A DNA stretch of 64,000 bases. Origin: an uncultured Chloroflexia bacterium. GTDB taxonomy: Bacteria > Chloroflexota > Anaerolineae > CG2-30-64-16. The position numbers and the translations under genes were made by a program. The stretch lies in NCBI GenBank assembly GCA_963774265.1, contig CAVZDU010000003.1:320001-384000 (forward strand), written 5' to 3'. Within the stretch, counting starts at the first letter, position 1; every line of letters begins with the position of its first letter. Positions 1 to 64,000 of this stretch are shown one piece after another. Under the pieces are notes generated by a model. That model saw nothing but the letters and a program-made list of their open reading frames with translations, searched no databases and was not told where the DNA came from.

Positions 1-198
1 CGCACCATCGTGACGGTGACCCATAGCATCGAGCGGGGTCTCGCCATCGCAGATAAGGTATTGATCCTGGCGAATGGCCGGGTAAGCTATGAAGCCTCGG
101 TGCAGGGGATGACCGCTGCCGAGTTCCGGCCTCTCTACGACCTCTATTGCGGGCCCGCTCCCCAGGCGCCCGGCAATGGGGTGGGAGGCGGCCGATGA
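1..198 (+). CDS. ccmA: Heme exporter ABC ATP-binding subunit CcmA, 3' end only
   Basis: C-terminal ABC segment RTIVTVTHS...ADKVLILANG containing the H-loop; stop overlaps the ccmB start (ATGA). Confidence 0.8.
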   Translation, partial: RTIVTVTHSIERGLAIADKVLILANGRVSYEASVQGMTAAEFRPLYDLYCGPAPQAPGNGVGGGR

Positions 199-866
199 AC
201 TTCTGGCAAGCCGTCACCGCCATCATCTGGAAGGACATCCGCGCGGAATGGCGCACGAAGGACATCTTCAGCAGCATGTTCGTATTTGCACTGCTCTCGG
301 TGATCGTGTTCAACTTCGCGTTCGAGTTGCGGGTGCCCGATATGAAGATGGTTGCGCCCGGCATCGTCTGGGTGGCGATCACGTTTTCGGGGACCCTTGG
401 GCTGAACCGGGCATTTGTGATCGAGCAGGACAAAGGCAGCCTGGCCGGCCTGCTGCTGGCGCCGGTCGACCGGGCCGCCATCTACTTCGGCAAGATGCTG
501 GGCAACCTGGTGTTCATCCTGATCGTCGAGATCATCCTGCTGCCGCTGGTGATGATCTTCTTCAACCTGTCGCTGTTGACCTGGCCGCATCTGCTGGTGC
601 TGTTCCTGGGCACCTACGGTTTTGCAGCGGTCGGCACGGTGTTTTCGGCCATGGCGGTGAACACGCGGGCGCGCGAGGTCATGCTGCCGATCCTGCTCTT
701 TCCGGTGCTGCTGCCGGTGCTGGTTGCGGGTGTAAAGATGACCGGCAGCCTGCTGGACGGCGAAGCGTTGAGCGAGATCGCAAACTGGCTCAAGCTTGTC
801 GCGATTTACGATATCGGCTTCACCATTATCGCCTATCTTACATTTGGCTTCGTGGTAGAAGAGTGA
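195..866 (+). CDS. ccmB: Heme exporter permease CcmB
   Basis: MNFWQ..IWKDIRAEWRTK, EQDKGSLAGLLLAP, REVMLPILLFP; about 6 hydrophobic helices. Confidence 0.92.
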   Translation: MNFWQAVTAIIWKDIRAEWRTKDIFSSMFVFALLSVIVFNFAFELRVPDMKMVAPGIVWVAITFSGTLGLNRAFVIEQDKGSLAGLLLAPVDRAAIYFGKMLGNLVFILIVEIILLPLVMIFFNLSLLTWPHLLVLFLGTYGFAAVGTVFSAMAVNTRAREVMLPILLFPVLLPVLVAGVKMTGSLLDGEALSEIANWLKLVAIYDIGFTIIAYLTFGFVVEE

Positions 867-868
867 GC

Positions 869-951
869 GACTGACCACAAGGACACCAAGACACGACGGT
901 TCGCCAGGCCCCCTCGAATCTTCGTCCAACTTTGTGGCTTTGTGGTTAGTC
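869..951. repeat. Imperfect intergenic inverted repeat built from ACCACAAGGACACCAAG / CTTTGTGGCTTTGTGGT units
   Basis: gactgaccacaaggacaccaag pairs imperfectly with ctttgtggctttgtggttagtc. Confidence 0.6.
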
Positions 952-986
952 CGGCTCCGACGGCGAGATACTCCTGGAGGGAGTGC

Positions 987-1682
987 ATGGAGCGTTCTTC
1001 TCGTGGGTTGATGGTCCTGACCGCCATCTCGGCAGTCATGGTTCTGTTCTCGGCCTACCTGGCCCTCGTCGGCGCGCCGGATGCCGTAGGTCTCACCGAA
1101 GATAACACCTACGCCCAGCGCATCATCTACTTCCACGTGCCGAGCGCCTGGCTGAGCATGTTGGCCTTTGGCGTCACGATGGTGGCGAGCATCGGCTACC
1201 TGATCACATCCAAGCGCCAGTGGGACAGCTTGGCCATGTCGTCGGCCGAGCTGGGTCTCGTCTTCACCCTTGCCGCGGCTGCCAGCGGCTCAGTCTGGGC
1301 CAAGCCGGCCTGGAATATCTGGTGGACCTGGGATCCGCGCCTGACGACCTACACGATCATGTTCCTGCTGTACGTGGCCTACTTCATGCTGCGCAGCGCG
1401 ATGGAAGATCCGGCGCGTCGCGCGCGCTTCGCCTCGGTCTACGGGATCTTCGCGTTTCTCAGCGTGCCGATCACGTTCATGTCGATCCGCTGGTGGCGCA
1501 CTATCCATCCGGTGCTGATCGACCCGAACGAGGGGTTCGGTTTCGGTCCGGGGATGATGACGGCCTTCTTCATCAGCCTCGCCAGCTTCACGCTGCTCTA
1601 CGTCGTCCTGCTCCTGCATCGGTACCGGCTGGAGCGGATCCGGGAACAGGTGGATGAGCTGAAGGAACAATTGGGATACTAG
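987..1682 (+). CDS. ccmC: Cytochrome c biogenesis protein CcmC
   Basis: YFHVP, Trp-rich WWD motif GSVWAKPAWNIWWTWDPRLT, WWRTIHP; GGAGGG SD upstream. Confidence 0.92.
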   Translation: MERSSRGLMVLTAISAVMVLFSAYLALVGAPDAVGLTEDNTYAQRIIYFHVPSAWLSMLAFGVTMVASIGYLITSKRQWDSLAMSSAELGLVFTLAAAASGSVWAKPAWNIWWTWDPRLTTYTIMFLLYVAYFMLRSAMEDPARRARFASVYGIFAFLSVPITFMSIRWWRTIHPVLIDPNEGFGFGPGMMTAFFISLASFTLLYVVLLLHRYRLERIREQVDELKEQLGY

Positions 1683-1691
1683 GAGATAACA

Positions 1692-1838
1692 ATGGCTTAC
1701 ATGGTAGCTGCATACCTGATTATCTGGTTGGCCTCGTTCGTCTTCATCTTCAGCATGGTGCGGCGCCAGAGCGCCCTGCAACGGGAAATCTCATCATTGC
1801 GCGAGCTTGCACAGGAGCGCGACGATCGCGTCCGGTGA
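1692..1838 (+). CDS. ccmD: CcmD-family small membrane protein (48 aa, not in the ORF track)
   Basis: AGGAG SD; MAYMVAAYLIIWLASFVFIFSMVRRQSALQREISSLRELAQERDDRVR, one TM helix plus a charged tail, directly after ccmC. Confidence 0.85.
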   Translation: MAYMVAAYLIIWLASFVFIFSMVRRQSALQREISSLRELAQERDDRVR

Positions 1839-1905
1839 GATTCGTGTAACGTGGGCGACGGAGGCATCCCACTGGATGTAACCTCTGTTGACAGGAGAAA
1901 GGTGC

Positions 1906-2804
1906 ATGACTTCAGCTAATCGCTGGCAGACGTTTTCCCACGCGCTGGCGTTCGTGATTGGGTTCAGCCTGGTGTTTGTCGTCCTGGGCGCGTCGGTGGC
2001 GTTCTTCGGCTATGCGCTGAACACGTTCCTCCCAACCTTCGTCAAGATCGGCGGCGCGATCCTGATCCTGTTCGGGCTGCAGGTGTCGGGCGCCTTCGGC
2101 TGGATTGCGGATCGCATCCGTTCGGCCGGTGGCGACAGGACCTCTCTCGGCCGTGCGTACATCAACGGGGTCGACACGCTGGCTCGCCTGATGTACACCG
2201 AAGGCCGCGTGCAGGTGAAGGTCGACCGGCGCTGGGGTTATCTGTCCTCTGCCTTGATGGGCGTCTTCTTCTCGGCCGGCTGGATTCCGTGCGTGGGCCC
2301 GGTGCTGGCCGCAATCTATCTCCTCGCGTCGGACACAGCAACGGTCGGCCAGGGTGCACTGTTGCTGCTGGTCTATTCGCTGGGCCTGGGCATCCCGTTC
2401 CTCGTCACCGGCGCGGCCATGGGCCGCGTGGCCCCGGCCCTGCGACGGATGAACCGGCATCTGGGCTCGTATCCAAGATCACCGGCCTCTTCCTGATCTT
2501 GGTCGGCGTGCTGCTCTTCAAGGACCGCCTGAGCCTGATCTCGAACCTGTTCGTGTCTCGCTTCGGGACGGGACTGGCCAGCCTGGAGCTGGGCAGCGGC
2601 GGACTGAGCACGGCGGTGACGATACCCATCGCGTTCCTGGCCGGGCTGCTGTCGTTCCTTTCGCCGTGCGTGCTGCCGCTGATCCCGGCCTACATCGGCT
2701 ATCTGAGCGGTACGACTGTTGCGGACCGGGGCGCACAGACCGCGCCGCCGGCCGACGCGACCGCAGCGACAACGGGCGCAACGACCACCCAGGCCGGGGC
2801 ATGA
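1906..2804 (+). CDS. ccdA: CcdA-type thiol-disulfide transporter, helix order apparently permuted; one frameshift near 2465
   Basis: AGWIPCVGPVL, YSLGLGIPF and AFLAGLLSFLSPCVLPLIPAY motifs; the two ORFs join if one G is added at ctgggctc. Confidence 0.8.
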
Positions 2805-3478
2805 GCGTCGAGGTCCGGCCGCCTCAGAGCGATGGTGCGAAACGCTTGAACGCGGCCATCAACCGGGTCGCGGTGGGCATCGCACGGCACTGGCTGGCTG
2901 TCTTCAATATGATGGTGGCGCTTTTCGTTGCGTTGCCATTTCTCGCGCCGGTGCTAATGGAGGCGGGCGCGACGGGGCCAGCCAACCTGATCTATAAAGT
3001 CTACGCGGTCACGTGTCACCAGTTGCCCGAGCGTTCGATCTTCTTCTACGGTCACGACCATTTCTATACAGCCCAGGACCTGGAGGCGGAAGGTTACTTG
3101 CCCGCGGGCCTGTCACTTTTTCAACGCCAGGCGCTGCGATGGGCCGGTTCAGTCGAGGCTGGTTGGAAGGTGGCGCTTTGCCAGCGCGACGTGGCGATCT
3201 ATGGGTCGATCTTGGCTGCAGGCCTGCTGTTCGGGCTGTTGCGCCCAATTTTGCGTCGCCGCACGAAGTGGCCGAAGATGCCCGTCTGGATGTTCGTCCT
3301 TCTTCTGGTTCCGATCGCGGTCGACGGCATTACTCAGCTTTTCGGCTGGCGAGAATCGTTCCCGGCGCTGCGCTTCTTCACGGGTGCGCTTATGGGATCG
3401 GCCACGGTGTGGTTCGCCTATCCTCACATCGAGGAAGCGATGCAGGATGTGATTCGCACCACCCGCACGAACGCGTAA
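2801..3478 (+). CDS. DUF2085-like membrane protein
   Basis: TCHQLPERS, ALCQRDVAIY, PIAVDG, LRFFTGAL motifs; ATGA overlap with ccdA. Confidence 0.75.
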   Translation: MSVEVRPPQSDGAKRLNAAINRVAVGIARHWLAVFNMMVALFVALPFLAPVLMEAGATGPANLIYKVYAVTCHQLPERSIFFYGHDHFYTAQDLEAEGYLPAGLSLFQRQALRWAGSVEAGWKVALCQRDVAIYGSILAAGLLFGLLRPILRRRTKWPKMPVWMFVLLLVPIAVDGITQLFGWRESFPALRFFTGALMGSATVWFAYPHIEEAMQDVIRTTRTNA

Positions 3479-3487
3479 TCGCGAATT

Positions 3488-3516
3488 TTGGTCAGAAAAG
3501 AATCTTGCGCTATACT
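3488..3516 (+). promoter_or_regulatory. Putative sigma70 promoter of rpsT
   Basis: TTGGTC-17 nt-TATACT. Confidence 0.55.
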
Positions 3517-3627
3517 TACTGCTTGTGACTGGCACAGCTTGACGCCGGTCACGTTCATGTCTTATCAACGACGGCCTTAGCCGTGAAATGACCAACACTC
3601 GTCAGTAGAAATCCTGGAGGCTTTTCG

Positions 3628-3930
3628 GTGCCAAACCTGAAGAAGAACCCATCTGCGTTGAAAGCAATGCGCCGGGACGCGCGCAAGGCCGTCTACCGCG
3701 GCGCTGTCCGCACCAGCACTCGCACCTTCATCAAGAAGGCGCGCACGTTGTTGGTTAGCACCAAGATGGAAGGGGCAGACGCGGCGATCCTGGACGCGAT
3801 CAGCGCGCTGGATAAGGCTGCTCAGAAGGGCGTCATCCACAAGAACGCCGCTGCACGACGCAAGTCCCGCCTGATGGCTGCCCTCAACAGGGCAAGAGCA
3901 GCCAAGACAGCCGCTGCGATCAAGGCCTAA
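3628..3930 (+). CDS. rpsT: 30S ribosomal protein S20
   Basis: SALKAMR..., LDKAAQKGVIHKNAAARRKSRL. Confidence 0.96.
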   Translation: MPNLKKNPSALKAMRRDARKAVYRGAVRTSTRTFIKKARTLLVSTKMEGADAAILDAISALDKAAQKGVIHKNAAARRKSRLMAALNRARAAKTAAAIKA

Positions 3931-3957
3931 TCGTCCGTTACGATTCCCAGCAAAACG

Positions 3958-3991
3958 AAAGGATCGGCATCGCAAGACGCCGATCCTTTTT
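3958..3991. terminator. Bidirectional intrinsic terminator
   Basis: aaaggatcggc-loop-gccgatccttttt between two convergent genes. Confidence 0.85.
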
Positions 3992-4012
3992 GTCTTTCGG
4001 CGGGGCTGCCGG

Positions 4013-4738
4013 TCAGTCTTCGCTGAGGAGGGGCACTTCATCCTCGGCGGGCGTGGCGTTCGGCATGGGGATCGCCAGCTTGTAGCCGATTTTGCGGACG
4101 GTGAGCAGCACGACCGGGCGCGTGGGCTCACTTTCGATTTTCTCGCGCAACCAGCGAATGTGGACGTCAAGCGTGCGCGTATCCCCCAGGTACTGCGTAT
4201 CCCAGATCTCTTTCATCAGTTCTTCACGGGAAATCACCTGGTTCGGGCGCTGCATGAAAATGGCGAGCAGGTGGGCCTGTTTGGGCGTCAGATGCGCTTC
4301 GCCTTGGGGGCTGTGAAGCGAGCGCGTCATCTGATCCAGTTCGATTTGGCCGACCTTCAGCACATGGGGGCTGACCGCGTCCAAGAGCCTGCTGAGGGTC
4401 TCACGGAGCTTCTTGGGCGTAAAGGGCCGGACCAGCCGCTCTTCGCACTCGATCTGCCTGCCTTGCCCGCGATCGATCAGCAGCAGGCGTCGGACTTGGG
4501 GAAACTTGCGCCTGAGCTCGATGCAGAGGCGTTCGCCAGAAAAATGGCTGTTTGTCGGATTGATAACAACGATATTTGGCTGCAGTTCCCGCGCCAATTG
4601 CAGACCCATTGATTGGGTGCGGGCAGACGCCAAGCCGATGCCCTCTTGCTCGATGCTCTGCCAAACCTTCTCGTACCCGGGATCCTCACGTCCGATGTAA
4701 AGGATATGGGCAGGTTTGGCGGTCGAGTTCCGGCTCAT
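4013..4738 (-). CDS. OmpR/PhoB-family winged-helix regulator with a degenerate receiver domain
   Basis: LTPKQ..LL, SREEL, TRTLDVHIRWLREKIE, TVRKIGY; receiver lacks the acidic residues. Confidence 0.88.
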   Translation of the reverse strand: MSRNSTAKPAHILYIGREDPGYEKVWQSIEQEGIGLASARTQSMGLQLARELQPNIVVINPTNSHFSGERLCIELRRKFPQVRRLLLIDRGQGRQIECEERLVRPFTPKKLRETLSRLLDAVSPHVLKVGQIELDQMTRSLHSPQGEAHLTPKQAHLLAIFMQRPNQVISREELMKEIWDTQYLGDTRTLDVHIRWLREKIESEPTRPVVLLTVRKIGYKLAIPMPNATPAEDEVPLLSED

Positions 4739-4776
4739 GATGCACACCCCTCTTCCACTCCAATACAGTAGGGAAT

Positions 4777-4838
4777 ATTATAGCGCATGTTTGAACGCAA
4801 GGCAACAGGTTGACCTTTACTCCCCCGCATGATAAAAT
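4777..4838. promoter_or_regulatory. Back-to-back divergent sigma70 promoters
   Basis: Minus strand TTGCCT-17-TATAAT (4805-4777); plus strand TTGACC-17-TAAAAT with extended -10 TG (4810-4838). Confidence 0.7.
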
Positions 4839-4845
4839 CGCCATG

Positions 4846-5703
4846 ATGCCTTCCCAAAGCACTGGCGGCGCTCCCGAGCGCGCCAAAATCATCGTCGTCA
4901 TCCCTACTTACAACGAAGCGGATAACCTACCGGGCCTGGTCGCCGAGCTCCATGCGCTGGCCGTGCCCGGCTTGTCTGTTCTTGTGGTGGATGACAATTC
5001 GCCTGACGGCACTGGCTGTGTGGCGGATGCCCTGGCTGAGCGCCTGCCTGGCGTCCTGCAGGTCCGCCACCGCGAGGCGAAGGATGGGCTGGGACGCGCC
5101 TATATAGAAGGCTTTAAGCTCGCGCTTGCCGACGGCGCCGACTATATCGTCCAGATGGACGCTGATTTTTCGCATCCGCCCGCGACCATCATCAGCATGC
5201 TTGACCTCATACGGGAGTACGACGTGGTCGTCGGCTCCCGGTATGTTAGTGGGGGCCAGCTGGACGAGCGTTGGAGTTGGTGGCGGCGATTGTTGAGCTG
5301 GTGGGCGAACGAAATCTGGTCGCGTCGCCTCCTGGGGTTGAGCGTGCGCGACATCACCGCCGGCTTCAAGTGCTGGCGAAGCTCGACATTGTCAGGTATT
5401 GGGTTGGACCGCGTCATTTCGAACGGCTATGCATTCCAGGTCGAAATGGCGTTTCTTACTGAGCGGCTTGGCTATCGCGTCAAGGAAATCCCGATCTATT
5501 TCGAAGATCGGCGCATCGGAAAGTCCAAGATGAGCGTGCCCGTGAAGCTCCAGGGTGCGGTTGACGTTTTCCGCATTCGCTACCGGCATCGGAAGACTAC
5601 CGTGCGACCGCCCGAGCGCGGGGACGACCCCGCCGCTCGCCCGGAGGCGGAGTCGAAGGCCTACGCGACGGTTCCCAGTAACGATTACACCCCTGACATC
5701 TGA
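4846..5703 (+). CDS. Polyprenol monophosphomannose synthase (GT2, Ppm1/Dpm1-like)
   Basis: VVIPTYNE, VVDDNSPDGTG, GLGRAY, QMDADFSH, GSRY, GYAFQVE. Confidence 0.9.
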   Translation: MPSQSTGGAPERAKIIVVIPTYNEADNLPGLVAELHALAVPGLSVLVVDDNSPDGTGCVADALAERLPGVLQVRHREAKDGLGRAYIEGFKLALADGADYIVQMDADFSHPPATIISMLDLIREYDVVVGSRYVSGGQLDERWSWWRRLLSWWANEIWSRRLLGLSVRDITAGFKCWRSSTLSGIGLDRVISNGYAFQVEMAFLTERLGYRVKEIPIYFEDRRIGKSKMSVPVKLQGAVDVFRIRYRHRKTTVRPPERGDDPAARPEAESKAYATVPSNDYTPDI

Positions 5704-5729
5704 CTGCTATCGCATCACCCGAGGGACCC

Positions 5730-8700
5730 TTGAGATCTTCCCGTAGAGCCGGTGCGTTCGTCACGATTGTGGCCTTGCTTCTGCTCCCGCTGCTCTGGTT
5801 TGCTCCGCAGGCGCTGGGCAACAAAACGCTACTCCCGGCCGACAATCTCTTTCAGTATCCTCCATGGCAGAGCTTTTCCGACCAATTGGGCGTTGACGTT
5901 CCCTATAACGCGCTGATCAGTGACCTGGTGCTGGAGAATCTCCAGTGGAAGTCGCTGATCGTCGACGCGTTGGCGGCAGGCAACCCGGCCGACATCCTCT
6001 GGAACCCGCGTTCCTTCACCGGCGTGCCGTTTTTCGCCGCCGGCCAGCAGTCTGCCGCGTATCCGCTCAGCCTGCTGTTCTATGTCATGCCTCTGTGGCG
6101 CGCCTATGGTGTTTTCACCTGGCTTCAGATCGGCCTGGCCGCGGTCTGCATGTACCTGTTCATGCGGAGTCTCCGCGTGCGGCGCATTGCCGCGGTCCTG
6201 GCAAGCATCGCATATGCGTTCTCCGGTTTCTTCATCGTCAGTGTCAACTTCACGATGGTCATCGCTGCCGCGGCGTGGCTGCCGCTGCTGTTGGCGTGCA
6301 TCGAGATCGTGGTGCGCAAGCAACAGGAGAACGTGGGCCGCAACTTCTTGCCTGCTCCGTTCGTAGCGTTGGGGGCGGCAGTGCTGGCGACTCAGATCCT
6401 CGCCGGGCACGTCGAGATCACTTACTATACGCTCATGGTGGCGGGCCTATTCGCCGTGTGGCGACTCGCCGGCGTGTGGCTCAGGTTGCGCGCGTGGCGG
6501 CCGGTCGTGCGTATCGGTGTGTGGCTGCTGATCATGATCGGCCTGGGGATGGCGCTCGGCGGTGTGCAGATTCTGCCGCTGGTCGAGCTAGTGCAGCAGA
6601 GCTTTCGTGAAGGCTCGGCGAGCCTGCAGCAGGTGCGCGATTGGGCATGGCCCTCGCGTCAAATCATCACCTTCCTGCTGCCCGATTTTTACGGCAACCC
6701 AACGCACCACGCCTATTTCGACATCTGGCAGCGCACGTGGGTTCCAGTGACGCAGAACGCTCTTGGACAGCCGCTCAGCACAATCGACTGGGGCGTCAAG
6801 AACTACGTCGAGGGCGGGAATTACCTCGGACTTACTACGCTGCTCCTGGCGGCCATCGGCGCGCTTGCGGGCGTTGTGAGTAGGGGCGACCCTCGCGGTC
6901 GGTCCCCCGCCCCTGAACTCGATCATTGCGCAGCACGACCAACCTACACGTGGTTCTTTACCATTCTTGCCATCTTGTCGCTGCTGTTCGCGTTCGGTAC
7001 CCCGCTCTACGCCATCCTTTACTACGGCTTGCCGGGCTACAGCCAACTCCATTCGGCGTTTCGCTGGGTGTTTCCTTATACGCTCAGCATGGCCGCGCTG
7101 GCCGGTTTCGGTCTGGATTGGCTTCTGTCGCAGCGCGAGACGAGAATGGAAGAAGGGCGAAGGAAACAGGAAGATCTACCTCACCTGCCCGGAACCGCAG
7201 GTGCCGGGTCTTCCCTCGTCCGTTTTGCTTCAGTGTCTGAACGGTTGCCCCGGCTCCTGGCGTGGCTATCCATCCTCGCCGGCGCCGGCGCTCTGCTCCT
7301 CGTTGTGCTGAGTGTCTTGATCCCCAGTCCTTTCATTGCGCTGGGTGAGCGGCTGCTGAACTGGGGTTTCTGGTCTGATCTCGCGCAGAGCAGGGGCTTC
7401 GCTAACGGCGCGATGTTCTGGAGTTATGAGGCGATGCAAATCGTACGCTTCGGCGCGATGGCTCTCCTCACGGGTCTTGCGATTCTGTGGTTGATGTGCG
7501 ACCGCGGTCGTCTCTACCGCGGCTTGCCGCACGGACAGGCGCTCCTGGCAGCGCTGCCCCTGGTCCTGACCTTGCTTCTTGATGTGTGGCTGGTCGGCAG
7601 AGGGTTCAATCCTGCGGTCGAAAAGAAGCTCCTGGAGTTCACCCCTCCCGCCATCGAGTTCCTGCAAAGCAAGTTGGACCCTGCCCAGCCGTGGCGTCTG
7701 ACCAGCTTCGATGGGCCGGATGAGAAGGTGCTCAACGCCAACTCGGCCATGCGGTATGGCCTGGAGGATGTGCGCGGGTACGATTCCATCATCCCCAGGC
7801 AGTATGTCGCGTATATGCGGCGGCTGCACCCCCAGGGAGAGTTGCTCTACAACCGCATCGCGGCGATCTATTCTCAACTTGGCGACCAAGCCAATTATGG
7901 TGCGCTCGACAACCCCTTGCTGCACCTGCTCGGCGTGCGCTACGTCGTCTCCACCCAGGCGATCCCGAATGACGGCTACGAGCTGGTGTACGATCAGGAG
8001 GTCAAGGTCTACGAGAACACGCAGGCTTTCCCACGCGCGTTCATCGTCCCGCAGGCCATGTCCGCATCGGATCAGACAGAGGCGCTCGATAAGCTGCAGC
8101 AGCTTGATCCCGCCGAAGTTGTGTTGATCGAAGGGCTGGCGCCAGAGCGGCTCCCACCCGCTGCATCACCCCAGGTGCGGGAGGTCCGCTTCAGCCAGCG
8201 CGGGAATCGCGAATACTTCATTGACGTCAATATCAGCGACCGCGGTTGGCTGGTCGTGACGGACAACTACTTCGACGGCTGGAAAGCCTACCTGCGGCCG
8301 TTTGGCGTCGAGGGTGAAGGCGTGAACGCCAGCGGCGAGTCGGTCGAGCAGCAGCTGCCGTTGTACCGCGCGGACGGTACATTCCGTGCTGTGTATCTTC
8401 CGCAGGCCGGCCAGTGGACCGTTCGCTTTGTCTATTCCCCGCGCAGCGTGCTGCTAGGCGCGTACTTGACTTTCCTGGCGGGCGTCACCTTGGTCCTGCT
8501 GCTCGGCTGGTGGGCATGGAGGCGGTACTACAAGGGGGAAGGCAGCGAGGTCGGCACGGTCGCCAAGAACAGCGCGGTCCAGGTGGTCATGAGCCTGTTC
8601 AATCGCGGCATCGATTTCGCGTTCGCCATGCTGCGGCTGCGCGTGCTCAGCCCGGAGGGCGAGGGAAGCTATGTCTTCGCCATCACCTTCTACCTGATCG

Positions 8701-10112
8701 CCGAGATCGTCACGCGATTCGGCCTGGGCACGCTGCTGACGCGTGATGTGGCCTTCGAGAGGAGCCGGGCGCGCAAGTACCTGACCAACGTGGTGCTCCT
8801 CCGGTCGCTTCTGTGGATGATCAGCCTGCCGGTGATGGCGCTGGCGCTGCTCGTTTTCCAGCGATCGCCCACCCCGTTGACGGGCGCTGAGATTCAGGCT
8901 ATTGGCCTGTTCGCCGGGGCGCTTTTCTTCGCGAATATCGCAGACGCGCTATCGTCGGTTTTCATGGCGTTTGAGAAAATGGAGTACCCCGCGGCAAGCG
9001 CCACCGCGGTCACGGTGGCCAAAGTGGCTTTGAGTGGCCTGGTGCTGCTGCCTCCGCTTAACCTTGGATTTGTCGGGCTGGCAGGCGTTGCCGTGCTGAT
9101 GAACGTGGTGCAGGTGATTTGGCTTTGGATCCTGCTGGAGCGCAAGGTGCTGGGGCCGGCAGAAGAGGCGATAAGTGCGGTAAGTGCCCGGCACTTCGAA
9201 AGTGCCGGGCACTTGAACGGGCACTTGAACGGCGCCCGGCGCTCGGGCGGCGTGGACTGGGGGCTCCAGCGGTATATGCTGCGTGAGTCCGGTCCGCTGA
9301 TGCTCAACCATTTGTTGGCGACGGTGTTTTGGCGCATCAGCCAATTGGTATTGCGAGGGGCCATCAACCCAGCGGCGGTAGGCATTTTTTCGGCCGGCAT
9401 TAAGTACATCGATGGGCTGAACGTCATCCCGGCCTACTTCACTGCGGCCATCTTCCCTCTGATGAGCCGCTATGCCCATGCCGGCAACGACTCCCTGGTC
9501 AAGGCATATCGCCTTGCGCTCCAGTTGTTGTTTATGGCCGCGCTGCCGATCGCGGTCTTCTTCACCTTTGCCGCGACCCCGTTGATTCAGATCCTCGGCG
9601 GCGCGGCCTACTTGCCCGATTCCGCTATCGCCCTGCGGGTGATGATCTGGTCCATCCCCATCGGCTTCATCAACTCGGTGACCCAGTACGTGTTGATTGC
9701 GGTGCATAAGCAGCGTTTCCTGACGGGCGCCTTCGTGATCGGCGTCCTCGTCGCGGCCATCAGCAACTGGGTGCTCGTGCCGCGGTATGGCGCGGTGGCG
9801 GCCGCCGCTTTGCTTATCCCTGCGGAATTGGCCCTGTTTTTCCCCTTTGCGTGGGCAGTGCAGCGCTACGTGGCCCCGATGCCGTGGCCTGCGTTGTTGG
9901 GGCGGCCGCTCTTGGCAACGGGTGTGAATCTGGTTATAGTATGGGGCTTAGAACGACTGGGCGTACCGCTGCTCGTTGCCTTGGTTGCCGGCTTCGTCGC
10001 ATACTGTGCGGTACTGTTTGCGCTCCGCGCCTTCAACGGCGAGGAGTTTGCCGTCCTGCGCAACTACGTCAATCGCCGACTTCGCCGGCCCGTGCGCGAA
10101 GCCACCACCTGA
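5730..10112 (+). CDS. YfhO-like GT-C membrane protein fused to a C-terminal Wzx/MOP-type flippase
   Basis: N-terminal YfhO features (LWNP..FTGVPF, AYAFSG, VRGYDS, LGVRY, AFPRAF, GWKAY); from about aa 945 VAKNS..., FGLGTLLTRDVA and PRYGAVAAA of a flippase. Confidence 0.8.
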   Translation: MRSSRRAGAFVTIVALLLLPLLWFAPQALGNKTLLPADNLFQYPPWQSFSDQLGVDVPYNALISDLVLENLQWKSLIVDALAAGNPADILWNPRSFTGVPFFAAGQQSAAYPLSLLFYVMPLWRAYGVFTWLQIGLAAVCMYLFMRSLRVRRIAAVLASIAYAFSGFFIVSVNFTMVIAAAAWLPLLLACIEIVVRKQQENVGRNFLPAPFVALGAAVLATQILAGHVEITYYTLMVAGLFAVWRLAGVWLRLRAWRPVVRIGVWLLIMIGLGMALGGVQILPLVELVQQSFREGSASLQQVRDWAWPSRQIITFLLPDFYGNPTHHAYFDIWQRTWVPVTQNALGQPLSTIDWGVKNYVEGGNYLGLTTLLLAAIGALAGVVSRGDPRGRSPAPELDHCAARPTYTWFFTILAILSLLFAFGTPLYAILYYGLPGYSQLHSAFRWVFPYTLSMAALAGFGLDWLLSQRETRMEEGRRKQEDLPHLPGTAGAGSSLVRFASVSERLPRLLAWLSILAGAGALLLVVLSVLIPSPFIALGERLLNWGFWSDLAQSRGFANGAMFWSYEAMQIVRFGAMALLTGLAILWLMCDRGRLYRGLPHGQALLAALPLVLTLLLDVWLVGRGFNPAVEKKLLEFTPPAIEFLQSKLDPAQPWRLTSFDGPDEKVLNANSAMRYGLEDVRGYDSIIPRQYVAYMRRLHPQGELLYNRIAAIYSQLGDQANYGALDNPLLHLLGVRYVVSTQAIPNDGYELVYDQEVKVYENTQAFPRAFIVPQAMSASDQTEALDKLQQLDPAEVVLIEGLAPERLPPAASPQVREVRFSQRGNREYFIDVNISDRGWLVVTDNYFDGWKAYLRPFGVEGEGVNASGESVEQQLPLYRADGTFRAVYLPQAGQWTVRFVYSPRSVLLGAYLTFLAGVTLVLLLGWWAWRRYYKGEGSEVGTVAKNSAVQVVMSLFNRGIDFAFAMLRLRVLSPEGEGSYVFAITFYLIAEIVTRFGLGTLLTRDVAFERSRARKYLTNVVLLRSLLWMISLPVMALALLVFQRSPTPLTGAEIQAIGLFAGALFFANIADALSSVFMAFEKMEYPAASATAVTVAKVALSGLVLLPPLNLGFVGLAGVAVLMNVVQVIWLWILLERKVLGPAEEAISAVSARHFESAGHLNGHLNGARRSGGVDWGLQRYMLRESGPLMLNHLLATVFWRISQLVLRGAINPAAVGIFSAGIKYIDGLNVIPAYFTAAIFPLMSRYAHAGNDSLVKAYRLALQLLFMAALPIAVFFTFAATPLIQILGGAAYLPDSAIALRVMIWSIPIGFINSVTQYVLIAVHKQRFLTGAFVIGVLVAAISNWVLVPRYGAVAAAALLIPAELALFFPFAWAVQRYVAPMPWPALLGRPLLATGVNLVIVWGLERLGVPLLVALVAGFVAYCAVLFALRAFNGEEFAVLRNYVNRRLRRPVREATT
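6880..6914 (+). repeat. GTAG-type REP-like palindrome inside the YfhO coding sequence
   Basis: GTAGGGGCGACCCTCGCGGTCGGTCCCCCGCCCCT. Confidence 0.6.
9182..9230. repeat. Perfect 15-bp inverted repeat plus a 12-nt tandem duplication inside the flippase domain
   Basis: AAGTGCCCGGCACTT-cga-AAGTGCCGGGCACTT, then gggcacttgaac x2. Confidence 0.85.
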
Positions 10113-10146
10113 TTGGGAACCGTCCCTATGGGACCAAGGGGGCACT

Positions 10147-10974
10147 ATGAGCTCCGAATCCGTCCTTGAACTGGAGCACGTCACCAAGCACTACGGCGAA
10201 ACGGCTGCCCTCTCCGATTTTTCACTCTCCGTGCTGCATGGAGAAATCCATGGGGTGCTGGGCGATAACGGTGCGGGCAAGACCACACTGCTTAAGATTT
10301 TGAGCGGAATGCTGGGTCGTGGAGCGTTTTCTGGTGTGGTTAAGGTTGATGGTGCAGCCGTTAGTATCGGCTCGCCGCAAGAGGCCATCAAGCACGGCAT
10401 CGGCATCGTTCCTCGCCGGCCGGGCATCTTTACGGGCCTCACCGTAGCCGATAATGTCGTCGTCGGCAAACAGATGCAGGGTCTCATCATCAACCAGGTG
10501 CGCATCCGGGAGCAAGCGCTACTGCTCATGGAGATGATCGGTCTGCGGCTTGACCCATTTGTCAAGGCCAATAATCTGACCAACAGCCAACAGCGTCTCC
10601 TGATGATCGCGCGTGCACTGAGTCTGGACGTCAAGATCGTGATCCTGGATGAGCCCTCCGCGTCCTTGACCACCCCTCAGGATCTCAGCCAACTGTTCCG
10701 CGCGGTGCGCAGCCTGGCCGAGCGGGACATCGCAACGCTCTATTTGACGCGGCGACCCGCCGAGGCAGTTCAGATCGCGGATCGCATCAGCGTGCTGCGC
10801 GACGGCGAGATTGTTGGTCAGTGGCAGCGCACGGATTTCGACGAAACCGAGCTGATCAAGCAGATGCAGAGCCAGCGGATCGGCGACGCAGGCTATATAG
10901 ATCATGATGATCTGAACCAGTCGCGCGGGTGGCTGGATGGGCTTCGGTCTTTGGTAAGCGGTAATCGCAATTGA
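10147..10974 (+). CDS. Orphan sugar-type ABC ATP-binding protein (single domain, degenerate motifs)
   Basis: Walker A GDNGAGKTT, Walker B ILDEP, ADRISVLRDG. Confidence 0.8.
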   Translation: MSSESVLELEHVTKHYGETAALSDFSLSVLHGEIHGVLGDNGAGKTTLLKILSGMLGRGAFSGVVKVDGAAVSIGSPQEAIKHGIGIVPRRPGIFTGLTVADNVVVGKQMQGLIINQVRIREQALLLMEMIGLRLDPFVKANNLTNSQQRLLMIARALSLDVKIVILDEPSASLTTPQDLSQLFRAVRSLAERDIATLYLTRRPAEAVQIADRISVLRDGEIVGQWQRTDFDETELIKQMQSQRIGDAGYIDHDDLNQSRGWLDGLRSLVSGNRN

Positions 10975-11061
10975 GTTAGGGCGGGTCTCACCTGCGCTGC
11001 ACTCACGCCCCTTGGGAGGCGCAGGTGTGCACTCGACCGCGCCTGGAGGAGGGTTTCTACG

Positions 11062-13260
11062 ATGCGGATCGGCATTATCACCAGCGGTGGCGACGCACCC
11101 GGCATGAATGCTGCCGTCCGGGCCATCACCCGATGCGCCCTGGACAAAGGAACTGAAGTCGTCGGCATCCATGAGGGCTGGCAGGGAGTGGTCGATGGGG
11201 GCGAGCAGTTCGAGCCGTTCAACTGGCGCAGCGTGGGCGGCATTCTGCAGCTCGGTGGCACGATCCTTGGTACGGCGCGTTGTGAGATCTTCCGTACGGT
11301 GCCTGGACGGCGCCAGGCCGCCCGCAACCTGGTCATGAATGACATCGATGGCATGGTGGTCATCGGCGGCGATGGCTCGCTCACCGGCGCCCTTTTACTG
11401 CAGCAGGAATGGGCCGAGCATGTCCGCGCATTGGCCGCCGAGGGGCTCATTCCAGCGGAGAAGGTCCAGGCTCACCCATCGCTGCGCATCGTCGGCCTGC
11501 CTGGATCCATCGACAACGACCAGTTCGGCACGGATATGAGCATCGGGGCTGACACTGCGCTGAATACGATCGTTGAGGCGGTGGATAAGCTGAAATCGAC
11601 CGCGGACTCCCACCAGCGCACCTTCGTGGTGGAAGTGATGGGCAGGCGTTGCGGTTATCTCGCTTTGATGGGCGCGGTGGCCACGGGTGCGGACTGGTTG
11701 CTGATCCCCGAAGAGGAAATGGATTCGCGCTGGCATTTTCGGATGATTGAAGCATTGAAGACCGGCCGGGAAGCGGGCCGCCGGCATGATGTCATCATCT
11801 TCGCCGAGGGTGCGCGGCACCCGGATGGGCTGCCCATCCGCGCCGACACCATCACCGAAATCTTGAGAAACCGTATGGGCATAGAGGCCCGCGTGACGGT
11901 TCTGGGACATGTACAGCGGGGCGGGTCGCCCAGTGGGTTCGACCGTAACCTGGCATCGCGGCTGGGCGCGGCGGCTGTGGACTACATCATGGGGCCGGAC
12001 GAGACGCCTGTGATGTTGGGGCTGGTTCACAACGAAACCAAGGCGACACCCTTGGATGAAGTGGTCGCTAAGAGCCTCGAGATCAACACCCAGATCGACC
12101 AGGGTAATTTCGACCAGGCGTTGGCCATGCGCGGCCGCAGTTTCCTGGACTCGCTCAGCTTGCTAAAGACGCTGGCACGCGCGCATCCCAAGGCAGAACT
12201 AGCGGCCCGTGGTCGCATCGCCATCATGACAGGGGGACCTGATTCGCCTGGCATGAACGCGATCCTGCGCACAGCGCTCCGCATGGCACGGAATGAGGGC
12301 CAGGATGTCATCGGCATCCGCTATGGTCTCGGCGGACTGGCGCGTGGGGATGTCTGGGACCTGAACTGGATGGACGTTCAGAACTGGATAAATCTGGGCG
12401 GCAGCGAATTGGGAGCGATCCGGCACGAACTAGACGATGCGGAGATCAAGGCGATCGCACAGCAGATCCGCCAATGGGACATCCGCGGGATCATTGCGGT
12501 CGGGGGTCTACAGACATACCAGCAGATCGCGAAACTCGAGGCCGCGCGTGACATCTACGCGGAGCTGCGCATCCCAATGATCTGCGTTCCCGCAACGATC
12601 GGCAACAACCTGCCCGCCACCGAGATCACCGTAGGCGCGGACACCGCGCTAAACAACATCGTCGATGCGGTGGATAAAATCAAGTATACGGCTGGCGCAG
12701 CCCATCGTACCTTCCTCGTGGAGGTCATGGGCCGGGAGAGCGGTTACCTGGCGCTGGCGTCGAGCATCGCGACCGGTGCAGAGATGCAACTGCTCAACGA
12801 GGATGGAATCGATCTGAGAGTCTTGCAGAAGGATATCGAGCAGCTCCGTGAAGGCTTTGCCAGCGGCAAGAAACTGGGGATTGTCATCATCGCAGAGGAT
12901 GCTTCGCCATACTACGACACCGAGTTCGTCCGTCGCATCATGGTGGCGGAGGCGCACGGTCAGTTCGACGTGCGCGAAGCGATCCTGGGGCACCTGCAGC
13001 GCGGGGGCGTGCCGACCGCGTTCGATCGGGTTCAGGGCAGCCGCCTGGGCGCTCATGCCGCCCGCAAGATCATGGATGACGTCGCGGCAGGGCGGGATGA
13101 AGTCAACGTCATCGGGGTTTGGCGCCGCGGTGTCGAGATCACCCCACTTGCCGAGGCGATGAACCAGATGGACTGGGTGCACGATCGTCCCAAGATCCAG
13201 ACCTGGCTTTCATGGCGACCCATGTCGGTGGTGCTGGCGAAGGCGAATCCGGGGATCTAG
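11062..13260 (+). CDS. pfkA: ATP-dependent 6-phosphofructokinase, tandem-duplicated (eukaryotic-type) architecture
   Basis: Two PFK halves: GGDAPGMN/GGDGS/SIDND/GHVQRGG and GGPDSPGMN/TIGNN/GHLQRGG; 732 aa. Confidence 0.93.
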   Translation: MRIGIITSGGDAPGMNAAVRAITRCALDKGTEVVGIHEGWQGVVDGGEQFEPFNWRSVGGILQLGGTILGTARCEIFRTVPGRRQAARNLVMNDIDGMVVIGGDGSLTGALLLQQEWAEHVRALAAEGLIPAEKVQAHPSLRIVGLPGSIDNDQFGTDMSIGADTALNTIVEAVDKLKSTADSHQRTFVVEVMGRRCGYLALMGAVATGADWLLIPEEEMDSRWHFRMIEALKTGREAGRRHDVIIFAEGARHPDGLPIRADTITEILRNRMGIEARVTVLGHVQRGGSPSGFDRNLASRLGAAAVDYIMGPDETPVMLGLVHNETKATPLDEVVAKSLEINTQIDQGNFDQALAMRGRSFLDSLSLLKTLARAHPKAELAARGRIAIMTGGPDSPGMNAILRTALRMARNEGQDVIGIRYGLGGLARGDVWDLNWMDVQNWINLGGSELGAIRHELDDAEIKAIAQQIRQWDIRGIIAVGGLQTYQQIAKLEAARDIYAELRIPMICVPATIGNNLPATEITVGADTALNNIVDAVDKIKYTAGAAHRTFLVEVMGRESGYLALASSIATGAEMQLLNEDGIDLRVLQKDIEQLREGFASGKKLGIVIIAEDASPYYDTEFVRRIMVAEAHGQFDVREAILGHLQRGGVPTAFDRVQGSRLGAHAARKIMDDVAAGRDEVNVIGVWRRGVEITPLAEAMNQMDWVHDRPKIQTWLSWRPMSVVLAKANPGI

Positions 13261-14393
13261 GAAATCCTCTCGATTTCGGCGATCAATCGGTCAATTTGTT
13301 CGCTGGTATGTGTGGCGAAGATGGCCACGCGCAGAGCGCCACCCTCAGGCGTACTACTGTAGCGGGTGACGTGCGCCACGCAAATGTCTCGCTGAAACAG
13401 CTCCGCCTTGATACTCGCCAGGTTGACTCCAGGGAGTGCCCCCAGGCAAATGATCGGAATCGGCGTGTCTTCGAGAGGCCAGCCGAGCTTTCTCAGCCCC
13501 CTGCGGGCACGCGCAACGTTGGACCATAGCCGTTCCCGAAGCTCAGAGTGAGTGCGGACATAATCAAGCGACCACGCCGAGGCGGCGGCAGACGGCAGCG
13601 GCGACGGGCTGCTCCCCTCTGGCGCATGTGCGTTGCGCCAGAGGCGCTCGATGAACGGGGACGATCCGGCGATGAGACCGCCGTGCCCTGCGAGCGCTTT
13701 GCTCAGTGTGTGGGTTGTGTGACACCGCACACCCGTATCAGACTCGATGGACTTTGGTTCGAATCCTTGCCGTTCCGATACGAACTCCAGCGAGCCGCGA
13801 CCGAGGCTGCCGATAACACCGGTAGCGTGCGCGTCGTCGATGAGGAGGATCGCGCCTTCATAGCTGCCGAGCACCTGCACGTAGTCCTGAAGGGGCGCGA
13901 CGTCACCGGAGATCGGGAACACGCCGTCTGTCAGCACCAGCGGGCGCTCAGCCCGCCCCAAGGTTGACCGTAAGTCATTGGCGAGCGCGTGCGGGTCCGC
14001 ATGGCGGTAGGTGTGCACCGGGACAGCGGTTGCGCCGGCCGCGTCGCGGCCACTGAAATGCGCAGCCTCGTCCACGTAGATTCGGTCATAGTCACCCCCC
14101 AGGCCCTGCAACAGGATTTCGCTCCCCAGGTAGGCTGAGACTGTGTAGAGCGCGGCTTCTTCGTCGAGGAAAGCAGCGGCCGCGCGTTCGACTGCGTGAA
14201 AAATCGGGTGCTCGCCATAGCCGCCACGAGAGGTAGCCGTGGTCAGGCCGTATTTGCGCAGTGCTTCGCTGGCGGCGGCCACGAGGCCCTCGTGCCCCTG
14301 CAATCCCAGGTAGCCGGTGCCTGCGAAATAGTCGCGCCACCGGCCATTGATCAGTGTGCGTGCGCCAGGCGCACTTTCCATAAGGAAATCCAT
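13257..14393 (-). CDS. PLP-dependent alpha-oxoamine synthase family enzyme (BioF/Kbl/SPT-like)
   Basis: YLGL, TDGVF, IDDAHATG, TLSKAL..GG. Confidence 0.85.
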   Translation of the reverse strand: MDFLMESAPGARTLINGRWRDYFAGTGYLGLQGHEGLVAAASEALRKYGLTTATSRGGYGEHPIFHAVERAAAAFLDEEAALYTVSAYLGSEILLQGLGGDYDRIYVDEAAHFSGRDAAGATAVPVHTYRHADPHALANDLRSTLGRAERPLVLTDGVFPISGDVAPLQDYVQVLGSYEGAILLIDDAHATGVIGSLGRGSLEFVSERQGFEPKSIESDTGVRCHTTHTLSKALAGHGGLIAGSSPFIERLWRNAHAPEGSSPSPLPSAAASAWSLDYVRTHSELRERLWSNVARARRGLRKLGWPLEDTPIPIICLGALPGVNLASIKAELFQRDICVAHVTRYSSTPEGGALRVAIFATHTSEQIDRLIAEIERIS

Positions 14394-14399
14394 CCGCCC

Positions 14400-15416
14400 T
14401 CAGTTCTTCACGAAGGATCGTGCGCCCACAAACGTCTCGCGCAGCCCGTCGACTTGCTGGACGTTGTCTTCGTACACGCCGTTGATACGCCGCGAAGAGT
14501 GGATGATGTCCCATCCACCGCGGCTAACTGCCACGTGGGTGATCTTTCTTGCGTCCCCGGCCTCGCTGAAAAAGAGCAGATCGCCGGGCTGGTAGGGGAA
14601 GTCGACCGGCCGGCCAACCGCGTATTGCATATCAGCATCGCGCGGCAGGGTCACGCCGGAGAGGCGGTGAAGCAGCTGGCTGAAGCCCGAGCAATCGATG
14701 CCCCAGGCGGTGCAGCCACCCCACAGATACTGAACGCCAATGAACTGAGCCGCGTCGCGGATGATCTGGCTGCGTTGGGCTGCCTCATCGTGAGGCAGTG
14801 CACCGAACGCGCGCAGCGCATCGGCGCGAAGCCAGCCGGAGTGCGTCCCCGCGAGGGCGACGTGGCGCCACAGGCCTTCGCCTGCGTCCACGGCCACAGC
14901 GGTTCCTCCCAGGAGCCGCGTGACGAGCGGGGTCGCGTCATAGGGTTCTGCCCGGACCCAGGCTTCCGTTGTGCACACCAGATGGGTGACGGTGCAGCCC
15001 GTTGCATCGGTGAGGTATGGGGCGTAGGCCCAGCCGAGATAGCCATCAGCCAGGCGGACAAAACGCCAGCGCTCCTCTTCGAGCAAGACTTCGACGGACC
15101 AGCCGTTGAGCAACTGGCTCACCTGCTCGGCCATGAAAGAGGGCTTGGCGTACAGCCCGGTTACGTTGGCGCCAACAACAAGGGTTGGACCGCCGGGGCG
15201 GAGGATGCGCACTTGCGTTGCGTCGAATGTGGCCAGGGGAAATCGAGCGGCTAGTTGATCCAACACATCGTGAAGCGTTCTCTCGTCCAACACCGTACCA
15301 TCGAGGATACCCCCAGCCTCGGAATCTTCGACCATCGCAAGCCGGCAATAGCGCGTGCGGCTGTCGGAGTAGGCACTGGCGATCTCGCTCAGCGCGGCCA
15401 TCATCGCATCTATCAC
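14400..15416 (-). CDS. SH3 + NlpC/P60 gamma-D-glutamyl peptidase (YkfC/dipeptidyl-peptidase VI-like)
   Basis: SQLLNG, DGYLGW, YLWGG, GIDCSG, LPRDA, GDLLFF, THV, IIHS; GTG start overlaps the upstream TGA. Confidence 0.88.
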   Translation of the reverse strand: MIDAMMAALSEIASAYSDSRTRYCRLAMVEDSEAGGILDGTVLDERTLHDVLDQLAARFPLATFDATQVRILRPGGPTLVVGANVTGLYAKPSFMAEQVSQLLNGWSVEVLLEEERWRFVRLADGYLGWAYAPYLTDATGCTVTHLVCTTEAWVRAEPYDATPLVTRLLGGTAVAVDAGEGLWRHVALAGTHSGWLRADALRAFGALPHDEAAQRSQIIRDAAQFIGVQYLWGGCTAWGIDCSGFSQLLHRLSGVTLPRDADMQYAVGRPVDFPYQPGDLLFFSEAGDARKITHVAVSRGGWDIIHSSRRINGVYEDNVQQVDGLRETFVGARSFVKN

Positions 15417-16459
15417 GGCAACACCTCCCCAAACACGCGCGCCATGTTGCGCCAGCAAACCTTTTCCACCTGGGGCGCTGTCAGCCCCGCCTCCCGGAGC
15501 ACGTCCACGATGCCCGGATAGCTTTCGATCCCGGTCACTCCCGCCGGCGTGATATTGATGCCATCCAGATCACCGCCCAGGCCGATGCAATCTTCTCCGC
15601 CGATATGCAGTGCATGTCGCACATGTCGCCCGACCCAGTCCAGCTTGGGGAGGGGGATCACGGCCAATTGGGGGCCGGCGGCCATGCGGTGCTTTTGCCG
15701 CGTGGCCGCGTCCGCACCCTTCACAGGGGCCATGATCGCATCCCACGCAGCGAGGTAGGACGGGTCGAGAAAATCGGGCGCGAGATTGATGCCCATGACA
15801 CCTCCCTGATCGGCCAGGATGCGGATTTGTGCATCGGTCAGGTTGCGCGGGGCGGGGCTCAGGGCGCGGCAGTCGGAGTGGCTGGCGATGAAGGGCAGGT
15901 CACCCATCAACGCGGACACCTCAAGAAAGGCCGCGTCTGACAGGTGCGACACGTCCACCATGATACGGAGCGAACGCGCCAGCTCGATGAGCCGGCGGCC
16001 CCCGGCGCTCAATGGCCCACCGCCGCCGGACGAGCTCCCAGAGAAGTGGTTATCGTCCCAGGCGGGGATGACCAGGCGCACGCCCAGCGCGAAAAAATCA
16101 GCCAACGCCTCAGCATCGGGGAGCGGATCTGCACCCTCCAAACCGACGATCGCTGCCACCCCCGCGCCTTCATCTTCGAAGGCGCGCGCGATATCGGCTC
16201 CTGTCCGGGCGATAATCATGCGCTCCCCAGACTCGTCTGCCCAGCCGTGCAGGGTGCGGATCGCCTCTTCTGCCAGTGCGCGGATGTCACGCTGGGGGAA
16301 GTAGGAGGCCGCGGCGAAGACCGCGAAGACCTGGGCGCGACTCCCCGCGGCGGCCAGGCGGGGTAGGTCTATGTGGCCGCGAGGGTCGCCGGCCACGAAG
16401 CCGAATGTGCGGTCATAACTGTTCATGACCGCGTCGCAGTGTGCGTCGAAGAATCGCAT
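15413..16459 (-). CDS. Membrane dipeptidase family M19
   Basis: DAHCD, GLEG, DVSHLS, ASHS, RNLTD, GLGGDLDG. Confidence 0.9.
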   Translation of the reverse strand: MRFFDAHCDAVMNSYDRTFGFVAGDPRGHIDLPRLAAAGSRAQVFAVFAAASYFPQRDIRALAEEAIRTLHGWADESGERMIIARTGADIARAFEDEGAGVAAIVGLEGADPLPDAEALADFFALGVRLVIPAWDDNHFSGSSSGGGGPLSAGGRRLIELARSLRIMVDVSHLSDAAFLEVSALMGDLPFIASHSDCRALSPAPRNLTDAQIRILADQGGVMGINLAPDFLDPSYLAAWDAIMAPVKGADAATRQKHRMAAGPQLAVIPLPKLDWVGRHVRHALHIGGEDCIGLGGDLDGINITPAGVTGIESYPGIVDVLREAGLTAPQVEKVCWRNMARVFGEVLP

Positions 16460-16474
16460 CGAAGTGTTCCTTAG

Positions 16475-16539
16475 GTAGGGGCGGACCTGTGTGTCCGCCC
16501 GATCACCAGGTAGGGGCGGACACACAGGTCCGCCCCTAC
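16475..16539. repeat. REP doublet (REPIN) of the GTAG family
   Basis: GTAGGGGCGGACCTGTGTGTCCGCCC followed by its exact reverse complement GGGCGGACACACAGGTCCGCCCCTAC. Confidence 0.9.
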
Positions 16540-16564
16540 TACAGGTCCGCCCGGTCGCTACCGG

Positions 16565-16622
16565 GGATGGCGCGATCCTGAGGATGGCGCGATCCTCAGG
16601 ATCGCGCCATCCTCAGGATCGC
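16565..16622. repeat. Long palindrome built from GGATGGCGCGATCCT(G/C)A units
   Basis: gcgatcctgaggatggcgcgatcct-c-aggatcgcgccatcctcaggatcgc (25-bp arms); overlaps the epimerase stop codon. Confidence 0.85.
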
Positions 16623-17641
16623 TCGATCACGCCGATGCCCGGCCGGTCTGGCAGGTGGATACCGCCATGCGCGTCGTATTGCAGCCCATCAAAGGGATCG
16701 TTTGCAATGAGCAGCGGCCCATCCAGGTCAAGCCAATCAGCGAGGCCGGCCAGGTGCGCCATGGCGGTGACGCCGATCGACGTCTCGATCATGCAGCCGA
16801 GCATAAGGCGCATGCCCAATTGCCTTGCGTAAAGCGCCATGCGCAGTCCGGGTCCCAATCCGCCTGCTTTCATCAGCTTGAGATTGATCCCCTGTACACC
16901 AGCGCCAGCCAGTGCCTCCACATCCGCCAGCGACTGGCACGACTCATCCGCCACCACGGGGATGGACGTGCGCGCCTGGACATAGCCCATGCCCGCGAAG
17001 TCGTCTTTGCGCACCGGCTGCTCGATCAGTTCGAGGACGAATGGCTCCATTCGTTCGATCATGGTGACCGCTTCGTCTGTTGACCAGCCTGCGTTCGCGT
17101 CGATGCGTAGTTTCGCGTCGGGCCGGGCTGCGCGTACTGCTGCAAGCCGGGCAAGATCGTCGCCGGGGACGGCGCCCGATCCAAGTTTGATCTTGAGCGT
17201 GTCATATTGCGCCACGGCGGCAGCCTGGTGGGCCATCTCGTCGGGTTCAGCGATGGCGATGGTGAAGCACGTGGCGAGAACAGGCGGCTGGGGGAGGCCG
17301 AGCATCTGCCACAGCGGTTGGCGCGCGCGACGCGCGATGCGGTCGTGGAGTGCGAGATCCAGCGCACAGCGCGCGGGCGCCGGTCCCTGTGCTCCGATCC
17401 AGGGACCGATTCCCTCGAGGTCATCAGGAAAAGGCTCGCGGCGTGCGGCGGCCCCAGCCCAAGTGGCAATCATGTCATCGTCGGACACACCGTAGTACGG
17501 AGGAATGGCTGCCTCGCCCCAACCCTCATCGTGCGGGAGGCGCAGCCAGAACGAGCGTCGAGTTTCGCTGACGCCGTAGGAGAGCCGAAAGGGTACGCGC
17601 AGGTGCAGGGTGAGCGCTTGCCAGGTGAGTGTGTCGGTCAT
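16613..17641 (-). CDS. L-Ala-D/L-Glu dipeptide epimerase (enolase superfamily, YkfB/YcjG-like)
   Basis: GWGEA, LKIKLG, IDANAGW, IEQP, ADES, NLKLMKAGG, GCMIET, DLDG. Confidence 0.9.
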   Translation of the reverse strand: MTDTLTWQALTLHLRVPFRLSYGVSETRRSFWLRLPHDEGWGEAAIPPYYGVSDDDMIATWAGAAARREPFPDDLEGIGPWIGAQGPAPARCALDLALHDRIARRARQPLWQMLGLPQPPVLATCFTIAIAEPDEMAHQAAAVAQYDTLKIKLGSGAVPGDDLARLAAVRAARPDAKLRIDANAGWSTDEAVTMIERMEPFVLELIEQPVRKDDFAGMGYVQARTSIPVVADESCQSLADVEALAGAGVQGINLKLMKAGGLGPGLRMALYARQLGMRLMLGCMIETSIGVTAMAHLAGLADWLDLDGPLLIANDPFDGLQYDAHGGIHLPDRPGIGVIERS

Positions 17642-17820
17642 CGGCCAGCCTTTCCTGAAGCGGAATACCGCCCATTATACTGGCGCGGTCGCGACTCGCC
17701 TACTTCTGGCCCGGGCGCTTCACCGAACAGGGCGAGCGTGGTAAACTAAGCGCAGTGCCAGAGACCTTCAGGGTCATCCGTAACTTCGACCGGCGGTATT
17801 CCGCTTCGATAGGAGCCGAC

Positions 17821-18984
17821 ATGACTCACAATCAGCGCGTATTGGCGGCCCTGCGCGATCATCAGCATGACATGGTCGCCGACTTGACCCGTCTCGTCGA
17901 GATGGAATCGCCGACCGATGACAAGCCAGCCCTTGACAGGCTCGCCGAGCACCTTGCCACTCGCCTGCGTCATCTGGGCGCACAGGTAGAGATATCGCCA
18001 CAGGAGCACACGGGCGATCACCTGCGGGCCTGCTGGGGAGGCGACAATGAGGGAGGCGTAGGCGGGTTGCTGTTGCTGTGCCACATGGATACGGTTTGGG
18101 ACCTGGGAACGGTCGCTAAACGGCCAGTCAGCATCCGGGACGGGCTCCTCTACGGACCAGGCGCGTTCGACATGAAGGGCGGCATCGTTATTGCGCTCTG
18201 GGCGATCCGCGCGCTCCGCGGCCTGAATATGATGCCTGCACGGCGGATTACGCTGCTGATCACCTCTGATGAAGAGACAGGGAGCAAGACATCCCGGTCG
18301 ATCATCGAGATGGAGGCTCTCCAGCATGATGCGGTTCTCGTCCTGGAGCCGGCGCAGCCGCCTCATGCCGCACTCAAGACGTGGCGCAAGGGTGTGGGCA
18401 TGTATCAGGTGCGCACGACCGGCGTTTCGGCACACGCGGGCGCGGCCCACGAGGAGGGCGTCAACGCGATTGAAGAACTCGCCCACCAGGTCGTGGCCAT
18501 CCAGGCGTTGACCGACTACGCTGCAGGCACGACGGTCAATGTGGGTGTTGTGGGCGGCGGCACGCGCAGCAACGTGGTGCCGGAGGCCGCGTGGGCCCGA
18601 GTCGACGTGCGGGTGATGGATCAGGCCGAGGCCGAGCGCCTGGATAAGTCCCTGCGCAGCTTGCGGCCACATCTGAAAGGCGCACGCGTGGAGGTGTCCG
18701 GGGGCATCAATCGTCCTCCGATGACCCGAACCCCGGCGGGAGTGTCTCTCTTCGAGAAGGCAGCCGCCATCGCGACCCAGCTGGGGTTCTCGGTGATTGA
18801 GACGGGCACCGGGGGCGGGTCGGACGGCAACTTCACCGCCGCGCTGGGCGTGCCGACGCTGGATGGGCTCGGGGTCGCGGGCGATGGCGGCCATGCACAG
18901 CACGAGCACGTGATCATTAGCTCGTTGCCCGAGCGCGCCGCACTCCTGGCAGGCTTGCTCGATCCTCAGATCGCTCGATCGTAG
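17821..18984 (+). CDS. M20 metallopeptidase (glutamate carboxypeptidase G2-like)
   Basis: CHMDTV, GPGAFDMKGG, SDEETGS, AHAG, GGGSDGN, GGHAQHE. Confidence 0.9.
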   Translation: MTHNQRVLAALRDHQHDMVADLTRLVEMESPTDDKPALDRLAEHLATRLRHLGAQVEISPQEHTGDHLRACWGGDNEGGVGGLLLLCHMDTVWDLGTVAKRPVSIRDGLLYGPGAFDMKGGIVIALWAIRALRGLNMMPARRITLLITSDEETGSKTSRSIIEMEALQHDAVLVLEPAQPPHAALKTWRKGVGMYQVRTTGVSAHAGAAHEEGVNAIEELAHQVVAIQALTDYAAGTTVNVGVVGGGTRSNVVPEAAWARVDVRVMDQAEAERLDKSLRSLRPHLKGARVEVSGGINRPPMTRTPAGVSLFEKAAAIATQLGFSVIETGTGGGSDGNFTAALGVPTLDGLGVAGDGGHAQHEHVIISSLPERAALLAGLLDPQIARS

Positions 18985-19045
18985 AGGATCGACTCACCAC
19001 TCTGAAATTGGCGAGGATAGTACTTTTGTGCTATGATAGCGCGAA

Positions 19046-21361
19046 ATGAGTTCATCAAAAATGCCTGTGCAACTTTCGGACGCGCAAAGCGCCCTCGCCG
19101 CACTACCCACTGACCGCCGCATTTTCCTCGAAGGCATTGCCGGCGCCGGGAAGACGACGGCCGCTGTGGCGCGGTTGGAGCATCTTCTGCTCTCCGGTGT
19201 GCCCGGGAGCGATATCCTCATCGTCCTGCCACAGCGTACGCTTGCCGCACCGTACAACGCACTCCTGCGCCGGCCCAGCACACCTGCGAGCGGGGAGGTT
19301 GCCACGGTCACCATAGGCGGCCTGGGTCAGCGGATGATCGAGCTCTACTGGCCGCTTGTGGCGCGGCAAGCTGGCTTCGCTCACCCCGATCACCCGCCCG
19401 TCTTCCTCACCCTGGAGACCGCACAGTATTTCATGGCCCGGGTCGTGCGGCCGATGCTCGATGCGGGGAATTTCGATGCCGTCCGCATCGACCGTAACCG
19501 TCTCTACAGCCAGATCCTGGACAACCTGAACAAGGCAGCGGTGGTTGGTTTTGATGCGGCGGAGATTGGGCCGCGGCTCAAGGCGGCGTGGCTGGGTGAA
19601 TCCGCGCAGTTCCGGGTCTATGATGAGGCGCAGGAGGCAGCAGACCGTTTCCGCGCCACCTGCCTGGCCCACAATCTGCTGGATTTCTCGCTCCAATACG
19701 AGATGTTTTCCCGACATCTCTGGCCGCTGCGCCCTTGTCGGGAGTACCTTCTGACGCGCTACCGGCACCTGATCATCGACAACACCGAGGAAGACACGCC
19801 AGTGAGCCACGATATCCTGGCTGAATGGCTGCCGCACACGACCTCGGCGCTGGTCGTGTATGACGAGGGAGGTGGATATCGCCGGTTTCTGGGAGCGGAC
19901 CCGGGGAGCGGCTACCGGCTGAAGGCGTTGTGCCAGGAGCGCGTCTATTTCGATCGCTCCTTTGTGACCTCGCCGGCTGTACAGGCGCTGGGCGTGGCTA
20001 TGCGCCGCGCACTGCGACCCAAGCCGAATGCCGGTGAGGTTGCACCGGTCATGGGGCGGCGGACGTCGCCTGTGCTCGCCCAGGAACTGGATTTCGATGC
20101 ACCTGCGCGGGAGGGCGCGACCCAAGCGAGCGGCCCAGCCCCGGCGATCATGGACGCGTTGGAGTATGAAGGCCGTCGCTACCATCACCAGATGATCGAC
20201 TGGGTTGCCGACCGTATTGCCGTGTTGGTGCATGACGAAGGTGTTTCGCCGGGCGAGATCGCAATCGTCGCGCCGTTCGTCAGCGGTGGCCTGCGTTTCG
20301 CGCTCGAAAACCGCCTGGCTGACCACGGGGTTCCAGTGCGGTCGCACCGGCCCTCGCGCGCGCTGCGTGAGGAGCCGACCACCCTGTGCCTGCTCACCTG
20401 GGCTGCGTTGTGCCACCCGGGCTGGCGCATTCGCCCTGCGGCCTTCGATGTCAGCCAGGCGCTGATGCACACGATCGCGGACATGGACCTGGTGCGCGCA
20501 CAACTTCTCGCCGACATCGCCTATCGCACGCGCGATGGCATCCCCACCTTGACCTCCTTCGCAGAGATCGAGCCCGCGATGCAGGAACGCATTACTTTCC
20601 TGTTGGGCGGGCGGTACGAGGGGCTCAGGACGTGGATCAACGCGCACACGGTTTCTGTGGATCAAACCTGGGCCACGCCGGAGCGTTCGGCTATGACGCG
20701 TGGGGGCAAGTCCCGGCGGCGCGCGGAACTGGATCACTTCTTGTCGCGCCTTTTCGGCGAGCTACTTTCTCAGCCGGGCTATGGTTTCCACGAGAGTTAT
20801 GATGCAGGTGAGTTGACCGCCAAGGTGATCGAATCCGCGCGCAAGTTCCGCCAGGTGATCACGGCATCGGGCGATGCCGTAGCATCGCACGATGCCGCAG
20901 CATCGCACGATCGGTCTGACCGCCCGATGGGGCAGGAGTACATCGAGCTGGTGCGCGACGGTGTGGTGGCTGCACAATACGTGCGCAGTTGGCGCCGCCA
21001 GGCCGAAGATGCGGTTCTGATTGCGCCCGCGTACACCTTCTTGATGGGCAACGTCGCGGTCGATCATCAGTTTTGGCTGGATGTGGGCGCCACCGGATGG
21101 TGGGAGCGGCTGAACCAGCCGCTGACGCATCCCTACATCCTCAGTCGCCGGTGGGAGCAGGGCAACCAGTGGACCGACCTGGAGGAATATTTCGCGCGGC
21201 AAGAGGCGATGGCCGAACTGGTCATCGGCCTGGTGCATCGCTGTCGCAAGCAGGTCCATCTGGCTTTAAGCGAGCTCAGCGAAGCCGGCAGTGACCAGCG
21301 CGGCGCACTGCTGCGGACAGTACAGCATGTGCTGCGCAGCGAACGTTCTCTTCACAACTAA
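19046..21361 (+). CDS. Degenerate UvrD/SF1-like helicase-fold protein with no nuclease domain
   Basis: Walker A GIAGAGKT; motif II altered to IIDNTEED; EIAIVAP; C-terminal motif VI-like GLVHRCRKQVHL. Confidence 0.7.
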   Translation: MSSSKMPVQLSDAQSALAALPTDRRIFLEGIAGAGKTTAAVARLEHLLLSGVPGSDILIVLPQRTLAAPYNALLRRPSTPASGEVATVTIGGLGQRMIELYWPLVARQAGFAHPDHPPVFLTLETAQYFMARVVRPMLDAGNFDAVRIDRNRLYSQILDNLNKAAVVGFDAAEIGPRLKAAWLGESAQFRVYDEAQEAADRFRATCLAHNLLDFSLQYEMFSRHLWPLRPCREYLLTRYRHLIIDNTEEDTPVSHDILAEWLPHTTSALVVYDEGGGYRRFLGADPGSGYRLKALCQERVYFDRSFVTSPAVQALGVAMRRALRPKPNAGEVAPVMGRRTSPVLAQELDFDAPAREGATQASGPAPAIMDALEYEGRRYHHQMIDWVADRIAVLVHDEGVSPGEIAIVAPFVSGGLRFALENRLADHGVPVRSHRPSRALREEPTTLCLLTWAALCHPGWRIRPAAFDVSQALMHTIADMDLVRAQLLADIAYRTRDGIPTLTSFAEIEPAMQERITFLLGGRYEGLRTWINAHTVSVDQTWATPERSAMTRGGKSRRRAELDHFLSRLFGELLSQPGYGFHESYDAGELTAKVIESARKFRQVITASGDAVASHDAAASHDRSDRPMGQEYIELVRDGVVAAQYVRSWRRQAEDAVLIAPAYTFLMGNVAVDHQFWLDVGATGWWERLNQPLTHPYILSRRWEQGNQWTDLEEYFARQEAMAELVIGLVHRCRKQVHLALSELSEAGSDQRGALLRTVQHVLRSERSLHN

Positions 21362-21379
21362 GGCACGAAGAAGCTGACC

Positions 21380-23621
21380 ATGCCATTTGATCCGAGACCC
21401 ACACAAGCGGCTGTCCTCGCCTATCCTGGCGGGATGATGGGCGTGTCAGCCGCACCGGGGAGCGGTAAGACACATGTGCTCTCGGCGCTCGCGGCGCGGC
21501 TTGTTGCGGACGGCGGCCTGGCGGATGACCAGGAAGTGCTCATCGTCACCCTGGTCAATTCTGCTGTGGATAACTTCTCCACCCGGGTGGACGAGTTCGT
21601 CAAAGAGCGTGGGCTGCTGCCACGCGTCGGCTACCGGGTGCGGACTCTGCACGGACTGGCGCACGACATCGTGAGGGAGCGCCCCGGACTGGTCAGCCTG
21701 GCGGAGGATTTCCGCATCGCGGACGAGCAGGAGACGCAGCAGATACTTCAATCTGCAGTGTCAGCATGGGTTTCAGCCAACCCGGACGCAGCGGAGCCGT
21801 TCATCGATCCGGGGCTCGCAACTGATGAGCGGCGTGTCGGGTGGGTCAAGAGCGACCAGTGGCCCACGCTGGTGGCGGATATTGCGGGCAGCTTCATCCG
21901 CCTGGCAAAGGACTTGCAGCTTGCGCCTGGCGTGTTGGCCGAACGGCTGGACCTGCTGCCTCATGCTGCACCCCTCATGGAGATGGGCGTCGCCATCTAT
22001 GCGGACTACGAGCACAGCCTCGAGGCTCGCCGCGGCGCTCGACTACGATGACCTGATTCGTCTCGCGCTGCAGGCCTTGCGGACCGATCCTGATTACCTG
22101 CAACGGCTGCGCTACCGGTGGCCCTACGTGTTGGAGGATGAGGCGCAAGACTCCAGCCGGCTTCAGGAGGAAATCCTGAGACTGCTGGCCGGGCCGGGCG
22201 GCAACTGGGTTCGGGTGGGGGATCCGAACCAGGCGATCTTCGAGACCTTCACCACCGCCAACCCGCGCTATCTGCGTGATTTTCTCGAAGAAGAGGGCGT
22301 GGTCGCGCTCACGCTGCCCACTTCCGGGCGGTCGACGCGCAGCATCATCCAACTGGCCAATCTTCTCGTCAAATGGTCGCGCGCAGAACACCCTATGGCG
22401 GGCCTGCGCGATGCACTCGCGCCAACGTACATTGAGCCGGCGCCCCCGGGCGATCCGCAGCCCAACCCGGAGGACGATCCGAGCGCGGTCCACCTGCCCC
22501 GGGGAAAATACTCACCCGCGGATGAGCTGGAAGCAATTGTCCGGTCGCTGGCGCGGTGGCTTCCGGAGAACAAGGACCGGACCGCGGCGATCCTGGTGCC
22601 GAGCAACCAGCGCGGTGAGGCGGTAGTGAGTGCGCTTAAGGGCCGTGGCATCGAGTATGTGGAGCTTTTGCGCAGCACTCGCGAGACCCGTAACCATGCC
22701 GGCGCGCTGGGCAATATCCTGGCTGCCCTGGCAGAGCCGGCGAACGCATCCAAACTGGCTACGGCATACCGCGTGTGGCGGCGCCGCGATCGCGAGGACC
22801 CCGAGGCGCGGGAGCGCATGGCGCGACTATCGAAAAGCATCGAGCGTTGCCGAAACGTGGAGGAGTTCCTGTGGCCACGGCCTGAGTCGGAAGACCTGGG
22901 CTGTATCGAGCTTCCCGACGCGGACCCGATCTATGACGAGCAGTTGCGCGCCTTCCGGTCCCTGGCGCGGCGTTGGCAGGGCGCGGCCACGCTGCCCATC
23001 GACCAGTTGCTCATTACCATCGGGCAGGATCTGTTCGATAAGCCTGGCGAGCTGGCGTTGACGCACAAGCTGGCGGCCCTGTTGCGACAGGCCGCGGCAG
23101 AGCATCCAGGCTGGCGTCTGCCCGAGCTGATCGACGAGTTGGCCGCCATCGCACGCAATGAGCGCAAGTTCCTGGGCTTCTCGGAGGATGACAGCGGCTT
23201 CAATCCGGACGCGCACAGAGGCAAAGTCACAGTTGTCACGGCGCACAAGGCGAAAGGGCTGGAATGGGATCGCGTCTATCTGACCTCTGTGAACGCGTAC
23301 GACTTCCCATCGGCCCAGGCCGGCGACACATTCATTTCCGAGCGTTGGTATATCCGGGACCGATTGAACTTGCAGGCCGAGGCATTGGCCCAACTACAGG
23401 CGTTAGCCGTCGAAGCGCCGCTGCCTCCCCTGGGACGCCCGACTGAGGTTGCTCGTCTTGACTACGCGGCGGAGCGGTTGCGCCTGCTGTACGTCGGCAT
23501 CACGCGCGCGCGCCGGGAACTGTTCCTCACGTGGAATACCGGCCGCAGCGGCAAGGTGACGCCTGCCGTCCCACTGCTGGCGCTGCAGGGCGCGTGGGAG
23601 CGATTGAAGATTGAAGACTGA
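21380..23621 (+). CDS. UvrD/REP-family ATP-dependent DNA helicase; frameshift near 22030
   Basis: AAPGSGKT, LDYDDL, EDEAQD, VGDPNQAIF, SGRS, TAHKAKGLEWD, ERLRLLYVGITRAR. Confidence 0.9.
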
Positions 23622-23627
23622 AGATGG
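23602..23627 (+). repeat. GATTGAA heptamer tandem repeat at the helicase/nuclease junction
   Basis: gattgaa gattgaa gactgaa gatgg; contains the upstream TGA and the downstream ATG. Confidence 0.7.
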
Positions 23628-24500
23628 CTTTACCACCTGATTTCCAGTTCAGCCAGGCGAGCCTGCAGGACTATGTCGAATGTCCCCGCCGGTTCCAGTT
23701 GCGCTACTTGTTGCAGCTTCAATGGCCCGCGCCCGAGGCCGAGCCGGCCGAAGAGCACGAGCAGCACATGCAGGACGGCGAGACATTCCACCGGTTGGTC
23801 CACCAACACCGCTTGGGTATCCCGGTGGAGTACCTGCAGCCAGGTGGTGGCGACGAGGTGGCAGGCGAAGCGGGCCCGGTGGTCTCGTCCTTGCTGGCCG
23901 AATGGTGGGCCGCCTATCTCGCTGCCCCGCCCCCAGACCTGCCGCGGATGCAATTTCCTGAGCTGGCGCTGTCGGTTCCCCTGGGCGAGCACAGGCTGGT
24001 TGCGAAATTCGATCTCGTGGCGATCGAAGCTGGACGCCGCGCCGTGATCGTGGACTGGAAGACATCGCGCCGCCGCGTGTCGGCCAGCCTCCTGGCGGCG
24101 CGGCTGCAGACCCGCGTGTATCGCTATGTGCTGGCGCAGGCCGGCGCGCACCTTTAACGGTGGCGCAGCGATCGCTCCTGAGCAAATCCGCATGCTGTAC
24201 TGGTTTGCGGTTGACCCCGAACACCCCGAGATCCTGCTGTACGATGCCAACCAGCAGGGTGCAGATGGGCGCTATCTGTCGGGCCTTGCTGCGAGCATCG
24301 CCGCCTCCGGGGATGATGATTTTCAGAAGACGGACGATGTGCGGCGCTGTCGCTTTTGCCCCTACCGCTCGCTGTGCAACCGGGGCGTTGAAGCAGGTCT
24401 GCTCAGTGAAGATGGCGCAGAAGATGTGGGCGAACCCGAGCCAGAATTTGATTGGGAGCGGGGTTTGGATTTCGAGCAGATCGCGGAGATCGCGTTCTAA
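23624..24500 (+). CDS. Stand-alone RecB/AddB-like PD-(D/E)XK nuclease with a 4-Cys Fe-S staple; frameshift near 24153
   Basis: FSQASL..CPRRF, GETFH, KFDLV, VDWKT, QTRVY, CRFCPYRSLC. Confidence 0.88.
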
Positions 24501-24512
24501 GAGGAGATATGC

Positions 24513-26899
24513 GTGCGGCCGTGGGTTGAGCCATCGCCTGTGATCGTTCCGCCAGAACTGCGTGCGGCAGCGGGGGGACATCCGTTGGTCGCGGAGGCGT
24601 TGGCGCGGCGCGGGGTGGTGAACGCCGCTGCAGCGCGGGCCTTCCTCGACCCTGCGCAGTACACTCCCTCATCCCCCGACACTCTACCGGGTATGGCGCG
24701 CGCGGTCGCGCGCATCGGCCGCGGCCTCAAGACGGGCGAGTCGATCTGCGTGTGGGGCGACTTCGATGTTGACGGCCAGACGTCGACAGCCCTACTCGTC
24801 TCGACCCTGCGCGATCTGGGCGGCCGCGTGACCTATCACGTCCCCCTGCGGGAGACCGAAGGACATGGCATCCATCTGCCGGTCCTGGAGCAGGCCATCG
24901 CCAACGGCGCGCGGCTGATCGTCACCTGCGACACCGGGATCTCCGCACACGATGCGGTCGCGTTCGCGCGCTCGCAGCGCGTAGATGTCGTCATCACCGA
25001 CCATCACGATCTGCCTGACCGGTTGCCCGACGCCGCAGCCATCCTCAACCCGAAGCTGTTGACCGCCCCTATGGGACGCGACTCATCGCCCCTGGCTGAT
25101 CTCCCCGGTGTGGGTGTGGCGTACAAACTGGCCGAAGCGCTGTATGAGCGAGCCGGCCGTGCGGGTGAAGTGGAGAAACACGCGGACCTGGCCGCACTGG
25201 GCATCATCGCCGATCTCGCGCTGCTGCGCGGGACACGCGTCACCTGGCGCAAGTCGGCTTGGCCAGCCTACGAAACGGGCGGCGGATTGGCGTGCAGGCG
25301 CTTTTCGAGTCCACGGAGTTGGACCCGGGCAACCTCGGGGAGGAGCACATCGGTTTCGTGCTGGCCCCGCGGCTTAACGCGGCGGGCCGGCTGGCCGACG
25401 CGGGCCCTTGCGTGGAGTTGTTGACGACTTCCGACCTGACTCAGGCGCGCATCATCGCAGCGGATCTGGAAGCGCTGAACGCGCGGCGTAAGTTCCTGAC
25501 GGACAGAGTGACGCAAGAAGCGGAGGCCCAGCTCAAGGCCGACCGGTCGCTGTTGGATCACGCTGCGCTCGTGCTCGCCAGCGCTTATTGGCCCGCAGGT
25601 ATCATTGGGATTGTCGCCAGCCGGCTGGTGGAGCGGTATGGCCGGCCGGTCGCGTTGGTGTCCACCGCGCAAGGCGGGCCGGGTCGTGGATCGGCGCGCT
25701 CTGCGGAGGGGGTTGACATATCGTCAGCCATCACCGCATGCCAGGGGCTCTTGTTGGGCTTCGGCGGTCATCCGATGGCTGCGGGCTTCACTATCGAACC
25801 TCATCGCATTGGCGCCTTCCGCGCGGCGTTGTCGGCCCGCGTTGTAGCCCAACTGGCTGATATCCCCGAACCTGAGGGTCTCGCCATCGATGCTGTGCTC
25901 CCCCTGAGTGAGCTTTCGTTGGAACTGGTCGACGACCTTTCGCGGCTGGGGCCGTTCGGGCCCGGGAACCCTGCACTGATGCTGTGTGCGCCACGGCTCG
26001 AGGTTCGCGCCAGTCGATTGGTGGGCCGGCAGGAGGAACATCGCATCCTGACCCTGGCCGATGAAACCGGCTTCGCGCGGCAGGTGGTGTGGTGGAACGG
26101 GGGCAGCGAGCAAGCGCCGCAAGGGCTTTTTGATCTGGCCTACACGGCCCGCGCCAGCACCTACCGGGGGGAACGCAGCGTCCAGGTCGAGTATCTCGCA
26201 GCGCGGCCCTCCCCCGGCGCGCCGGTGGTCGAAATCGCGGCGATGGATATCGAGGTGCTGGATTTTCGGCGCGCGCGGGACGCTGAGGTTCACCTGGCCG
26301 AACTTCTCTCGGGGGGGGACGTCGCGGTCTTCGGTGAAGGAGAGATGGATACCGCGGCTCGGGGTTCTAATCGCCAGTTGCTCCTGCCCGCGGCCACCCT
26401 TGCGTTTTGGACCGCGCCCTCCAGCCCCAGCGAGGTGCGGGCCGCGCTGGCCGCAGTCCGGCCTGAACGTGTCGCGCTGTTTGCCATGGAGCTCGGCCTG
26501 GATCGGCCGGATGCATTCCTCCGTCGATTGGCCGGGCTTGTGAAGCATGCGCTGAAGGCTCGGGGCGGCCGCGCGGGAGTGGCGGACCTGGCTGCCGCGA
26601 CGGCCCAGCGTGAGCTGGTCGTACATCTCGGATTGAAGTGGCTGGTGGCGCAGGGGAACCTGACGATTATCGAGGAGGGTGACGGCGCGGTTCTGCTCGC
26701 CTGGGGAAGGGGTCAGCCTGCGCCCGAGCCTGAGCGCACCCTGGCAGCAGCCCGGCTCTCCGCTGCACTCCGGGAGACGGCCGCGTTCCGCGCGTATTTC
26801 CGGACGGCCGACAAGGACGCGCTGCTGCGCGGGTACCAGGGAAGCAGTCCTGTGGACCGTGGACCCTCCCTTCTATTCGGGCCGCAGCCATCCCCATGA
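24513..26899 (+). CDS. recJ: Single-stranded DNA exonuclease RecJ with a C-terminal extension; frameshift near 25230
   Basis: GDFDVDG, TCDTG, TDHH, PRLNAAGRL, GSARS, GGHPMAAG, PFGPGNP. Confidence 0.92.
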
Positions 26900-26936
26900 T
26901 AAAATAGAGCCAGCGTAATCCATCAAGGAGGATGGC

Positions 26937-28241
26937 ATGCATCGCAGCATTGGGATTCGTCGTGAGGATAAAAGCCACTGGGAGCGCCGTGTACCCCTGA
27001 CGCCGGCCATTGCCCGTCAACTCCGGGAGCTACACGGCATCCAGACTTACGTTCAACCTTCCCCTATCCGTGCTTTCGGAGAGACCGAGTTTGAGGAGCA
27101 CGGCGCGGTCATCCAGGAAGACCTAGCGCATTGCGCTATCGTTTTTGCGGTCAAGGAGATCCCTGCCTCCCTTTTCCGCCCCGGCGGTGCGTACATGTTC
27201 TTCGCCCACGTGATCAAGGGGCAGCCGTATAACATGCCCATGTTGCGCCGGCTGATGGAGCTCAAGTGCACCCTCATCGACTATGAGAAGGTGATCGACG
27301 ACCAGGGCCGCCGCCTGATCTTCTTTGGGCGTTACGCCGGACTGGCAGGCATGATCGAGACGCTCCATGCGCTGGGCCAGCGTCTGGCGGGGGATGGCGT
27401 GGCCAATCCCTTTCAGGAGTTAGGCCACGCACATCAGTATCATGATCTGGGCGCAGCCAAAGAAGCGGTGGCGCGTGTAGGCGAGGCGATCCGGCGTGAA
27501 GGCATCCCGGAGCAGATCGCACCCCTGACGATCGGCGTGACCGGCTACGGAAACGTCTCGCGCGGCGCATGGGAGATCCTCAACCTCCTGCCGATGGAGG
27601 TCATCGAGCCGGACATGCTCCCCCATCTTGTGAGCGGTTTTGCTGGCTCGCGCCACGCGGTCTATGGGACCACCTTCAAAGAGCAGCACATTGTTGAGCC
27701 GCTGGATGGCGAGTTTGACTGCCTGCGCTACTACGAGTGCCCGGACAACTACCGTCCGATTTTTGAGCGTTACCTGCCCTACCTGACCGTGCTGGTCAAC
27801 GGGATCTACTGGGATGCACGCTACCCCAGGTTGGTCACCAGGGACGCGTTGCGCGGCCTATGGGAAGGCGGGCAAACGAAGCTGAAGGTCATCGGCGACA
27901 TCTCTTGCGATATCGAGGGTTCGATCGAAGTGACGCTCAAGACCACTCAGCCGGATGTGCCGTGTTTCGTGGTCAACCCGCTCACCGGCGAGGCCAGGGA
28001 TGGCCTCGAGGGCGAGGGTGTGGCGGTCATGGCCGTGGATATCCTGCCCAGCGAGTTGCCGCGTGACGCGTCGGAGGAGTTCAGCCGCGTGCTGGGGGAT
28101 TACATCCCCGCGATTGCTGCGGCGGATTTCTCAGCACCGTTTGAGGACCTCGACCTCCCCGCGCCGATCAAGCGCGCCGTCATCGTCCACCGTGGAGAAC
28201 TGACACCCGATTACGCGCATATCCGGCGATATCTGGAATAA
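26937..28241 (+). CDS. Lysine-ketoglutarate reductase (AASS N-terminal-like, AlaDH/PNT fold)
   Basis: RREDKSHWERRVPLTP, FFAHVIKGQPYNM, IDYE, DISCDIEGSIE, MAVDILPSELP. Confidence 0.85.
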   Translation: MHRSIGIRREDKSHWERRVPLTPAIARQLRELHGIQTYVQPSPIRAFGETEFEEHGAVIQEDLAHCAIVFAVKEIPASLFRPGGAYMFFAHVIKGQPYNMPMLRRLMELKCTLIDYEKVIDDQGRRLIFFGRYAGLAGMIETLHALGQRLAGDGVANPFQELGHAHQYHDLGAAKEAVARVGEAIRREGIPEQIAPLTIGVTGYGNVSRGAWEILNLLPMEVIEPDMLPHLVSGFAGSRHAVYGTTFKEQHIVEPLDGEFDCLRYYECPDNYRPIFERYLPYLTVLVNGIYWDARYPRLVTRDALRGLWEGGQTKLKVIGDISCDIEGSIEVTLKTTQPDVPCFVVNPLTGEARDGLEGEGVAVMAVDILPSELPRDASEEFSRVLGDYIPAIAAADFSAPFEDLDLPAPIKRAVIVHRGELTPDYAHIRRYLE

Positions 28242-28261
28242 GACGCAAAAGGAGCCTCTGA

Positions 28262-29584
28262 ATGAAGAAGGTCGTGGTTTTCGGCGCGGGCATGGTCGCC
28301 GGCGCACATGTGGAGTATCTGCTCGATCATGGTTTCGAGGTCACTGTCGCCAGCCGAACATTGAGCAAGGCGCAGGAATTGGTCAAGGGGCGTGGTCACG
28401 GTCACGCGGTCGCGGTCAACTCCGATGACGTTTCCGCGATGGGAGATCTCATTCGACAGCACGACCTCGCGGTCAGCCTGTTGCCGTACGCCTACCACCC
28501 TGCCGTTGCCAGGCTGTGCATCAAGCACGGCGTGCACATGGTGACGACTTCCTACGTGAAGCCGGAGATGGCCGGCTTGGATGCGGACGCCAGGAACGCG
28601 GGCGTGACCCTGCTCAATGAGATGGGCGTTGATCCGGGCATTGACCACATGACAGCCATGCGCGTGATTCATAAGGTGCAGGCCGCGGGCGGGAAGATCA
28701 CCAGGTTCGTCTCGATTTGCGGCGGGCTCCCCGCTCCCGAGGCCAACACGAACCCATTCGGTTATAAGTTCTCCTGGAGCCCGCGCGGTGTTCTATTGGC
28801 CGGCAAGAACCCCGCACACTACCTGTGGGATGGCAAAGAGGTCAATATCAAGGCCGGCACGCTCTTCGACCACTACTGGACCACCCCCATCGCGGTCGAG
28901 GGCGAGACCATCGAGTACGAGGTTTACCCAAATCGCGACAGTATGTCCTACCTGGAGACCTACGGCATCAGGGGTGCGGCAACCATGTTCCGCGGTACGC
29001 TGCGCAACCTGGGTTGGTGCACGACGCTGAGCAGGATTTCGGACCTGGGACTCCTGGATGAGACGCCGCGCGACGATCTTAGTGGCGCGACGTGGGCCGA
29101 ATTCACTCGCAAGCTAGTGGGAGGATCCGGAGATCTGAGGGCCGACCTGGCCGCCAAGCTAGGCGTCGACGTGGATTCGAAAGTTGTGGGCGACCTGGCT
29201 TGGCTGGGTGTATTCTCGGATGAGCCGCTGCCCGCGGGCCAGAAGTCGCCGATTGACATCCTGTGTGCGCGCATGCTGAAGAAGCTGCGGTACGAGCCAG
29301 GGGAGCGAGATCTGCTGATCCTGCGTCACGAGTTCGAGGCGGCCTACGCAGATCGCAGGGAGAGCATCACGTCGATCATGGTCGATTTCGGCATCCCGAA
29401 CGGCTATACATCCATGGCGCGCACGGTTGGCCTGCCTTCGGCTATCGGCGTACGGCTGATTCTGGAGGGGAAGATCAACCTGACGGGCGTGCAGATTCCG
29501 GTCGTGCCGGAGATTTATGAGCCGGTGCTGAACGAGCTTGAGACGATGGGAATCCACTTCGTGGAGAAGTGGGAGACGCAGTGA
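28262..29584 (+). CDS. Saccharopine dehydrogenase (Lys9/AASS C-terminal-like)
   Basis: GAG, VTTSY, NEMGVDPGIDH, CGGLPAPE, YKFSWSPRG, YPNRDS, RGTLR, MARTVG. Confidence 0.92.
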   Translation: MKKVVVFGAGMVAGAHVEYLLDHGFEVTVASRTLSKAQELVKGRGHGHAVAVNSDDVSAMGDLIRQHDLAVSLLPYAYHPAVARLCIKHGVHMVTTSYVKPEMAGLDADARNAGVTLLNEMGVDPGIDHMTAMRVIHKVQAAGGKITRFVSICGGLPAPEANTNPFGYKFSWSPRGVLLAGKNPAHYLWDGKEVNIKAGTLFDHYWTTPIAVEGETIEYEVYPNRDSMSYLETYGIRGAATMFRGTLRNLGWCTTLSRISDLGLLDETPRDDLSGATWAEFTRKLVGGSGDLRADLAAKLGVDVDSKVVGDLAWLGVFSDEPLPAGQKSPIDILCARMLKKLRYEPGERDLLILRHEFEAAYADRRESITSIMVDFGIPNGYTSMARTVGLPSAIGVRLILEGKINLTGVQIPVVPEIYEPVLNELETMGIHFVEKWETQ

Positions 29585-29628
29585 CGCGATGACGCGGAGA
29601 CACGGTGCACCCTGTCATCGTGTCTCCC
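29581..29628. repeat. Degenerate octamer tandem/inverted repeat between convergent genes
   Basis: tgacgcga tgacgcgg agacacgg ... tgtca tcgtgtctcc. Confidence 0.55.
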
Positions 29629-29650
29629 TTCGGGTGCGGACGGACGGTCG

Positions 29651-30706
29651 CTACTCCGGCCCGATCGTAAAGCACTCGGTCGCGCCGCCCTCGCCTGGGC
29701 CGCGCTCAGGCACATAGTCCGTTGTCGCAGGCAACACCACACAGTAAAAGCCCGGTGTGTAGGACGGGTCCAATTGCAGACGGATGGACAGCGTCCCGGC
29801 TTCGTCGGTGGGCATGATCGCCTGCTCGTGCAGGGTGAGCGTCGACTCGACGTAGTCCTCCTCTGCTGCGTAGTAAACGCCTACGGGTATCTCCGCATCG
29901 GGCGGCAGGTGAACGGCATAGATCTGAATTTCATCGCCGCCAGCCAAATCGGCCAGCCCGCGTCCCCCTTTGATTGCTTCCTGCCCAGGCGAGAGTCGCA
30001 TCGCCACCAGGGGTGGTCCTTCCGGCTGCGCCACTTCAAAGGTCTCCTGCATGTTCACCGTGGTCGAGGCCGCGCGGATCACCCACTGCCCGGGCGGGTA
30101 TGACCCCAGCGTCAGCACAACTGCCGCGGCCGGCTGGGGGCTGTCGAAGGTCGTGGACTGTGTGGCTCCTGCCTCAACCGCGTCGCCCTCGCTATCGTAG
30201 ATCTCATAACGGACTTCTTCGCCTTCGGCGAAACCGTACAGACAGAGCTGTCCGATGCCTTCGGCCTGCTGCCAGGTGACGGCCGGCAGGCTGACCTCCG
30301 GGGGGAGCTGATCGCAGGTGAACATGATGGCGAACATGGGCGCGCCCGCCAGGAAAATCTCATCCTGAAGAGTTAGCGGTAACGCGGCGGTGGGCTCCGG
30401 GCGGGGCGCCGTCGGTTGAGGCTGCGGCGTGACCGTCGGCGGCAGACGCGCAGGTGGGGGAGATGCGGTGGCGGAAGGCAGAGGCGGAGCCACGCGTGCA
30501 ACTTCCTCCTGTACGGTGGCATCCGGCGTTGGAGACTCACTCGCGGCCGGCGACTGTGCGAGCAGCGGCGCGGGTGGCGCCGGGGTGTCAGTTGGTGCGA
30601 GGTATGCCTGCTGACCCGGTGCAGCCGGAACAGAGGCGCAACTCGAGATCAGGACAACGATGATGGCGGCGAAGGCAAACCGAACCGGAACACGTGGATG
30701 GTTCAT
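29651..30706 (-). CDS. Putative lipoprotein with a Pro/Thr/Ala-rich linker
   Basis: Signal peptide ending LISSC; PTATP-like low-complexity region; beta-rich C-terminus. Confidence 0.65.
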   Translation of the reverse strand: MNHPRVPVRFAFAAIIVVLISSCASVPAAPGQQAYLAPTDTPAPPAPLLAQSPAASESPTPDATVQEEVARVAPPLPSATASPPPARLPPTVTPQPQPTAPRPEPTAALPLTLQDEIFLAGAPMFAIMFTCDQLPPEVSLPAVTWQQAEGIGQLCLYGFAEGEEVRYEIYDSEGDAVEAGATQSTTFDSPQPAAAVVLTLGSYPPGQWVIRAASTTVNMQETFEVAQPEGPPLVAMRLSPGQEAIKGGRGLADLAGGDEIQIYAVHLPPDAEIPVGVYYAAEEDYVESTLTLHEQAIMPTDEAGTLSIRLQLDPSYTPGFYCVVLPATTDYVPERGPGEGGATECFTIGPE

Positions 30707-30727
30707 CGATAGCGCTCCTTCGTGCAA

Positions 30728-33376
30728 TCAAGGACAAGATGAATTGTGCAGCAGCCTCAACCTGCGTGTGTACTCGTCCACTTCAGCGGCGCGACCGTAG
30801 AGCCGCGCATCGTCAATGGCGCGCTGATGCAACTCGAGCGCGGCGCTGTGATCGCCTTGCTGGCACGCCAGTTCACCCAACCGGAAAAGATACAGGGCTC
30901 GTGAGATGGGCGCTACGAGATCCGCAGCACGTTTGTAGTGGGCGACGGCCGTCGGCAGGTCGCCCTCCTGGCGCGCGAGCAGGCCCAGGTAGCCGTATGC
31001 CAGGCCCGCACTCTTGGCGATGCTGGCATCGCCGATGCTGGCATCGCCGATGCCGGTTTCACCCGCCTCATACTGCTCGATCACGTTCTGCAGTTCGAGG
31101 TGTGCGCGTTCAAAATCCGCCGTCTGGCCGTACAGACCGCTCGTCAGGTAAACGTAGCCCAGCCCCGTATGGGCCGTGCTGACCTCACGCGCGCTGAGCC
31201 GACCGACCGGGCCAGCCAGCACAGCCTGGTATGCGGCGCGGGCCTCGTCCAGCCGCGTGCGATCCAGGCGACGCTGTCCTTCATCCCCCCGCTCGGCTAC
31301 GGAGAGCATCGCCAGGCAGCCCGCCCTGCCCAGTTGCGCCCGTATGTACTCAGGCTGAATGGCGAGTGCGCGGTCGTAGGCCGCAAGGGCCTCCTGCAGG
31401 GCGCCGGCCTGGCCCGTGATAGATGCCTGGCGGACCAGCGCGTGGCCCAGCAGCAGATAGGCGAACTCTTTACCGTCTACGGCCGGCCAGTGCGTATCGC
31501 CCTCGGCCTGCCGGATATAAGTCAGCGCCTTTTCCGGGTTGTCAGCGGAGAGGTAGGACAGACCGACGACCAGTTCCGCCAGCACATTCATGCGGACGAG
31601 ATGTGGCGGGTGCTCGATAACAAGCAGTGATTCGGGGTCGAACGGAAGTGTGATGGGCAGGGAGCCACCGAGCGCATAGGGGCCTGCCAGCTCATCCTCC
31701 TGGTCGGAGCCGGTGTATCCGACGTGGAAGGCCAACGCCAGGCGACCGGGCGCCGTCCCTGCGGGATCGACCTTCTGCGTATCGGTGATCACGCCGTAGA
31801 TCAGGATGTCTGCGGAGATTCGCTCGGCATAGGTCGCGGCCGCCGAGGCGCGTTCTTCTGCGGTGCGGCCGGGCAGGGCGCACGCGAGCGTAGGCCGGCG
31901 AATCTCATACGGCACGTCGAGATCAAGATCGGCCAGTGCAGGTCCGAAGCGCTGGTACAGAAACTCCGCAACCGCGTGGCCCGCGTCGCTTCGGATGGCC
32001 GCCCCATTCTCGTCCACAACGGTGAGGGGTTGGAAAGCGATGGTCAGCTTGTTGCCGTCCATCGGGTTGGGATAGAGGCAGCGGATGACCGGCGCGCGGT
32101 CGCGCAACATGCGAGGGAAACCGGGCAGGTCGAGGATGCCAGACGTCGTCCCGACGATGGCCAGGACGGTTGCGATTATTCCGGTGATCACCTGCCAGGT
32201 ACGCGGCAGCAGGGGGGCGCGCTCCAGCGACGGCAGCGCCAGGCCGCCCGTGTGCCCCATGTAGAGCGCAGGGAGCTCCGGTGCGACCTCCGCGCCATGC
32301 AGCCGGCGAACGAGCTTGCGGCCGTAGGCCAGGCTGATCTCAATGGGTTCGCCTGCGGCCAGGGCGCGATAGAACTCACGCGAGAAGTCAACCACCGTGC
32401 GATCGAATTGGGGTGCGTGCATGCCGACGACCGCAGGAACGCCTCGCCGTGTCGCTTCCTCCGCCACATGACGGATCGCGTCGGGCGCCGCGTCCGGCTG
32501 GCACAGGGTGACGGCCAGAACGGTGACCGAATCCGTGATGGTGAGTTCGGCCAGCTCAGCGGCGGGCAGGGTATCCCAGGCGCCGGACGCACCGGGCAGC
32601 AGAAAGTGGCCATCATCCGCGGCTTGACCGAAGAAGTGCACGACATGGTAGCCGCACCCGGCCGACTCCGCTGCTGCCAGGTGTTCGTGGAGCGCGTAAG
32701 GTGTTGTATTTTCGAGCAGCGTGACGTGATAGCGCCGTCCCTTGAACACTCGCCGCCAGGCTTCGCCCACCGCGACCGCTTCCACATCACCCGTCAGCAG
32801 GCGCAGCGTGTCGTGCGCGGACAACGGCCGGGTGAGGTCCGCCGCGGGGTGGTCGGGCGTCGGTACGGTCGGGCGTCGGTAGGGGCCGACCTGCGTGTCG
32901 GCCCCCCGACCTGCGTGTCGGCCCCCCGGCGCGAACGCGGTGACAGCCAGCACGCGCAGAGTTCCCTTGCCCGGTGGACGGTGCGGTGTGGCAGATGATG
33001 GCGTGTGGCGAACCAGGGGCGCGTTGGATGCGGCGGTCAGGGAACGCGACTCGCCCGGCGCGTCGAAGATCAGCTCCCAGGGCAGGCTATCGAGCGGCTC
33101 GGGAAGCGGCTGTGCCAGGACAATGCGCAGCCGCTCGTCTGCGCCGAGCCATTCGATGGCTGTCTTGTGGAGACGCAGCACATCGCCGGTAAAGAGGGCC
33201 GAGAAAAGATGAGCGCCGATATGACGGGGATCCGTCTGCCGGTCGACGAGGCACCGGCGCAACACGTCACCGGGGATGGAGGAGTGTGCCTGCAGCCCCT
33301 GGAACTCAGCCGTGAGAGGGTACGCGCCATCCACCGGCTGATCGATCCGGATAAGGAATGGGCGATAGGTGGCCAT
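30728..33376 (-). CDS. CHAT (caspase HetF-like) domain + TM helix + TPR protein
   Basis: LPWELI, LRVLAV, YHVVHFFGQA, GVPAVVGM, FSREFYRAL; TM WQVITGIIATVLAIVG; TPR-like helices (AYDRALAIQP). Confidence 0.8.
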   Translation of the reverse strand: MATYRPFLIRIDQPVDGAYPLTAEFQGLQAHSSIPGDVLRRCLVDRQTDPRHIGAHLFSALFTGDVLRLHKTAIEWLGADERLRIVLAQPLPEPLDSLPWELIFDAPGESRSLTAASNAPLVRHTPSSATPHRPPGKGTLRVLAVTAFAPGGRHAGRGADTQVGPYRRPTVPTPDHPAADLTRPLSAHDTLRLLTGDVEAVAVGEAWRRVFKGRRYHVTLLENTTPYALHEHLAAAESAGCGYHVVHFFGQAADDGHFLLPGASGAWDTLPAAELAELTITDSVTVLAVTLCQPDAAPDAIRHVAEEATRRGVPAVVGMHAPQFDRTVVDFSREFYRALAAGEPIEISLAYGRKLVRRLHGAEVAPELPALYMGHTGGLALPSLERAPLLPRTWQVITGIIATVLAIVGTTSGILDLPGFPRMLRDRAPVIRCLYPNPMDGNKLTIAFQPLTVVDENGAAIRSDAGHAVAEFLYQRFGPALADLDLDVPYEIRRPTLACALPGRTAEERASAAATYAERISADILIYGVITDTQKVDPAGTAPGRLALAFHVGYTGSDQEDELAGPYALGGSLPITLPFDPESLLVIEHPPHLVRMNVLAELVVGLSYLSADNPEKALTYIRQAEGDTHWPAVDGKEFAYLLLGHALVRQASITGQAGALQEALAAYDRALAIQPEYIRAQLGRAGCLAMLSVAERGDEGQRRLDRTRLDEARAAYQAVLAGPVGRLSAREVSTAHTGLGYVYLTSGLYGQTADFERAHLELQNVIEQYEAGETGIGDASIGDASIAKSAGLAYGYLGLLARQEGDLPTAVAHYKRAADLVAPISRALYLFRLGELACQQGDHSAALELHQRAIDDARLYGRAAEVDEYTRRLRLLHNSSCP
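32879..32926 (+). repeat. GTAG REP plus a partial tandem copy inside the CHAT coding sequence
   Basis: GTAGGGGCCGACCTGCGTGTCGGCCCC followed by a second CCGACCTGCGTGTCGGCCCC. Confidence 0.85.
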
Positions 33377-33379
33377 GAG

Positions 33380-34827
33380 TCAATCGCTGACGAACACTGC
33401 GGCGGTATTGCCGGGCAGCTCCAGGTGTCGCATCGTTCCCCTGGAGACGCGTCCCTGCACGCCGGACCAGACGTCCGTATGCAGGCCATCGGGAAGCATA
33501 TCCTCCACGTCAAGCGTCACAGCACGCACATCCGGACCTGCGTTGAACAGCATCAGCGCCTTCTCTTCCACGGATTGTCGCGGCGAACGCGAGGATCTCT
33601 TCATGCGCGTACATGGCGACATAAACACCGCGGCGCAACGCCGGATGATCGCGGCGAAGTTTGATGGCCCGTTTGGTGAAGTCGAGCACGTCCGGTTTCC
33701 ATGATGCGGGATCGTGCCAGGGGAACGCGCGGCGGCAGTCAGGGTCCGGTCCGCCGGTCATGCCGATCTCGGTGCCGTAGTAGAGGCACGGCGCGCCCGG
33801 GATGGTCATCAGGAAGAGGATGGACTGCTGGAGGGCATTCCAGTCGCCCTTGGCCTGATTGATGAAGCGTGCGGTGTCGTGGCTGTCCAGCAGGTTGAAT
33901 TGGGCCTGCACCACCTCCCATGGATAGAGCTCCATCAGACGTTGAACTTCGCGCGCGAAGGCGCGGGCGCCGAGGGGGACGAGTTTGAATCCACCGGGCC
34001 GGTATTCACGGTCGAACGACTCACGGGCGAACAGGCCCAGAGCCGCGCGGGAGACGCCATAGTTCATGACCGCGTCGTATTGGTCGCCCATTAGCCAGCG
34101 CCGTGCATCGCCCCAGATCTCGCCCACGATGTAGGCTTCGGGGTTCGCCCCCTTGACCACACGGCGGAACTCCTGCCAGAAGCTGTCGTCGTCAATCTCG
34201 GTGGGCACATCCAGCCGCCAGCCGTCGATGCCGAATTCGACCCAGTGGCGCGCGACATCGAAAATGAACTCGCGAACCGCGGGCGTGTTCGTGTTGAGCT
34301 TCGGCAACGCTGCGTTGTTCCACCAGGCCGCGTAGTTGGGTGTCTTGCTGCCGTAGGGACGCAGGGGCCACTCTATCACGGTGAACCAGTCGAGGTAGGC
34401 CGACTCAGCGCCGTTTTCCAGGAGATCGTGGAACTGGAAGAAGCCGCGGCCGGCGTGGTTGAACACACCATCTAGAACGACCCGAATCCCGCGGCGAATG
34501 GGCTGCATCGAGCAGCTCGCGCAGCGCGGCATTGCCACCCAGCATCGGATCGACCTGGTAGTAGTCGTGGGTGTGGTAGCGATGGTTCGAGCCGGACTGG
34601 AAGATGGGGTTGAAGTAGATGGCGTTGATGCCGAGCTCGACCAGATGATCGAGATGCTCGACCACGCCCAGCAGGTCGCCGCCCTGGTAGGCGTGGCTGG
34701 TTGGCGGCGCGCCCCAGGGCTGAAGGTTCGAGGACTTTTTGACGCGGCTGGATTGGGCGAAGCGGTCCGGGAAAATCTGATAGAAGATGGCGTCTTTGAC
34801 CCAGGCGGGCGTCTGTACAGTTGGCAT
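33380..34827 (-). CDS. GH13 neopullulanase/cyclomaltodextrinase-like alpha-glycosidase; frameshifts near 34497 and 33583
   Basis: [48 protein letters not shown]. Confidence 0.9.
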
Positions 34828-34847
34828 CTTGTGGTCCCTCTGCAAGC

Positions 34848-35225
34848 TTAGCGCGCGCCCTGGTCGATGTGTTTCGAGGTCGGGATGCCGCAGAGGAAGC
34901 GGAACGGCGTCTCGCCCGTATTCTCGTAGCAATGCAGCACGTCGGCAGGGACGAACACCACGCTGCCTGGCCCAACGGCGTGCCACTCGTCCTCAAGCAG
35001 CACCCGGCCCTGTCCGTCAACGACGAAGTTTTCATGCTCGTAAGGATGGGTATGTTTCGGTGTGTGCCCATGGGATTGGACTTCAATCATGCGCAGCGCG
35101 TAGTTCGGCGCACCATCGATCTTCTCGTCAATGACCCAGCGGATGGTCACTCCTGGCGCTTCGTCGCCGAAAGTTCGCGCCGGGACGTCGGTATAATGGA
35201 TGGCTTTCGCCTTGGGTTCAGTCAC
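34848..35225 (-). CDS. Cupin domain protein
   Basis: [23 protein letters not shown]. Confidence 0.85.
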
Positions 35226-35306
35226 AAGGAATCTCCTTCACTTGAGGTGCAATCACAAAGCGGGAGGTATTATAGCGCCGGGCAACCGCGCATCCAAGAA
35301 CGGGCG

Positions 35307-36200
35307 TCATGTTTCCGTCGGCCAAACCGGATGATACATCAGCCACTGATCCGGCGTCTCGAGGATCCATCCTTCAATGATTGACATCATGCGGCGAGTA
35401 TTGTGCCGGATGTCCTGCTTCCGATCGCCGGTTCGCTCGAGCTCAAGGTGTGGACAGGTCATGGCATAGTACCCGCGGTCGGGGGTCCATCGGCAGGCCA
35501 GCGGCACGAGCACGGCGTTGGCGGCCAGCGCCAGGCGGACATAGCCGGATGAGAGAAGAGATGGAGCATCAAAGAACGGAACGCCGTCGTCCGTATCTGG
35601 CACGGGCCAGTCCACTCCGATCAGCGCCACGCCGCCCTCTCGAAGTCGCACGATCGCCTGCTTGAGGGACCCGGAATCGATGGGGGTGTCCTCGATCATC
35701 CCACGAGATCGCAAGTCACGGACAACCTTGAACCCGCCTGCGTCCTCCGCTGCCGATAAGGCCTGGATCGGGAAGCCGCCCTGGCTCGCAAAGGCAAGGA
35801 AGCCAAGGTTGAAGTTGCTGAGGTGTGCGGCGCAAACCATGACGCCCTGGCTCGTGGCTCGCGCCGTCTCCAGATTCGGCCAGAAATCGGCGCCCAAGTC
35901 GATGCTGTTGTTGACGGCCTGCTCGCCGCGAGATAAGGTACGCACCAGGTCATAGTTAGCGATTCCGGCGTGACGTAGTACGGCCGCAACAGCCGCGTCA
36001 ACTTGTTCGTCCGTCGCTCCCGGGCCAATGATGTGCTTCTGATTGTCGTAGAGGACGCGGTAGACGAAGCCTTGCTTGTGGCGGTAGAGGCGCCGTGTCA
36101 ACCAGCGCGCGAAGGCGTAACCGGCGCGCGGGGGCAGCGCTCCCAACGCCAGCCACGCGCGTGTCCCAAATTCGGTGGTCACCAGTTGCTGGAAGTTCAC
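35307..36200 (-). CDS. Lysophospholipid acyltransferase (LpxL/PatA-like)
   Basis: AHLSNFN, LREGG..GVD, VPFF, PDQWLM. Confidence 0.8.
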   Translation of the reverse strand: MNFQQLVTTEFGTRAWLALGALPPRAGYAFARWLTRRLYRHKQGFVYRVLYDNQKHIIGPGATDEQVDAAVAAVLRHAGIANYDLVRTLSRGEQAVNNSIDLGADFWPNLETARATSQGVMVCAAHLSNFNLGFLAFASQGGFPIQALSAAEDAGGFKVVRDLRSRGMIEDTPIDSGSLKQAIVRLREGGVALIGVDWPVPDTDDGVPFFDAPSLLSSGYVRLALAANAVLVPLACRWTPDRGYYAMTCPHLELERTGDRKQDIRHNTRRMMSIIEGWILETPDQWLMYHPVWPTET

Positions 36201-36230
36201 CAGGGGGCCTCTCTGCTGCGAGGCGGCCGG

Positions 36231-36449
36231 CTATTGGCCATACTCCCACCAAAAATCCTCAAGCGCTTCTTCCTCTTCCGGGGTGGGCAGCCAAAGATCG
36301 CGCTCTTTCAGCGCACTCATCAAGCGGAACGCGCGCGGCAGTTCGAGTGCGGCCAGCGCCACTTCGATATCGCGTAGCTGGGTGGGGAAACGGCTGCCCT
36401 GCCGGCGCAGGCTGGCCAGCAGCGTCTCGGTGATGTTGGATTCGGGCAT
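36231..36449 (-). CDS. Small hypothetical protein
   Basis: 72-aa ORF tightly packed between co-oriented genes. Confidence 0.6.
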   Translation of the reverse strand: MPESNITETLLASLRRQGSRFPTQLRDIEVALAALELPRAFRLMSALKERDLWLPTPEEEEALEDFWWEYGQ

Positions 36450-36464
36450 AGCGGCGAACGGACC

Positions 36465-36788
36465 TTACTCGTTGGATTTGGAAACCTTAATGGTCGCATC
36501 TTTGGGCAGGGCTAGCCCGGCTTCGACCTCGATGGCCTTGATAATGCCGGCCGGCACCGGACATGCCGGATGCGACAAACACCCAGGTGCGAGTTCGAGA
36601 GTGCGCGGCATCGAACGACGCCAGAAGACTTCCTTCATCGGGTCAACATCCTGGAGTTGTTCCGCCAATTTCATAACGGCCTTACAGCCGCTCTCGAGCG
36701 TGAGATGTACCGTGCCATCGTCGTTTTGGGTAGCGATGCAAGTGGTCTGGAACCCACAGATACCCGCGTCAATCTCAGCTTTTGCCAC
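36465..36788 (-). CDS. Small Cys-containing conserved hypothetical protein (DUF6951-like)
   Basis: AGICGF, SGC, CLSHPACPVP, EVEAGLALP; AGGAG SD. Confidence 0.65.
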   Translation of the reverse strand: MAKAEIDAGICGFQTTCIATQNDDGTVHLTLESGCKAVMKLAEQLQDVDPMKEVFWRRSMPRTLELAPGCLSHPACPVPAGIIKAIEVEAGLALPKDATIKVSKSNE

Positions 36789-37073
36789 TGAGTGTCTCCT
36801 CGTTTACGGCCTTCATAACGTCACTGGCAGGACACGGCAATGATACCGGGCAGTGCAAACGTTGTCAACCGGCCAGCAAATCGTCCTCGTAGATGCGCCG
36901 CACGATCTCTTCAATCTCCTGCTCCTGCACGGACAAATCCAGGATGAAGTGATCGCGAAACAGGTCGGCAACGACCGCGGCCAGACCGGCCCCATCTCCG
37001 TTCGAGTGGGCTCTCACCCGCAGCCAGGCGCGGTTAGCCTCGGTGCGGATCAACTCAGCGCCCGGCAGGTCTA

Positions 37074-38193
37074 AGTATGTCACAAAAAGTACGGGTCACT
37101 TTTCAGTCGAGACTGGCCTAGGTCAACGCCATCGCTGGCGTCATATGGTCGAAGAAGCGTGTGACGGCGTCCAGCAGACCATGCAGCGAACCGTACAAGC
37201 GGTCAGCGGCGGTCTGGCCTTTGAGACGCAGCCAGATGTTCTCAACCGGATTCAGATGCGAGCAGTACTTCGGCAGGTAGTGCAACTGGAGTCGCGGGTG
37301 CTCAGTCAGCCAGGCATCGATGGCCTTAGCCGTATGGCTGGAGTAGTTATCGACGATCAGAATGATCGGACCGCTGGCATACACCGTCAACAGGTGTTCC
37401 AGGAAAGTGATGAAGTCTTCTTTGTGCATATGCTCGCGGATCAACCACGTCCACTGGCCCGTGCGAATGTTGAGCGCTCCAAATAGGCTGCGCGTCTGAT
37501 TGCTGCCGGGCGTCGGGACACGGATCTGCTGGCCCAGCCGATGCCACATTGCTCGAATCAACGGTAGCATCTGGATGCGCGATTCGTCGGCGTACAGCAC
37601 GACTGCAGCTGGGCCAGCCCCAATCACGGCCTGCACTATTGCCCACTGCTTGGCCGCCTTCTGCGGATCAGTCTTGCGGGGCATGGCGAGTCGTGGGCGG
37701 CTCCAGGCCAGGCCGGCCGCATGCAGCGTCTGACGCAGGGTGCTATGGCTCAGATACACGCCGATCTTCTCGGCCAAGGCTAAGGCCAGCATCGCAACCG
37801 TCCACAAGGTCGCGGGATAGTCCGACTGCTCGGGATCCTGCTCGCTCATGTCGACCAAAGTGTCACGGACACGGTCGGTCAGCGTCCGCGGCCGCCCACT
37901 GCGCGGCTCATCATACAGTCCGGCCGGCCCGGCCGCATTGAAGCGGCGGAGCCATTTGCGCACGGTCTTGTACTTGACGCCAAAGATGACGGCGATCTCA
38001 GGCACCGTGCGCTGCTGCGCTGAGAGCAGAACCATCTGCGCTCGTTGGCTAACCCGCCCGATCTCATGGCGGGTCATTCGCTTGAGCTCTTGCAGTTCAG
38101 CATCCGTTGGTGTTCGTACATAGATCATGGCACCCTCCGTAACCCCAGTATATCAGGCAACGAAGAAGTGCCCCGAATTTTCTGTTACCTACT
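37074..38193 (-). mobile_element. IS630-family insertion sequence (1120 bp)
   Basis: TA duplication at 37072-73 and 38194-95; imperfect terminal IRs AGTATGTCACAAAAAGTACGGGTCACTT / AGTAGGTAACAGAAAATTCGGGGCACTT (22 of 28 match). Confidence 0.93.
37118..38128 (-). CDS. IS630 transposase, single intact ORF
   Basis: HTH with RSGRPR; DDE triad YADES / IVDN / LNPVE; YLPKYCSHLNP. Confidence 0.95.
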   Translation of the reverse strand: MIYVRTPTDAELQELKRMTRHEIGRVSQRAQMVLLSAQQRTVPEIAVIFGVKYKTVRKWLRRFNAAGPAGLYDEPRSGRPRTLTDRVRDTLVDMSEQDPEQSDYPATLWTVAMLALALAEKIGVYLSHSTLRQTLHAAGLAWSRPRLAMPRKTDPQKAAKQWAIVQAVIGAGPAAVVLYADESRIQMLPLIRAMWHRLGQQIRVPTPGSNQTRSLFGALNIRTGQWTWLIREHMHKEDFITFLEHLLTVYASGPIILIVDNYSSHTAKAIDAWLTEHPRLQLHYLPKYCSHLNPVENIWLRLKGQTAADRLYGSLHGLLDAVTRFFDHMTPAMALT

Positions 38194-38993
38194 TAGTGTC
38201 GGGGGCAGGTTCTCAAAGTCCACGACCAGCACACGGCCTTCGCCGAACTGCCGGCGCAAGGTCGCAAGTGCACCGTCGAACATCAGCTTGCCGCGATCGA
38301 TCATGATCACGCGCTCGCAGAGCTTTTCGACATCGCCGAGATCGTGCGTGGTCAGGATGACCGTCGTACCGCGCTCTCGGTTCATGGAGCGGATGAACTC
38401 GCGAATGCGTTCCTTGGCGACCACGTCGAGGCCGATGGTCGGCTCGTCGAGGAAGAGCAGGCGCGGGTCGTGGAGCAGCGCGGCGGCTAGGTCCGCGCGC
38501 ATGCGCTGGCCCAGGGAGAGGCTGCGCACGGGCGTGTCGAGAAATTCGGCAAGCCCGAGCAGGTCACCGAAGAGGGCCATATTCTGCCGGTAACGCGGCT
38601 CGGGCACGCGATAGATGTGTCGCAGCAGGTCGAGCGACTCAATCACGGGCAAGTCCCACCACAGCGATGTGCGCTGCCCGAACACTGCACCGATGGCGCG
38701 TACGTGCTGTCGCCGTTGCTGCCAGGGAACGCGGCCATCGATCTGCACCTCGCCAGAGGTGGGGACCAGAATTCCCGTCAGCATCTTCAGGGTGGTTGAC
38801 TTTCCCGCGCCGTTGGGCCCCAGGTAGCCCACCAGTTCGCCATCGTTGATGTGAAATGAGATGCCGTCTACGGCGCGCACGGTGGTGTGTTCGCGCGTGA
38901 CGAGATTGCGTATCGCGCCGAGCCCGCCGCGGTGATGCTTATAGACGTGGAACTCCTTGCGAAGATCACGGACTTCGATCATGGTCGCCTCGA

Positions 38994-39806
38994 TCAGCTC
39001 CCAGTGCTCTGATAATGGCGCACGCCCATGCGCCACACGGCAAGCGCGCCTCCGAAGGCCGCCAGGGCCACCGCCGGCGAGAGGAAAGATGTCCATGCCG
39101 GAAGGCCCAGGGGGTCGCGTCTGTCAAGCAGATACAGGGACGGGTAGTAGTTGATGAAGGCCAGTGGGATGATGAACGTGAACAAGGACACCAGCCATTG
39201 CTGATAAATATGCATGGGATAGCTCGTCATGAACTGGCCGCCGTAGGTGAAGATGTTGGCCGCTTCGTGGGATTGCGGCGACCAGAACGAGGCGGTCGCG
39301 CCGACGATCAGAACCGCCGAGAAGAGCAGCGTGGCCGCGCCGATCATCACGAGCAGAAAGCCCCACTTGGCAGGGGGCCAAGCCGGCTGAAGCAGGTAGA
39401 ACGCGACAACGAGCGCGATGAGCCCCTGGGCAAGGCGGCCGAAGCGCCGTGTGGGGAAGCGGTTGCTGATCATTTGGAAGACGATTGGCAGCGGCTTGAG
39501 CAAGATCCGGTCGAAATCCCCGTTAACCACTTGCTTATCGAAGTCGTCGAACGCGCCGACGAACATTTCGGCCAGGCTGAACGACACTGACGATGCGCCG
39601 TACAGAAACATGACCTCCGCCAGGGTCCAGCCGCCGATAGCTCGAAAGCGCGTCATCAGGATGGCGACCATCAGCAGATCGAGCCCGCTCACGAACAGCG
39701 TGCCGATGCTTTCTGCGAAGAAAGAGAAGCGGTACTGCATCTGCGATCTGAGTTGCACGCCGATCAGGCGGCGGTACAGATCCAGGTAGTAGGCGAGAGT
39801 CTGCAC
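38994..39806 (-). CDS. ABC-2 type permease (DUF990-like)
   Basis: MQYRFSF, IGGWT, GDFDRILLKP, YP..IY, YQSTGS. Confidence 0.88.
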   Translation of the reverse strand: MQTLAYYLDLYRRLIGVQLRSQMQYRFSFFAESIGTLFVSGLDLLMVAILMTRFRAIGGWTLAEVMFLYGASSVSFSLAEMFVGAFDDFDKQVVNGDFDRILLKPLPIVFQMISNRFPTRRFGRLAQGLIALVVAFYLLQPAWPPAKWGFLLVMIGAATLLFSAVLIVGATASFWSPQSHEAANIFTYGGQFMTSYPMHIYQQWLVSLFTFIIPLAFINYYPSLYLLDRRDPLGLPAWTSFLSPAVALAAFGGALAVWRMGVRHYQSTGS

Positions 39807-39811
39807 AGGGA

Positions 39812-40603
39812 TTATCCTCCAGCGAGTACAACCCGGCGCACCATGCGTGACAGTGTCCAGCGCCCAGCCACGACGAGAACGACCAACCAGACCAGTTGTC
39901 GTGCGAGCACCGTCCCGAGCTCAGAGGGCGTCAGTTTGCCGAGGTAGACGTCGACGGGCAGTTGGGCCAGGCCGCCGAACGGGAGCGCATTGGCGACCGC
40001 CCGCAGGGCCGGCGGAAAGAAGCGCAGCGGTACGATGAAGCCGGCGAAGAAGAGGATCAGGGTGTTGGCCAGGTACAGGGCGCCCCTGGCATCGCTGGTC
40101 CAAAAGGCGAGGCTGTTGGTGATGAAGCGAAACGCGAAGCTGATCACGATACCGAACGCGACCGTGATGACGAAAAGCAGCCACTGCTCCGGGCTGGCAG
40201 GGGTGATAATGCCGAAGAATAGGGCGCCCAGGGCGAAAACGGGGATGCCGCGGAAAATCATGTAGTAGACCGCACGGCCGAAGTCAATGGCGGCCCAGTA
40301 CAGATAGAAATCCACCGGACGGCTCAGGTCTGTCATGATCGTGCCCTTGATGACGGCGTCGGATAGCTCAGTGTTGCCGAAGGCGGACATCGTGTTGAGC
40401 AGTGACTGTGCGATGATGGCATAGGTGATGGTTTCGGGCAGCGTGAACCCGCCCACCTGGTCGCGGCCAACGTAGAGCGCCTGATAGATGAGGATGTAGA
40501 TCGCGCCGAAGAACGTATTGGTCGCGATGCCGGCCAGGTTTGCGGCGCGATACGCCAGGTTCTTCTGGAACGATTTGACGGCTAGATGCCAGTAGACGGA
40601 CAC
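39812..40603 (-). CDS. ABC-2 type permease (DUF990-like)
   Basis: LAYR, GTIMTDLSRP, AFW, GFIVPL.FFP, LPF, C-terminal LAGG; AGGAG SD before GTG. Confidence 0.88.
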   Translation of the reverse strand: MSVYWHLAVKSFQKNLAYRAANLAGIATNTFFGAIYILIYQALYVGRDQVGGFTLPETITYAIIAQSLLNTMSAFGNTELSDAVIKGTIMTDLSRPVDFYLYWAAIDFGRAVYYMIFRGIPVFALGALFFGIITPASPEQWLLFVITVAFGIVISFAFRFITNSLAFWTSDARGALYLANTLILFFAGFIVPLRFFPPALRAVANALPFGGLAQLPVDVYLGKLTPSELGTVLARQLVWLVVLVVAGRWTLSRMVRRVVLAGG

Positions 40604-40649
40604 GAGGCTCCTACAGACGAGGAAGTGGTGAGTGGCCGGCAGCGTCTGC

Positions 40650-41537
40650 CTAGACCTTACCTTGTCGCAGCTGCCGGATGAATGGCTCATACGCTGAAAC
40701 ATCGGCGCGCACCTTGCTGCGCACGATGTAATCCTGGACGATTTGCGCCTGCTGTTCGCGGTTGAAGTTCCTTATTTGCTTCCCTTTGTGCAGCGCATCC
40801 ATGAGTCCTTCGACGCCACCATAGCCGTACCCTTCCTCCTCTTGGGCGAGGAGGGCCTCCGCAAAGTAGCGGCTTCCAGCGCGCTCGTATTGGTAGACGT
40901 GGACGATCTCATGGACAACGATTTCGACGTTGCTGCGTTGGTGTTCCCCCCGTTCGGGCAGATTGATGGTGTGAAAGGTGGCGAAGGCGCGGTGTCCGTT
41001 CTTCGCAAAGATCCATCGCAACACGCCGCCCTGCGCCACGCGAATATCCTGATAGCGCATCGCGCGCGGTCCCAGCACGGCGGCGGCCGCAGCGATCTCC
41101 TCGCCCGTCAGAGGGCTCGTGCGCGTGACGATGCGCCAGGCAAACGCGAAGATTTCAGGCGCGCCGAGGAGGTCCAGGGCTTCCAGCACGAATTGAATGG
41201 TGCGGGCCAGGCCGCGACGGCCGGCAGCCCGCAGGAAGGGGCGCACATGTTGGCGGCCGCCGCGTTGCGCGATCCGCACCCCCGAGGGGAGCAGCGTGAC
41301 GATGCCGACCAGGGCGGTGATCAGCGTCGTCGCGAGCCTGGCAACGCGCGTGGGCAAGTAACGCACGACGTTCGCGACCCATCCCCCTGCATCTTCGATC
41401 CGATCGCCCAACCAGTCCGCACCTATCTCCACCGTGCGGCCCGCGCGCCGGAATGCGGAGGGACGATCACCCTCCGCCGGTTCCGGGCCGGTGATCTCCA
41501 AGACACTGAAATCGGGTCGCAGGTCGTCGCCGGCCAT
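40650..41537 (-). CDS. HEXXH zinc metallopeptidase-like protein (DUF4157/Rhs-associated type)
   Basis: SPLT.EE, VVHEIVHVYQ, YGY, FNREQQAQIV. Confidence 0.7.
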   Translation of the reverse strand: MAGDDLRPDFSVLEITGPEPAEGDRPSAFRRAGRTVEIGADWLGDRIEDAGGWVANVVRYLPTRVARLATTLITALVGIVTLLPSGVRIAQRGGRQHVRPFLRAAGRRGLARTIQFVLEALDLLGAPEIFAFAWRIVTRTSPLTGEEIAAAAAVLGPRAMRYQDIRVAQGGVLRWIFAKNGHRAFATFHTINLPERGEHQRSNVEIVVHEIVHVYQYERAGSRYFAEALLAQEEEGYGYGGVEGLMDALHKGKQIRNFNREQQAQIVQDYIVRSKVRADVSAYEPFIRQLRQGKV

Positions 41538-41776
41538 GACAGCTTTCCTCACACAAAGAAGAGATGTGGCTCATTGTAGCGCATCCCTTGGCGGGCCGGA
41601 AGTGCGGGCATGTGGCTCTTCAAGCAGTATCGTCCGGCCGGATCGATGTGGCCAGTTGCCCCTTTTGGGCTTGTCTACCGGGTCCATACTATGGTATTAT
41701 TTATTTGTAAGTCAATTCCTGCTATCGATCGGTGGAAGAAGGTCAACGGCGGGCTGCATCAGCAAAGGATGGTCGA

Positions 41777-43834
41777 ATGAGCACTATAGCTGTTCGTTTG
41801 CAGGCGACCCCAGAGGGGTCCACGGGCGTCGTCGTCTTCGCAGCTCTGTTCGCTGCGCCTGAGGACGATGCATCGGCTGCCCTCGAGTGCGCGGCGGCCG
41901 AGGTCGTGACGGGAGATGGTCACCGGTGTGACGCTGGATTGATCTGCCCCCCAACCACGGTGACGTGGCGTGAGCAGCGGCAATGGGTGCTCTGCTCGCA
42001 CACCTATCGCGGATCAGGTCCCTATACGGCCGAGTTGGTTCTCGACGGGATCGTGGCAGCCAGTGTCGTTGTCCAGCCGGCGCAGGCTCAGGCGCGTGGC
42101 CTGGAAGAGGCAGGTGTATCCGAGGCGGTTCCGCTCTTCGTAATCGCGCCTGTGCGGAATGAACCGGCGCAGCGAATGATGACTTTGCACGCGCCGGCGT
42201 TGCTGCCTGGACAGCGGCTGCGCGTGGATGCGGGCGCGGGGCAGGTGCGCGAGCTGGCTGGAGAGCAAGGGCAGGTGGTCACCGCCGAGATGGTCCTGGT
42301 GTACCCCAAGCCTGGGTCTTACCTGGTGACCGTGGACTTGCTCGACGGCGAGGGTTTTTGGCTCGAGACACTGGCTCAAACACCGCTCGACATTTCTGCG
42401 CCTGAGGCAGATGTCGCCGTGGGCTCACCATCATCCGTCACCGAAACGTCCGCGAGAGATGTCGGGATGGCGCAGGCGTCGCAGCCCTGGCTGCCTTACC
42501 GCAATTTCAAACCGAAGACCGGCGGTGCGCGCACCTACAGCCGGCCCGGGGGCGGCACAGTCCGTCGCGTCGCGGGCACGGGTGTGTGGATGACTGCGCG
42601 CCGAGAGACCACGGTCGGCGGCGCAACCTGGTATCAGACGGCCGGCGGCGACTGGATCAGAGCGGATGCGGTTACCTTCTTCACGCCATCCGACCTGCGC
42701 GGCGTGTTGCTCGACGAAGCGGCGCCGCCGCCCCCTCCGCCGGAGCCCCCGCCCCCTTCCGAACAACGCCAGGGAGTCGTCACGGCGAGCAGCCTGAATG
42801 TGCGAGCACGGCCTGGCGTGGGGGCAGGCAGTTCTGTGGTGGGAATGCTGCGCGCAGGTGAAAAAGTCACGATCTACGAGGAGCAGCGCGTGGGTTCCGA
42901 GACGTGGTATCGGATCGGTGTTGACCGCTGGGTCAGCGGCGCCTACATCCGGCTTACCGCAGACACTCAACCCACACCACAGCCCTCCGGCCGTAAGGGC
43001 ATCGTGACGGCAATGACCCTTAACGTGAGGGCTCGGCCCGGTGTCAGCGCGACGAATCCACCGGTGGCCGCACTGCGCGCGGGCGCAGAAGTGACCATCT
43101 ATGAAGAGCGGGCGGTGGCCGGTGAGGTGTGGTACCGGATCGGCACAGATCGCTGGGTTTTGGCCCAATGGGTGCGGGTTGTCGAGGCACTCAACCAGTC
43201 GATAGCCCAGATCCGGCTGGTGGATCAAAAACTCAGCCTGCCTCTCGGTTGGGTTGTGCCCGACAAGCTGGATGTCCGTGCACAACCGGGGGTTGGTGCA
43301 GGCAATCCGGTGATTGCACAGTTGACCCACAACCAGGTGCTGCCCATCCTGGGGGAGACGACTGTGGGCGGTGCGCGTTGGTATCGCGTCGCAGAACAAC
43401 AGTGGGTGGAGGCGCGGCAGGTGGGGGTGGCGCGCAAGCGGCCGCGTCCGTCGAGCATCGGTCCGAGCACGTTGTGGGTGGCGGTCAATTTGTCCCAACA
43501 AACCGTGGTGGCCTACGAGGGCGACCGGCCGGTGTTTGCTGGGCTGGCTGCGACGGGAGTGGCGGGTGCACCGACTGTGCAAGGGATCTTCCGCACGTGG
43601 AGGCGGCTGGAAACAGGCAAGATGTCCGGCCCCGGCTATGACATCGAGGATGTCACGTGGACCTGCTATTTCTACGGCGGGTACGCCTTGCACACCGCCT
43701 ACTGGCACGACAAATTCGGACGCCCGCGCAGCCACGGGTGCGTCAACCTGAGCCCATACGACGCCTGGTGGCTCTATCAGTGGAGTGCGAAGGGCGGGGC
43801 GAATAGCCCGACGGTCTATGTTTATTGGGCATAA
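41777..43834 (+). CDS. L,D-transpeptidase (YkuD) with multiple SH3b repeats and an N-terminal PKD-like region
   Basis: Repeated LNVRARPG...WYRIG..RWV units; VNLSQQ, HTAYWH, SHGCVNL. Confidence 0.9.
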   Translation: MSTIAVRLQATPEGSTGVVVFAALFAAPEDDASAALECAAAEVVTGDGHRCDAGLICPPTTVTWREQRQWVLCSHTYRGSGPYTAELVLDGIVAASVVVQPAQAQARGLEEAGVSEAVPLFVIAPVRNEPAQRMMTLHAPALLPGQRLRVDAGAGQVRELAGEQGQVVTAEMVLVYPKPGSYLVTVDLLDGEGFWLETLAQTPLDISAPEADVAVGSPSSVTETSARDVGMAQASQPWLPYRNFKPKTGGARTYSRPGGGTVRRVAGTGVWMTARRETTVGGATWYQTAGGDWIRADAVTFFTPSDLRGVLLDEAAPPPPPPEPPPPSEQRQGVVTASSLNVRARPGVGAGSSVVGMLRAGEKVTIYEEQRVGSETWYRIGVDRWVSGAYIRLTADTQPTPQPSGRKGIVTAMTLNVRARPGVSATNPPVAALRAGAEVTIYEERAVAGEVWYRIGTDRWVLAQWVRVVEALNQSIAQIRLVDQKLSLPLGWVVPDKLDVRAQPGVGAGNPVIAQLTHNQVLPILGETTVGGARWYRVAEQQWVEARQVGVARKRPRPSSIGPSTLWVAVNLSQQTVVAYEGDRPVFAGLAATGVAGAPTVQGIFRTWRRLETGKMSGPGYDIEDVTWTCYFYGGYALHTAYWHDKFGRPRSHGCVNLSPYDAWWLYQWSAKGGANSPTVYVYWA

Positions 43835-43854
43835 ACCGAAGTGACGCCTGTTTT

Positions 43855-43883
43855 TTGACAGGAAAGCCAGGACTACGTATAAT
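43855..43883 (+). promoter_or_regulatory. Perfect-consensus sigma70 promoter of rplU-rpmA-rpmE
   Basis: TTGACA-17 nt-TATAAT. Confidence 0.93.
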
Positions 43884-44011
43884 CAGAGTTCGGTGCGGCC
43901 CTGGTCGGGCCGTTCCATCGCGTTTATTAGCCCTAAATTGTGTGTGGACCGCCAAGTCCAAGTCTCGTCTGCCCCAGGCATGATGAGCGCGGCCCGCCAG
44001 GAGCAAAGAGC

Positions 44012-44329
44012 ATGTTCGTAGTGGTCGAAACCGGCGGAAAGCAATACAAAGCAACGCCGGGGGGGTTCATCGAGGTCGAGAAGCTGCCGGGTGACAAAGG
44101 CGAGCAGATCACGTTGGACCGGGTTCTTCTGGTTGCCGATGGCGAAAACGTGACTATCGGACAGCCGTTCATCAAGGGTGCGACCGTGGTGACGACGGTG
44201 GCGCTGCAAGCGCGGCGCCGCAAGGTGCTGCACTTCCTGTACGCGCCTAAGAAGCGCGAACGCAAAAAGACGGGTCACCGCCAGCCCTTCACGCGGTTGC
44301 GGATCGAGTCGGTCCAGGGTCTGGTTTAA
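44012..44329 (+). CDS. rplU: 50S ribosomal protein L21
   Basis: MFVVVETGGKQY, GHRQPFT. Confidence 0.97.
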   Translation: MFVVVETGGKQYKATPGGFIEVEKLPGDKGEQITLDRVLLVADGENVTIGQPFIKGATVVTTVALQARRRKVLHFLYAPKKRERKKTGHRQPFTRLRIESVQGLV

Positions 44330-44341
44330 GGGAGATTTGAA

Positions 44342-44596
44342 ATGGCTCACAAAAAAGGTGGCGGTTCCAGCCGCAACGGTCGTGATAGCGTCGGCCAACG
44401 CCTCGGCGTGAAAAAATACGGCGGAGAGCACGTGCTCTCCGGCAATATCATCATTCGCCAGCACGGCACCAAGTTCCATGCCGGCCTCAACACAGACCTT
44501 GGTAGGGATTTCACCCTCTTCGCAACGGCTGAAGGTTTCGTTAAGTTCGAGCTGAAGAACGGGCGCAAGGTCGTGAGCGTTTATCCAGAGGCATAA
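44342..44596 (+). CDS. rpmA: 50S ribosomal protein L27
   Basis: [16 protein letters not shown]. Confidence 0.98.
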
Positions 44597-44598
44597 CT

Positions 44599-44892
44599 AT
44601 GAAGGCAAAAATTCACCCCAAGTACTATCCCGAAGCGCGGATCATCTGTGCATGCGGTAATACCTATACGACCGGCTCGACAGCGCCGGAGCTGAAGGTA
44701 GACATCTGTTCGCAGTGCCACCCATTCTACACGGGTGAGCAGCGCATCGTTGACACCGCCGGCCAGGTCGATCGCTTCATGAAGCGGCTTGAGCGCACTG
44801 CGGACACGGTCGACACGATCCGCTCGCAGCAAGACATCCAGAAGCGCACTGTCCAGGAGCAGCGGCTGGCCAGGCGCCGCGGCGACGCATAG
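44599..44892 (+). CDS. rpmE: 50S ribosomal protein L31 (Zn-binding type, extended C-terminus)
   Basis: [23 protein letters not shown]. Confidence 0.97.
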
Positions 44893-44935
44893 TCGATTAC
44901 CGCTAACCCTCCAAAGCCAGTAGATTGACTGCAGA

Positions 44936-44972
44936 GAGCTGGATGCCGTTGACCCGGCGTCCAGCTTTTTTT
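44936..44972 (+). terminator. Intrinsic terminator after rpmE
   Basis: gagctggatgccg-ttgacc-cggcgtccagctttttttt. Confidence 0.85.
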
Positions 44973-45009
44973 CACCTCAAGAAGGCTCTACCAGCAAAGG
45001 ACGTGACGC

Positions 45010-45615
45010 ATGCCTCCCTACTTCCAGCCGAGAGGCGGGTGGATCGAGATCATCTGCGGAAGTATGTTCAGTGGCAAGACCGAGGAATTGATCCGCCGGG
45101 TGCGCCGGGCGGAAATCGCCCGCCAGCGCGTTCAGGTATTCAAGCCGCGGATCGACAATCGATATGACCTCATGCGCGTTGCCTCGCATGACGGCGGGCA
45201 TTACACGGCCGAGGTGATCGAGCGCGCGAGCGAGGTTTTGGAGAAGCTTAACCCCGAGACGACTGTGGTCGCGATCGATGAGGCGCAGTTCTTTGATTGG
45301 AGCGTGGCGGATGTCGCGCGACTGCTGGCCGACCGGGGGCTGCGGGTGATCATCACCGGGCTCGATCTGGACTTTCGCGGCGAGCCGTTCGGGCCGATGC
45401 CGTTGCTGATGGCCGAGGCCGAGATGGTGGATAAGCTACATGCGATCTGCATCCAGTGTGGAGCGGCCGCGAGCCGCACCCAGCGGCTGATCAACGGCCA
45501 GCCGGCACGTTACACGGACCCGATTATCCTGGTCGGCGCGAGCGAGGTATACGAAGCGCGGTGCCGCGAGCACCACGAGGTGCCGGGCAGGCCGGACCGG
45601 CTGTCAGAAGCATAA
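45010..45615 (+). CDS. tdk: Thymidine kinase
   Basis: [29 protein letters not shown], Zn-binding Cys residues, YEARCR. Confidence 0.96.
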
Positions 45616-45619
45616 CAGC

Positions 45620-46642
45620 TTATCCGGCCACGATGCGGTCAAGGATGGCTTGCAGTTCCGGCGGCAGCGGCGCGCTGAACCCGACGAATTCGCCGGTCGC
45701 AGGCAGCCTGAACCGCAACCGATGCGCGTGGAGAAACTGGCGGGGGCAGGCAAACGGCAGCTTGCGCCGTGGGCCGTAAACCTCATCGCCCACGATGGGG
45801 TGATTGACATGCGCCAGGTGGACGCGAATCTGGTGCGTCCGTCCTGTCAGCGGGCGGCAGGCCAGCAGACTCAGCCGTTCGCCGGTCGAGGGCATGCGGT
45901 AGGTGGCCAGGGTTTCATAGCGGGTGGTTGCGGGCCGTCCCTGGCTGGCTGCCATGACGCCCATCCGTTTCCGCTCCCGCGGGTCGCGGCCGATGGCCGC
46001 GCTGATCTCGCCTCGCTCCGGATTCATCCCTCCGTACACCAGCGCAAGATATTCCTTTTCGACTTCACGCGCCTTGAACTGGGACTGGAGGTTGCGATTT
46101 GTCGCATCGTTCTTGGCGACGACGATCACGCCCGACGTGTCTTTGTCCAGACGATGGACGATGCCGGGCCGGTGCACGCCGCCGATCCCTTCCAGGTCAG
46201 GCACATGGTATAGCACAGCATTCACCAGCGTGCCGTGCCAGTTGCCGGCCGCAGGATGCACGACCATGCCCGCCGGTTTGTTGATGACGAGCAGGTCGCT
46301 GTCCTCGTACAGCACGTCGAGTGGAATGTCCTCAGGCTTGACATCGTAGATCTCGGGCGGCGGGACGACCACATCGATGGCATCTCCTTCGCTCACCCGG
46401 TGGCTTGCCTTCAACGCCCGGCCCGCCAAAGTGACTTGCCCTGCTTCCATCCACCGCTGCACTTCGGCGCGTGAGCGGTCGGGCAGTTGACCCGCCAGCC
46501 ATTTGTCCAGACGGTCGCCGCTGGATGCCGCGACCAGCGTGAGAGGCTCGCCCTCGCCTTCCAGGTCGGCAGGGTCCTCAAACAAAACTTCGGAAGCCCC
46601 GCGGGCTTCCGAAGCATCTTTCTCCCCTTTCGAAGGCGTCAT
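45620..46642 (-). CDS. rluD: RluA/RluD-family pseudouridine synthase with an S4 domain
   Basis: RLDKWL, NKPAGMVVHP, HRLDKDTSG, GRTHQIRVH. Confidence 0.92.
   Translation of the reverse strand: MTPSKGEKDASEARGASEVLFEDPADLEGEGEPLTLVAASSGDRLDKWLAGQLPDRSRAEVQRWMEAGQVTLAGRALKASHRVSEGDAIDVVVPPPEIYDVKPEDIPLDVLYEDSDLLVINKPAGMVVHPAAGNWHGTLVNAVLYHVPDLEGIGGVHRPGIVHRLDKDTSGVIVVAKNDATNRNLQSQFKAREVEKEYLALVYGGMNPERGEISAAIGRDPRERKRMGVMAASQGRPATTRYETLATYRMPSTGERLSLLACRPLTGRTHQIRVHLAHVNHPIVGDEVYGPRRKLPFACPRQFLHAHRLRFRLPATGEFVGFSAPLPPELQAILDRIVAG
46588..46614. repeat. Perfect 12-bp inverted repeat in the rluD N-terminal coding region
   Basis: CTTCGGAAGCCC-cgc-GGGCTTCCGAAG. Confidence 0.75.
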
Positions 46643-47163
46643 TCTGCGTGCCCTGGCGCCTGGACCTCAGCGCGCTGTGACTCGCTTCGCAACAGCAGAA
46701 TGGCCAGCAGGATGGTGCCGACCACGATCGAGCCGTCTGCGATATTCCACGCCGGCCACTGATAGACGCGTCCGCCTACCGGCAGGGTAAAGAGGAGAAA
46801 ATCAGTAACGAGGCCGCCCTGGGTCAGGCGGTCGACAAGATTGCCAAACGCGCCGCCGAGCTGGAGCCCGAGAGCGATGCGCGTCGCCCAGTTATCGTCC
46901 ACAATGTGACGGGAGTAAACGAGCACCACGATGATGACCACTACGGCCACCACGATGAACAGACCCGCCTGCCCGCGCAGCAGCCCGAACGCCGCGCCGG
47001 AGTTCTGGAAGTGCACCAGGTTGAAGTATTGGCTGAGGTTGGGGAAGGGGGCTAACTGGCCATAGAGCGGGATGTTGGCTTCGATGAGATTCTTGGTCCA
47101 CTGGTCAAGGCAGACGATGACGACCGCGATGGCCAGAATCCAGAGCCAGCGTAAGTTACGCAT
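46639..47163 (-). CDS. lspA: Lipoprotein signal peptidase
   Basis: LDQWTK, NSGAAFG, GGAFGNLVDR, VTDF, WNIAD. Confidence 0.95.
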   Translation of the reverse strand: MRNLRWLWILAIAVVIVCLDQWTKNLIEANIPLYGQLAPFPNLSQYFNLVHFQNSGAAFGLLRGQAGLFIVVAVVVIIVVLVYSRHIVDDNWATRIALGLQLGGAFGNLVDRLTQGGLVTDFLLFTLPVGGRVYQWPAWNIADGSIVVGTILLAILLLRSESQRAEVQAPGHAE

Positions 47164-47268
47164 ATATACGACGGTTCTCCTGCGCACCACGTTCGCGGCG
47201 CGCGTTTGCTGATGAGCACCTGCCCACGATGGACGGGCTCAGTCGGATTCGGGCAAGAGTCCAGGAAT

Positions 47269-47616
47269 TCACAACTCGATCAGGCGTTGGCAGTTCATGC
47301 ACAGGTTGGCTTCGGGAACGGCCTTGAGACGCGCGAAATCAATCTCGTCGTTGCACCGTTCGCACCTGCCATAGCTGTTTTCGGCAATTCGTTGGAGCGC
47401 GCTTTCCACATCCGCCAGGGAGCGCTCGTGTACCCGTCGCAATGAGATGGTGGTCGCCTGATCAAACGCCGCGGTAGCATCTTCCGCCATGTGATTTCCG
47501 AGTCCTACCGAGGCTTCCTGGGCCGCGTCTTCCAATCCGATAAGTTGTTGCTTGAGAGAGGCCTGCTGTTCCAGGAGATAACCGCGCAGGCGCTCAATTC
47601 TTTCCGTTGACAACAT
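47269..47616 (-). CDS. TraR/DksA C4 zinc-finger protein
   Basis: GNHMAE, ALQRI..SYGRCERC, RLKAVP...CMNC. Confidence 0.9.
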   Translation of the reverse strand: MLSTERIERLRGYLLEQQASLKQQLIGLEDAAQEASVGLGNHMAEDATAAFDQATTISLRRVHERSLADVESALQRIAENSYGRCERCNDEIDFARLKAVPEANLCMNCQRLIEL

Positions 47617-47720
47617 GGGCTGTCCTTGCAGGAGTATCGTGCTACTCCATGATAGACGGCAATTCGGCTGGCATTACTGCCCGAGCGCGTATTCTAGCTT
47701 GAAGCGGGCGAAAGAGCAAA

Positions 47721-47755
47721 GACGCGAATGTCTCTGCGTCCGGGCATTCGCGTCC
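47721..47755 (-). terminator. Hairpin/terminator after ileS
   Basis: gacgcgaatg...cattcgcgtc followed on the minus strand by tttgctcttt. Confidence 0.6.
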
Positions 47756-47769
47756 CGATGGACCGAAGC

Positions 47770-50700
47770 TTAAGCCTTTCGCACTCCTATCATCACGTCC
47801 TCGCCATCAAGTTTCAGGCTCACAGTGAACGCCCCTGCCGCCGGCGCGCCCTGGGTGAGGCGCGCCGAGAGCGTCTCACGCGCGATCTCTTCGCCGAATT
47901 CGGCCCACATGGGCGAGAGGGCGGGACCCGATTGCACTGTCGTGTGGATCCGGTCGCTGATCTCGAAGCCCGACTTCTTGCGTAGCTCCTGGATGTTGCG
48001 GACGACCTCGCGAGCGATGCCTTCCCAGCGCAACATGTCGGTCAGCTCCGTGGTCACTGCGACCAGGCAGCCGGCATCCTCGGCAACTGCCAGGCCGGGC
48101 TTCGGCTGCTTGCGCACCTGTACCTCGTCCGGCAGCACCTGGATCGTCTCCCCATCGACCCTTACCGCCACGGGTTGCCCCCCCTCCAAGGCGTGGGCAA
48201 CGGTCAGCGGATCAAGTTCCAGCAGGGCAGCCTTGATCGCCGGGAATTTGCGGCCATGCTTCTGACCGAGCTGTTTGGGCAAGGGGTGGATCTGGACGTC
48301 GACCAGCTCGCTGCCCGCGGCGACCGTGTGCAGCGCCTTCACGTTTAGTTCCTCTTTGATGACTTCGTCGGCCAGCCGCATCACTGCCTCGGCATCGCCC
48401 TTGGCCGGCACGCCGACGAAAGCCTCGGCCAGGGGTTGGCGAAGCTTGAGAGACGCACTCTCGCGCGCCGCTCGACCCAGGCCTACGACCTTCTGCGCGA
48501 GCGCCATGTCGGCGAGGAGCTGCCCGTCCTCATGCAGCGGGTTCGGCTCGGGCCACCGGCTCAGATGCACGCTGATGGCCGCTTGACGCTCCTGAAGGCA
48601 CATGCCGCCGCCCACCAGGTTGCAGTACATCTCATCCGCCAGGAACGGCGTGGAAGGCGCAAGCAGGTGCGAAAGGGTGACCAATACTTCGTACATGGTC
48701 TGGTGCGCGGCCAGGCTCAGGCGCTGGCTACGGGCATCCGCCTCCACGTTCCAGAAGCGCCGCCGGCTGAGGCGCACGTACCAGGTGCTCAGCTCATCGA
48801 CGAAGTCCTGGATCGGCCGCGTGGCCCCCGTGACATCATACGTCTCCAGCGCCTGTGTCACGGTTGTGACCAGGTCGTGCAGCTTGGCGAGCACCCAACG
48901 ATCGAGCACTGACCGCTCGGCCAGCGGCAGGGGCTTTGTGGCCGGGTCGAAGTTGTTCAGATTGGCATAGGTTACGAAGAAGCTGTAGCTGTTCCACAGC
49001 GGGAGAATGAATCGGCCAACCACCTCTTTGACCAGGTTCGCGCTGAAGCGGCGGGTGTTGCCGGCGGGGCTGGCAGTGTACATGTACCAGCGCGTGGCGT
49101 CTGCGCCGTGCAGGTCGAACACGGTCCACGGGTTGATCACGTTGCCGCGGCTCTTCGACATCTTGCTGCCATCTTCGGCGACGATATGCCCCAGGCAGAT
49201 GACGTTCTTGAACGAAGGCGTGCCGAACAGCAGCGTGCTCACGGCATGAAGAGTATAGAACCAACCGCGCGTCTGGTCGATGGCCTCGCAGATGTAATCC
49301 GCGGGGAATTGCTCGGCAAAGACTTCGCGGTTCTCGAAGGGGTAGTGCCACTGGGCGACAGGCATGGAGCCGGAGTCGAACCAGGCGTCGGCCACCTCGC
49401 GCACGCGGCGCAGCGTGCCTTCACCGCATTTCTCGCATTTCCAGGTCAGTTCATCCACCGCAGGCCGGTGCAGATCCAGCGGCTCCACGTCTTCCTGGGC
49501 CGGGTCGGGCCAGCGGTCAAGTTGTTGGGCCAGGTAGCGCGGGCTCATGAAGCGGCGCCCGGTCTTCAGGCTGAGTTCCGCGACCGACCCGATGCACTCC
49601 TGATGACCGCATTGCGGGTTGTCGCAGATCCAGAACGGCAGCGGGGTGCCCCAGTAGCGCTCGCGCGCGAGTCCCCAGTCGATGTTGTTTTCCAGCCACT
49701 CGCCGAAACGGCCGTCCCGGATGTGCTCAGGAACCCAGTTGATCAGTTGGTTGTTCGCCACCAACTGGTCCTTGAGCGCGGTGGTCTTGATGTACCAGGT
49801 GCTGCGCGCGTAGTAGAGCAGCGGCGTGTCGCAGCGCCAACAGAACGGGTAGGTGTGCTCGTAGATGCCTTGCTTGAACATGAGGCCGCGTTCGGTCAGC
49901 TCGCGCTGGATATACGTGTCGGCCTCCTTGACGAACACCCCGCGCCACGGATCCACTTCATCGATGAAACGGCCGCTGGCATCGATGGTCATCAGGGTCG
50001 GCAGGCCGAACTTGCGGCCCACTTCCATGTCATCCGCGCCGAACGCCGGCGCGATATGGACGAGGCCCGTGCCGTCTTCAGTGCTCACGAAGTCGCCGGG
50101 GATCACGTAGCAGTAATCCTGCGTCACAGGCAGGAAGGTGTAAAGCGGCTTGTAGTGCAGACCCAGCAGTTCTTTGCCCTTGGCTTTGCGCAGGACCTGT
50201 ACATGGTCCGCGTGCGCTTCGAACACCTTGCCCATGAGCGCCTCGGCCAGCCACAGCTTATCATCCCCGTGCTGCACCAGGACATAGTCGATCTTCTCGC
50301 CCACGGCCACCGCGACGTTGCCCGGCAGGGTCCAGGGCGTCGTGGTCCAGACGAGGAGGTAGACACCGGGCTGATCCTTGAGCGGGAACTTGACGAAGAT
50401 GCTCGGGTCTTTCGTTCCTTCCTGGTAACCCAGCGCCAGCTCGTGGCTGCTCAGGGGCGTGCCGCAGCGCGGGCAATAGGGGACGACTTTGTATCCCTGG
50501 TAGATCAGGCCGCGATCCCAGTACTGCTTGAGGATCCACCACAATGACTCGACATAATCATTGGTGAGCGTGCGATAGGCGGTGGGCAGATCGACCCAGT
50601 AACCCATGCGCTCCGTGAGCTTCTCCCAGTCATCCACATAGTCGAAGACACTCTGACGGCATAGCCGGTTGAACTCGGTGACCCCATAGTCTTCAATGGA

Positions 50701-51024
50701 CTTCTTGCCCGTGAAGCCCAGCTTTTTCTCAACCTCAAGCTCGACAGGAAGGCCATGGGTGTCCCAGCCGCCCTTACGCGAGACGTAGTAGCCGCGCATG
50801 GTCCGGTAGCGCGGGAAGATATCCTTGAAGGCACGCGCAAGGACGTGGTGGATGCCTGGGCGGCCATTTGCCGTTGGCGGTCCCTCGTAAAATACATAGC
50901 GCGGCCCATCGCGAGTCTGTTCGATCGTTTGCTTGAAGACGTCTGCCTGCTTCCAGAATGTCAGCACACCTTGCTCCATTTCGGGCAGGTTCACCTGGGG
51001 AGAGACGTCCTTGAATCTGGGCAT
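47770..51024 (-). CDS. ileS: Isoleucyl-tRNA synthetase, type 2 (archaeal/eukaryote-like)
   Basis: FYEGPPTANG, GIHH, GWDTHGLP, WTTTPWT, DQTRGWFY, KMSKS; no C-terminal Zn finger of type 1. Confidence 0.96.
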   Translation of the reverse strand: MPRFKDVSPQVNLPEMEQGVLTFWKQADVFKQTIEQTRDGPRYVFYEGPPTANGRPGIHHVLARAFKDIFPRYRTMRGYYVSRKGGWDTHGLPVELEVEKKLGFTGKKSIEDYGVTEFNRLCRQSVFDYVDDWEKLTERMGYWVDLPTAYRTLTNDYVESLWWILKQYWDRGLIYQGYKVVPYCPRCGTPLSSHELALGYQEGTKDPSIFVKFPLKDQPGVYLLVWTTTPWTLPGNVAVAVGEKIDYVLVQHGDDKLWLAEALMGKVFEAHADHVQVLRKAKGKELLGLHYKPLYTFLPVTQDYCYVIPGDFVSTEDGTGLVHIAPAFGADDMEVGRKFGLPTLMTIDASGRFIDEVDPWRGVFVKEADTYIQRELTERGLMFKQGIYEHTYPFCWRCDTPLLYYARSTWYIKTTALKDQLVANNQLINWVPEHIRDGRFGEWLENNIDWGLARERYWGTPLPFWICDNPQCGHQECIGSVAELSLKTGRRFMSPRYLAQQLDRWPDPAQEDVEPLDLHRPAVDELTWKCEKCGEGTLRRVREVADAWFDSGSMPVAQWHYPFENREVFAEQFPADYICEAIDQTRGWFYTLHAVSTLLFGTPSFKNVICLGHIVAEDGSKMSKSRGNVINPWTVFDLHGADATRWYMYTASPAGNTRRFSANLVKEVVGRFILPLWNSYSFFVTYANLNNFDPATKPLPLAERSVLDRWVLAKLHDLVTTVTQALETYDVTGATRPIQDFVDELSTWYVRLSRRRFWNVEADARSQRLSLAAHQTMYEVLVTLSHLLAPSTPFLADEMYCNLVGGGMCLQERQAAISVHLSRWPEPNPLHEDGQLLADMALAQKVVGLGRAARESASLKLRQPLAEAFVGVPAKGDAEAVMRLADEVIKEELNVKALHTVAAGSELVDVQIHPLPKQLGQKHGRKFPAIKAALLELDPLTVAHALEGGQPVAVRVDGETIQVLPDEVQVRKQPKPGLAVAEDAGCLVAVTTELTDMLRWEGIAREVVRNIQELRKKSGFEISDRIHTTVQSGPALSPMWAEFGEEIARETLSARLTQGAPAAGAFTVSLKLDGEDVMIGVRKA

Positions 51025-51038
51025 AATTCCTCCAACCC

Positions 51039-52070
51039 TCAATTTGCACTCGCCAGCGTCACCATGACAGCCCGATGATCAGATCCCGTAGATGACCTGA
51101 GGGTCTGCGCTTCAACGGTGCGCCAGTGGCGCGAATGAAATATGTAGTCGATGCGAGTTTGGAACAGCAGACCAGCGACTCTGCCCATTCCCCACTCGTC
51201 CGCGGGCCAGGTGAATCCGTAGCCGCGGCCAACGCTCTTGAATGCGTCAACCATGCGCGTGCCCATGCACCGGTACGCGTCGCTGAACTCACCCATGTTA
51301 AAATCGCCGGCAACGATGACCGGGATACTGCCCGAGCCTTGCCCGGACGCCAGCCACTGGTCGATGTACCCGCAGATGGACTCGATCTGCGCCTCGCGCC
51401 CCCTGAAGCCCTCAGTGAGCTGCTCGACCGGCTCGTTATGCGAACGAGTTCCCCCGACGACAGATCTCAGATGGACGCCCACGAACCGCACGACCCCGTG
51501 TGGCGTCGTCACATCTGCCACCGCCGACCGGAGATTTAGTCCGGTTTCCAGGCTTCCCAGTTCTTGCATGGGCCAGCGGCTGTAGATGCTCACGCCGTCT
51601 TTCGCACGCGCCCCCTGCTCCAGGGTGCGATACGGGTAGGCGTCACCGATGGCCGCGGCCAGCGCGGCGTCCTGCCTGGTGGTGAGCTCGGCCAGCGCGA
51701 TGATGTCGGGCTGTTCGGCGGTGATGGCCGCGGCCATCGCACCGACGTCGCGGTTGCTGACCAGCACGTTCAGGGCCATCACCCGCACGGACGGTTGATC
51801 CGGCTCGACCTTGGCGCCTCTCGGAATGAACCGCCACCCGAAGAAGGCCAGCCACAGGACCGCGGGGATCAACGCAGTGACGATCGATACGGGCCGGCGG
51901 TCGATCGCGGCCAACAGCAGCGCGACCGGCGTCAACACGAACGGCGCGGTCGGCAAGCTGTTGAGCAGCGCGAGCACCAGCAGTTGGTCGCCCCACACGG
52001 CGCGGGCCAGCAACCAGACGACGATGGCGGCCGCGTAGAGAACCAGGAGCGCAGGGATCAATCGCTTCAC
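51039..52070 (-). CDS. Membrane-anchored endonuclease/exonuclease/phosphatase (EEP) family protein
   Basis: N-terminal TM helices; ALNV, LAE, GDFN, IDYIF, SDH. Confidence 0.85.
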   Translation of the reverse strand: MKRLIPALLVLYAAAIVVWLLARAVWGDQLLVLALLNSLPTAPFVLTPVALLLAAIDRRPVSIVTALIPAVLWLAFFGWRFIPRGAKVEPDQPSVRVMALNVLVSNRDVGAMAAAITAEQPDIIALAELTTRQDAALAAAIGDAYPYRTLEQGARAKDGVSIYSRWPMQELGSLETGLNLRSAVADVTTPHGVVRFVGVHLRSVVGGTRSHNEPVEQLTEGFRGREAQIESICGYIDQWLASGQGSGSIPVIVAGDFNMGEFSDAYRCMGTRMVDAFKSVGRGYGFTWPADEWGMGRVAGLLFQTRIDYIFHSRHWRTVEAQTLRSSTGSDHRAVMVTLASAN

Positions 52071-52804
52071 CCGACCTCGATGTATATGCGTTTGTTAATG
52101 GCGCCCTTGGACTTATAGTCTGTGACGTGAATCTTCCCGATCTCACGCGTGTTCGCCACATGCGTGCCGCCATCAGCCTGGAGATCCAGTCCGACGAGCT
52201 CGACGGTGCGCACTTCCTTAATGCCCTCGGGCAGGAGGTTGATCTTCGTGCGGATCAGGTCCGGGATTTGAAAGGCCTCCTCGCGAGGCAGGATGCGGAC
52301 GCGCACATCGCGGGCGGCCCGGATCTCCTCATTGCAGCGCGCCTGGATTTCGGCCACGAGCTCGCCGTGCATGGTGGCGAACTCGAAATCCATCCGGCCC
52401 TGGCCGGGGTCCATATTGCCGCCCGTGACCAGCGCGCCGAAGTCCCGGTAGACGACGCCGCACAGGACATGAAGCGCGCTATGCGTCTGCATGAGCTTAT
52501 AACGGCGCTCCCAGTCAATGACGCCGGTCACGGCCGCACCCACTTGCGGCACGACGCCGCTAAGGGTGTGCCAGACCAGGTCACCCTCCTTTTTGACGGC
52601 CGTAACCGGCACGGTGACTTCCGGGGTTTCGGTCCCCGAAAAGACGTGCAAGCGGAGCGCGCCGAGATCGTTGGGCTGGCCGCCGCCACCGGGATAGAAC
52701 GCAGTGCGGTCCAGCGCGACACGGCTGCCCGCCGGATCAACTGCAACGACCTGGGCCTCGAATTCACGGACATAGCTATCGGTTTGGTAGAGAAGATCGG
52801 TCAT
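52067..52804 (-). CDS. AlaX-type free-standing tRNA editing protein (variant Zn site)
   Basis: LYQTDSY, TAFYPGGGGQP, HSALH, LQADGGTHV. Confidence 0.9.
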   Translation of the reverse strand: MTDLLYQTDSYVREFEAQVVAVDPAGSRVALDRTAFYPGGGGQPNDLGALRLHVFSGTETPEVTVPVTAVKKEGDLVWHTLSGVVPQVGAAVTGVIDWERRYKLMQTHSALHVLCGVVYRDFGALVTGGNMDPGQGRMDFEFATMHGELVAEIQARCNEEIRAARDVRVRILPREEAFQIPDLIRTKINLLPEGIKEVRTVELVGLDLQADGGTHVANTREIGKIHVTDYKSKGAINKRIYIEVG

Positions 52805-52819
52805 GCCTGCAATCCTTTA

Positions 52820-53161
52820 AACAAAAACGCCCCCGTCCCTTCCTGGGGACGAGAGCACGGCTCCCGCGATACCACCCCGGTTTAACGATGGAAGATTGAA
52901 AATTGAAGATTGAAGATTGGCCGGTAGGTGCACAATCTTCAATCTTGAATCTCTAATCTGCAATCGTTCTCTCTGTGAGGCGCCAACACGCCTCCGCGCT
53001 GGCTAACGGTGCGCAGGGCCGGCGACGTCTACTTCGCCCACGCCGGGTGAGTGTTTCGGGTCGCAGCTCCGGAAGGATTTTCGGCGCTCTTGTGCGTCCG
53101 GCTCGCATCAACCCGGACTCGCTGGGCCACAAGATGGCCGCCTACTCGTTTCCATCATCGC
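52820..53161 (-). ncRNA. T-box riboswitch with AUC (Ile) specifier
   Basis: Stem I GCGAUGA...AGUA...AGCGA...GAAAAUCCUUCCGGAGC; T-box GGUGGUAUCGCG (52876-52865); terminator CUCGUCCCC-AGGAA-GGGACGGGGGCGUUUUU. Confidence 0.92.
52884..52968. repeat. Inverted heptamer (AAGATTG / CAATCTT) tandem repeat hairpin inside the T-box leader
   Basis: aagattg aaaattg aagattg aagattg ... caatctt caatctt gaatctc taatctg caatc. Confidence 0.85.
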
Positions 53162-53173
53162 CTGTGAGACACT

Positions 53174-53202
53174 AGTCTAGCACAGCGGTGCGGTGGTGTC
53201 AA
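53174..53202 (-). promoter_or_regulatory. Sigma70 promoter of the T-box operon
   Basis: TTGACA-17 nt-TAGACT with extended -10 TG, immediately upstream of stem I. Confidence 0.85.
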
Positions 53203-53232
53203 ATGAATTTCGGGCTTTTCAGTCACTCCCAT

Positions 53233-54309
53233 TCACGACACTGCGCCCAGATCCATCCCCCGTGCCGCCGCGCGTTCCGCGCGCCAATCCGCCTCGGTCA
53301 CGGGCGGGGCCAGGATCTCGTCCTCAGGCCGTCGAACCAGGGCGAGCGCGCCCTCCGGGCATGCCAGCACACAAAGGCCGCAGCCGACGCAGCGGAACGC
53401 GTTCACGATGGCTTTGTCCTCGACCTCCAGCGCCTCGAACTGGCACGCGTCCTCGCATAGCCCGCAACCCTGGCACAGCTCCGCATCGACTGCAGTGACG
53501 AAGGCCGAGCGAGCCACGGCGTTGGCGATGCCAAGCTCTGAGAGGCCGCGCAGCACACCGCACGAGCATGTGCAGCAATTGCATATGTAGGTGAGGCCTT
53601 CTTGGTTGTTGCTAACGCTGTGGACAAGGCCGGCCTCGGCCGCCCGCCGCAGCGTGGCGAAGGCTTCGTCCCTGGTGAGCACCGTCATGCCCGGAACCGT
53701 GTCAAATGCGCCGGGGGTGGTGCTGAACGACAGGCAGACGTCGATCGGATGGTCGCAGGGATCGCCGATCAGCGCCTTCTGCTTGCGGCAAATGCAGTCG
53801 ACCACCGCCCACGCCTGGTTCTCCTCCACGATTTCAGTCGCGCTCTCGTAGGGCCGGATCTCCATGTCGACGCGCACCGCGCGGTCCACCGGAATGACGC
53901 GGTGCACGGACGGGGCGGTGACCATGACCTTGGCGAATGCCGCCTGGTAGTAATCCTCAAAGAGCTGTGCCAGCTCCGAATCGATGGTGGGTCCCTGCAT
54001 CTCGTAGATGCCGACGACGAAGGGCAGCAGTCCGAAGCCCCAGCCGGTGGGGATGCGGCCGGCTTTGATCAGGCCGCGCTTGGCCATGCCGATGAGCTGC
54101 CCCATCAGCTCGCGGCGATCCCGGCCGGTGCGCGCGGCAATTTCGTCCCGCGTCTCGAGAGTCAGCCGCAGCTCCGATGCGAGCGCGGCCTCTTCCGGGG
54201 TGAAGAGCCTGGCCAGCAGGCGCAGCTCAATGCCATCGGGTGTGGGGGGATAGCCGTTGGGGAGCGCGTTGAGGCGCTCGGCGAGGGCGCGGTAGACGGG
54301 GTCAGTCAT
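53233..54309 (-). CDS. 4Fe-4S dicluster protein with an N-terminal helical domain and extra Cys clusters
   Basis: CICR, CDHP..VC, ICNCCTCSC, CQGCGLCEDAC, CVGCGLCVLACP. Confidence 0.85.
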   Translation of the reverse strand: MTDPVYRALAERLNALPNGYPPTPDGIELRLLARLFTPEEAALASELRLTLETRDEIAARTGRDRRELMGQLIGMAKRGLIKAGRIPTGWGFGLLPFVVGIYEMQGPTIDSELAQLFEDYYQAAFAKVMVTAPSVHRVIPVDRAVRVDMEIRPYESATEIVEENQAWAVVDCICRKQKALIGDPCDHPIDVCLSFSTTPGAFDTVPGMTVLTRDEAFATLRRAAEAGLVHSVSNNQEGLTYICNCCTCSCGVLRGLSELGIANAVARSAFVTAVDAELCQGCGLCEDACQFEALEVEDKAIVNAFRCVGCGLCVLACPEGALALVRRPEDEILAPPVTEADWRAERAAARGMDLGAVS

Positions 54310-54426
54310 TGTGGTGCTCCTCCTTGCGGATGCATCGAGGATACAACATGAAGCCCGTTTTGGGAAACCGGGCGCGAGCATGCCTCCGTGCACTGGTGAT
54401 TCAAAGCCTCTGCCTTTCAAACCAGC

Positions 54427-56703
54427 TCACTGCGCACTGAGGTCGAGCCGGCGCAGCAACTGTGCGTTCAGGGCGACCACGATCGTGCTGAGCGACATGA
54501 GCACCGCGCCCACGGCCGGCGACAGCACGATTCCCACCGGAGCGAGGACCCCGGCCGCGAGGGGCAGGGCGATCACATTGTATCCGGTGGCCCACAGAAG
54601 GTTTTGAACCATCTTGCGGTGGCTGGACCGGCTGAGGCCGATGACGCGCACGACATCAAGTGGATTGCTCTGGACCAGGATAATCCCCGCCGATTGCACG
54701 GCCACATCCGTGCCGCTGCCGATGGCGATGCCGACGTCCGCGCGGGTGAGTGCAGGCGCATCGTTGACGCCGTCACCGACCATCGCGACCCGCCGCCCCT
54801 GGCGCTGCAACTCGATGACCTTCTGGTCCTTGTGTTCTGGCAGCACCTCGGCAAAGTAGGTGTCGATGCCCAGATCCTCGGCCACACTGCGGGCAACAGC
54901 TTCAGCATCGCCCGTCAACATGGCCACCTGCACGCCCATGTCGTGCAGCTTGCGCACGGCTGCGCGACTTTCGTCGCGTATCACGTCAGCCAGCGCGAAC
55001 GCGGCGCGCACTTCGGCGCTGCCGTTGGCTTGCTCACCCACGAGGAAAACCGTGGTTTGGCCGCGCGCGTTGGCCATCTCCTCGAATTTGGCGAGCTCGG
55101 GAGGCAGATCCGCAGCCAGGGCTTCCAGCAGACGCGGACCGCCGATCTGCCAGGTCGAGCCGTCGACGATGGCGCGCGCCCCACGTCCTTTGATGGCTTC
55201 GAAGCCGCTCACCGCGGGAAGTGAAAGACCTCGCTCAGACGCGGCCGCGCGGATGCCGCGGGCGATCGTGTGCTCGGAGTCGCCTTCAATAGCGGCAGCC
55301 AGCGCCAATGCCTGGTCTGCGGTCCAGGCGTCGTGCGGTCGTGGCAGCAGCGCCGTTGACTGAGCCGCTTCGTGACTCTGCTCAGAATGCCCCGGCACCG
55401 CGACGCCGACCACGCCAAACTCGCCCTTGGTCAGCGTGCCCGTCTTGTCGAAGATCACGGTGTCGATCTCGCGCGCCCGCTCCAGCGCGAGCCGGTCGGC
55501 CACGAGGATGCCGTTACGCGCACCGAGCGCGGTGGTGATGGATACGACCAGCGGGATCGCTAGCCCCAGCGCATGTGGACATGCGATCACCAGAACGGTC
55601 GCCACGCGAGCAATGACATCCACGTCGAAGCCCTGCGCCACGGTCCAGGCGATAGCGGTAATCATGGCGACACCGATCGCCACGTAGAAGAGCCAGCCGG
55701 CTGCCTTGTCTGCCAGCACCTGCGTGTGCGATTTGCTCGTCTGCGCCTCTTGCACCAGCCGCATGATCCCGGCAAGCGCGGTTTTGTCGCCCGTGGCCGT
55801 CACGCGTACGCGCAGGCTGCCGTCGCCGTTAATAGCGCCTGCGATCACCCGGTCACCGACGGTCTTGCCAACAGGCCGAGACTCGCCGGTGAGCATGGCC
55901 TCGTTCACGTCCGACTCGCCCTCGACCACCTCGCCGTCAGCAGGGATGTTGGCGCCGGGTCGCACGAGCACAATGTCGCCGCCGAGCAGCTCCTCGGCGC
56001 GCACGATTTCCACTGCGCCATGCGGGTTCACCCGCTCCGCGGTGTCCGGCATGAGCCTGGCCAGTGCGTCGAGTGCACCTGACGCCTGGCGCACACTGCG
56101 CATCTCCACCCAGTGGCCCAGGAGCATGATGTCGATGAGGGTCACCAGCTCCCAGAAGAAAGATTCCCGGCCGGGCAGAAACAGGGTGGCCAGCGAGTAG
56201 ACGAACGCGACAGAAATGGCCAGCGAGATGAGCAGCATCATGCCGGGCTGGCGGTTGCGGACCTCAGGCCGGGCCATTTGCAGAAACGGCAGCCCCCCAT
56301 AGAGAAAGATCACCACCGACAGCACAGGCGTGAGCCATGGGCTGCCTGGGAATGCCGGCATGGTGAAGCCGAGCCAGTGCTGGATCATGGGGCTGTAGAG
56401 CAGAACCGGGACGCTCAGCGCCAGGGAGACCCAAAAGCGGCGCCGGAACATCGTTTCGTGGCCGCTGTGGTCGACATGTGTCCTGTGCGCACTGGCAGCC
56501 GTTGGCATCGCATGGTCCGCATGCGCATCGGGGGGAGAGGACACGCTGTGGACCGCGTGCCCGGCTGGGGCTGCCGGCACGGAGTGTGCGGCGGGTCCGG
56601 CCGCGTTCGATGCAATGTGGCTCGCGTGTTGATTCGTCGCCGGCGCGTTATGGCCGGCGTGTCCGGTCTCGGACATTCCTTCATGGCCTTCTTCTGTCAT
56701 CAA
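54427..56703 (-). CDS. copB: Copper-translocating P1B-3 ATPase
   Basis: His-rich N-terminus, [28 protein letters not shown] and MSLS. Confidence 0.93.
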
Positions 56704-57821
56704 ATCCCTCCCACATCACCCCATATCCGGGCCATTTGGCCGCTCATGCGCTTCATTCGTTGGCGCGGGGCGATCAGAGGGCTGATTTCGCGCGTGCCAA
56801 GCCCGATCTTCACGAACAACCAGGGCCATATGAAAATGGCCCAGAACATCGCCAGGCCATAGCGCACGCTTCGCAGGGCCATCCCGAGCGCCGGTGGCTC
56901 CTGTGGGAAGATCAGGCGCAGGCCCATCCAGATCGCGGCCAGGCCAATCACGCCGATCACGTAGCGCAACGCGCGCTGCCACAACGGTCCGGTTACGGCG
57001 AAGCGCACGTAGCGGCTTTCCAACGCCAGGCCGATCCACAGCCCGAATCCCAAGCCTGCAATGATCGCGGCCTCGTCGAGCGTCGTGCGCCATGCCCCGG
57101 GGTAGAGGACGCGATACAACTGCCCCGTGCCGAAGGGGATTTCCAGCAGCAGCACCTCCAGCCCCAGGATGACCGCAGCGGCAACCAGCGCCAGCAGCAG
57201 ATGAAGTCCCAAGGAGAGCTTTTTGAGCCGCTGCACCAGAGACGGCTTGAACCTGGCATAGAGCGCGGCCAGAGCCAGGCCCACTGCTGCGCCCCACAGG
57301 ACGTCACCGGGGAAGTGCACGCCAAGGTAGACCCGCGAAAGCGCTACCAGGAGAATCAGCAAGCCCAGGACCACGATCCACAGCACCCCGCGCCGTCTGT
57401 TCGCCTGAAACCATGCCAGGTAGCCGAACAACGCCCCGCTGCTCTGCGCGTGGCCGCTCGGGGTCGAGAAGCTGCTGGCGTCGCTCAATTGCAGCCTGGC
57501 ATCTTCCCAAAACGGACGGTTGTGTTTGATAAACGACTTGAGCAGGCCATTGGTAAGACTCGACAGCATCAGCAGCACGGCAAAATCGACGCCCAGGCTC
57601 TTGTGGATGCACCAGTAAACCAGCGGGATTGCGATGAGATAGAACTGCTCGTCGCCCAGAAATGTGATGATCCGCATGGGCGCCGTGAGCCAGCCGCCAA
57701 GCGCCTGGAGGCCGATCACGCCGCTCAAGCTCCACAGCCATCCTGCAGCAAGGACCGTGGCGATCAGTGCCACTGGGAGCGCCGCCACGGCGCTGGATTT
57801 CAGGACCAACGTCTTCTTCAT
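56700..57821 (-). CDS. PAP2-family membrane phosphatase
   Basis: [23 protein letters not shown]. Confidence 0.88.
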
Positions 57822-57838
57822 GGGGCCTCCTTCTATTC

Positions 57839-58802
57839 TCACTGGCGCAGCGTCTCACTGAAGAAACCCACCAACCGCCGCTCGAACTCCTCCGGGTATA
57901 GTGCCGGCGTCTGGAGATGCTCGCTCCGCTCCGGAAACCAGGCCTGCACCTTCACCCCGGCTGCCAAGGCGGCGCCGGCGAGCTCTTGGCTCTGGCTGAT
58001 GCTGATTCGGCGATCGCCGTGGCTGTGCACGATGTAGACCGGGCGATCCCCGACATCGCTGATGGCCTCGATCGGCGTGTGCGCCATGACATCCTCGCCG
58101 CTCACGAGTCGAAAAACTACAGCGGCCGGCTGCGCCATGAACCCCGGCAAACCATAGCCAGACAGCTCGTCGGCGACGACCGCCAGCAGGCTGGCGAAGG
58201 TGCCCTCCAGAAAGAGGGCGGCCATGCGCGATTCATCGTGAAAGGCATATAGCGCGGTCGCCCCGCCCATGGAGACGCCCAGGAGCCCGACCCGCCCCGG
58301 CGCGTAGCCCTTGGCTGTCACCAGCCAGTCCCAAGCCCCTAACACGTCCAGCGATTCCTTGTTGCCCACCGATGTCCAGCCATCCTCGGGGTCGGAGTCA
58401 CCCACATCCCGCACATCGATGAGCAGTACGTTGAAGCCGTTGCGCCAAAGCATGCCCGCCGGAACCAGCACGTCGATAGCGTTCTTGCAGCCGCCCAGGC
58501 CGTGCACCAGGATTACGGCGGGCGCGTCCGGCTTCGCCTCGGCCCAGAAGCCCGCGATGTTGATCCCGGACTGCCGGCTGGGGAAGCGCACCGTCTCGTA
58601 GGGTGAGATGGCATAGGCCGACAGGTCGATGGGTGGCCAATGATCGTCGAATAGAATCTTGTCAGGCCGGTTGGCCACATGCTCGCCGCACGAGCCGCGG
58701 ACATTGCCGATGACAAGGTAGCACGAGAGGCCGATCCCGAAGTAGGCTACGATCAGGAAACGCGGCGACGCCGATCAGGATGTTGCGGGTTCTGCGCTTC
58801 AT
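57839..58802 (-). CDS. Membrane-anchored alpha/beta hydrolase; frameshift near 58758
   Basis: LVHG, GVSMGG nucleophile, HSHGD, SEH; N-terminal MKRRTRNILIGVAA joins the ORF if one T is removed. Confidence 0.85.
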
Positions 58803-58816
58803 GAGCCTCTTCCCTT

Positions 58817-59593
58817 TTACTCACCTTGCGCTGACCTGAGTATCTTGCAGCCTTCAGCGACCGTGATAACCCGGACGTCGTTCGACTTCAGCCACTGCAG
58901 AACCTGCTCGAAGAACGCCTCGGTGATCGCGTTCCCCTTCTCTGCAGGGTTCGCGCCGGGAGCCGGCTCACCAACATCATGGAACGTCAGAATGGTCCAA
59001 GCGCCCGGTGCAATCATCCTGGCTACATCGTCGAGGGAGTTTGTAGCCCGGACGGTGAAATCCTTGAGCAGATACGGGTCGGTCTTGCCGGTGTTGGCGC
59101 CGATGTCCTGGGTCGAAGCGCAGGCATAGTACTTCTTGATGACGTCAATCGCCACCCGGCTGTAGTTGCCATAGGGATAGACGAAGGTCGTGACTGTGAA
59201 ACCGCGATCGGTCAAAGCGCGGTAGTTCGCGGCGATCTCCTCCTCGTATTCCTGCATTGAGGCGAGGTCACGAAGATCTGAGTGAGACAGGGTGTGCCCG
59301 CCGATTTCCATCAACTGGCTGACGCCGCGGACGTCGTCCCAGGTCATGTAGCCCTCCTGTTCCATGGATTCGCTGATGATGTAGATCGAGCCGGGGACGT
59401 CGTACTGGGCCAGCAGCCTGGCGGCATTCAACTGAGACTTCCAGCCGTCATCGAATCTCAGGCTCACGTAGGTGCTGCCATCACCGAAGGTGCCGCCTGG
59501 AGGAGGCGTGCCCAGCCAGCCATACTGGAACATGGCGAGCAGTGCAGCAACCGCGACGAGTGCCAGGATCACGAAGATCGTCCGTCTCTTCAT
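58817..59593 (-). CDS. Polysaccharide deacetylase (CE4/NodB-like)
   Basis: RFDDG, GHTLSH, FVYPYG, LTFH; N-terminal anchor. Confidence 0.85.
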   Translation of the reverse strand: MKRRTIFVILALVAVAALLAMFQYGWLGTPPPGGTFGDGSTYVSLRFDDGWKSQLNAARLLAQYDVPGSIYIISESMEQEGYMTWDDVRGVSQLMEIGGHTLSHSDLRDLASMQEYEEEIAANYRALTDRGFTVTTFVYPYGNYSRVAIDVIKKYYACASTQDIGANTGKTDPYLLKDFTVRATNSLDDVARMIAPGAWTILTFHDVGEPAPGANPAEKGNAITEAFFEQVLQWLKSNDVRVITVAEGCKILRSAQGE

Positions 59594-60165
59594 TCTGATC
59601 TCAATGCGCTGATCATGTAGAGGATCAATGCCGCGAAGATGTAGGCGAAGAGCAGGCCGAATACGGATGTGTCGATCACCAGGTTGACGATGCTCTGCAG
59701 GGGGTCTCCCCACGGCGGCGCCACCACCAGGATGGCGTAACGCAGACCAAGGAAGAGGGCCAGAATGCCGAAAGCGATCAGGAACCCTCTCGGTGGCGGG
59801 TACTTTCGATCCTTCTGCGCGGTGTAGCGGAGGATCGTGACCAGGAAGGTGCCGAACGCGACAACCGATAGGATGATGGAGTAGAAGGTCGATGGCATCG
59901 GCGGCAGGCGCTCAGCGGTGTGCACGACGGCGATGTTACCTCCGAAGAAGACGTAGTAGACAAAAGCCACGGCGGTGAGGCACCAGATGAAGAGGTGGAA
60001 AAAAGTCTCGACGAACGTGTTCTTGGCCCAGAAGGAGACCTTCAGCCGCCTGGCCGTATCGTGCCGTCGCAGCAGCAGAAACAGCATCGAGAACGAAACG
60101 GTCCACATGATGATGCCGTTTAGGTCGCGCGGCAAGATGCGCGAGGTCCAGTCCGGTGTGCCCAT
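59590..60165 (-). CDS. Hypothetical integral membrane protein
   Basis: About 5 hydrophobic helices; GGAGGG SD; ATGA overlap with the next gene. Confidence 0.65.
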   Translation of the reverse strand: MGTPDWTSRILPRDLNGIIMWTVSFSMLFLLLRRHDTARRLKVSFWAKNTFVETFFHLFIWCLTAVAFVYYVFFGGNIAVVHTAERLPPMPSTFYSIILSVVAFGTFLVTILRYTAQKDRKYPPPRGFLIAFGILALFLGLRYAILVVAPPWGDPLQSIVNLVIDTSVFGLLFAYIFAALILYMISALRSE

Positions 60166-60341
60166 TGCCCCTCCCTCGCGAGCCTACTCACGGGAAATCG
60201 ACCGTTGCATTATATCATAACGGCGCAAGCCCTATGCGGGCCGCCTGGCTCGAATCTCCAATCGGGAATGTTGTTATTCCTCTGAAATGGACCTAAAATA
60301 GACAGCCGTTGCGCTTTTTCGGGGGAATTGCGGCTACTCTC

Positions 60342-61049
60342 ATGACAACCTCACTCAACCGGGCGCCATCACGCAGGCGCGAGTTTTTGGGCGGGATCCG
60401 GGACGAGGCGCCCATCCTTCTGGGCGTCGCACCCTTTGGCGTCATCTTCGGCGCGCTCGCGATGTCCGCGCACCTCTCAGCCGTCGTAGCGCAGGCCATG
60501 TCCTCGGTGATCTTCGCCGGCTCCGCGCAATTCATCGCTGCGCAGCTCTTCGCGGGGTCCGCATCGGGGTTGGTGATCGTGGCGGTCGTGTTCGTGGTCA
60601 ACCTGCGCCACGCACTTTACAGCGCATCCGTGGCGCCGCATGTGAAGCACCTGGGGCCCGCGTGGAAGGCGGTCCTGGCGTATCTGCTCACGGATGAGGC
60701 CTATGTGGTCGTCATCACGCATTACAACCAGCCTGGGGACGCCAGCCGGAGGCACTGGTATTTCCTTGGCGCCGGCTTGACCCTGTGGTCGTGCTGGCAG
60801 GTCAGCACCGCGGTGGGCATCCTGGTCGGGTCTCGCATCCCCGATGACTGGCCGTTGGGATTCGTGCTGCCCCTCACGTTCATCGCACTGGTGGTCCCCA
60901 CGCTCCGGGAGCGCTCCACGATTATCGCTGCGCTCGTGGCGGGCCTGGTCGGCGCGCTGACGATGGGTTTCCCACTGAAGACCGGCCTGTTGGTTGCCGC
61001 GCTGGTTGGGATCGTCACCGGCCTGCTTGTCGAGAGGGCGCGCCAATGA
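60342..61049 (+). CDS. azlC: AzlC-family branched-chain amino acid permease
   Basis: PFGVIFG, FAGSAQF, NLRHALY, LTDEAY. Confidence 0.92.
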   Translation: MTTSLNRAPSRRREFLGGIRDEAPILLGVAPFGVIFGALAMSAHLSAVVAQAMSSVIFAGSAQFIAAQLFAGSASGLVIVAVVFVVNLRHALYSASVAPHVKHLGPAWKAVLAYLLTDEAYVVVITHYNQPGDASRRHWYFLGAGLTLWSCWQVSTAVGILVGSRIPDDWPLGFVLPLTFIALVVPTLRERSTIIAALVAGLVGALTMGFPLKTGLLVAALVGIVTGLLVERARQ

Positions 61050-61369
61050 ACACCTGGCTCACCATCTTCGCTGCGGGTTTTCTGACCTTCGCCATCCGCC
61101 TGTCATTCATCTATCTGCTGGGCCGGATGACCGCGCCCGCGTGGTTTATGCGGGCGCTGCGCTACGTGCCGGCGGCGGTCCTGTCCGCGATCATCGTCCC
61201 GGAAACCATCACCTGGCAGGGCGCGGTGACCCTCTCCTGGCGCAACCCGCAGATATGGGCGGCCGCGGTGGCGATCCTCGTCGCGCTGCGCGTGAAGAAT
61301 GTCCTCCTCATCATCGGCTCAGGCATGGCCGCGCTGCTCCTGTTCCGGTGGCTGCTCGGCGCGATCTAG
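61046..61369 (+). CDS. azlD: AzlD-family protein
   Basis: TFAIRLSF, LRYVPAAVLSA; overlaps azlC. Confidence 0.88.
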   Translation: MNTWLTIFAAGFLTFAIRLSFIYLLGRMTAPAWFMRALRYVPAAVLSAIIVPETITWQGAVTLSWRNPQIWAAAVAILVALRVKNVLLIIGSGMAALLLFRWLLGAI

Positions 61370-61479
61370 ACGCTTGATGCATATTGACACCGTCCGGGTG
61401 GTTCAAATGATGAGAGTGGCCAAGGCCAAGGCCGGACGGCCGAGGCGCCGATCGAGCAGCAAGCCGCCGGTGTGAGTGG

Positions 61480-61938
61480 CTATCTTGGCTCCAGTGCGTG
61501 TTCGATATCCTTTGCGCGATGGTAGCTGGAGTGACCGTCAAGATCAAAGGGCCATTCCGGTCGGCGCTCCCTGTCACTGAACCATGCTTCAGGTGCATCT
61601 TGAAGCGCAGCCAGTACATCCTCCTGAACTTGCCTGTGCCAAGCTAAAACCTCCTGTGGGGAGCGATCTCGCCAACGCTCGTAGATGAGGTGGTTCCCAT
61701 CCGTCCAACTGAGACCTTTCTCCTCTACCGGTATAGGTTGGTTCTTGATTTTTCTGACCACGTCAGCCTTCCAATGGGTAATATGCGCTAGTGCATCTTT
61801 CACTGTCCAAGGGTCTTTGGTCTCGGGTCTGGTTAGCAATCTATTCCAATCCTCATCGGTAAGGTTGTTAACCAGACGATCCAGACGTTCGAACTCCCGA
61901 ATAGTGCGCTTGATTACTTCCTCGCGAGTATGACGCAT
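61480..61938 (-). CDS. DinB/MDMPI-like four-helix bundle protein (low GC)
   Basis: WTVKDALAHITHW, GHSSYH; AGGAGG SD. Confidence 0.8.
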   Translation of the reverse strand: MRHTREEVIKRTIREFERLDRLVNNLTDEDWNRLLTRPETKDPWTVKDALAHITHWKADVVRKIKNQPIPVEEKGLSWTDGNHLIYERWRDRSPQEVLAWHRQVQEDVLAALQDAPEAWFSDRERRPEWPFDLDGHSSYHRAKDIEHALEPR

Positions 61939-61958
61939 AAAAACGAACCTCCTGCATA

Positions 61959-62008
61959 TTTCAACCCTACTTGAGCTCCGGCGGTCGGCCTGCAAGCCCA
62001 GGTTAGGC
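61959..62008 (-). other. attC-like (integron cassette) recombination site, degenerate
   Basis: GCCTAAC-ctggg-CTTGCAG-gccgaccgccggag-CTCAAG-tagg-GTTGAAAT directly upstream of the DinB-like gene. Confidence 0.4.
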
Positions 62009-62054
62009 ACCGCCCTGGCCCCGCGCTCGGAACGAGACCTGCCGCCCATGATGG

Positions 62055-63290
62055 CGAACCGTGTGCCGTGGTCGCGCTCTTCCGGCGCTTGGCGCACCCA
62101 AACGGCTCGCGCTGCTGGTCGAAGGGGAGAGCCTCTTCAACGATGGCACGGCCATCGTGGTGTTCAACCTGGTGGTGGCCGCGGCCTCACCGGCGCCTTC
62201 CATCCGGTCGCTGGGATGCCTGGACTTCCTGCGCGTCGCGGCCGGCGGGCTGGCGGTCGGTTTCGTCCTGGGCTGGCTGATCGCGCAACTGATCGCCCGA
62301 ATCGATGACTACCTCATCGAGACCACCCTGACCACGGTGCTGCCTTCGGGGCGTACCTGATCGCCGAGCGCCTGCACTTCAGCGGCGTGCTGGCCGTGGT
62401 GGCGGCCGGACTGATCAACGGCAACATCGGTCCCCAGGGGATGAGCCCCACCACCCGCATCGTACTCTTCAACTTCTGGGAGTATGTGGCGTTCCTGGCG
62501 AACTCGTTGGTCTTTCTGCTGATCGGTCTGCAGGTGAATATCCCTTCGCTGGTCGCCAACTGGCAGCCGGTGCTTTGGGCAATCCTGGCGGTGCTCGTCG
62601 CACGCGCGATTGTCACTCTATGGGCTGGGCTGGCTGGGCAACCGGTGACGGAGCCGATCCCCTGGCGGTGGTTGCACGTTCTGAACTGGGGCGGGCTGCG
62701 CGGCGCCATCGCCCTCGCGCTGGCGTTGAGCCTGCCGGCGGCCCTGGGTCCGGATCGCGATCTCAGCTTCGCGTGCTGGCTTTGGGGTCGTGCTCTTCAC
62801 CCTGGTGGTTCAAAGCATGACCATGAAGCCGCTGCTGCGCTGGCTGCGGCATCGCAGTCCGTGATCCGATCCAGATCGAATACGAGACACGCCACGCGCG
62901 GATGCTGGCTTTCCGCGCAGCCGCGATGCACCTGGACCGCATGCAGCGCGAGGGATTCCTATCGGAGCATGCCTGGGAAGTGCTCCGGCCTGAGTTACTG
63001 GAGCGGGTGGACCGGCTGGCGTTGGATGTGCGGGCGCTGCAACGCGTACACCCGGAGCTCGCCGTCAAGGAGCTGGACACCGCGCGCCGCGAGCTGTTGC
63101 GTGCCCAGCGAAGCGCGTTGCGCGGCCTGCAGCGCGACGGGGCTATTTCCGAGGAGGTTTTCGAGGCCCTCGTCACCGAGATTGATGCCGGACTGGACGA
63201 TCAGGACACATCGGCGCCCGCGCGGCCCACAGAGCAGGAGCACACGACGATCTCGCCAGATAGAAACACCGCCACCAGGCGCCTGATCGA
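62055..63290 (+). pseudogene. CPA1/NhaP Na+/H+ antiporter, 5'-truncated with multiple frameshifts; 3' end uncertain
   Basis: VEGESLFNDG, SGVLAVV, FWEY.AFLANS, WGGLRGAI.LALAL, AQRSAL...GAISEE; the first TM helices are absent. Confidence 0.8.
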
Positions 63291-63492
63291 CCCATCGAAT
63301 CGACGCCAGCACAGTAGGCTTCCCCACGGACTACGAAGCTTTAGCTGCAGTATAATACTTCACGAATTATACACGATCGAACAACAAATTTTAAGATTAA
63401 TGTTATCGGCCGCCGACATTTCGATACTCGCGTGATGTGGTGGCTTTTTACTTTGGAGCACGGTCGTGGGGAACGTCAGATGAGGGCCAACC

Positions 63493-64000
63493 AATGAACC
63501 AATACCTTCCGGGTCGGATCAGGCAAGCTGCGATGCTGGCACTCTCCGTTTCGATGCTCGTGGGTTGTACGGCGACCTTCGTTCCTTTGCAGCCCACTGA
63601 CTCTCCCATCCAGGCGACCCTCACCGCGCTGGTGCTCCCTGTGCAGGTGTCAAGGCCGAACACAGGGGAAACGAGCCTGAAGCAGGATGATACGGTGGTC
63701 GTGGGAATCGATGACCGGGTCGGGGTGCCGGAGAGTGGGCATGCGGTAGTGCAGGTCGGCGACCGTTTGGTGGTCGATGTTCTCGCGGGGCGGACTTCAG
63801 CATACCGGAGGTCAGACGTGAGCCAGGCGATGCCATCTTCGCGAGACTGAAGCAGATCAAAGGTCACTCCCACGTCGTGTTGAACGGAAATGCGAACGCG
63901 CGGGTGCGGCTGGAGACCGACTTTGCATCTATCACGACCCTGGAACCCGGGAACGGAATACCTGGTGTGCCACGATCCAACCCTGCTGACCTGCCTCGTC
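63493..64000 (+). CDS. Putative lipoprotein with a FecR-like beta region; frameshifted and running off the window
   Basis: Lipobox LVGC; VGIDDRVGVPESGHAVV; downstream LETDFASITTL..GTE in another frame. Confidence 0.45.

Follow-up and report, generated by a model that had tools for sequence, protein, structure and literature searches.

A four-gene cassette of Anaerolineae that looks like a taken-apart relative of DNA end-resection machines

Background

The helicase-nuclease machines RecBCD, AddAB and AdnAB initiate repair by recombination and, in addition, degrade linear DNA of foreign origin, and, to our knowledge, all characterised machines of this type have motor-fused nucleases that cut both strands. 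Whether such a machine could also exist in parts is the question raised by four co-oriented genes (g1–g4) on the plus strand at positions 19046–26899 of a 64,000-nucleotide stretch of DNA from an uncultured Chloroflexia bacterium, the whole of which is referred to here as the window. The cassette has the look of a relative, as yet unstudied and taken apart, of the machines by which broken DNA ends are resected.

Results and discussion

Layout and control of the cassette

The first-pass annotation of this locus had reported four closely spaced genes of common orientation, and their order, strand and intergenic gaps (18, 2 and 12 nt) are as it described, as are all the motifs that it named in g1, g2 and g3. 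The median gaps between successive cassette genes in relatives are 14.5, −4 and 2 nt (n = 66, 46 and 33), and such overlapping or near-abutting frames suggest translational coupling. A consensus scan of positions 18700–27300 gave a single plus-strand promoter-like site of its kind, the putative site at 19008–19037 (+ strand) before g1, with TTGGCG, 18 nt and TATGAT, and TG before the −10. Its spacer contains an imperfect palindrome, AGTACTTTTGTGCT (19019–19032, + strand), which is two positions off the LexA box GAAC-N4-GTTC and has four matches in the genome. Exact copies of that box lie upstream of lexA and of recA in the same genome; no LexA box with at most one mismatch was found upstream of g1 in the window, which does not place the cassette in the SOS regulon. 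Among relatives' loci, an exact box occurs in 1/74 and one with at most one mismatch in 17/74, against 5/74 in a coding control.

The four proteins

The first gene, g1 (19046–21361, + strand; 771 aa), has an intact frame and encodes a protein with no nuclease domain that retains a Walker A motif (GIAGAGKTT) and has IIDNTEED at motif II; its Pfam score for UvrD-helicase, 20.5 bits, is under the cut-off of 23. Residues G30, G33, G35, K36, D245, N246, E248 and E249 are invariant in 15/15 sequences, and across 79 loci Walker A reads GK[TS] in 74 and motif II reads DN[VILTA]EE in 71. The predicted structure (pLDDT 71) aligns with UvrD at Z 28.2 (452 residues aligned, rmsd 3.5), with AdnB at Z 23.1 (~600 residues), with AdnA at Z 20.5 (432 residues), with AddA at Z 20.5 and with AddB at Z 19.7. 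On this model, g1 is a full UvrD/Rep/PcrA-type SF1 fold, and the earlier claim of a helicase fold with an intact Walker A motif is upheld by motifs and structural matches alike. The protein probably binds nucleotide yet is impaired in its hydrolysis; motif II is taken to be catalytically dead from its position and by comparison with the UvrD motifs. Pairwise similarity between g1 and g2 was not detectable. An assignment of g1 as AddB by sequence was rejected: it has no NCBIfam match, and neither g1 nor its orthologue matches ADDB_N (PF21445), to which the true AddB of one relative (G006) scores 60.8 bits; when the genomes were scanned, the G040 copy of g1 scored 20.5 bits, below the cut-off. 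At E-values up to 1e-30 the g1 family comprises 612 representative clusters, including one homologue from a Clostridiales MAG, and the source names covered read either 'hypothetical protein' or, in general terms, helicase or ATPase.

The product of g2 (21380–23621, + strand; ~745 aa), which also has no nuclease domain, contains intact motifs I, II and VI (APGSGKTH, EDEAQD and VGITRAR) and matches Pfam UvrD-helicase and UvrD_C well over the cut-off (137 and 69 bits in an intact orthologue). Because its scores against the NCBIfam uvrD, pcrA and rep equivalogs are at most ~80 bits, far below cut-offs above 900, it is best described as an SF1A UvrD-like helicase and is probably no orthologue of UvrD, PcrA or Rep. 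PADLOC found only generic GajB and Cas4 similarity in the cassette; Gabija was dismissed, as the GajB similarity of g2 is generic (142 bits) and none of the four proteins matches GajA.

For g3 (23624–24500, + strand; ~290 aa), the first-pass annotation had proposed a stand-alone RecB-type nuclease with a 1+3 cysteine pattern, and the match to PDDEXK_1 (PF12705; 71.3 bits, 90.2 in an intact orthologue) and the invariant cysteines confirm this, the family being that of Cas4 (PD-(D/E)XK). The sequence has a single N-terminal cysteine (YVECPRRF), DWKT and CRFCPYRSLC. In 18/18 sequences C20, C235, C238 and C244 are invariant, which corresponds to the 1+3 pattern of the putative iron-sulfur site as known in AddAB, and so are the D..DxK and QxxxY residues D123, D137-x-K139 and Q155xxxY159. 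In Foldseek the predicted structure (pLDDT 81) matches ACE1 (E 1e-6) and the nuclease domain of AdnA most closely, the latter giving the best superposition (TMq 0.62, rmsd 4.3), with Cas4, Exo5, Dna2 and AddB lower. Since the score against the CRISPR cas4 equivalog TIGR00372 is 17.6, well under the cut-off of 65, while PF12705 and the invariant motifs are present, g3 is a solo Cas4-family nuclease and its identification as a CRISPR Cas4 was rejected. PF12705 matches at g3 alone in the organism's own genome, one g3–RecJ fusion protein exists, and the C-terminal tail is conserved and acidic, with F or Y as its last residue.

The last gene, g4 (24513–26899, + strand; ~780 aa), encodes a long RecJ paralog in which DHH, DHHA1 and RecJ_OB are followed by an unassigned C-terminal extension of ~220 aa. 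Intact operon orthologues score 446–498 bits against TIGR00644 (cut-off 396.9), and the two halves of g4 in the window score 208.3 and 243.8 bits. The same genome has a second, higher-scoring recJ (497.9 bits) on another contig. Among relatives, a second, operon-type RecJ (whole ORFs of 762–954 aa) is found in 25/28 g1-positive and 1/13 g1-negative genomes, and a carefully built tree groups the 14 housekeeping RecJs in a clade of their own (87/96), with the 11 long ones outside it, the long/short split being only moderately supported (68/75; 66% of bootstrap trees). That g4 is a dedicated long paralog, with the housekeeping recJ elsewhere, is a new result; it makes it more likely that RecJ belongs to the module, and so strengthens that proposal of the first-pass annotation.

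Frameshifts in the window copy

In the window, a single-base indel interrupts the frame once in each of g2, g3 and g4 (plus strand): an extra base at ~22030, an extra T in CTTT at 24153 and a missing base at ~25231. The first-pass annotation speaks of frameshift-corrected proteins, which implies that it had noticed them. Three such events in 5.5 kb, in a window whose other genes are mostly complete as judged by Pfam coverage, could be taken as the mark of a decaying pseudogene cluster. We regard this as very improbable. Frameshifts affect 16/69 orthologue pairs of this genome, at 0.34 shifts per kb and in clusters, and completeness is just 84% with only 10 contigs; g1 is intact, the halves of each broken gene rejoin with no residues lost, and the single-base indels are accompanied by no other decay. 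An independent contig (run X2), which covers one of the three sites at a depth of 2.5, is identical over 222 nt except that it has no extra base at 24153. The three frameshifts are most likely assembly errors, and the operon is therefore probably functional in the organism.

Conservation, transfer and co-occurrence with AddAB

Of 14 loci from relatives, 8 have the genes in this order and all uninterrupted, and three more are cut by contig ends. A further 57 Anaerolineae loci contain g1-g2-g3-g4 in 30 cases, g1-g2-g3 in 11 and g1-g2 in 13, the g1-g2 pair thus recurring in 54/57. Chance is thus a very poor explanation for the arrangement, which is conserved among Anaerolineae, and the trio is common in Chloroflexota, where the first-pass annotation had placed it; for cyanobacteria, which it also named, there are the leads of an Atlas cluster and of one paper (below). 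Outside this class, the whole cassette, with every motif kept, is carried by plasmid pSR56 of Salinibacter ruber M8 and has been transferred as a block to another phylum.

A different expectation, that the module and AddAB would exclude each other, failed: PF21445 was detected in 12/28 g1 carriers and in 3/13 genomes without g1, and genomes of the same genus encode a canonical addB-addA pair. This failure of anti-correlation is a new result. With AddB in 12/28 carriers, the module is no simple replacement of AddAB, an idea that is weakened, though the pair is found in under half of the carriers. RecC was sought in the organism's own genome (84% complete) through Exonuc_V_gamma (PF04257), with no match, and PF12705, confined to g3, gives no RecB with a fused nuclease, so that within this scope the cassette is not RecBCD. 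RecO is present.

A candidate end-processing machine

Of the known systems, AdnAB (PDB 6PPU, 9NP6) is the one that the predicted folds fit best: a motor-like subunit, a motor, an AdnA-type Fe-S nuclease and no 3'-strand nuclease. Both systems would pair an active UvrD-like motor with a motor-like, nucleotide-binding partner and would have an Fe-S PD-(D/E)XK nuclease for the 5' strand, the shared fold by itself being no proof of membership. [quoted passage not shown] AdnAB, however, is a heterodimer in which both chains begin with a UvrD-like motor and end with a nuclease, whereas the cassette has three separate proteins with one nuclease, lacks the 3'-strand nuclease and adds a RecJ paralog; by sequence the likeness is marginal (g3 profile against AdnB, E 0.07). 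AddAB of the Bacillus subtilis type (PDB 3U44, 4CEJ) similarly combines an active SF1A helicase with an inactive partner that keeps Walker A, has an Fe-S 'staple' nuclease with the identical 1+3 Cys pattern, and has the gene of the inactive subunit first. It differs in that both its subunits are nuclease-fused, PDDEXK_1 occurring here solely in the separate g3, in that g1 has no ADDB_N signature and g2 no AddA nuclease domain, and in that a true addB-addA coexists with the cassette in the 12 carriers counted above. The deconstructed AddAB/AdnAB analogue of the first-pass annotation is accordingly supported in part: by the SF1 fold of g1, the resemblance of g3 to the AdnA nuclease and the conserved synteny, but not by the sequence of g1, which has no AddB signature, nor by the distribution of AddAB.

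We put at about 0.55 the probability that the cassette is a single operon encoding a multi-protein DNA-end processor that resembles mycobacterial AdnAB taken apart. The analysis shows how the proteins are predicted to fold, which motifs they keep, that their gene order is conserved, that the long RecJ is inherited together with g1 and that the cassette moves as a block; that the proteins bind one another, which strand each would act on and that g1 does not hydrolyse ATP are inferred. In such a processor, g2 would be the ATP-driven 3'-to-5' motor running on the 3' strand, and g1 its motor-like partner, taking the place that AddB, RecC or the motor-like domain of AdnA has in the known machines. 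The 5' strand would fall to g3, and g4 would further digest the 5'-ended single strand. As the 3' strand has no nuclease of its own here, the product would be a 3' tail formed without any Chi-type signal, onto which RecFOR would load RecA. Against this reading weigh the undetected similarity between g1 and g2, the lack of a match of g1 to AddB-specific models, the AddB of 12/28 carriers, the 13/57 loci in which g3 and g4 are away from g1-g2, the moderate support for the long/short RecJ split and the missing LexA box.

The same genes could instead be co-transcribed yet act separately within a common repair regulon and form no stable complex; g2 would then be a UvrD paralog, g3 a Cas4-type nuclease working solo, g4 an additional RecJ and g1 an accessory or regulatory ATP-binding protein. 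Loci in which g3 and g4 are out of reach of g1-g2 (13/57) point that way, as do three genomes (G027, G032 and G033) in which the four genes are spread across different contigs. There is also a described precedent: in the passages of Hudaiberdiev et al. 2017 (PMC5704561) on unfused UvrD + Cas4-like operons of Clostridiales, which likewise have adjacent helicase and nuclease genes in a non-defence context, a repair role is proposed in which the two are merely 'jointly involved'. This likeness is by description only; the main text of that source does not mention RecJ, and the passages mention no degenerate helicase-like partner. We nevertheless judge independent action unlikely, since the genes co-occur even when unlinked (long RecJ in 25/28 carriers), their frames suggest translational coupling, all four moved to another phylum as a block, and a degenerate helicase fold is kept across the 612 clusters, which is typical of a structural subunit.

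Rather unlikely, in our view, is the proposal that the module serves chiefly as a barrier to DNA entering the cell (plasmids, transforming DNA, phage ends) and not in chromosomal repair, free ends being degraded as by RecBCD/AddAB and Argonaute, where present, perhaps being given guides. On pSR56 the cassette adjoins a toxin-antitoxin gene, XRE regulators and a large DEAD/DEAH helicase. As reported by Taton et al. 2023 (PMC10653904) for Synechococcus elongatus PCC 7942, loss of four unlinked genes, with ago, increases RSF1010 maintenance and natural transformation, a phenotype of plasmid maintenance and transformation with Argonaute and not of repair. These genes, uvrD, Synpcc7942_0992 (COG0210), cas4 (COG2887) and recJcy (a recJ paralog), three of which have near-equal fitness values there (2.39, 2.26 and 2.24), match g2, g1, g3 and g4 in size and class alone (755, 665, 255 and 775 aa against ~745, 771, 290 and 780 aa); the same paper describes uvrD and recJcy as extra paralogs beside PcrA and RecJ. 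A cluster in the Atlas that resembles g1 is of cyanobacterial origin (score 0.98), and cyanobacteria mostly lack RecBCD and AddAB (PMC12094033). On the other hand, the neighbours in the window are ordinary metabolic genes and form no defence island, and the PADLOC similarity is generic. A Piwi domain was detected in 1/41 relatives with a model that is insensitive, as it also gave no match in the S. elongatus control. Restriction and repair are, moreover, not exclusive, RecBCD doing both.

Implications

A wider reading, which we offer tentatively and at clearly less than even odds, is that the cassette represents, with its genes linked, a Chi-independent, 5'-strand-specific machine of four proteins that is widespread, and of which uvrD, Synpcc7942_0992, cas4 and recJcy would be the unlinked cyanobacterial counterparts. 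If so, it would be the long-sought stand-in for RecBCD/AddAB where these are missing and provide a second pathway where AddAB is kept, both resecting breaks and destroying incoming DNA, and the acidic, aromatic-ended tail of g3 would act like an SSB tail, tethering the dedicated RecJ or a motor. Transposon phenotypes of the cassette counterparts in S. elongatus would then already exist, provided that the homology holds. The g1 family is large, occurs commonly in Anaerolineae and has reached a plasmid of Salinibacter, and with Salinibacter ruber M8 (pSR56) as a cultured carrier it can be tested. A machine that combines a free nuclease with a RecJ of its own and leaves the 3' strand without a nuclease would, if the proposal is true, be a mechanistically different solution to end resection, one that yields a 3' tail without Chi control.

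Organization of the cassette

The + strand of the window carries four genes at 19046-26899, with spacers of 18, 2 and 12 nt between them, and a single promoter-like site was recognized on that strand in 18700-27300, before the first of them. The first gene, g1 (19046-21361, +), is one open frame of 771 amino acids and encodes a degenerate protein of the UvrD fold. Each of the other three is divided between two frames: g2 (21380-23621, +), a UvrD-type helicase, by an extra base near 22030; g3 (23624-24500, +), a Cas4-type Fe-S nuclease, by a T inserted into CTTT at 24153; and g4 (24513-26899, +), a long RecJ, by a missing base near 25231, the first and last of these sites having been placed by DNA alignment against two genomes of the same genus. 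Intact orthologues from one genome of that genus match both halves of g2, g3 and g4 end to end, with no residue lost, and every sequence motif that the first-pass annotation had named in g1 to g3 was recovered.

The origin of the frameshifts was explored using 234 long open reading frames on 20 contigs from a short-contig genome in the same genus, with orthologues defined by at least 60% identity and at least 80% coverage. The genome to which the window belongs (G000; 10 contigs totalling 5.5 Mb, with a marker-gene completeness of only 84%) contained orthologues of 69 of these frames, 16 of them carrying a combined 28 frameshifts over 81.7 kb. The shifts often cluster in adjacent genes, for example at 365298-369259 of contig C6 and 1236418-1242809 of contig C1, and some genes are hit three or four times. 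A search for the source reads recovered no run that contains them, the matching runs having a small share only. A 222-nt contig from an independent sequencing run (one contig, depth 2.5) is identical to window positions 24111-24333 except that one base is omitted at 24153, the site of the g3 frameshift; no near-identical independent contig spans 22030 or 25231. On the basis of the genome-wide rate and of this contig, the three cassette indels are most likely assembly errors, a reading backed by direct observation at the g3 site only. Indel error is to be suspected for any split-looking gene in this assembly.

The helicase-like protein and the helicase

The g2 product contains the Pfam domains UvrD-helicase and UvrD_C, which identifies it as a UvrD-type helicase. 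Pairwise similarity between g1 and g2 is below detection; g1 scores 20.5 bits against the Pfam UvrD-helicase model, below the cut-off of 23, has no matches in NCBIfam, and yielded nothing useful in sequence-only searches of the PDB. Its predicted structure (pLDDT 71, pTM 0.70) nevertheless displays a full SF1A helicase fold, closest to UvrD (Z 28.2), followed by Rep and PcrA (27.6), AdnB (23.1), AdnA and AddA (20.5 each) and AddB (19.7), and no nuclease domain was found in the model. The Walker A residues and the D245-N246-x-E248-E249 motif are unchanged in all 15 aligned g1 sequences, and DN[VILTA]EE is present in g1 at 71 of 79 related loci. Judging by its position and by comparison with the EDEAQD motif of g2, the asparagine would occupy the place of the catalytic glutamate of UvrD-type helicases.

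The nuclease and its C-terminal tail

The g3 product is a PDDEXK_1 nuclease according to Pfam, in which four cysteines, D123, D137-x-K139 and QxxxY are unchanged in 18 of 18 sequences. Sequence-only searches of the PDB gave weak matches (ACE1, E 2e-4; AdnB, 0.07), and the predicted structure (pLDDT 81) matched ACE1, the cyanobacterial Argonaute-associated Cas4 enzymes, with an E-value of 1e-6. When the model was superposed on known nucleases, the best fit was to the nuclease domain of AdnA (TMq 0.62, rmsd 4.3), followed by Exo5, Cas4, Dna2 and AddB.

The final 30 residues of g3, encoded around window positions 24380-24500, are flexible, acidic and disordered in the model, and their terminal peptide, [LI]DFEQ[IV]AE[IV][EA][FY], is present in 39 of 40 related loci, a pattern of conservation that resembles that of a docking tail. 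The acidic, aromatic-ended tail of SSB binds RecJ and other repair proteins, and by analogy the C-terminus of g3 is reminiscent of it. A search for longer relatives of g3 returned one protein in which a g3-like nuclease is joined to RecJ (P0239, 1081 amino acids). The junction has the appearance of read-through, with the stop codon of g3 lost immediately ahead of recJ, and may represent either a real fusion or an error.

A dedicated RecJ paralog

The g4 product has the Pfam domains DHH, DHHA1 and RecJ_OB. A second recJ in the same genome, at 67263-68924 (-) of contig C10, scores 497.9 bits, more than the 208.3 and 243.8 bits of the two halves of g4 combined; its open frame is 696 amino acids by search and 678 from the first start codon. 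This gene is the housekeeping copy and g4 is a dedicated paralog. Among the 41 related genomes compared, a shorter-frame RecJ (approximately 530-725 amino acids by search frame lengths) is present in 40, and cross-tabulation places a second, operon-type RecJ in 25 of the 28 genomes that contain g1 versus one of the 13 that lack it. The operon-type frame spans 762-954 amino acids where whole, some copies being split or cut by a contig end, and in all three g1 carriers without a second RecJ, g1 itself is at a contig end. The long RecJ is retained even when unlinked to g1, for example in G027, G032 and G033, and in G033 it adjoins g3.

In a maximum-likelihood tree of 26 RecJ rows, one of which (G036) is a wrong-strand frame on a long branch and is to be disregarded, the 14 housekeeping RecJs form one clade (87/96), with the 11 long RecJs, including a copy from Salinibacter, outside it. 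The division between long and short forms corresponds to one change, with support of 68/75 and recovery in 66% of bootstrap trees.

Distribution and synteny

Of 597 pattern matches, 571 encode a relative, and among the best 80 the titles of related loci name metagenome-assembled genomes of Anaerolineae, Anaerolineales, Caldilineales and Thermoflexales, within Chloroflexota. Fourteen loci fetched from the 28 g1-positive genomes comprised eight with the complete four-gene set, each gene in one frame, three cut by a contig end, one with g1 and g2 only and two with g1 only. A further 79 loci, with the window's own genome excluded, included 57 with at least 6.5 kb of sequence downstream of g1, distributed as g1-g2-g3-g4 (30 loci), g1-g2-g3 (11), g1-g2 (13), g1 alone (2) and g1 with g3 and g4 (1). 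The median gaps at related loci are 14.5 nt (g1/g2), -4 nt (g2/g3) and 2 nt (g3/g4).

The g1 family is large, with 5488 clusters at E ≤1e-5 among 8000 candidates scored and 612 of the 50%-identity representatives reaching E ≤1e-30. Among the matches listed, the name given at source, where there is one, is nearly always "hypothetical protein". Ten representatives that were looked up bear the names of Chloroflexota, Clostridiales and, in one case, Acidimicrobiales, a lower-ranking one among them originating from a Clostridiales metagenome-assembled genome. In one representative of 1419 amino acids (P0369), residues 1005-1413 correspond to the C-terminal half of the family (profile 325-720) and follow approximately 1000 residues of other content.

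A tblastn search of plasmid records identified the whole cassette, in the same order, on plasmid pSR56 of Salinibacter ruber M8 (Rhodothermota), where the genes are annotated as a hypothetical protein (g1, 717 amino acids), an ATP-dependent helicase (g2, 772), a PD-(D/E)XK nuclease family protein (g3, 294) and RecJ (g4, 785), and where every diagnostic motif is retained. The only match beyond Salinibacter in this search was a weak one in Ilyobacter. Since the closest relatives of the pSR56 g1 outside Salinibacter are from Chloroflexota (approximately 46% identity, among the matches listed), the plasmid copy is consistent with transfer of the whole cassette as a block. Upstream of it are a SocA-type antitoxin and XRE regulators, and about 3.5 kb downstream is a very long gene for a DEAD/DEAH box helicase (21401-22085 and beyond in the plasmid sequence; 21452-25393 in the record).

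Regulation and genomic context

The LexA box of this organism is GAAC-N4-GTTC, exact copies of which precede lexA and recA. No such box with at most one mismatch was found upstream of g1 in the window; the promoter spacer contains the palindrome AGTACTTTTGTGCT, which differs from the LexA box at two positions and has just four copies genome-wide. Upstream of g1 in relatives, an exact box is present at one of 74 loci, and a box with one mismatch at 17 of 74 versus 5 of 74 for a coding control. A count of exact-arm palindromes in 75 upstream regions revealed no common motif, the maximum being 4 of 75.

PADLOC detected generic similarity only and no specific known defence system. The sole match to a Piwi domain among the 41 relatives is in a 734-amino-acid frame of one genome (G006, contig C143, 1604-2434, -); since the Piwi model missed the Synechococcus elongatus control, this rarity is weak evidence against a link to Argonaute.

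In the window, the cassette is adjoined by peptidases and amino-acid dehydrogenases. Other genes of the window include a 1471-amino-acid frame (5697-10109, +) that combines a YfhO-like membrane region with a flippase-like polysaccharide-biosynthesis region and may be an unusual fusion or two genes merged by an indel, a double-length phosphofructokinase of 761 amino acids with two PFK stretches (10975-13257, +; 627 bits), an 883-amino-acid CHAT-domain protein with TPR repeats (30731-33379, -) and an IS630-like element whose DDE_3 transposase is accompanied by HTH domains (37121-38152, -).

Relation to published systems

No published description of the four-gene cassette was found in the literature searched. 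Hudaiberdiev et al. 2017 (PMC5704561) reported operons of unfused UvrD and Cas4-like genes, mainly in Clostridiales, and noted that many Chloroflexi have a solo Cas4; the term "RecJ" is absent from the main text of that study, and its passages on these operons do not mention a helicase-like partner.

A possible parallel comes from S. elongatus, in which RSF1010 maintenance and natural transformation increase when ago, cas4 (Synpcc7942_2273), uvrD (2515), recJcy (0517), Synpcc7942_0992 or rpoD2 is lost (Taton et al. 2023, PMC10653904), with fitness values of 2.24 for 0517, 2.26 for 0992 and 2.39 for 2515. By the coordinates tabulated there, cas4 (COG2887) encodes 255 amino acids, uvrD 755, the recJ paralog recJcy 775 and Synpcc7942_0992 (COG0210) 665, in agreement, as far as that table describes them, with the class and size of g3, g2, g4 and g1, respectively. 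As a lead, based on class and size, these four genes are candidate homologues of the cassette components. RecBCD and AddAB are mostly missing from cyanobacteria (PMC12094033). In the Atlas, a cluster of g1 look-alikes (score 0.98) is cyanobacterial; no cyanobacterial names are found among the best 120 or 150 g1-family matches listed.

The cassette had been proposed, in the first-pass annotation, to be a three-subunit analogue of AddAB or AdnAB with an added RecJ, which would be anti-correlated with recBCD, addAB and adnAB. The architectural part of this interpretation is upheld, and the exclusion of AddAB is not. ADDB_N is present in 15 of the 41 genomes, namely in 12 of 28 g1 carriers and 3 of 13 non-carriers, and the expected anti-correlation is therefore absent. 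A canonical addB-addA pair occurs in relatives; in one of them (G006) it encodes proteins of 1074 (ADDB_N and PDDEXK_1) and 1164 amino acids (UvrD-helicase and PDDEXK_1), for which addB and addA are the top NCBIfam matches. When g1 or g3 profiles were compared with single AddA or AddB sequences from relatives, the probabilities were 6-68%, values that did not discriminate. In the window's own genome, PDDEXK_1 matches g3 only, ADDB_N and RecC were not found, and AddA and AddB sequences of three relatives matched just unrelated helicases at 25-35% identity, which does not prove that AddAB and RecBCD are absent, since this 84% complete assembly is missing part of the genome.

AddAB coexists with the cassette in about two fifths of carriers, and in the remaining ones, several of which are 97-99% complete, the cassette is the sole helicase-nuclease seen. 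In AdnAB, as described in the pertinent part of PMC13000450, the Fe-S nuclease of AdnA acts on the 5' strand and the motor-like domain of AdnA binds nucleotide. The best reading of the cassette is that of a putative AdnAB-like machine in pieces, composed of a motor (g2), a motor-like partner (g1), a 5'-strand Fe-S nuclease (g3) and a RecJ (g4). Compared with AdnAB, such a machine would lack a 3'-strand nuclease and would possess a RecJ of its own.
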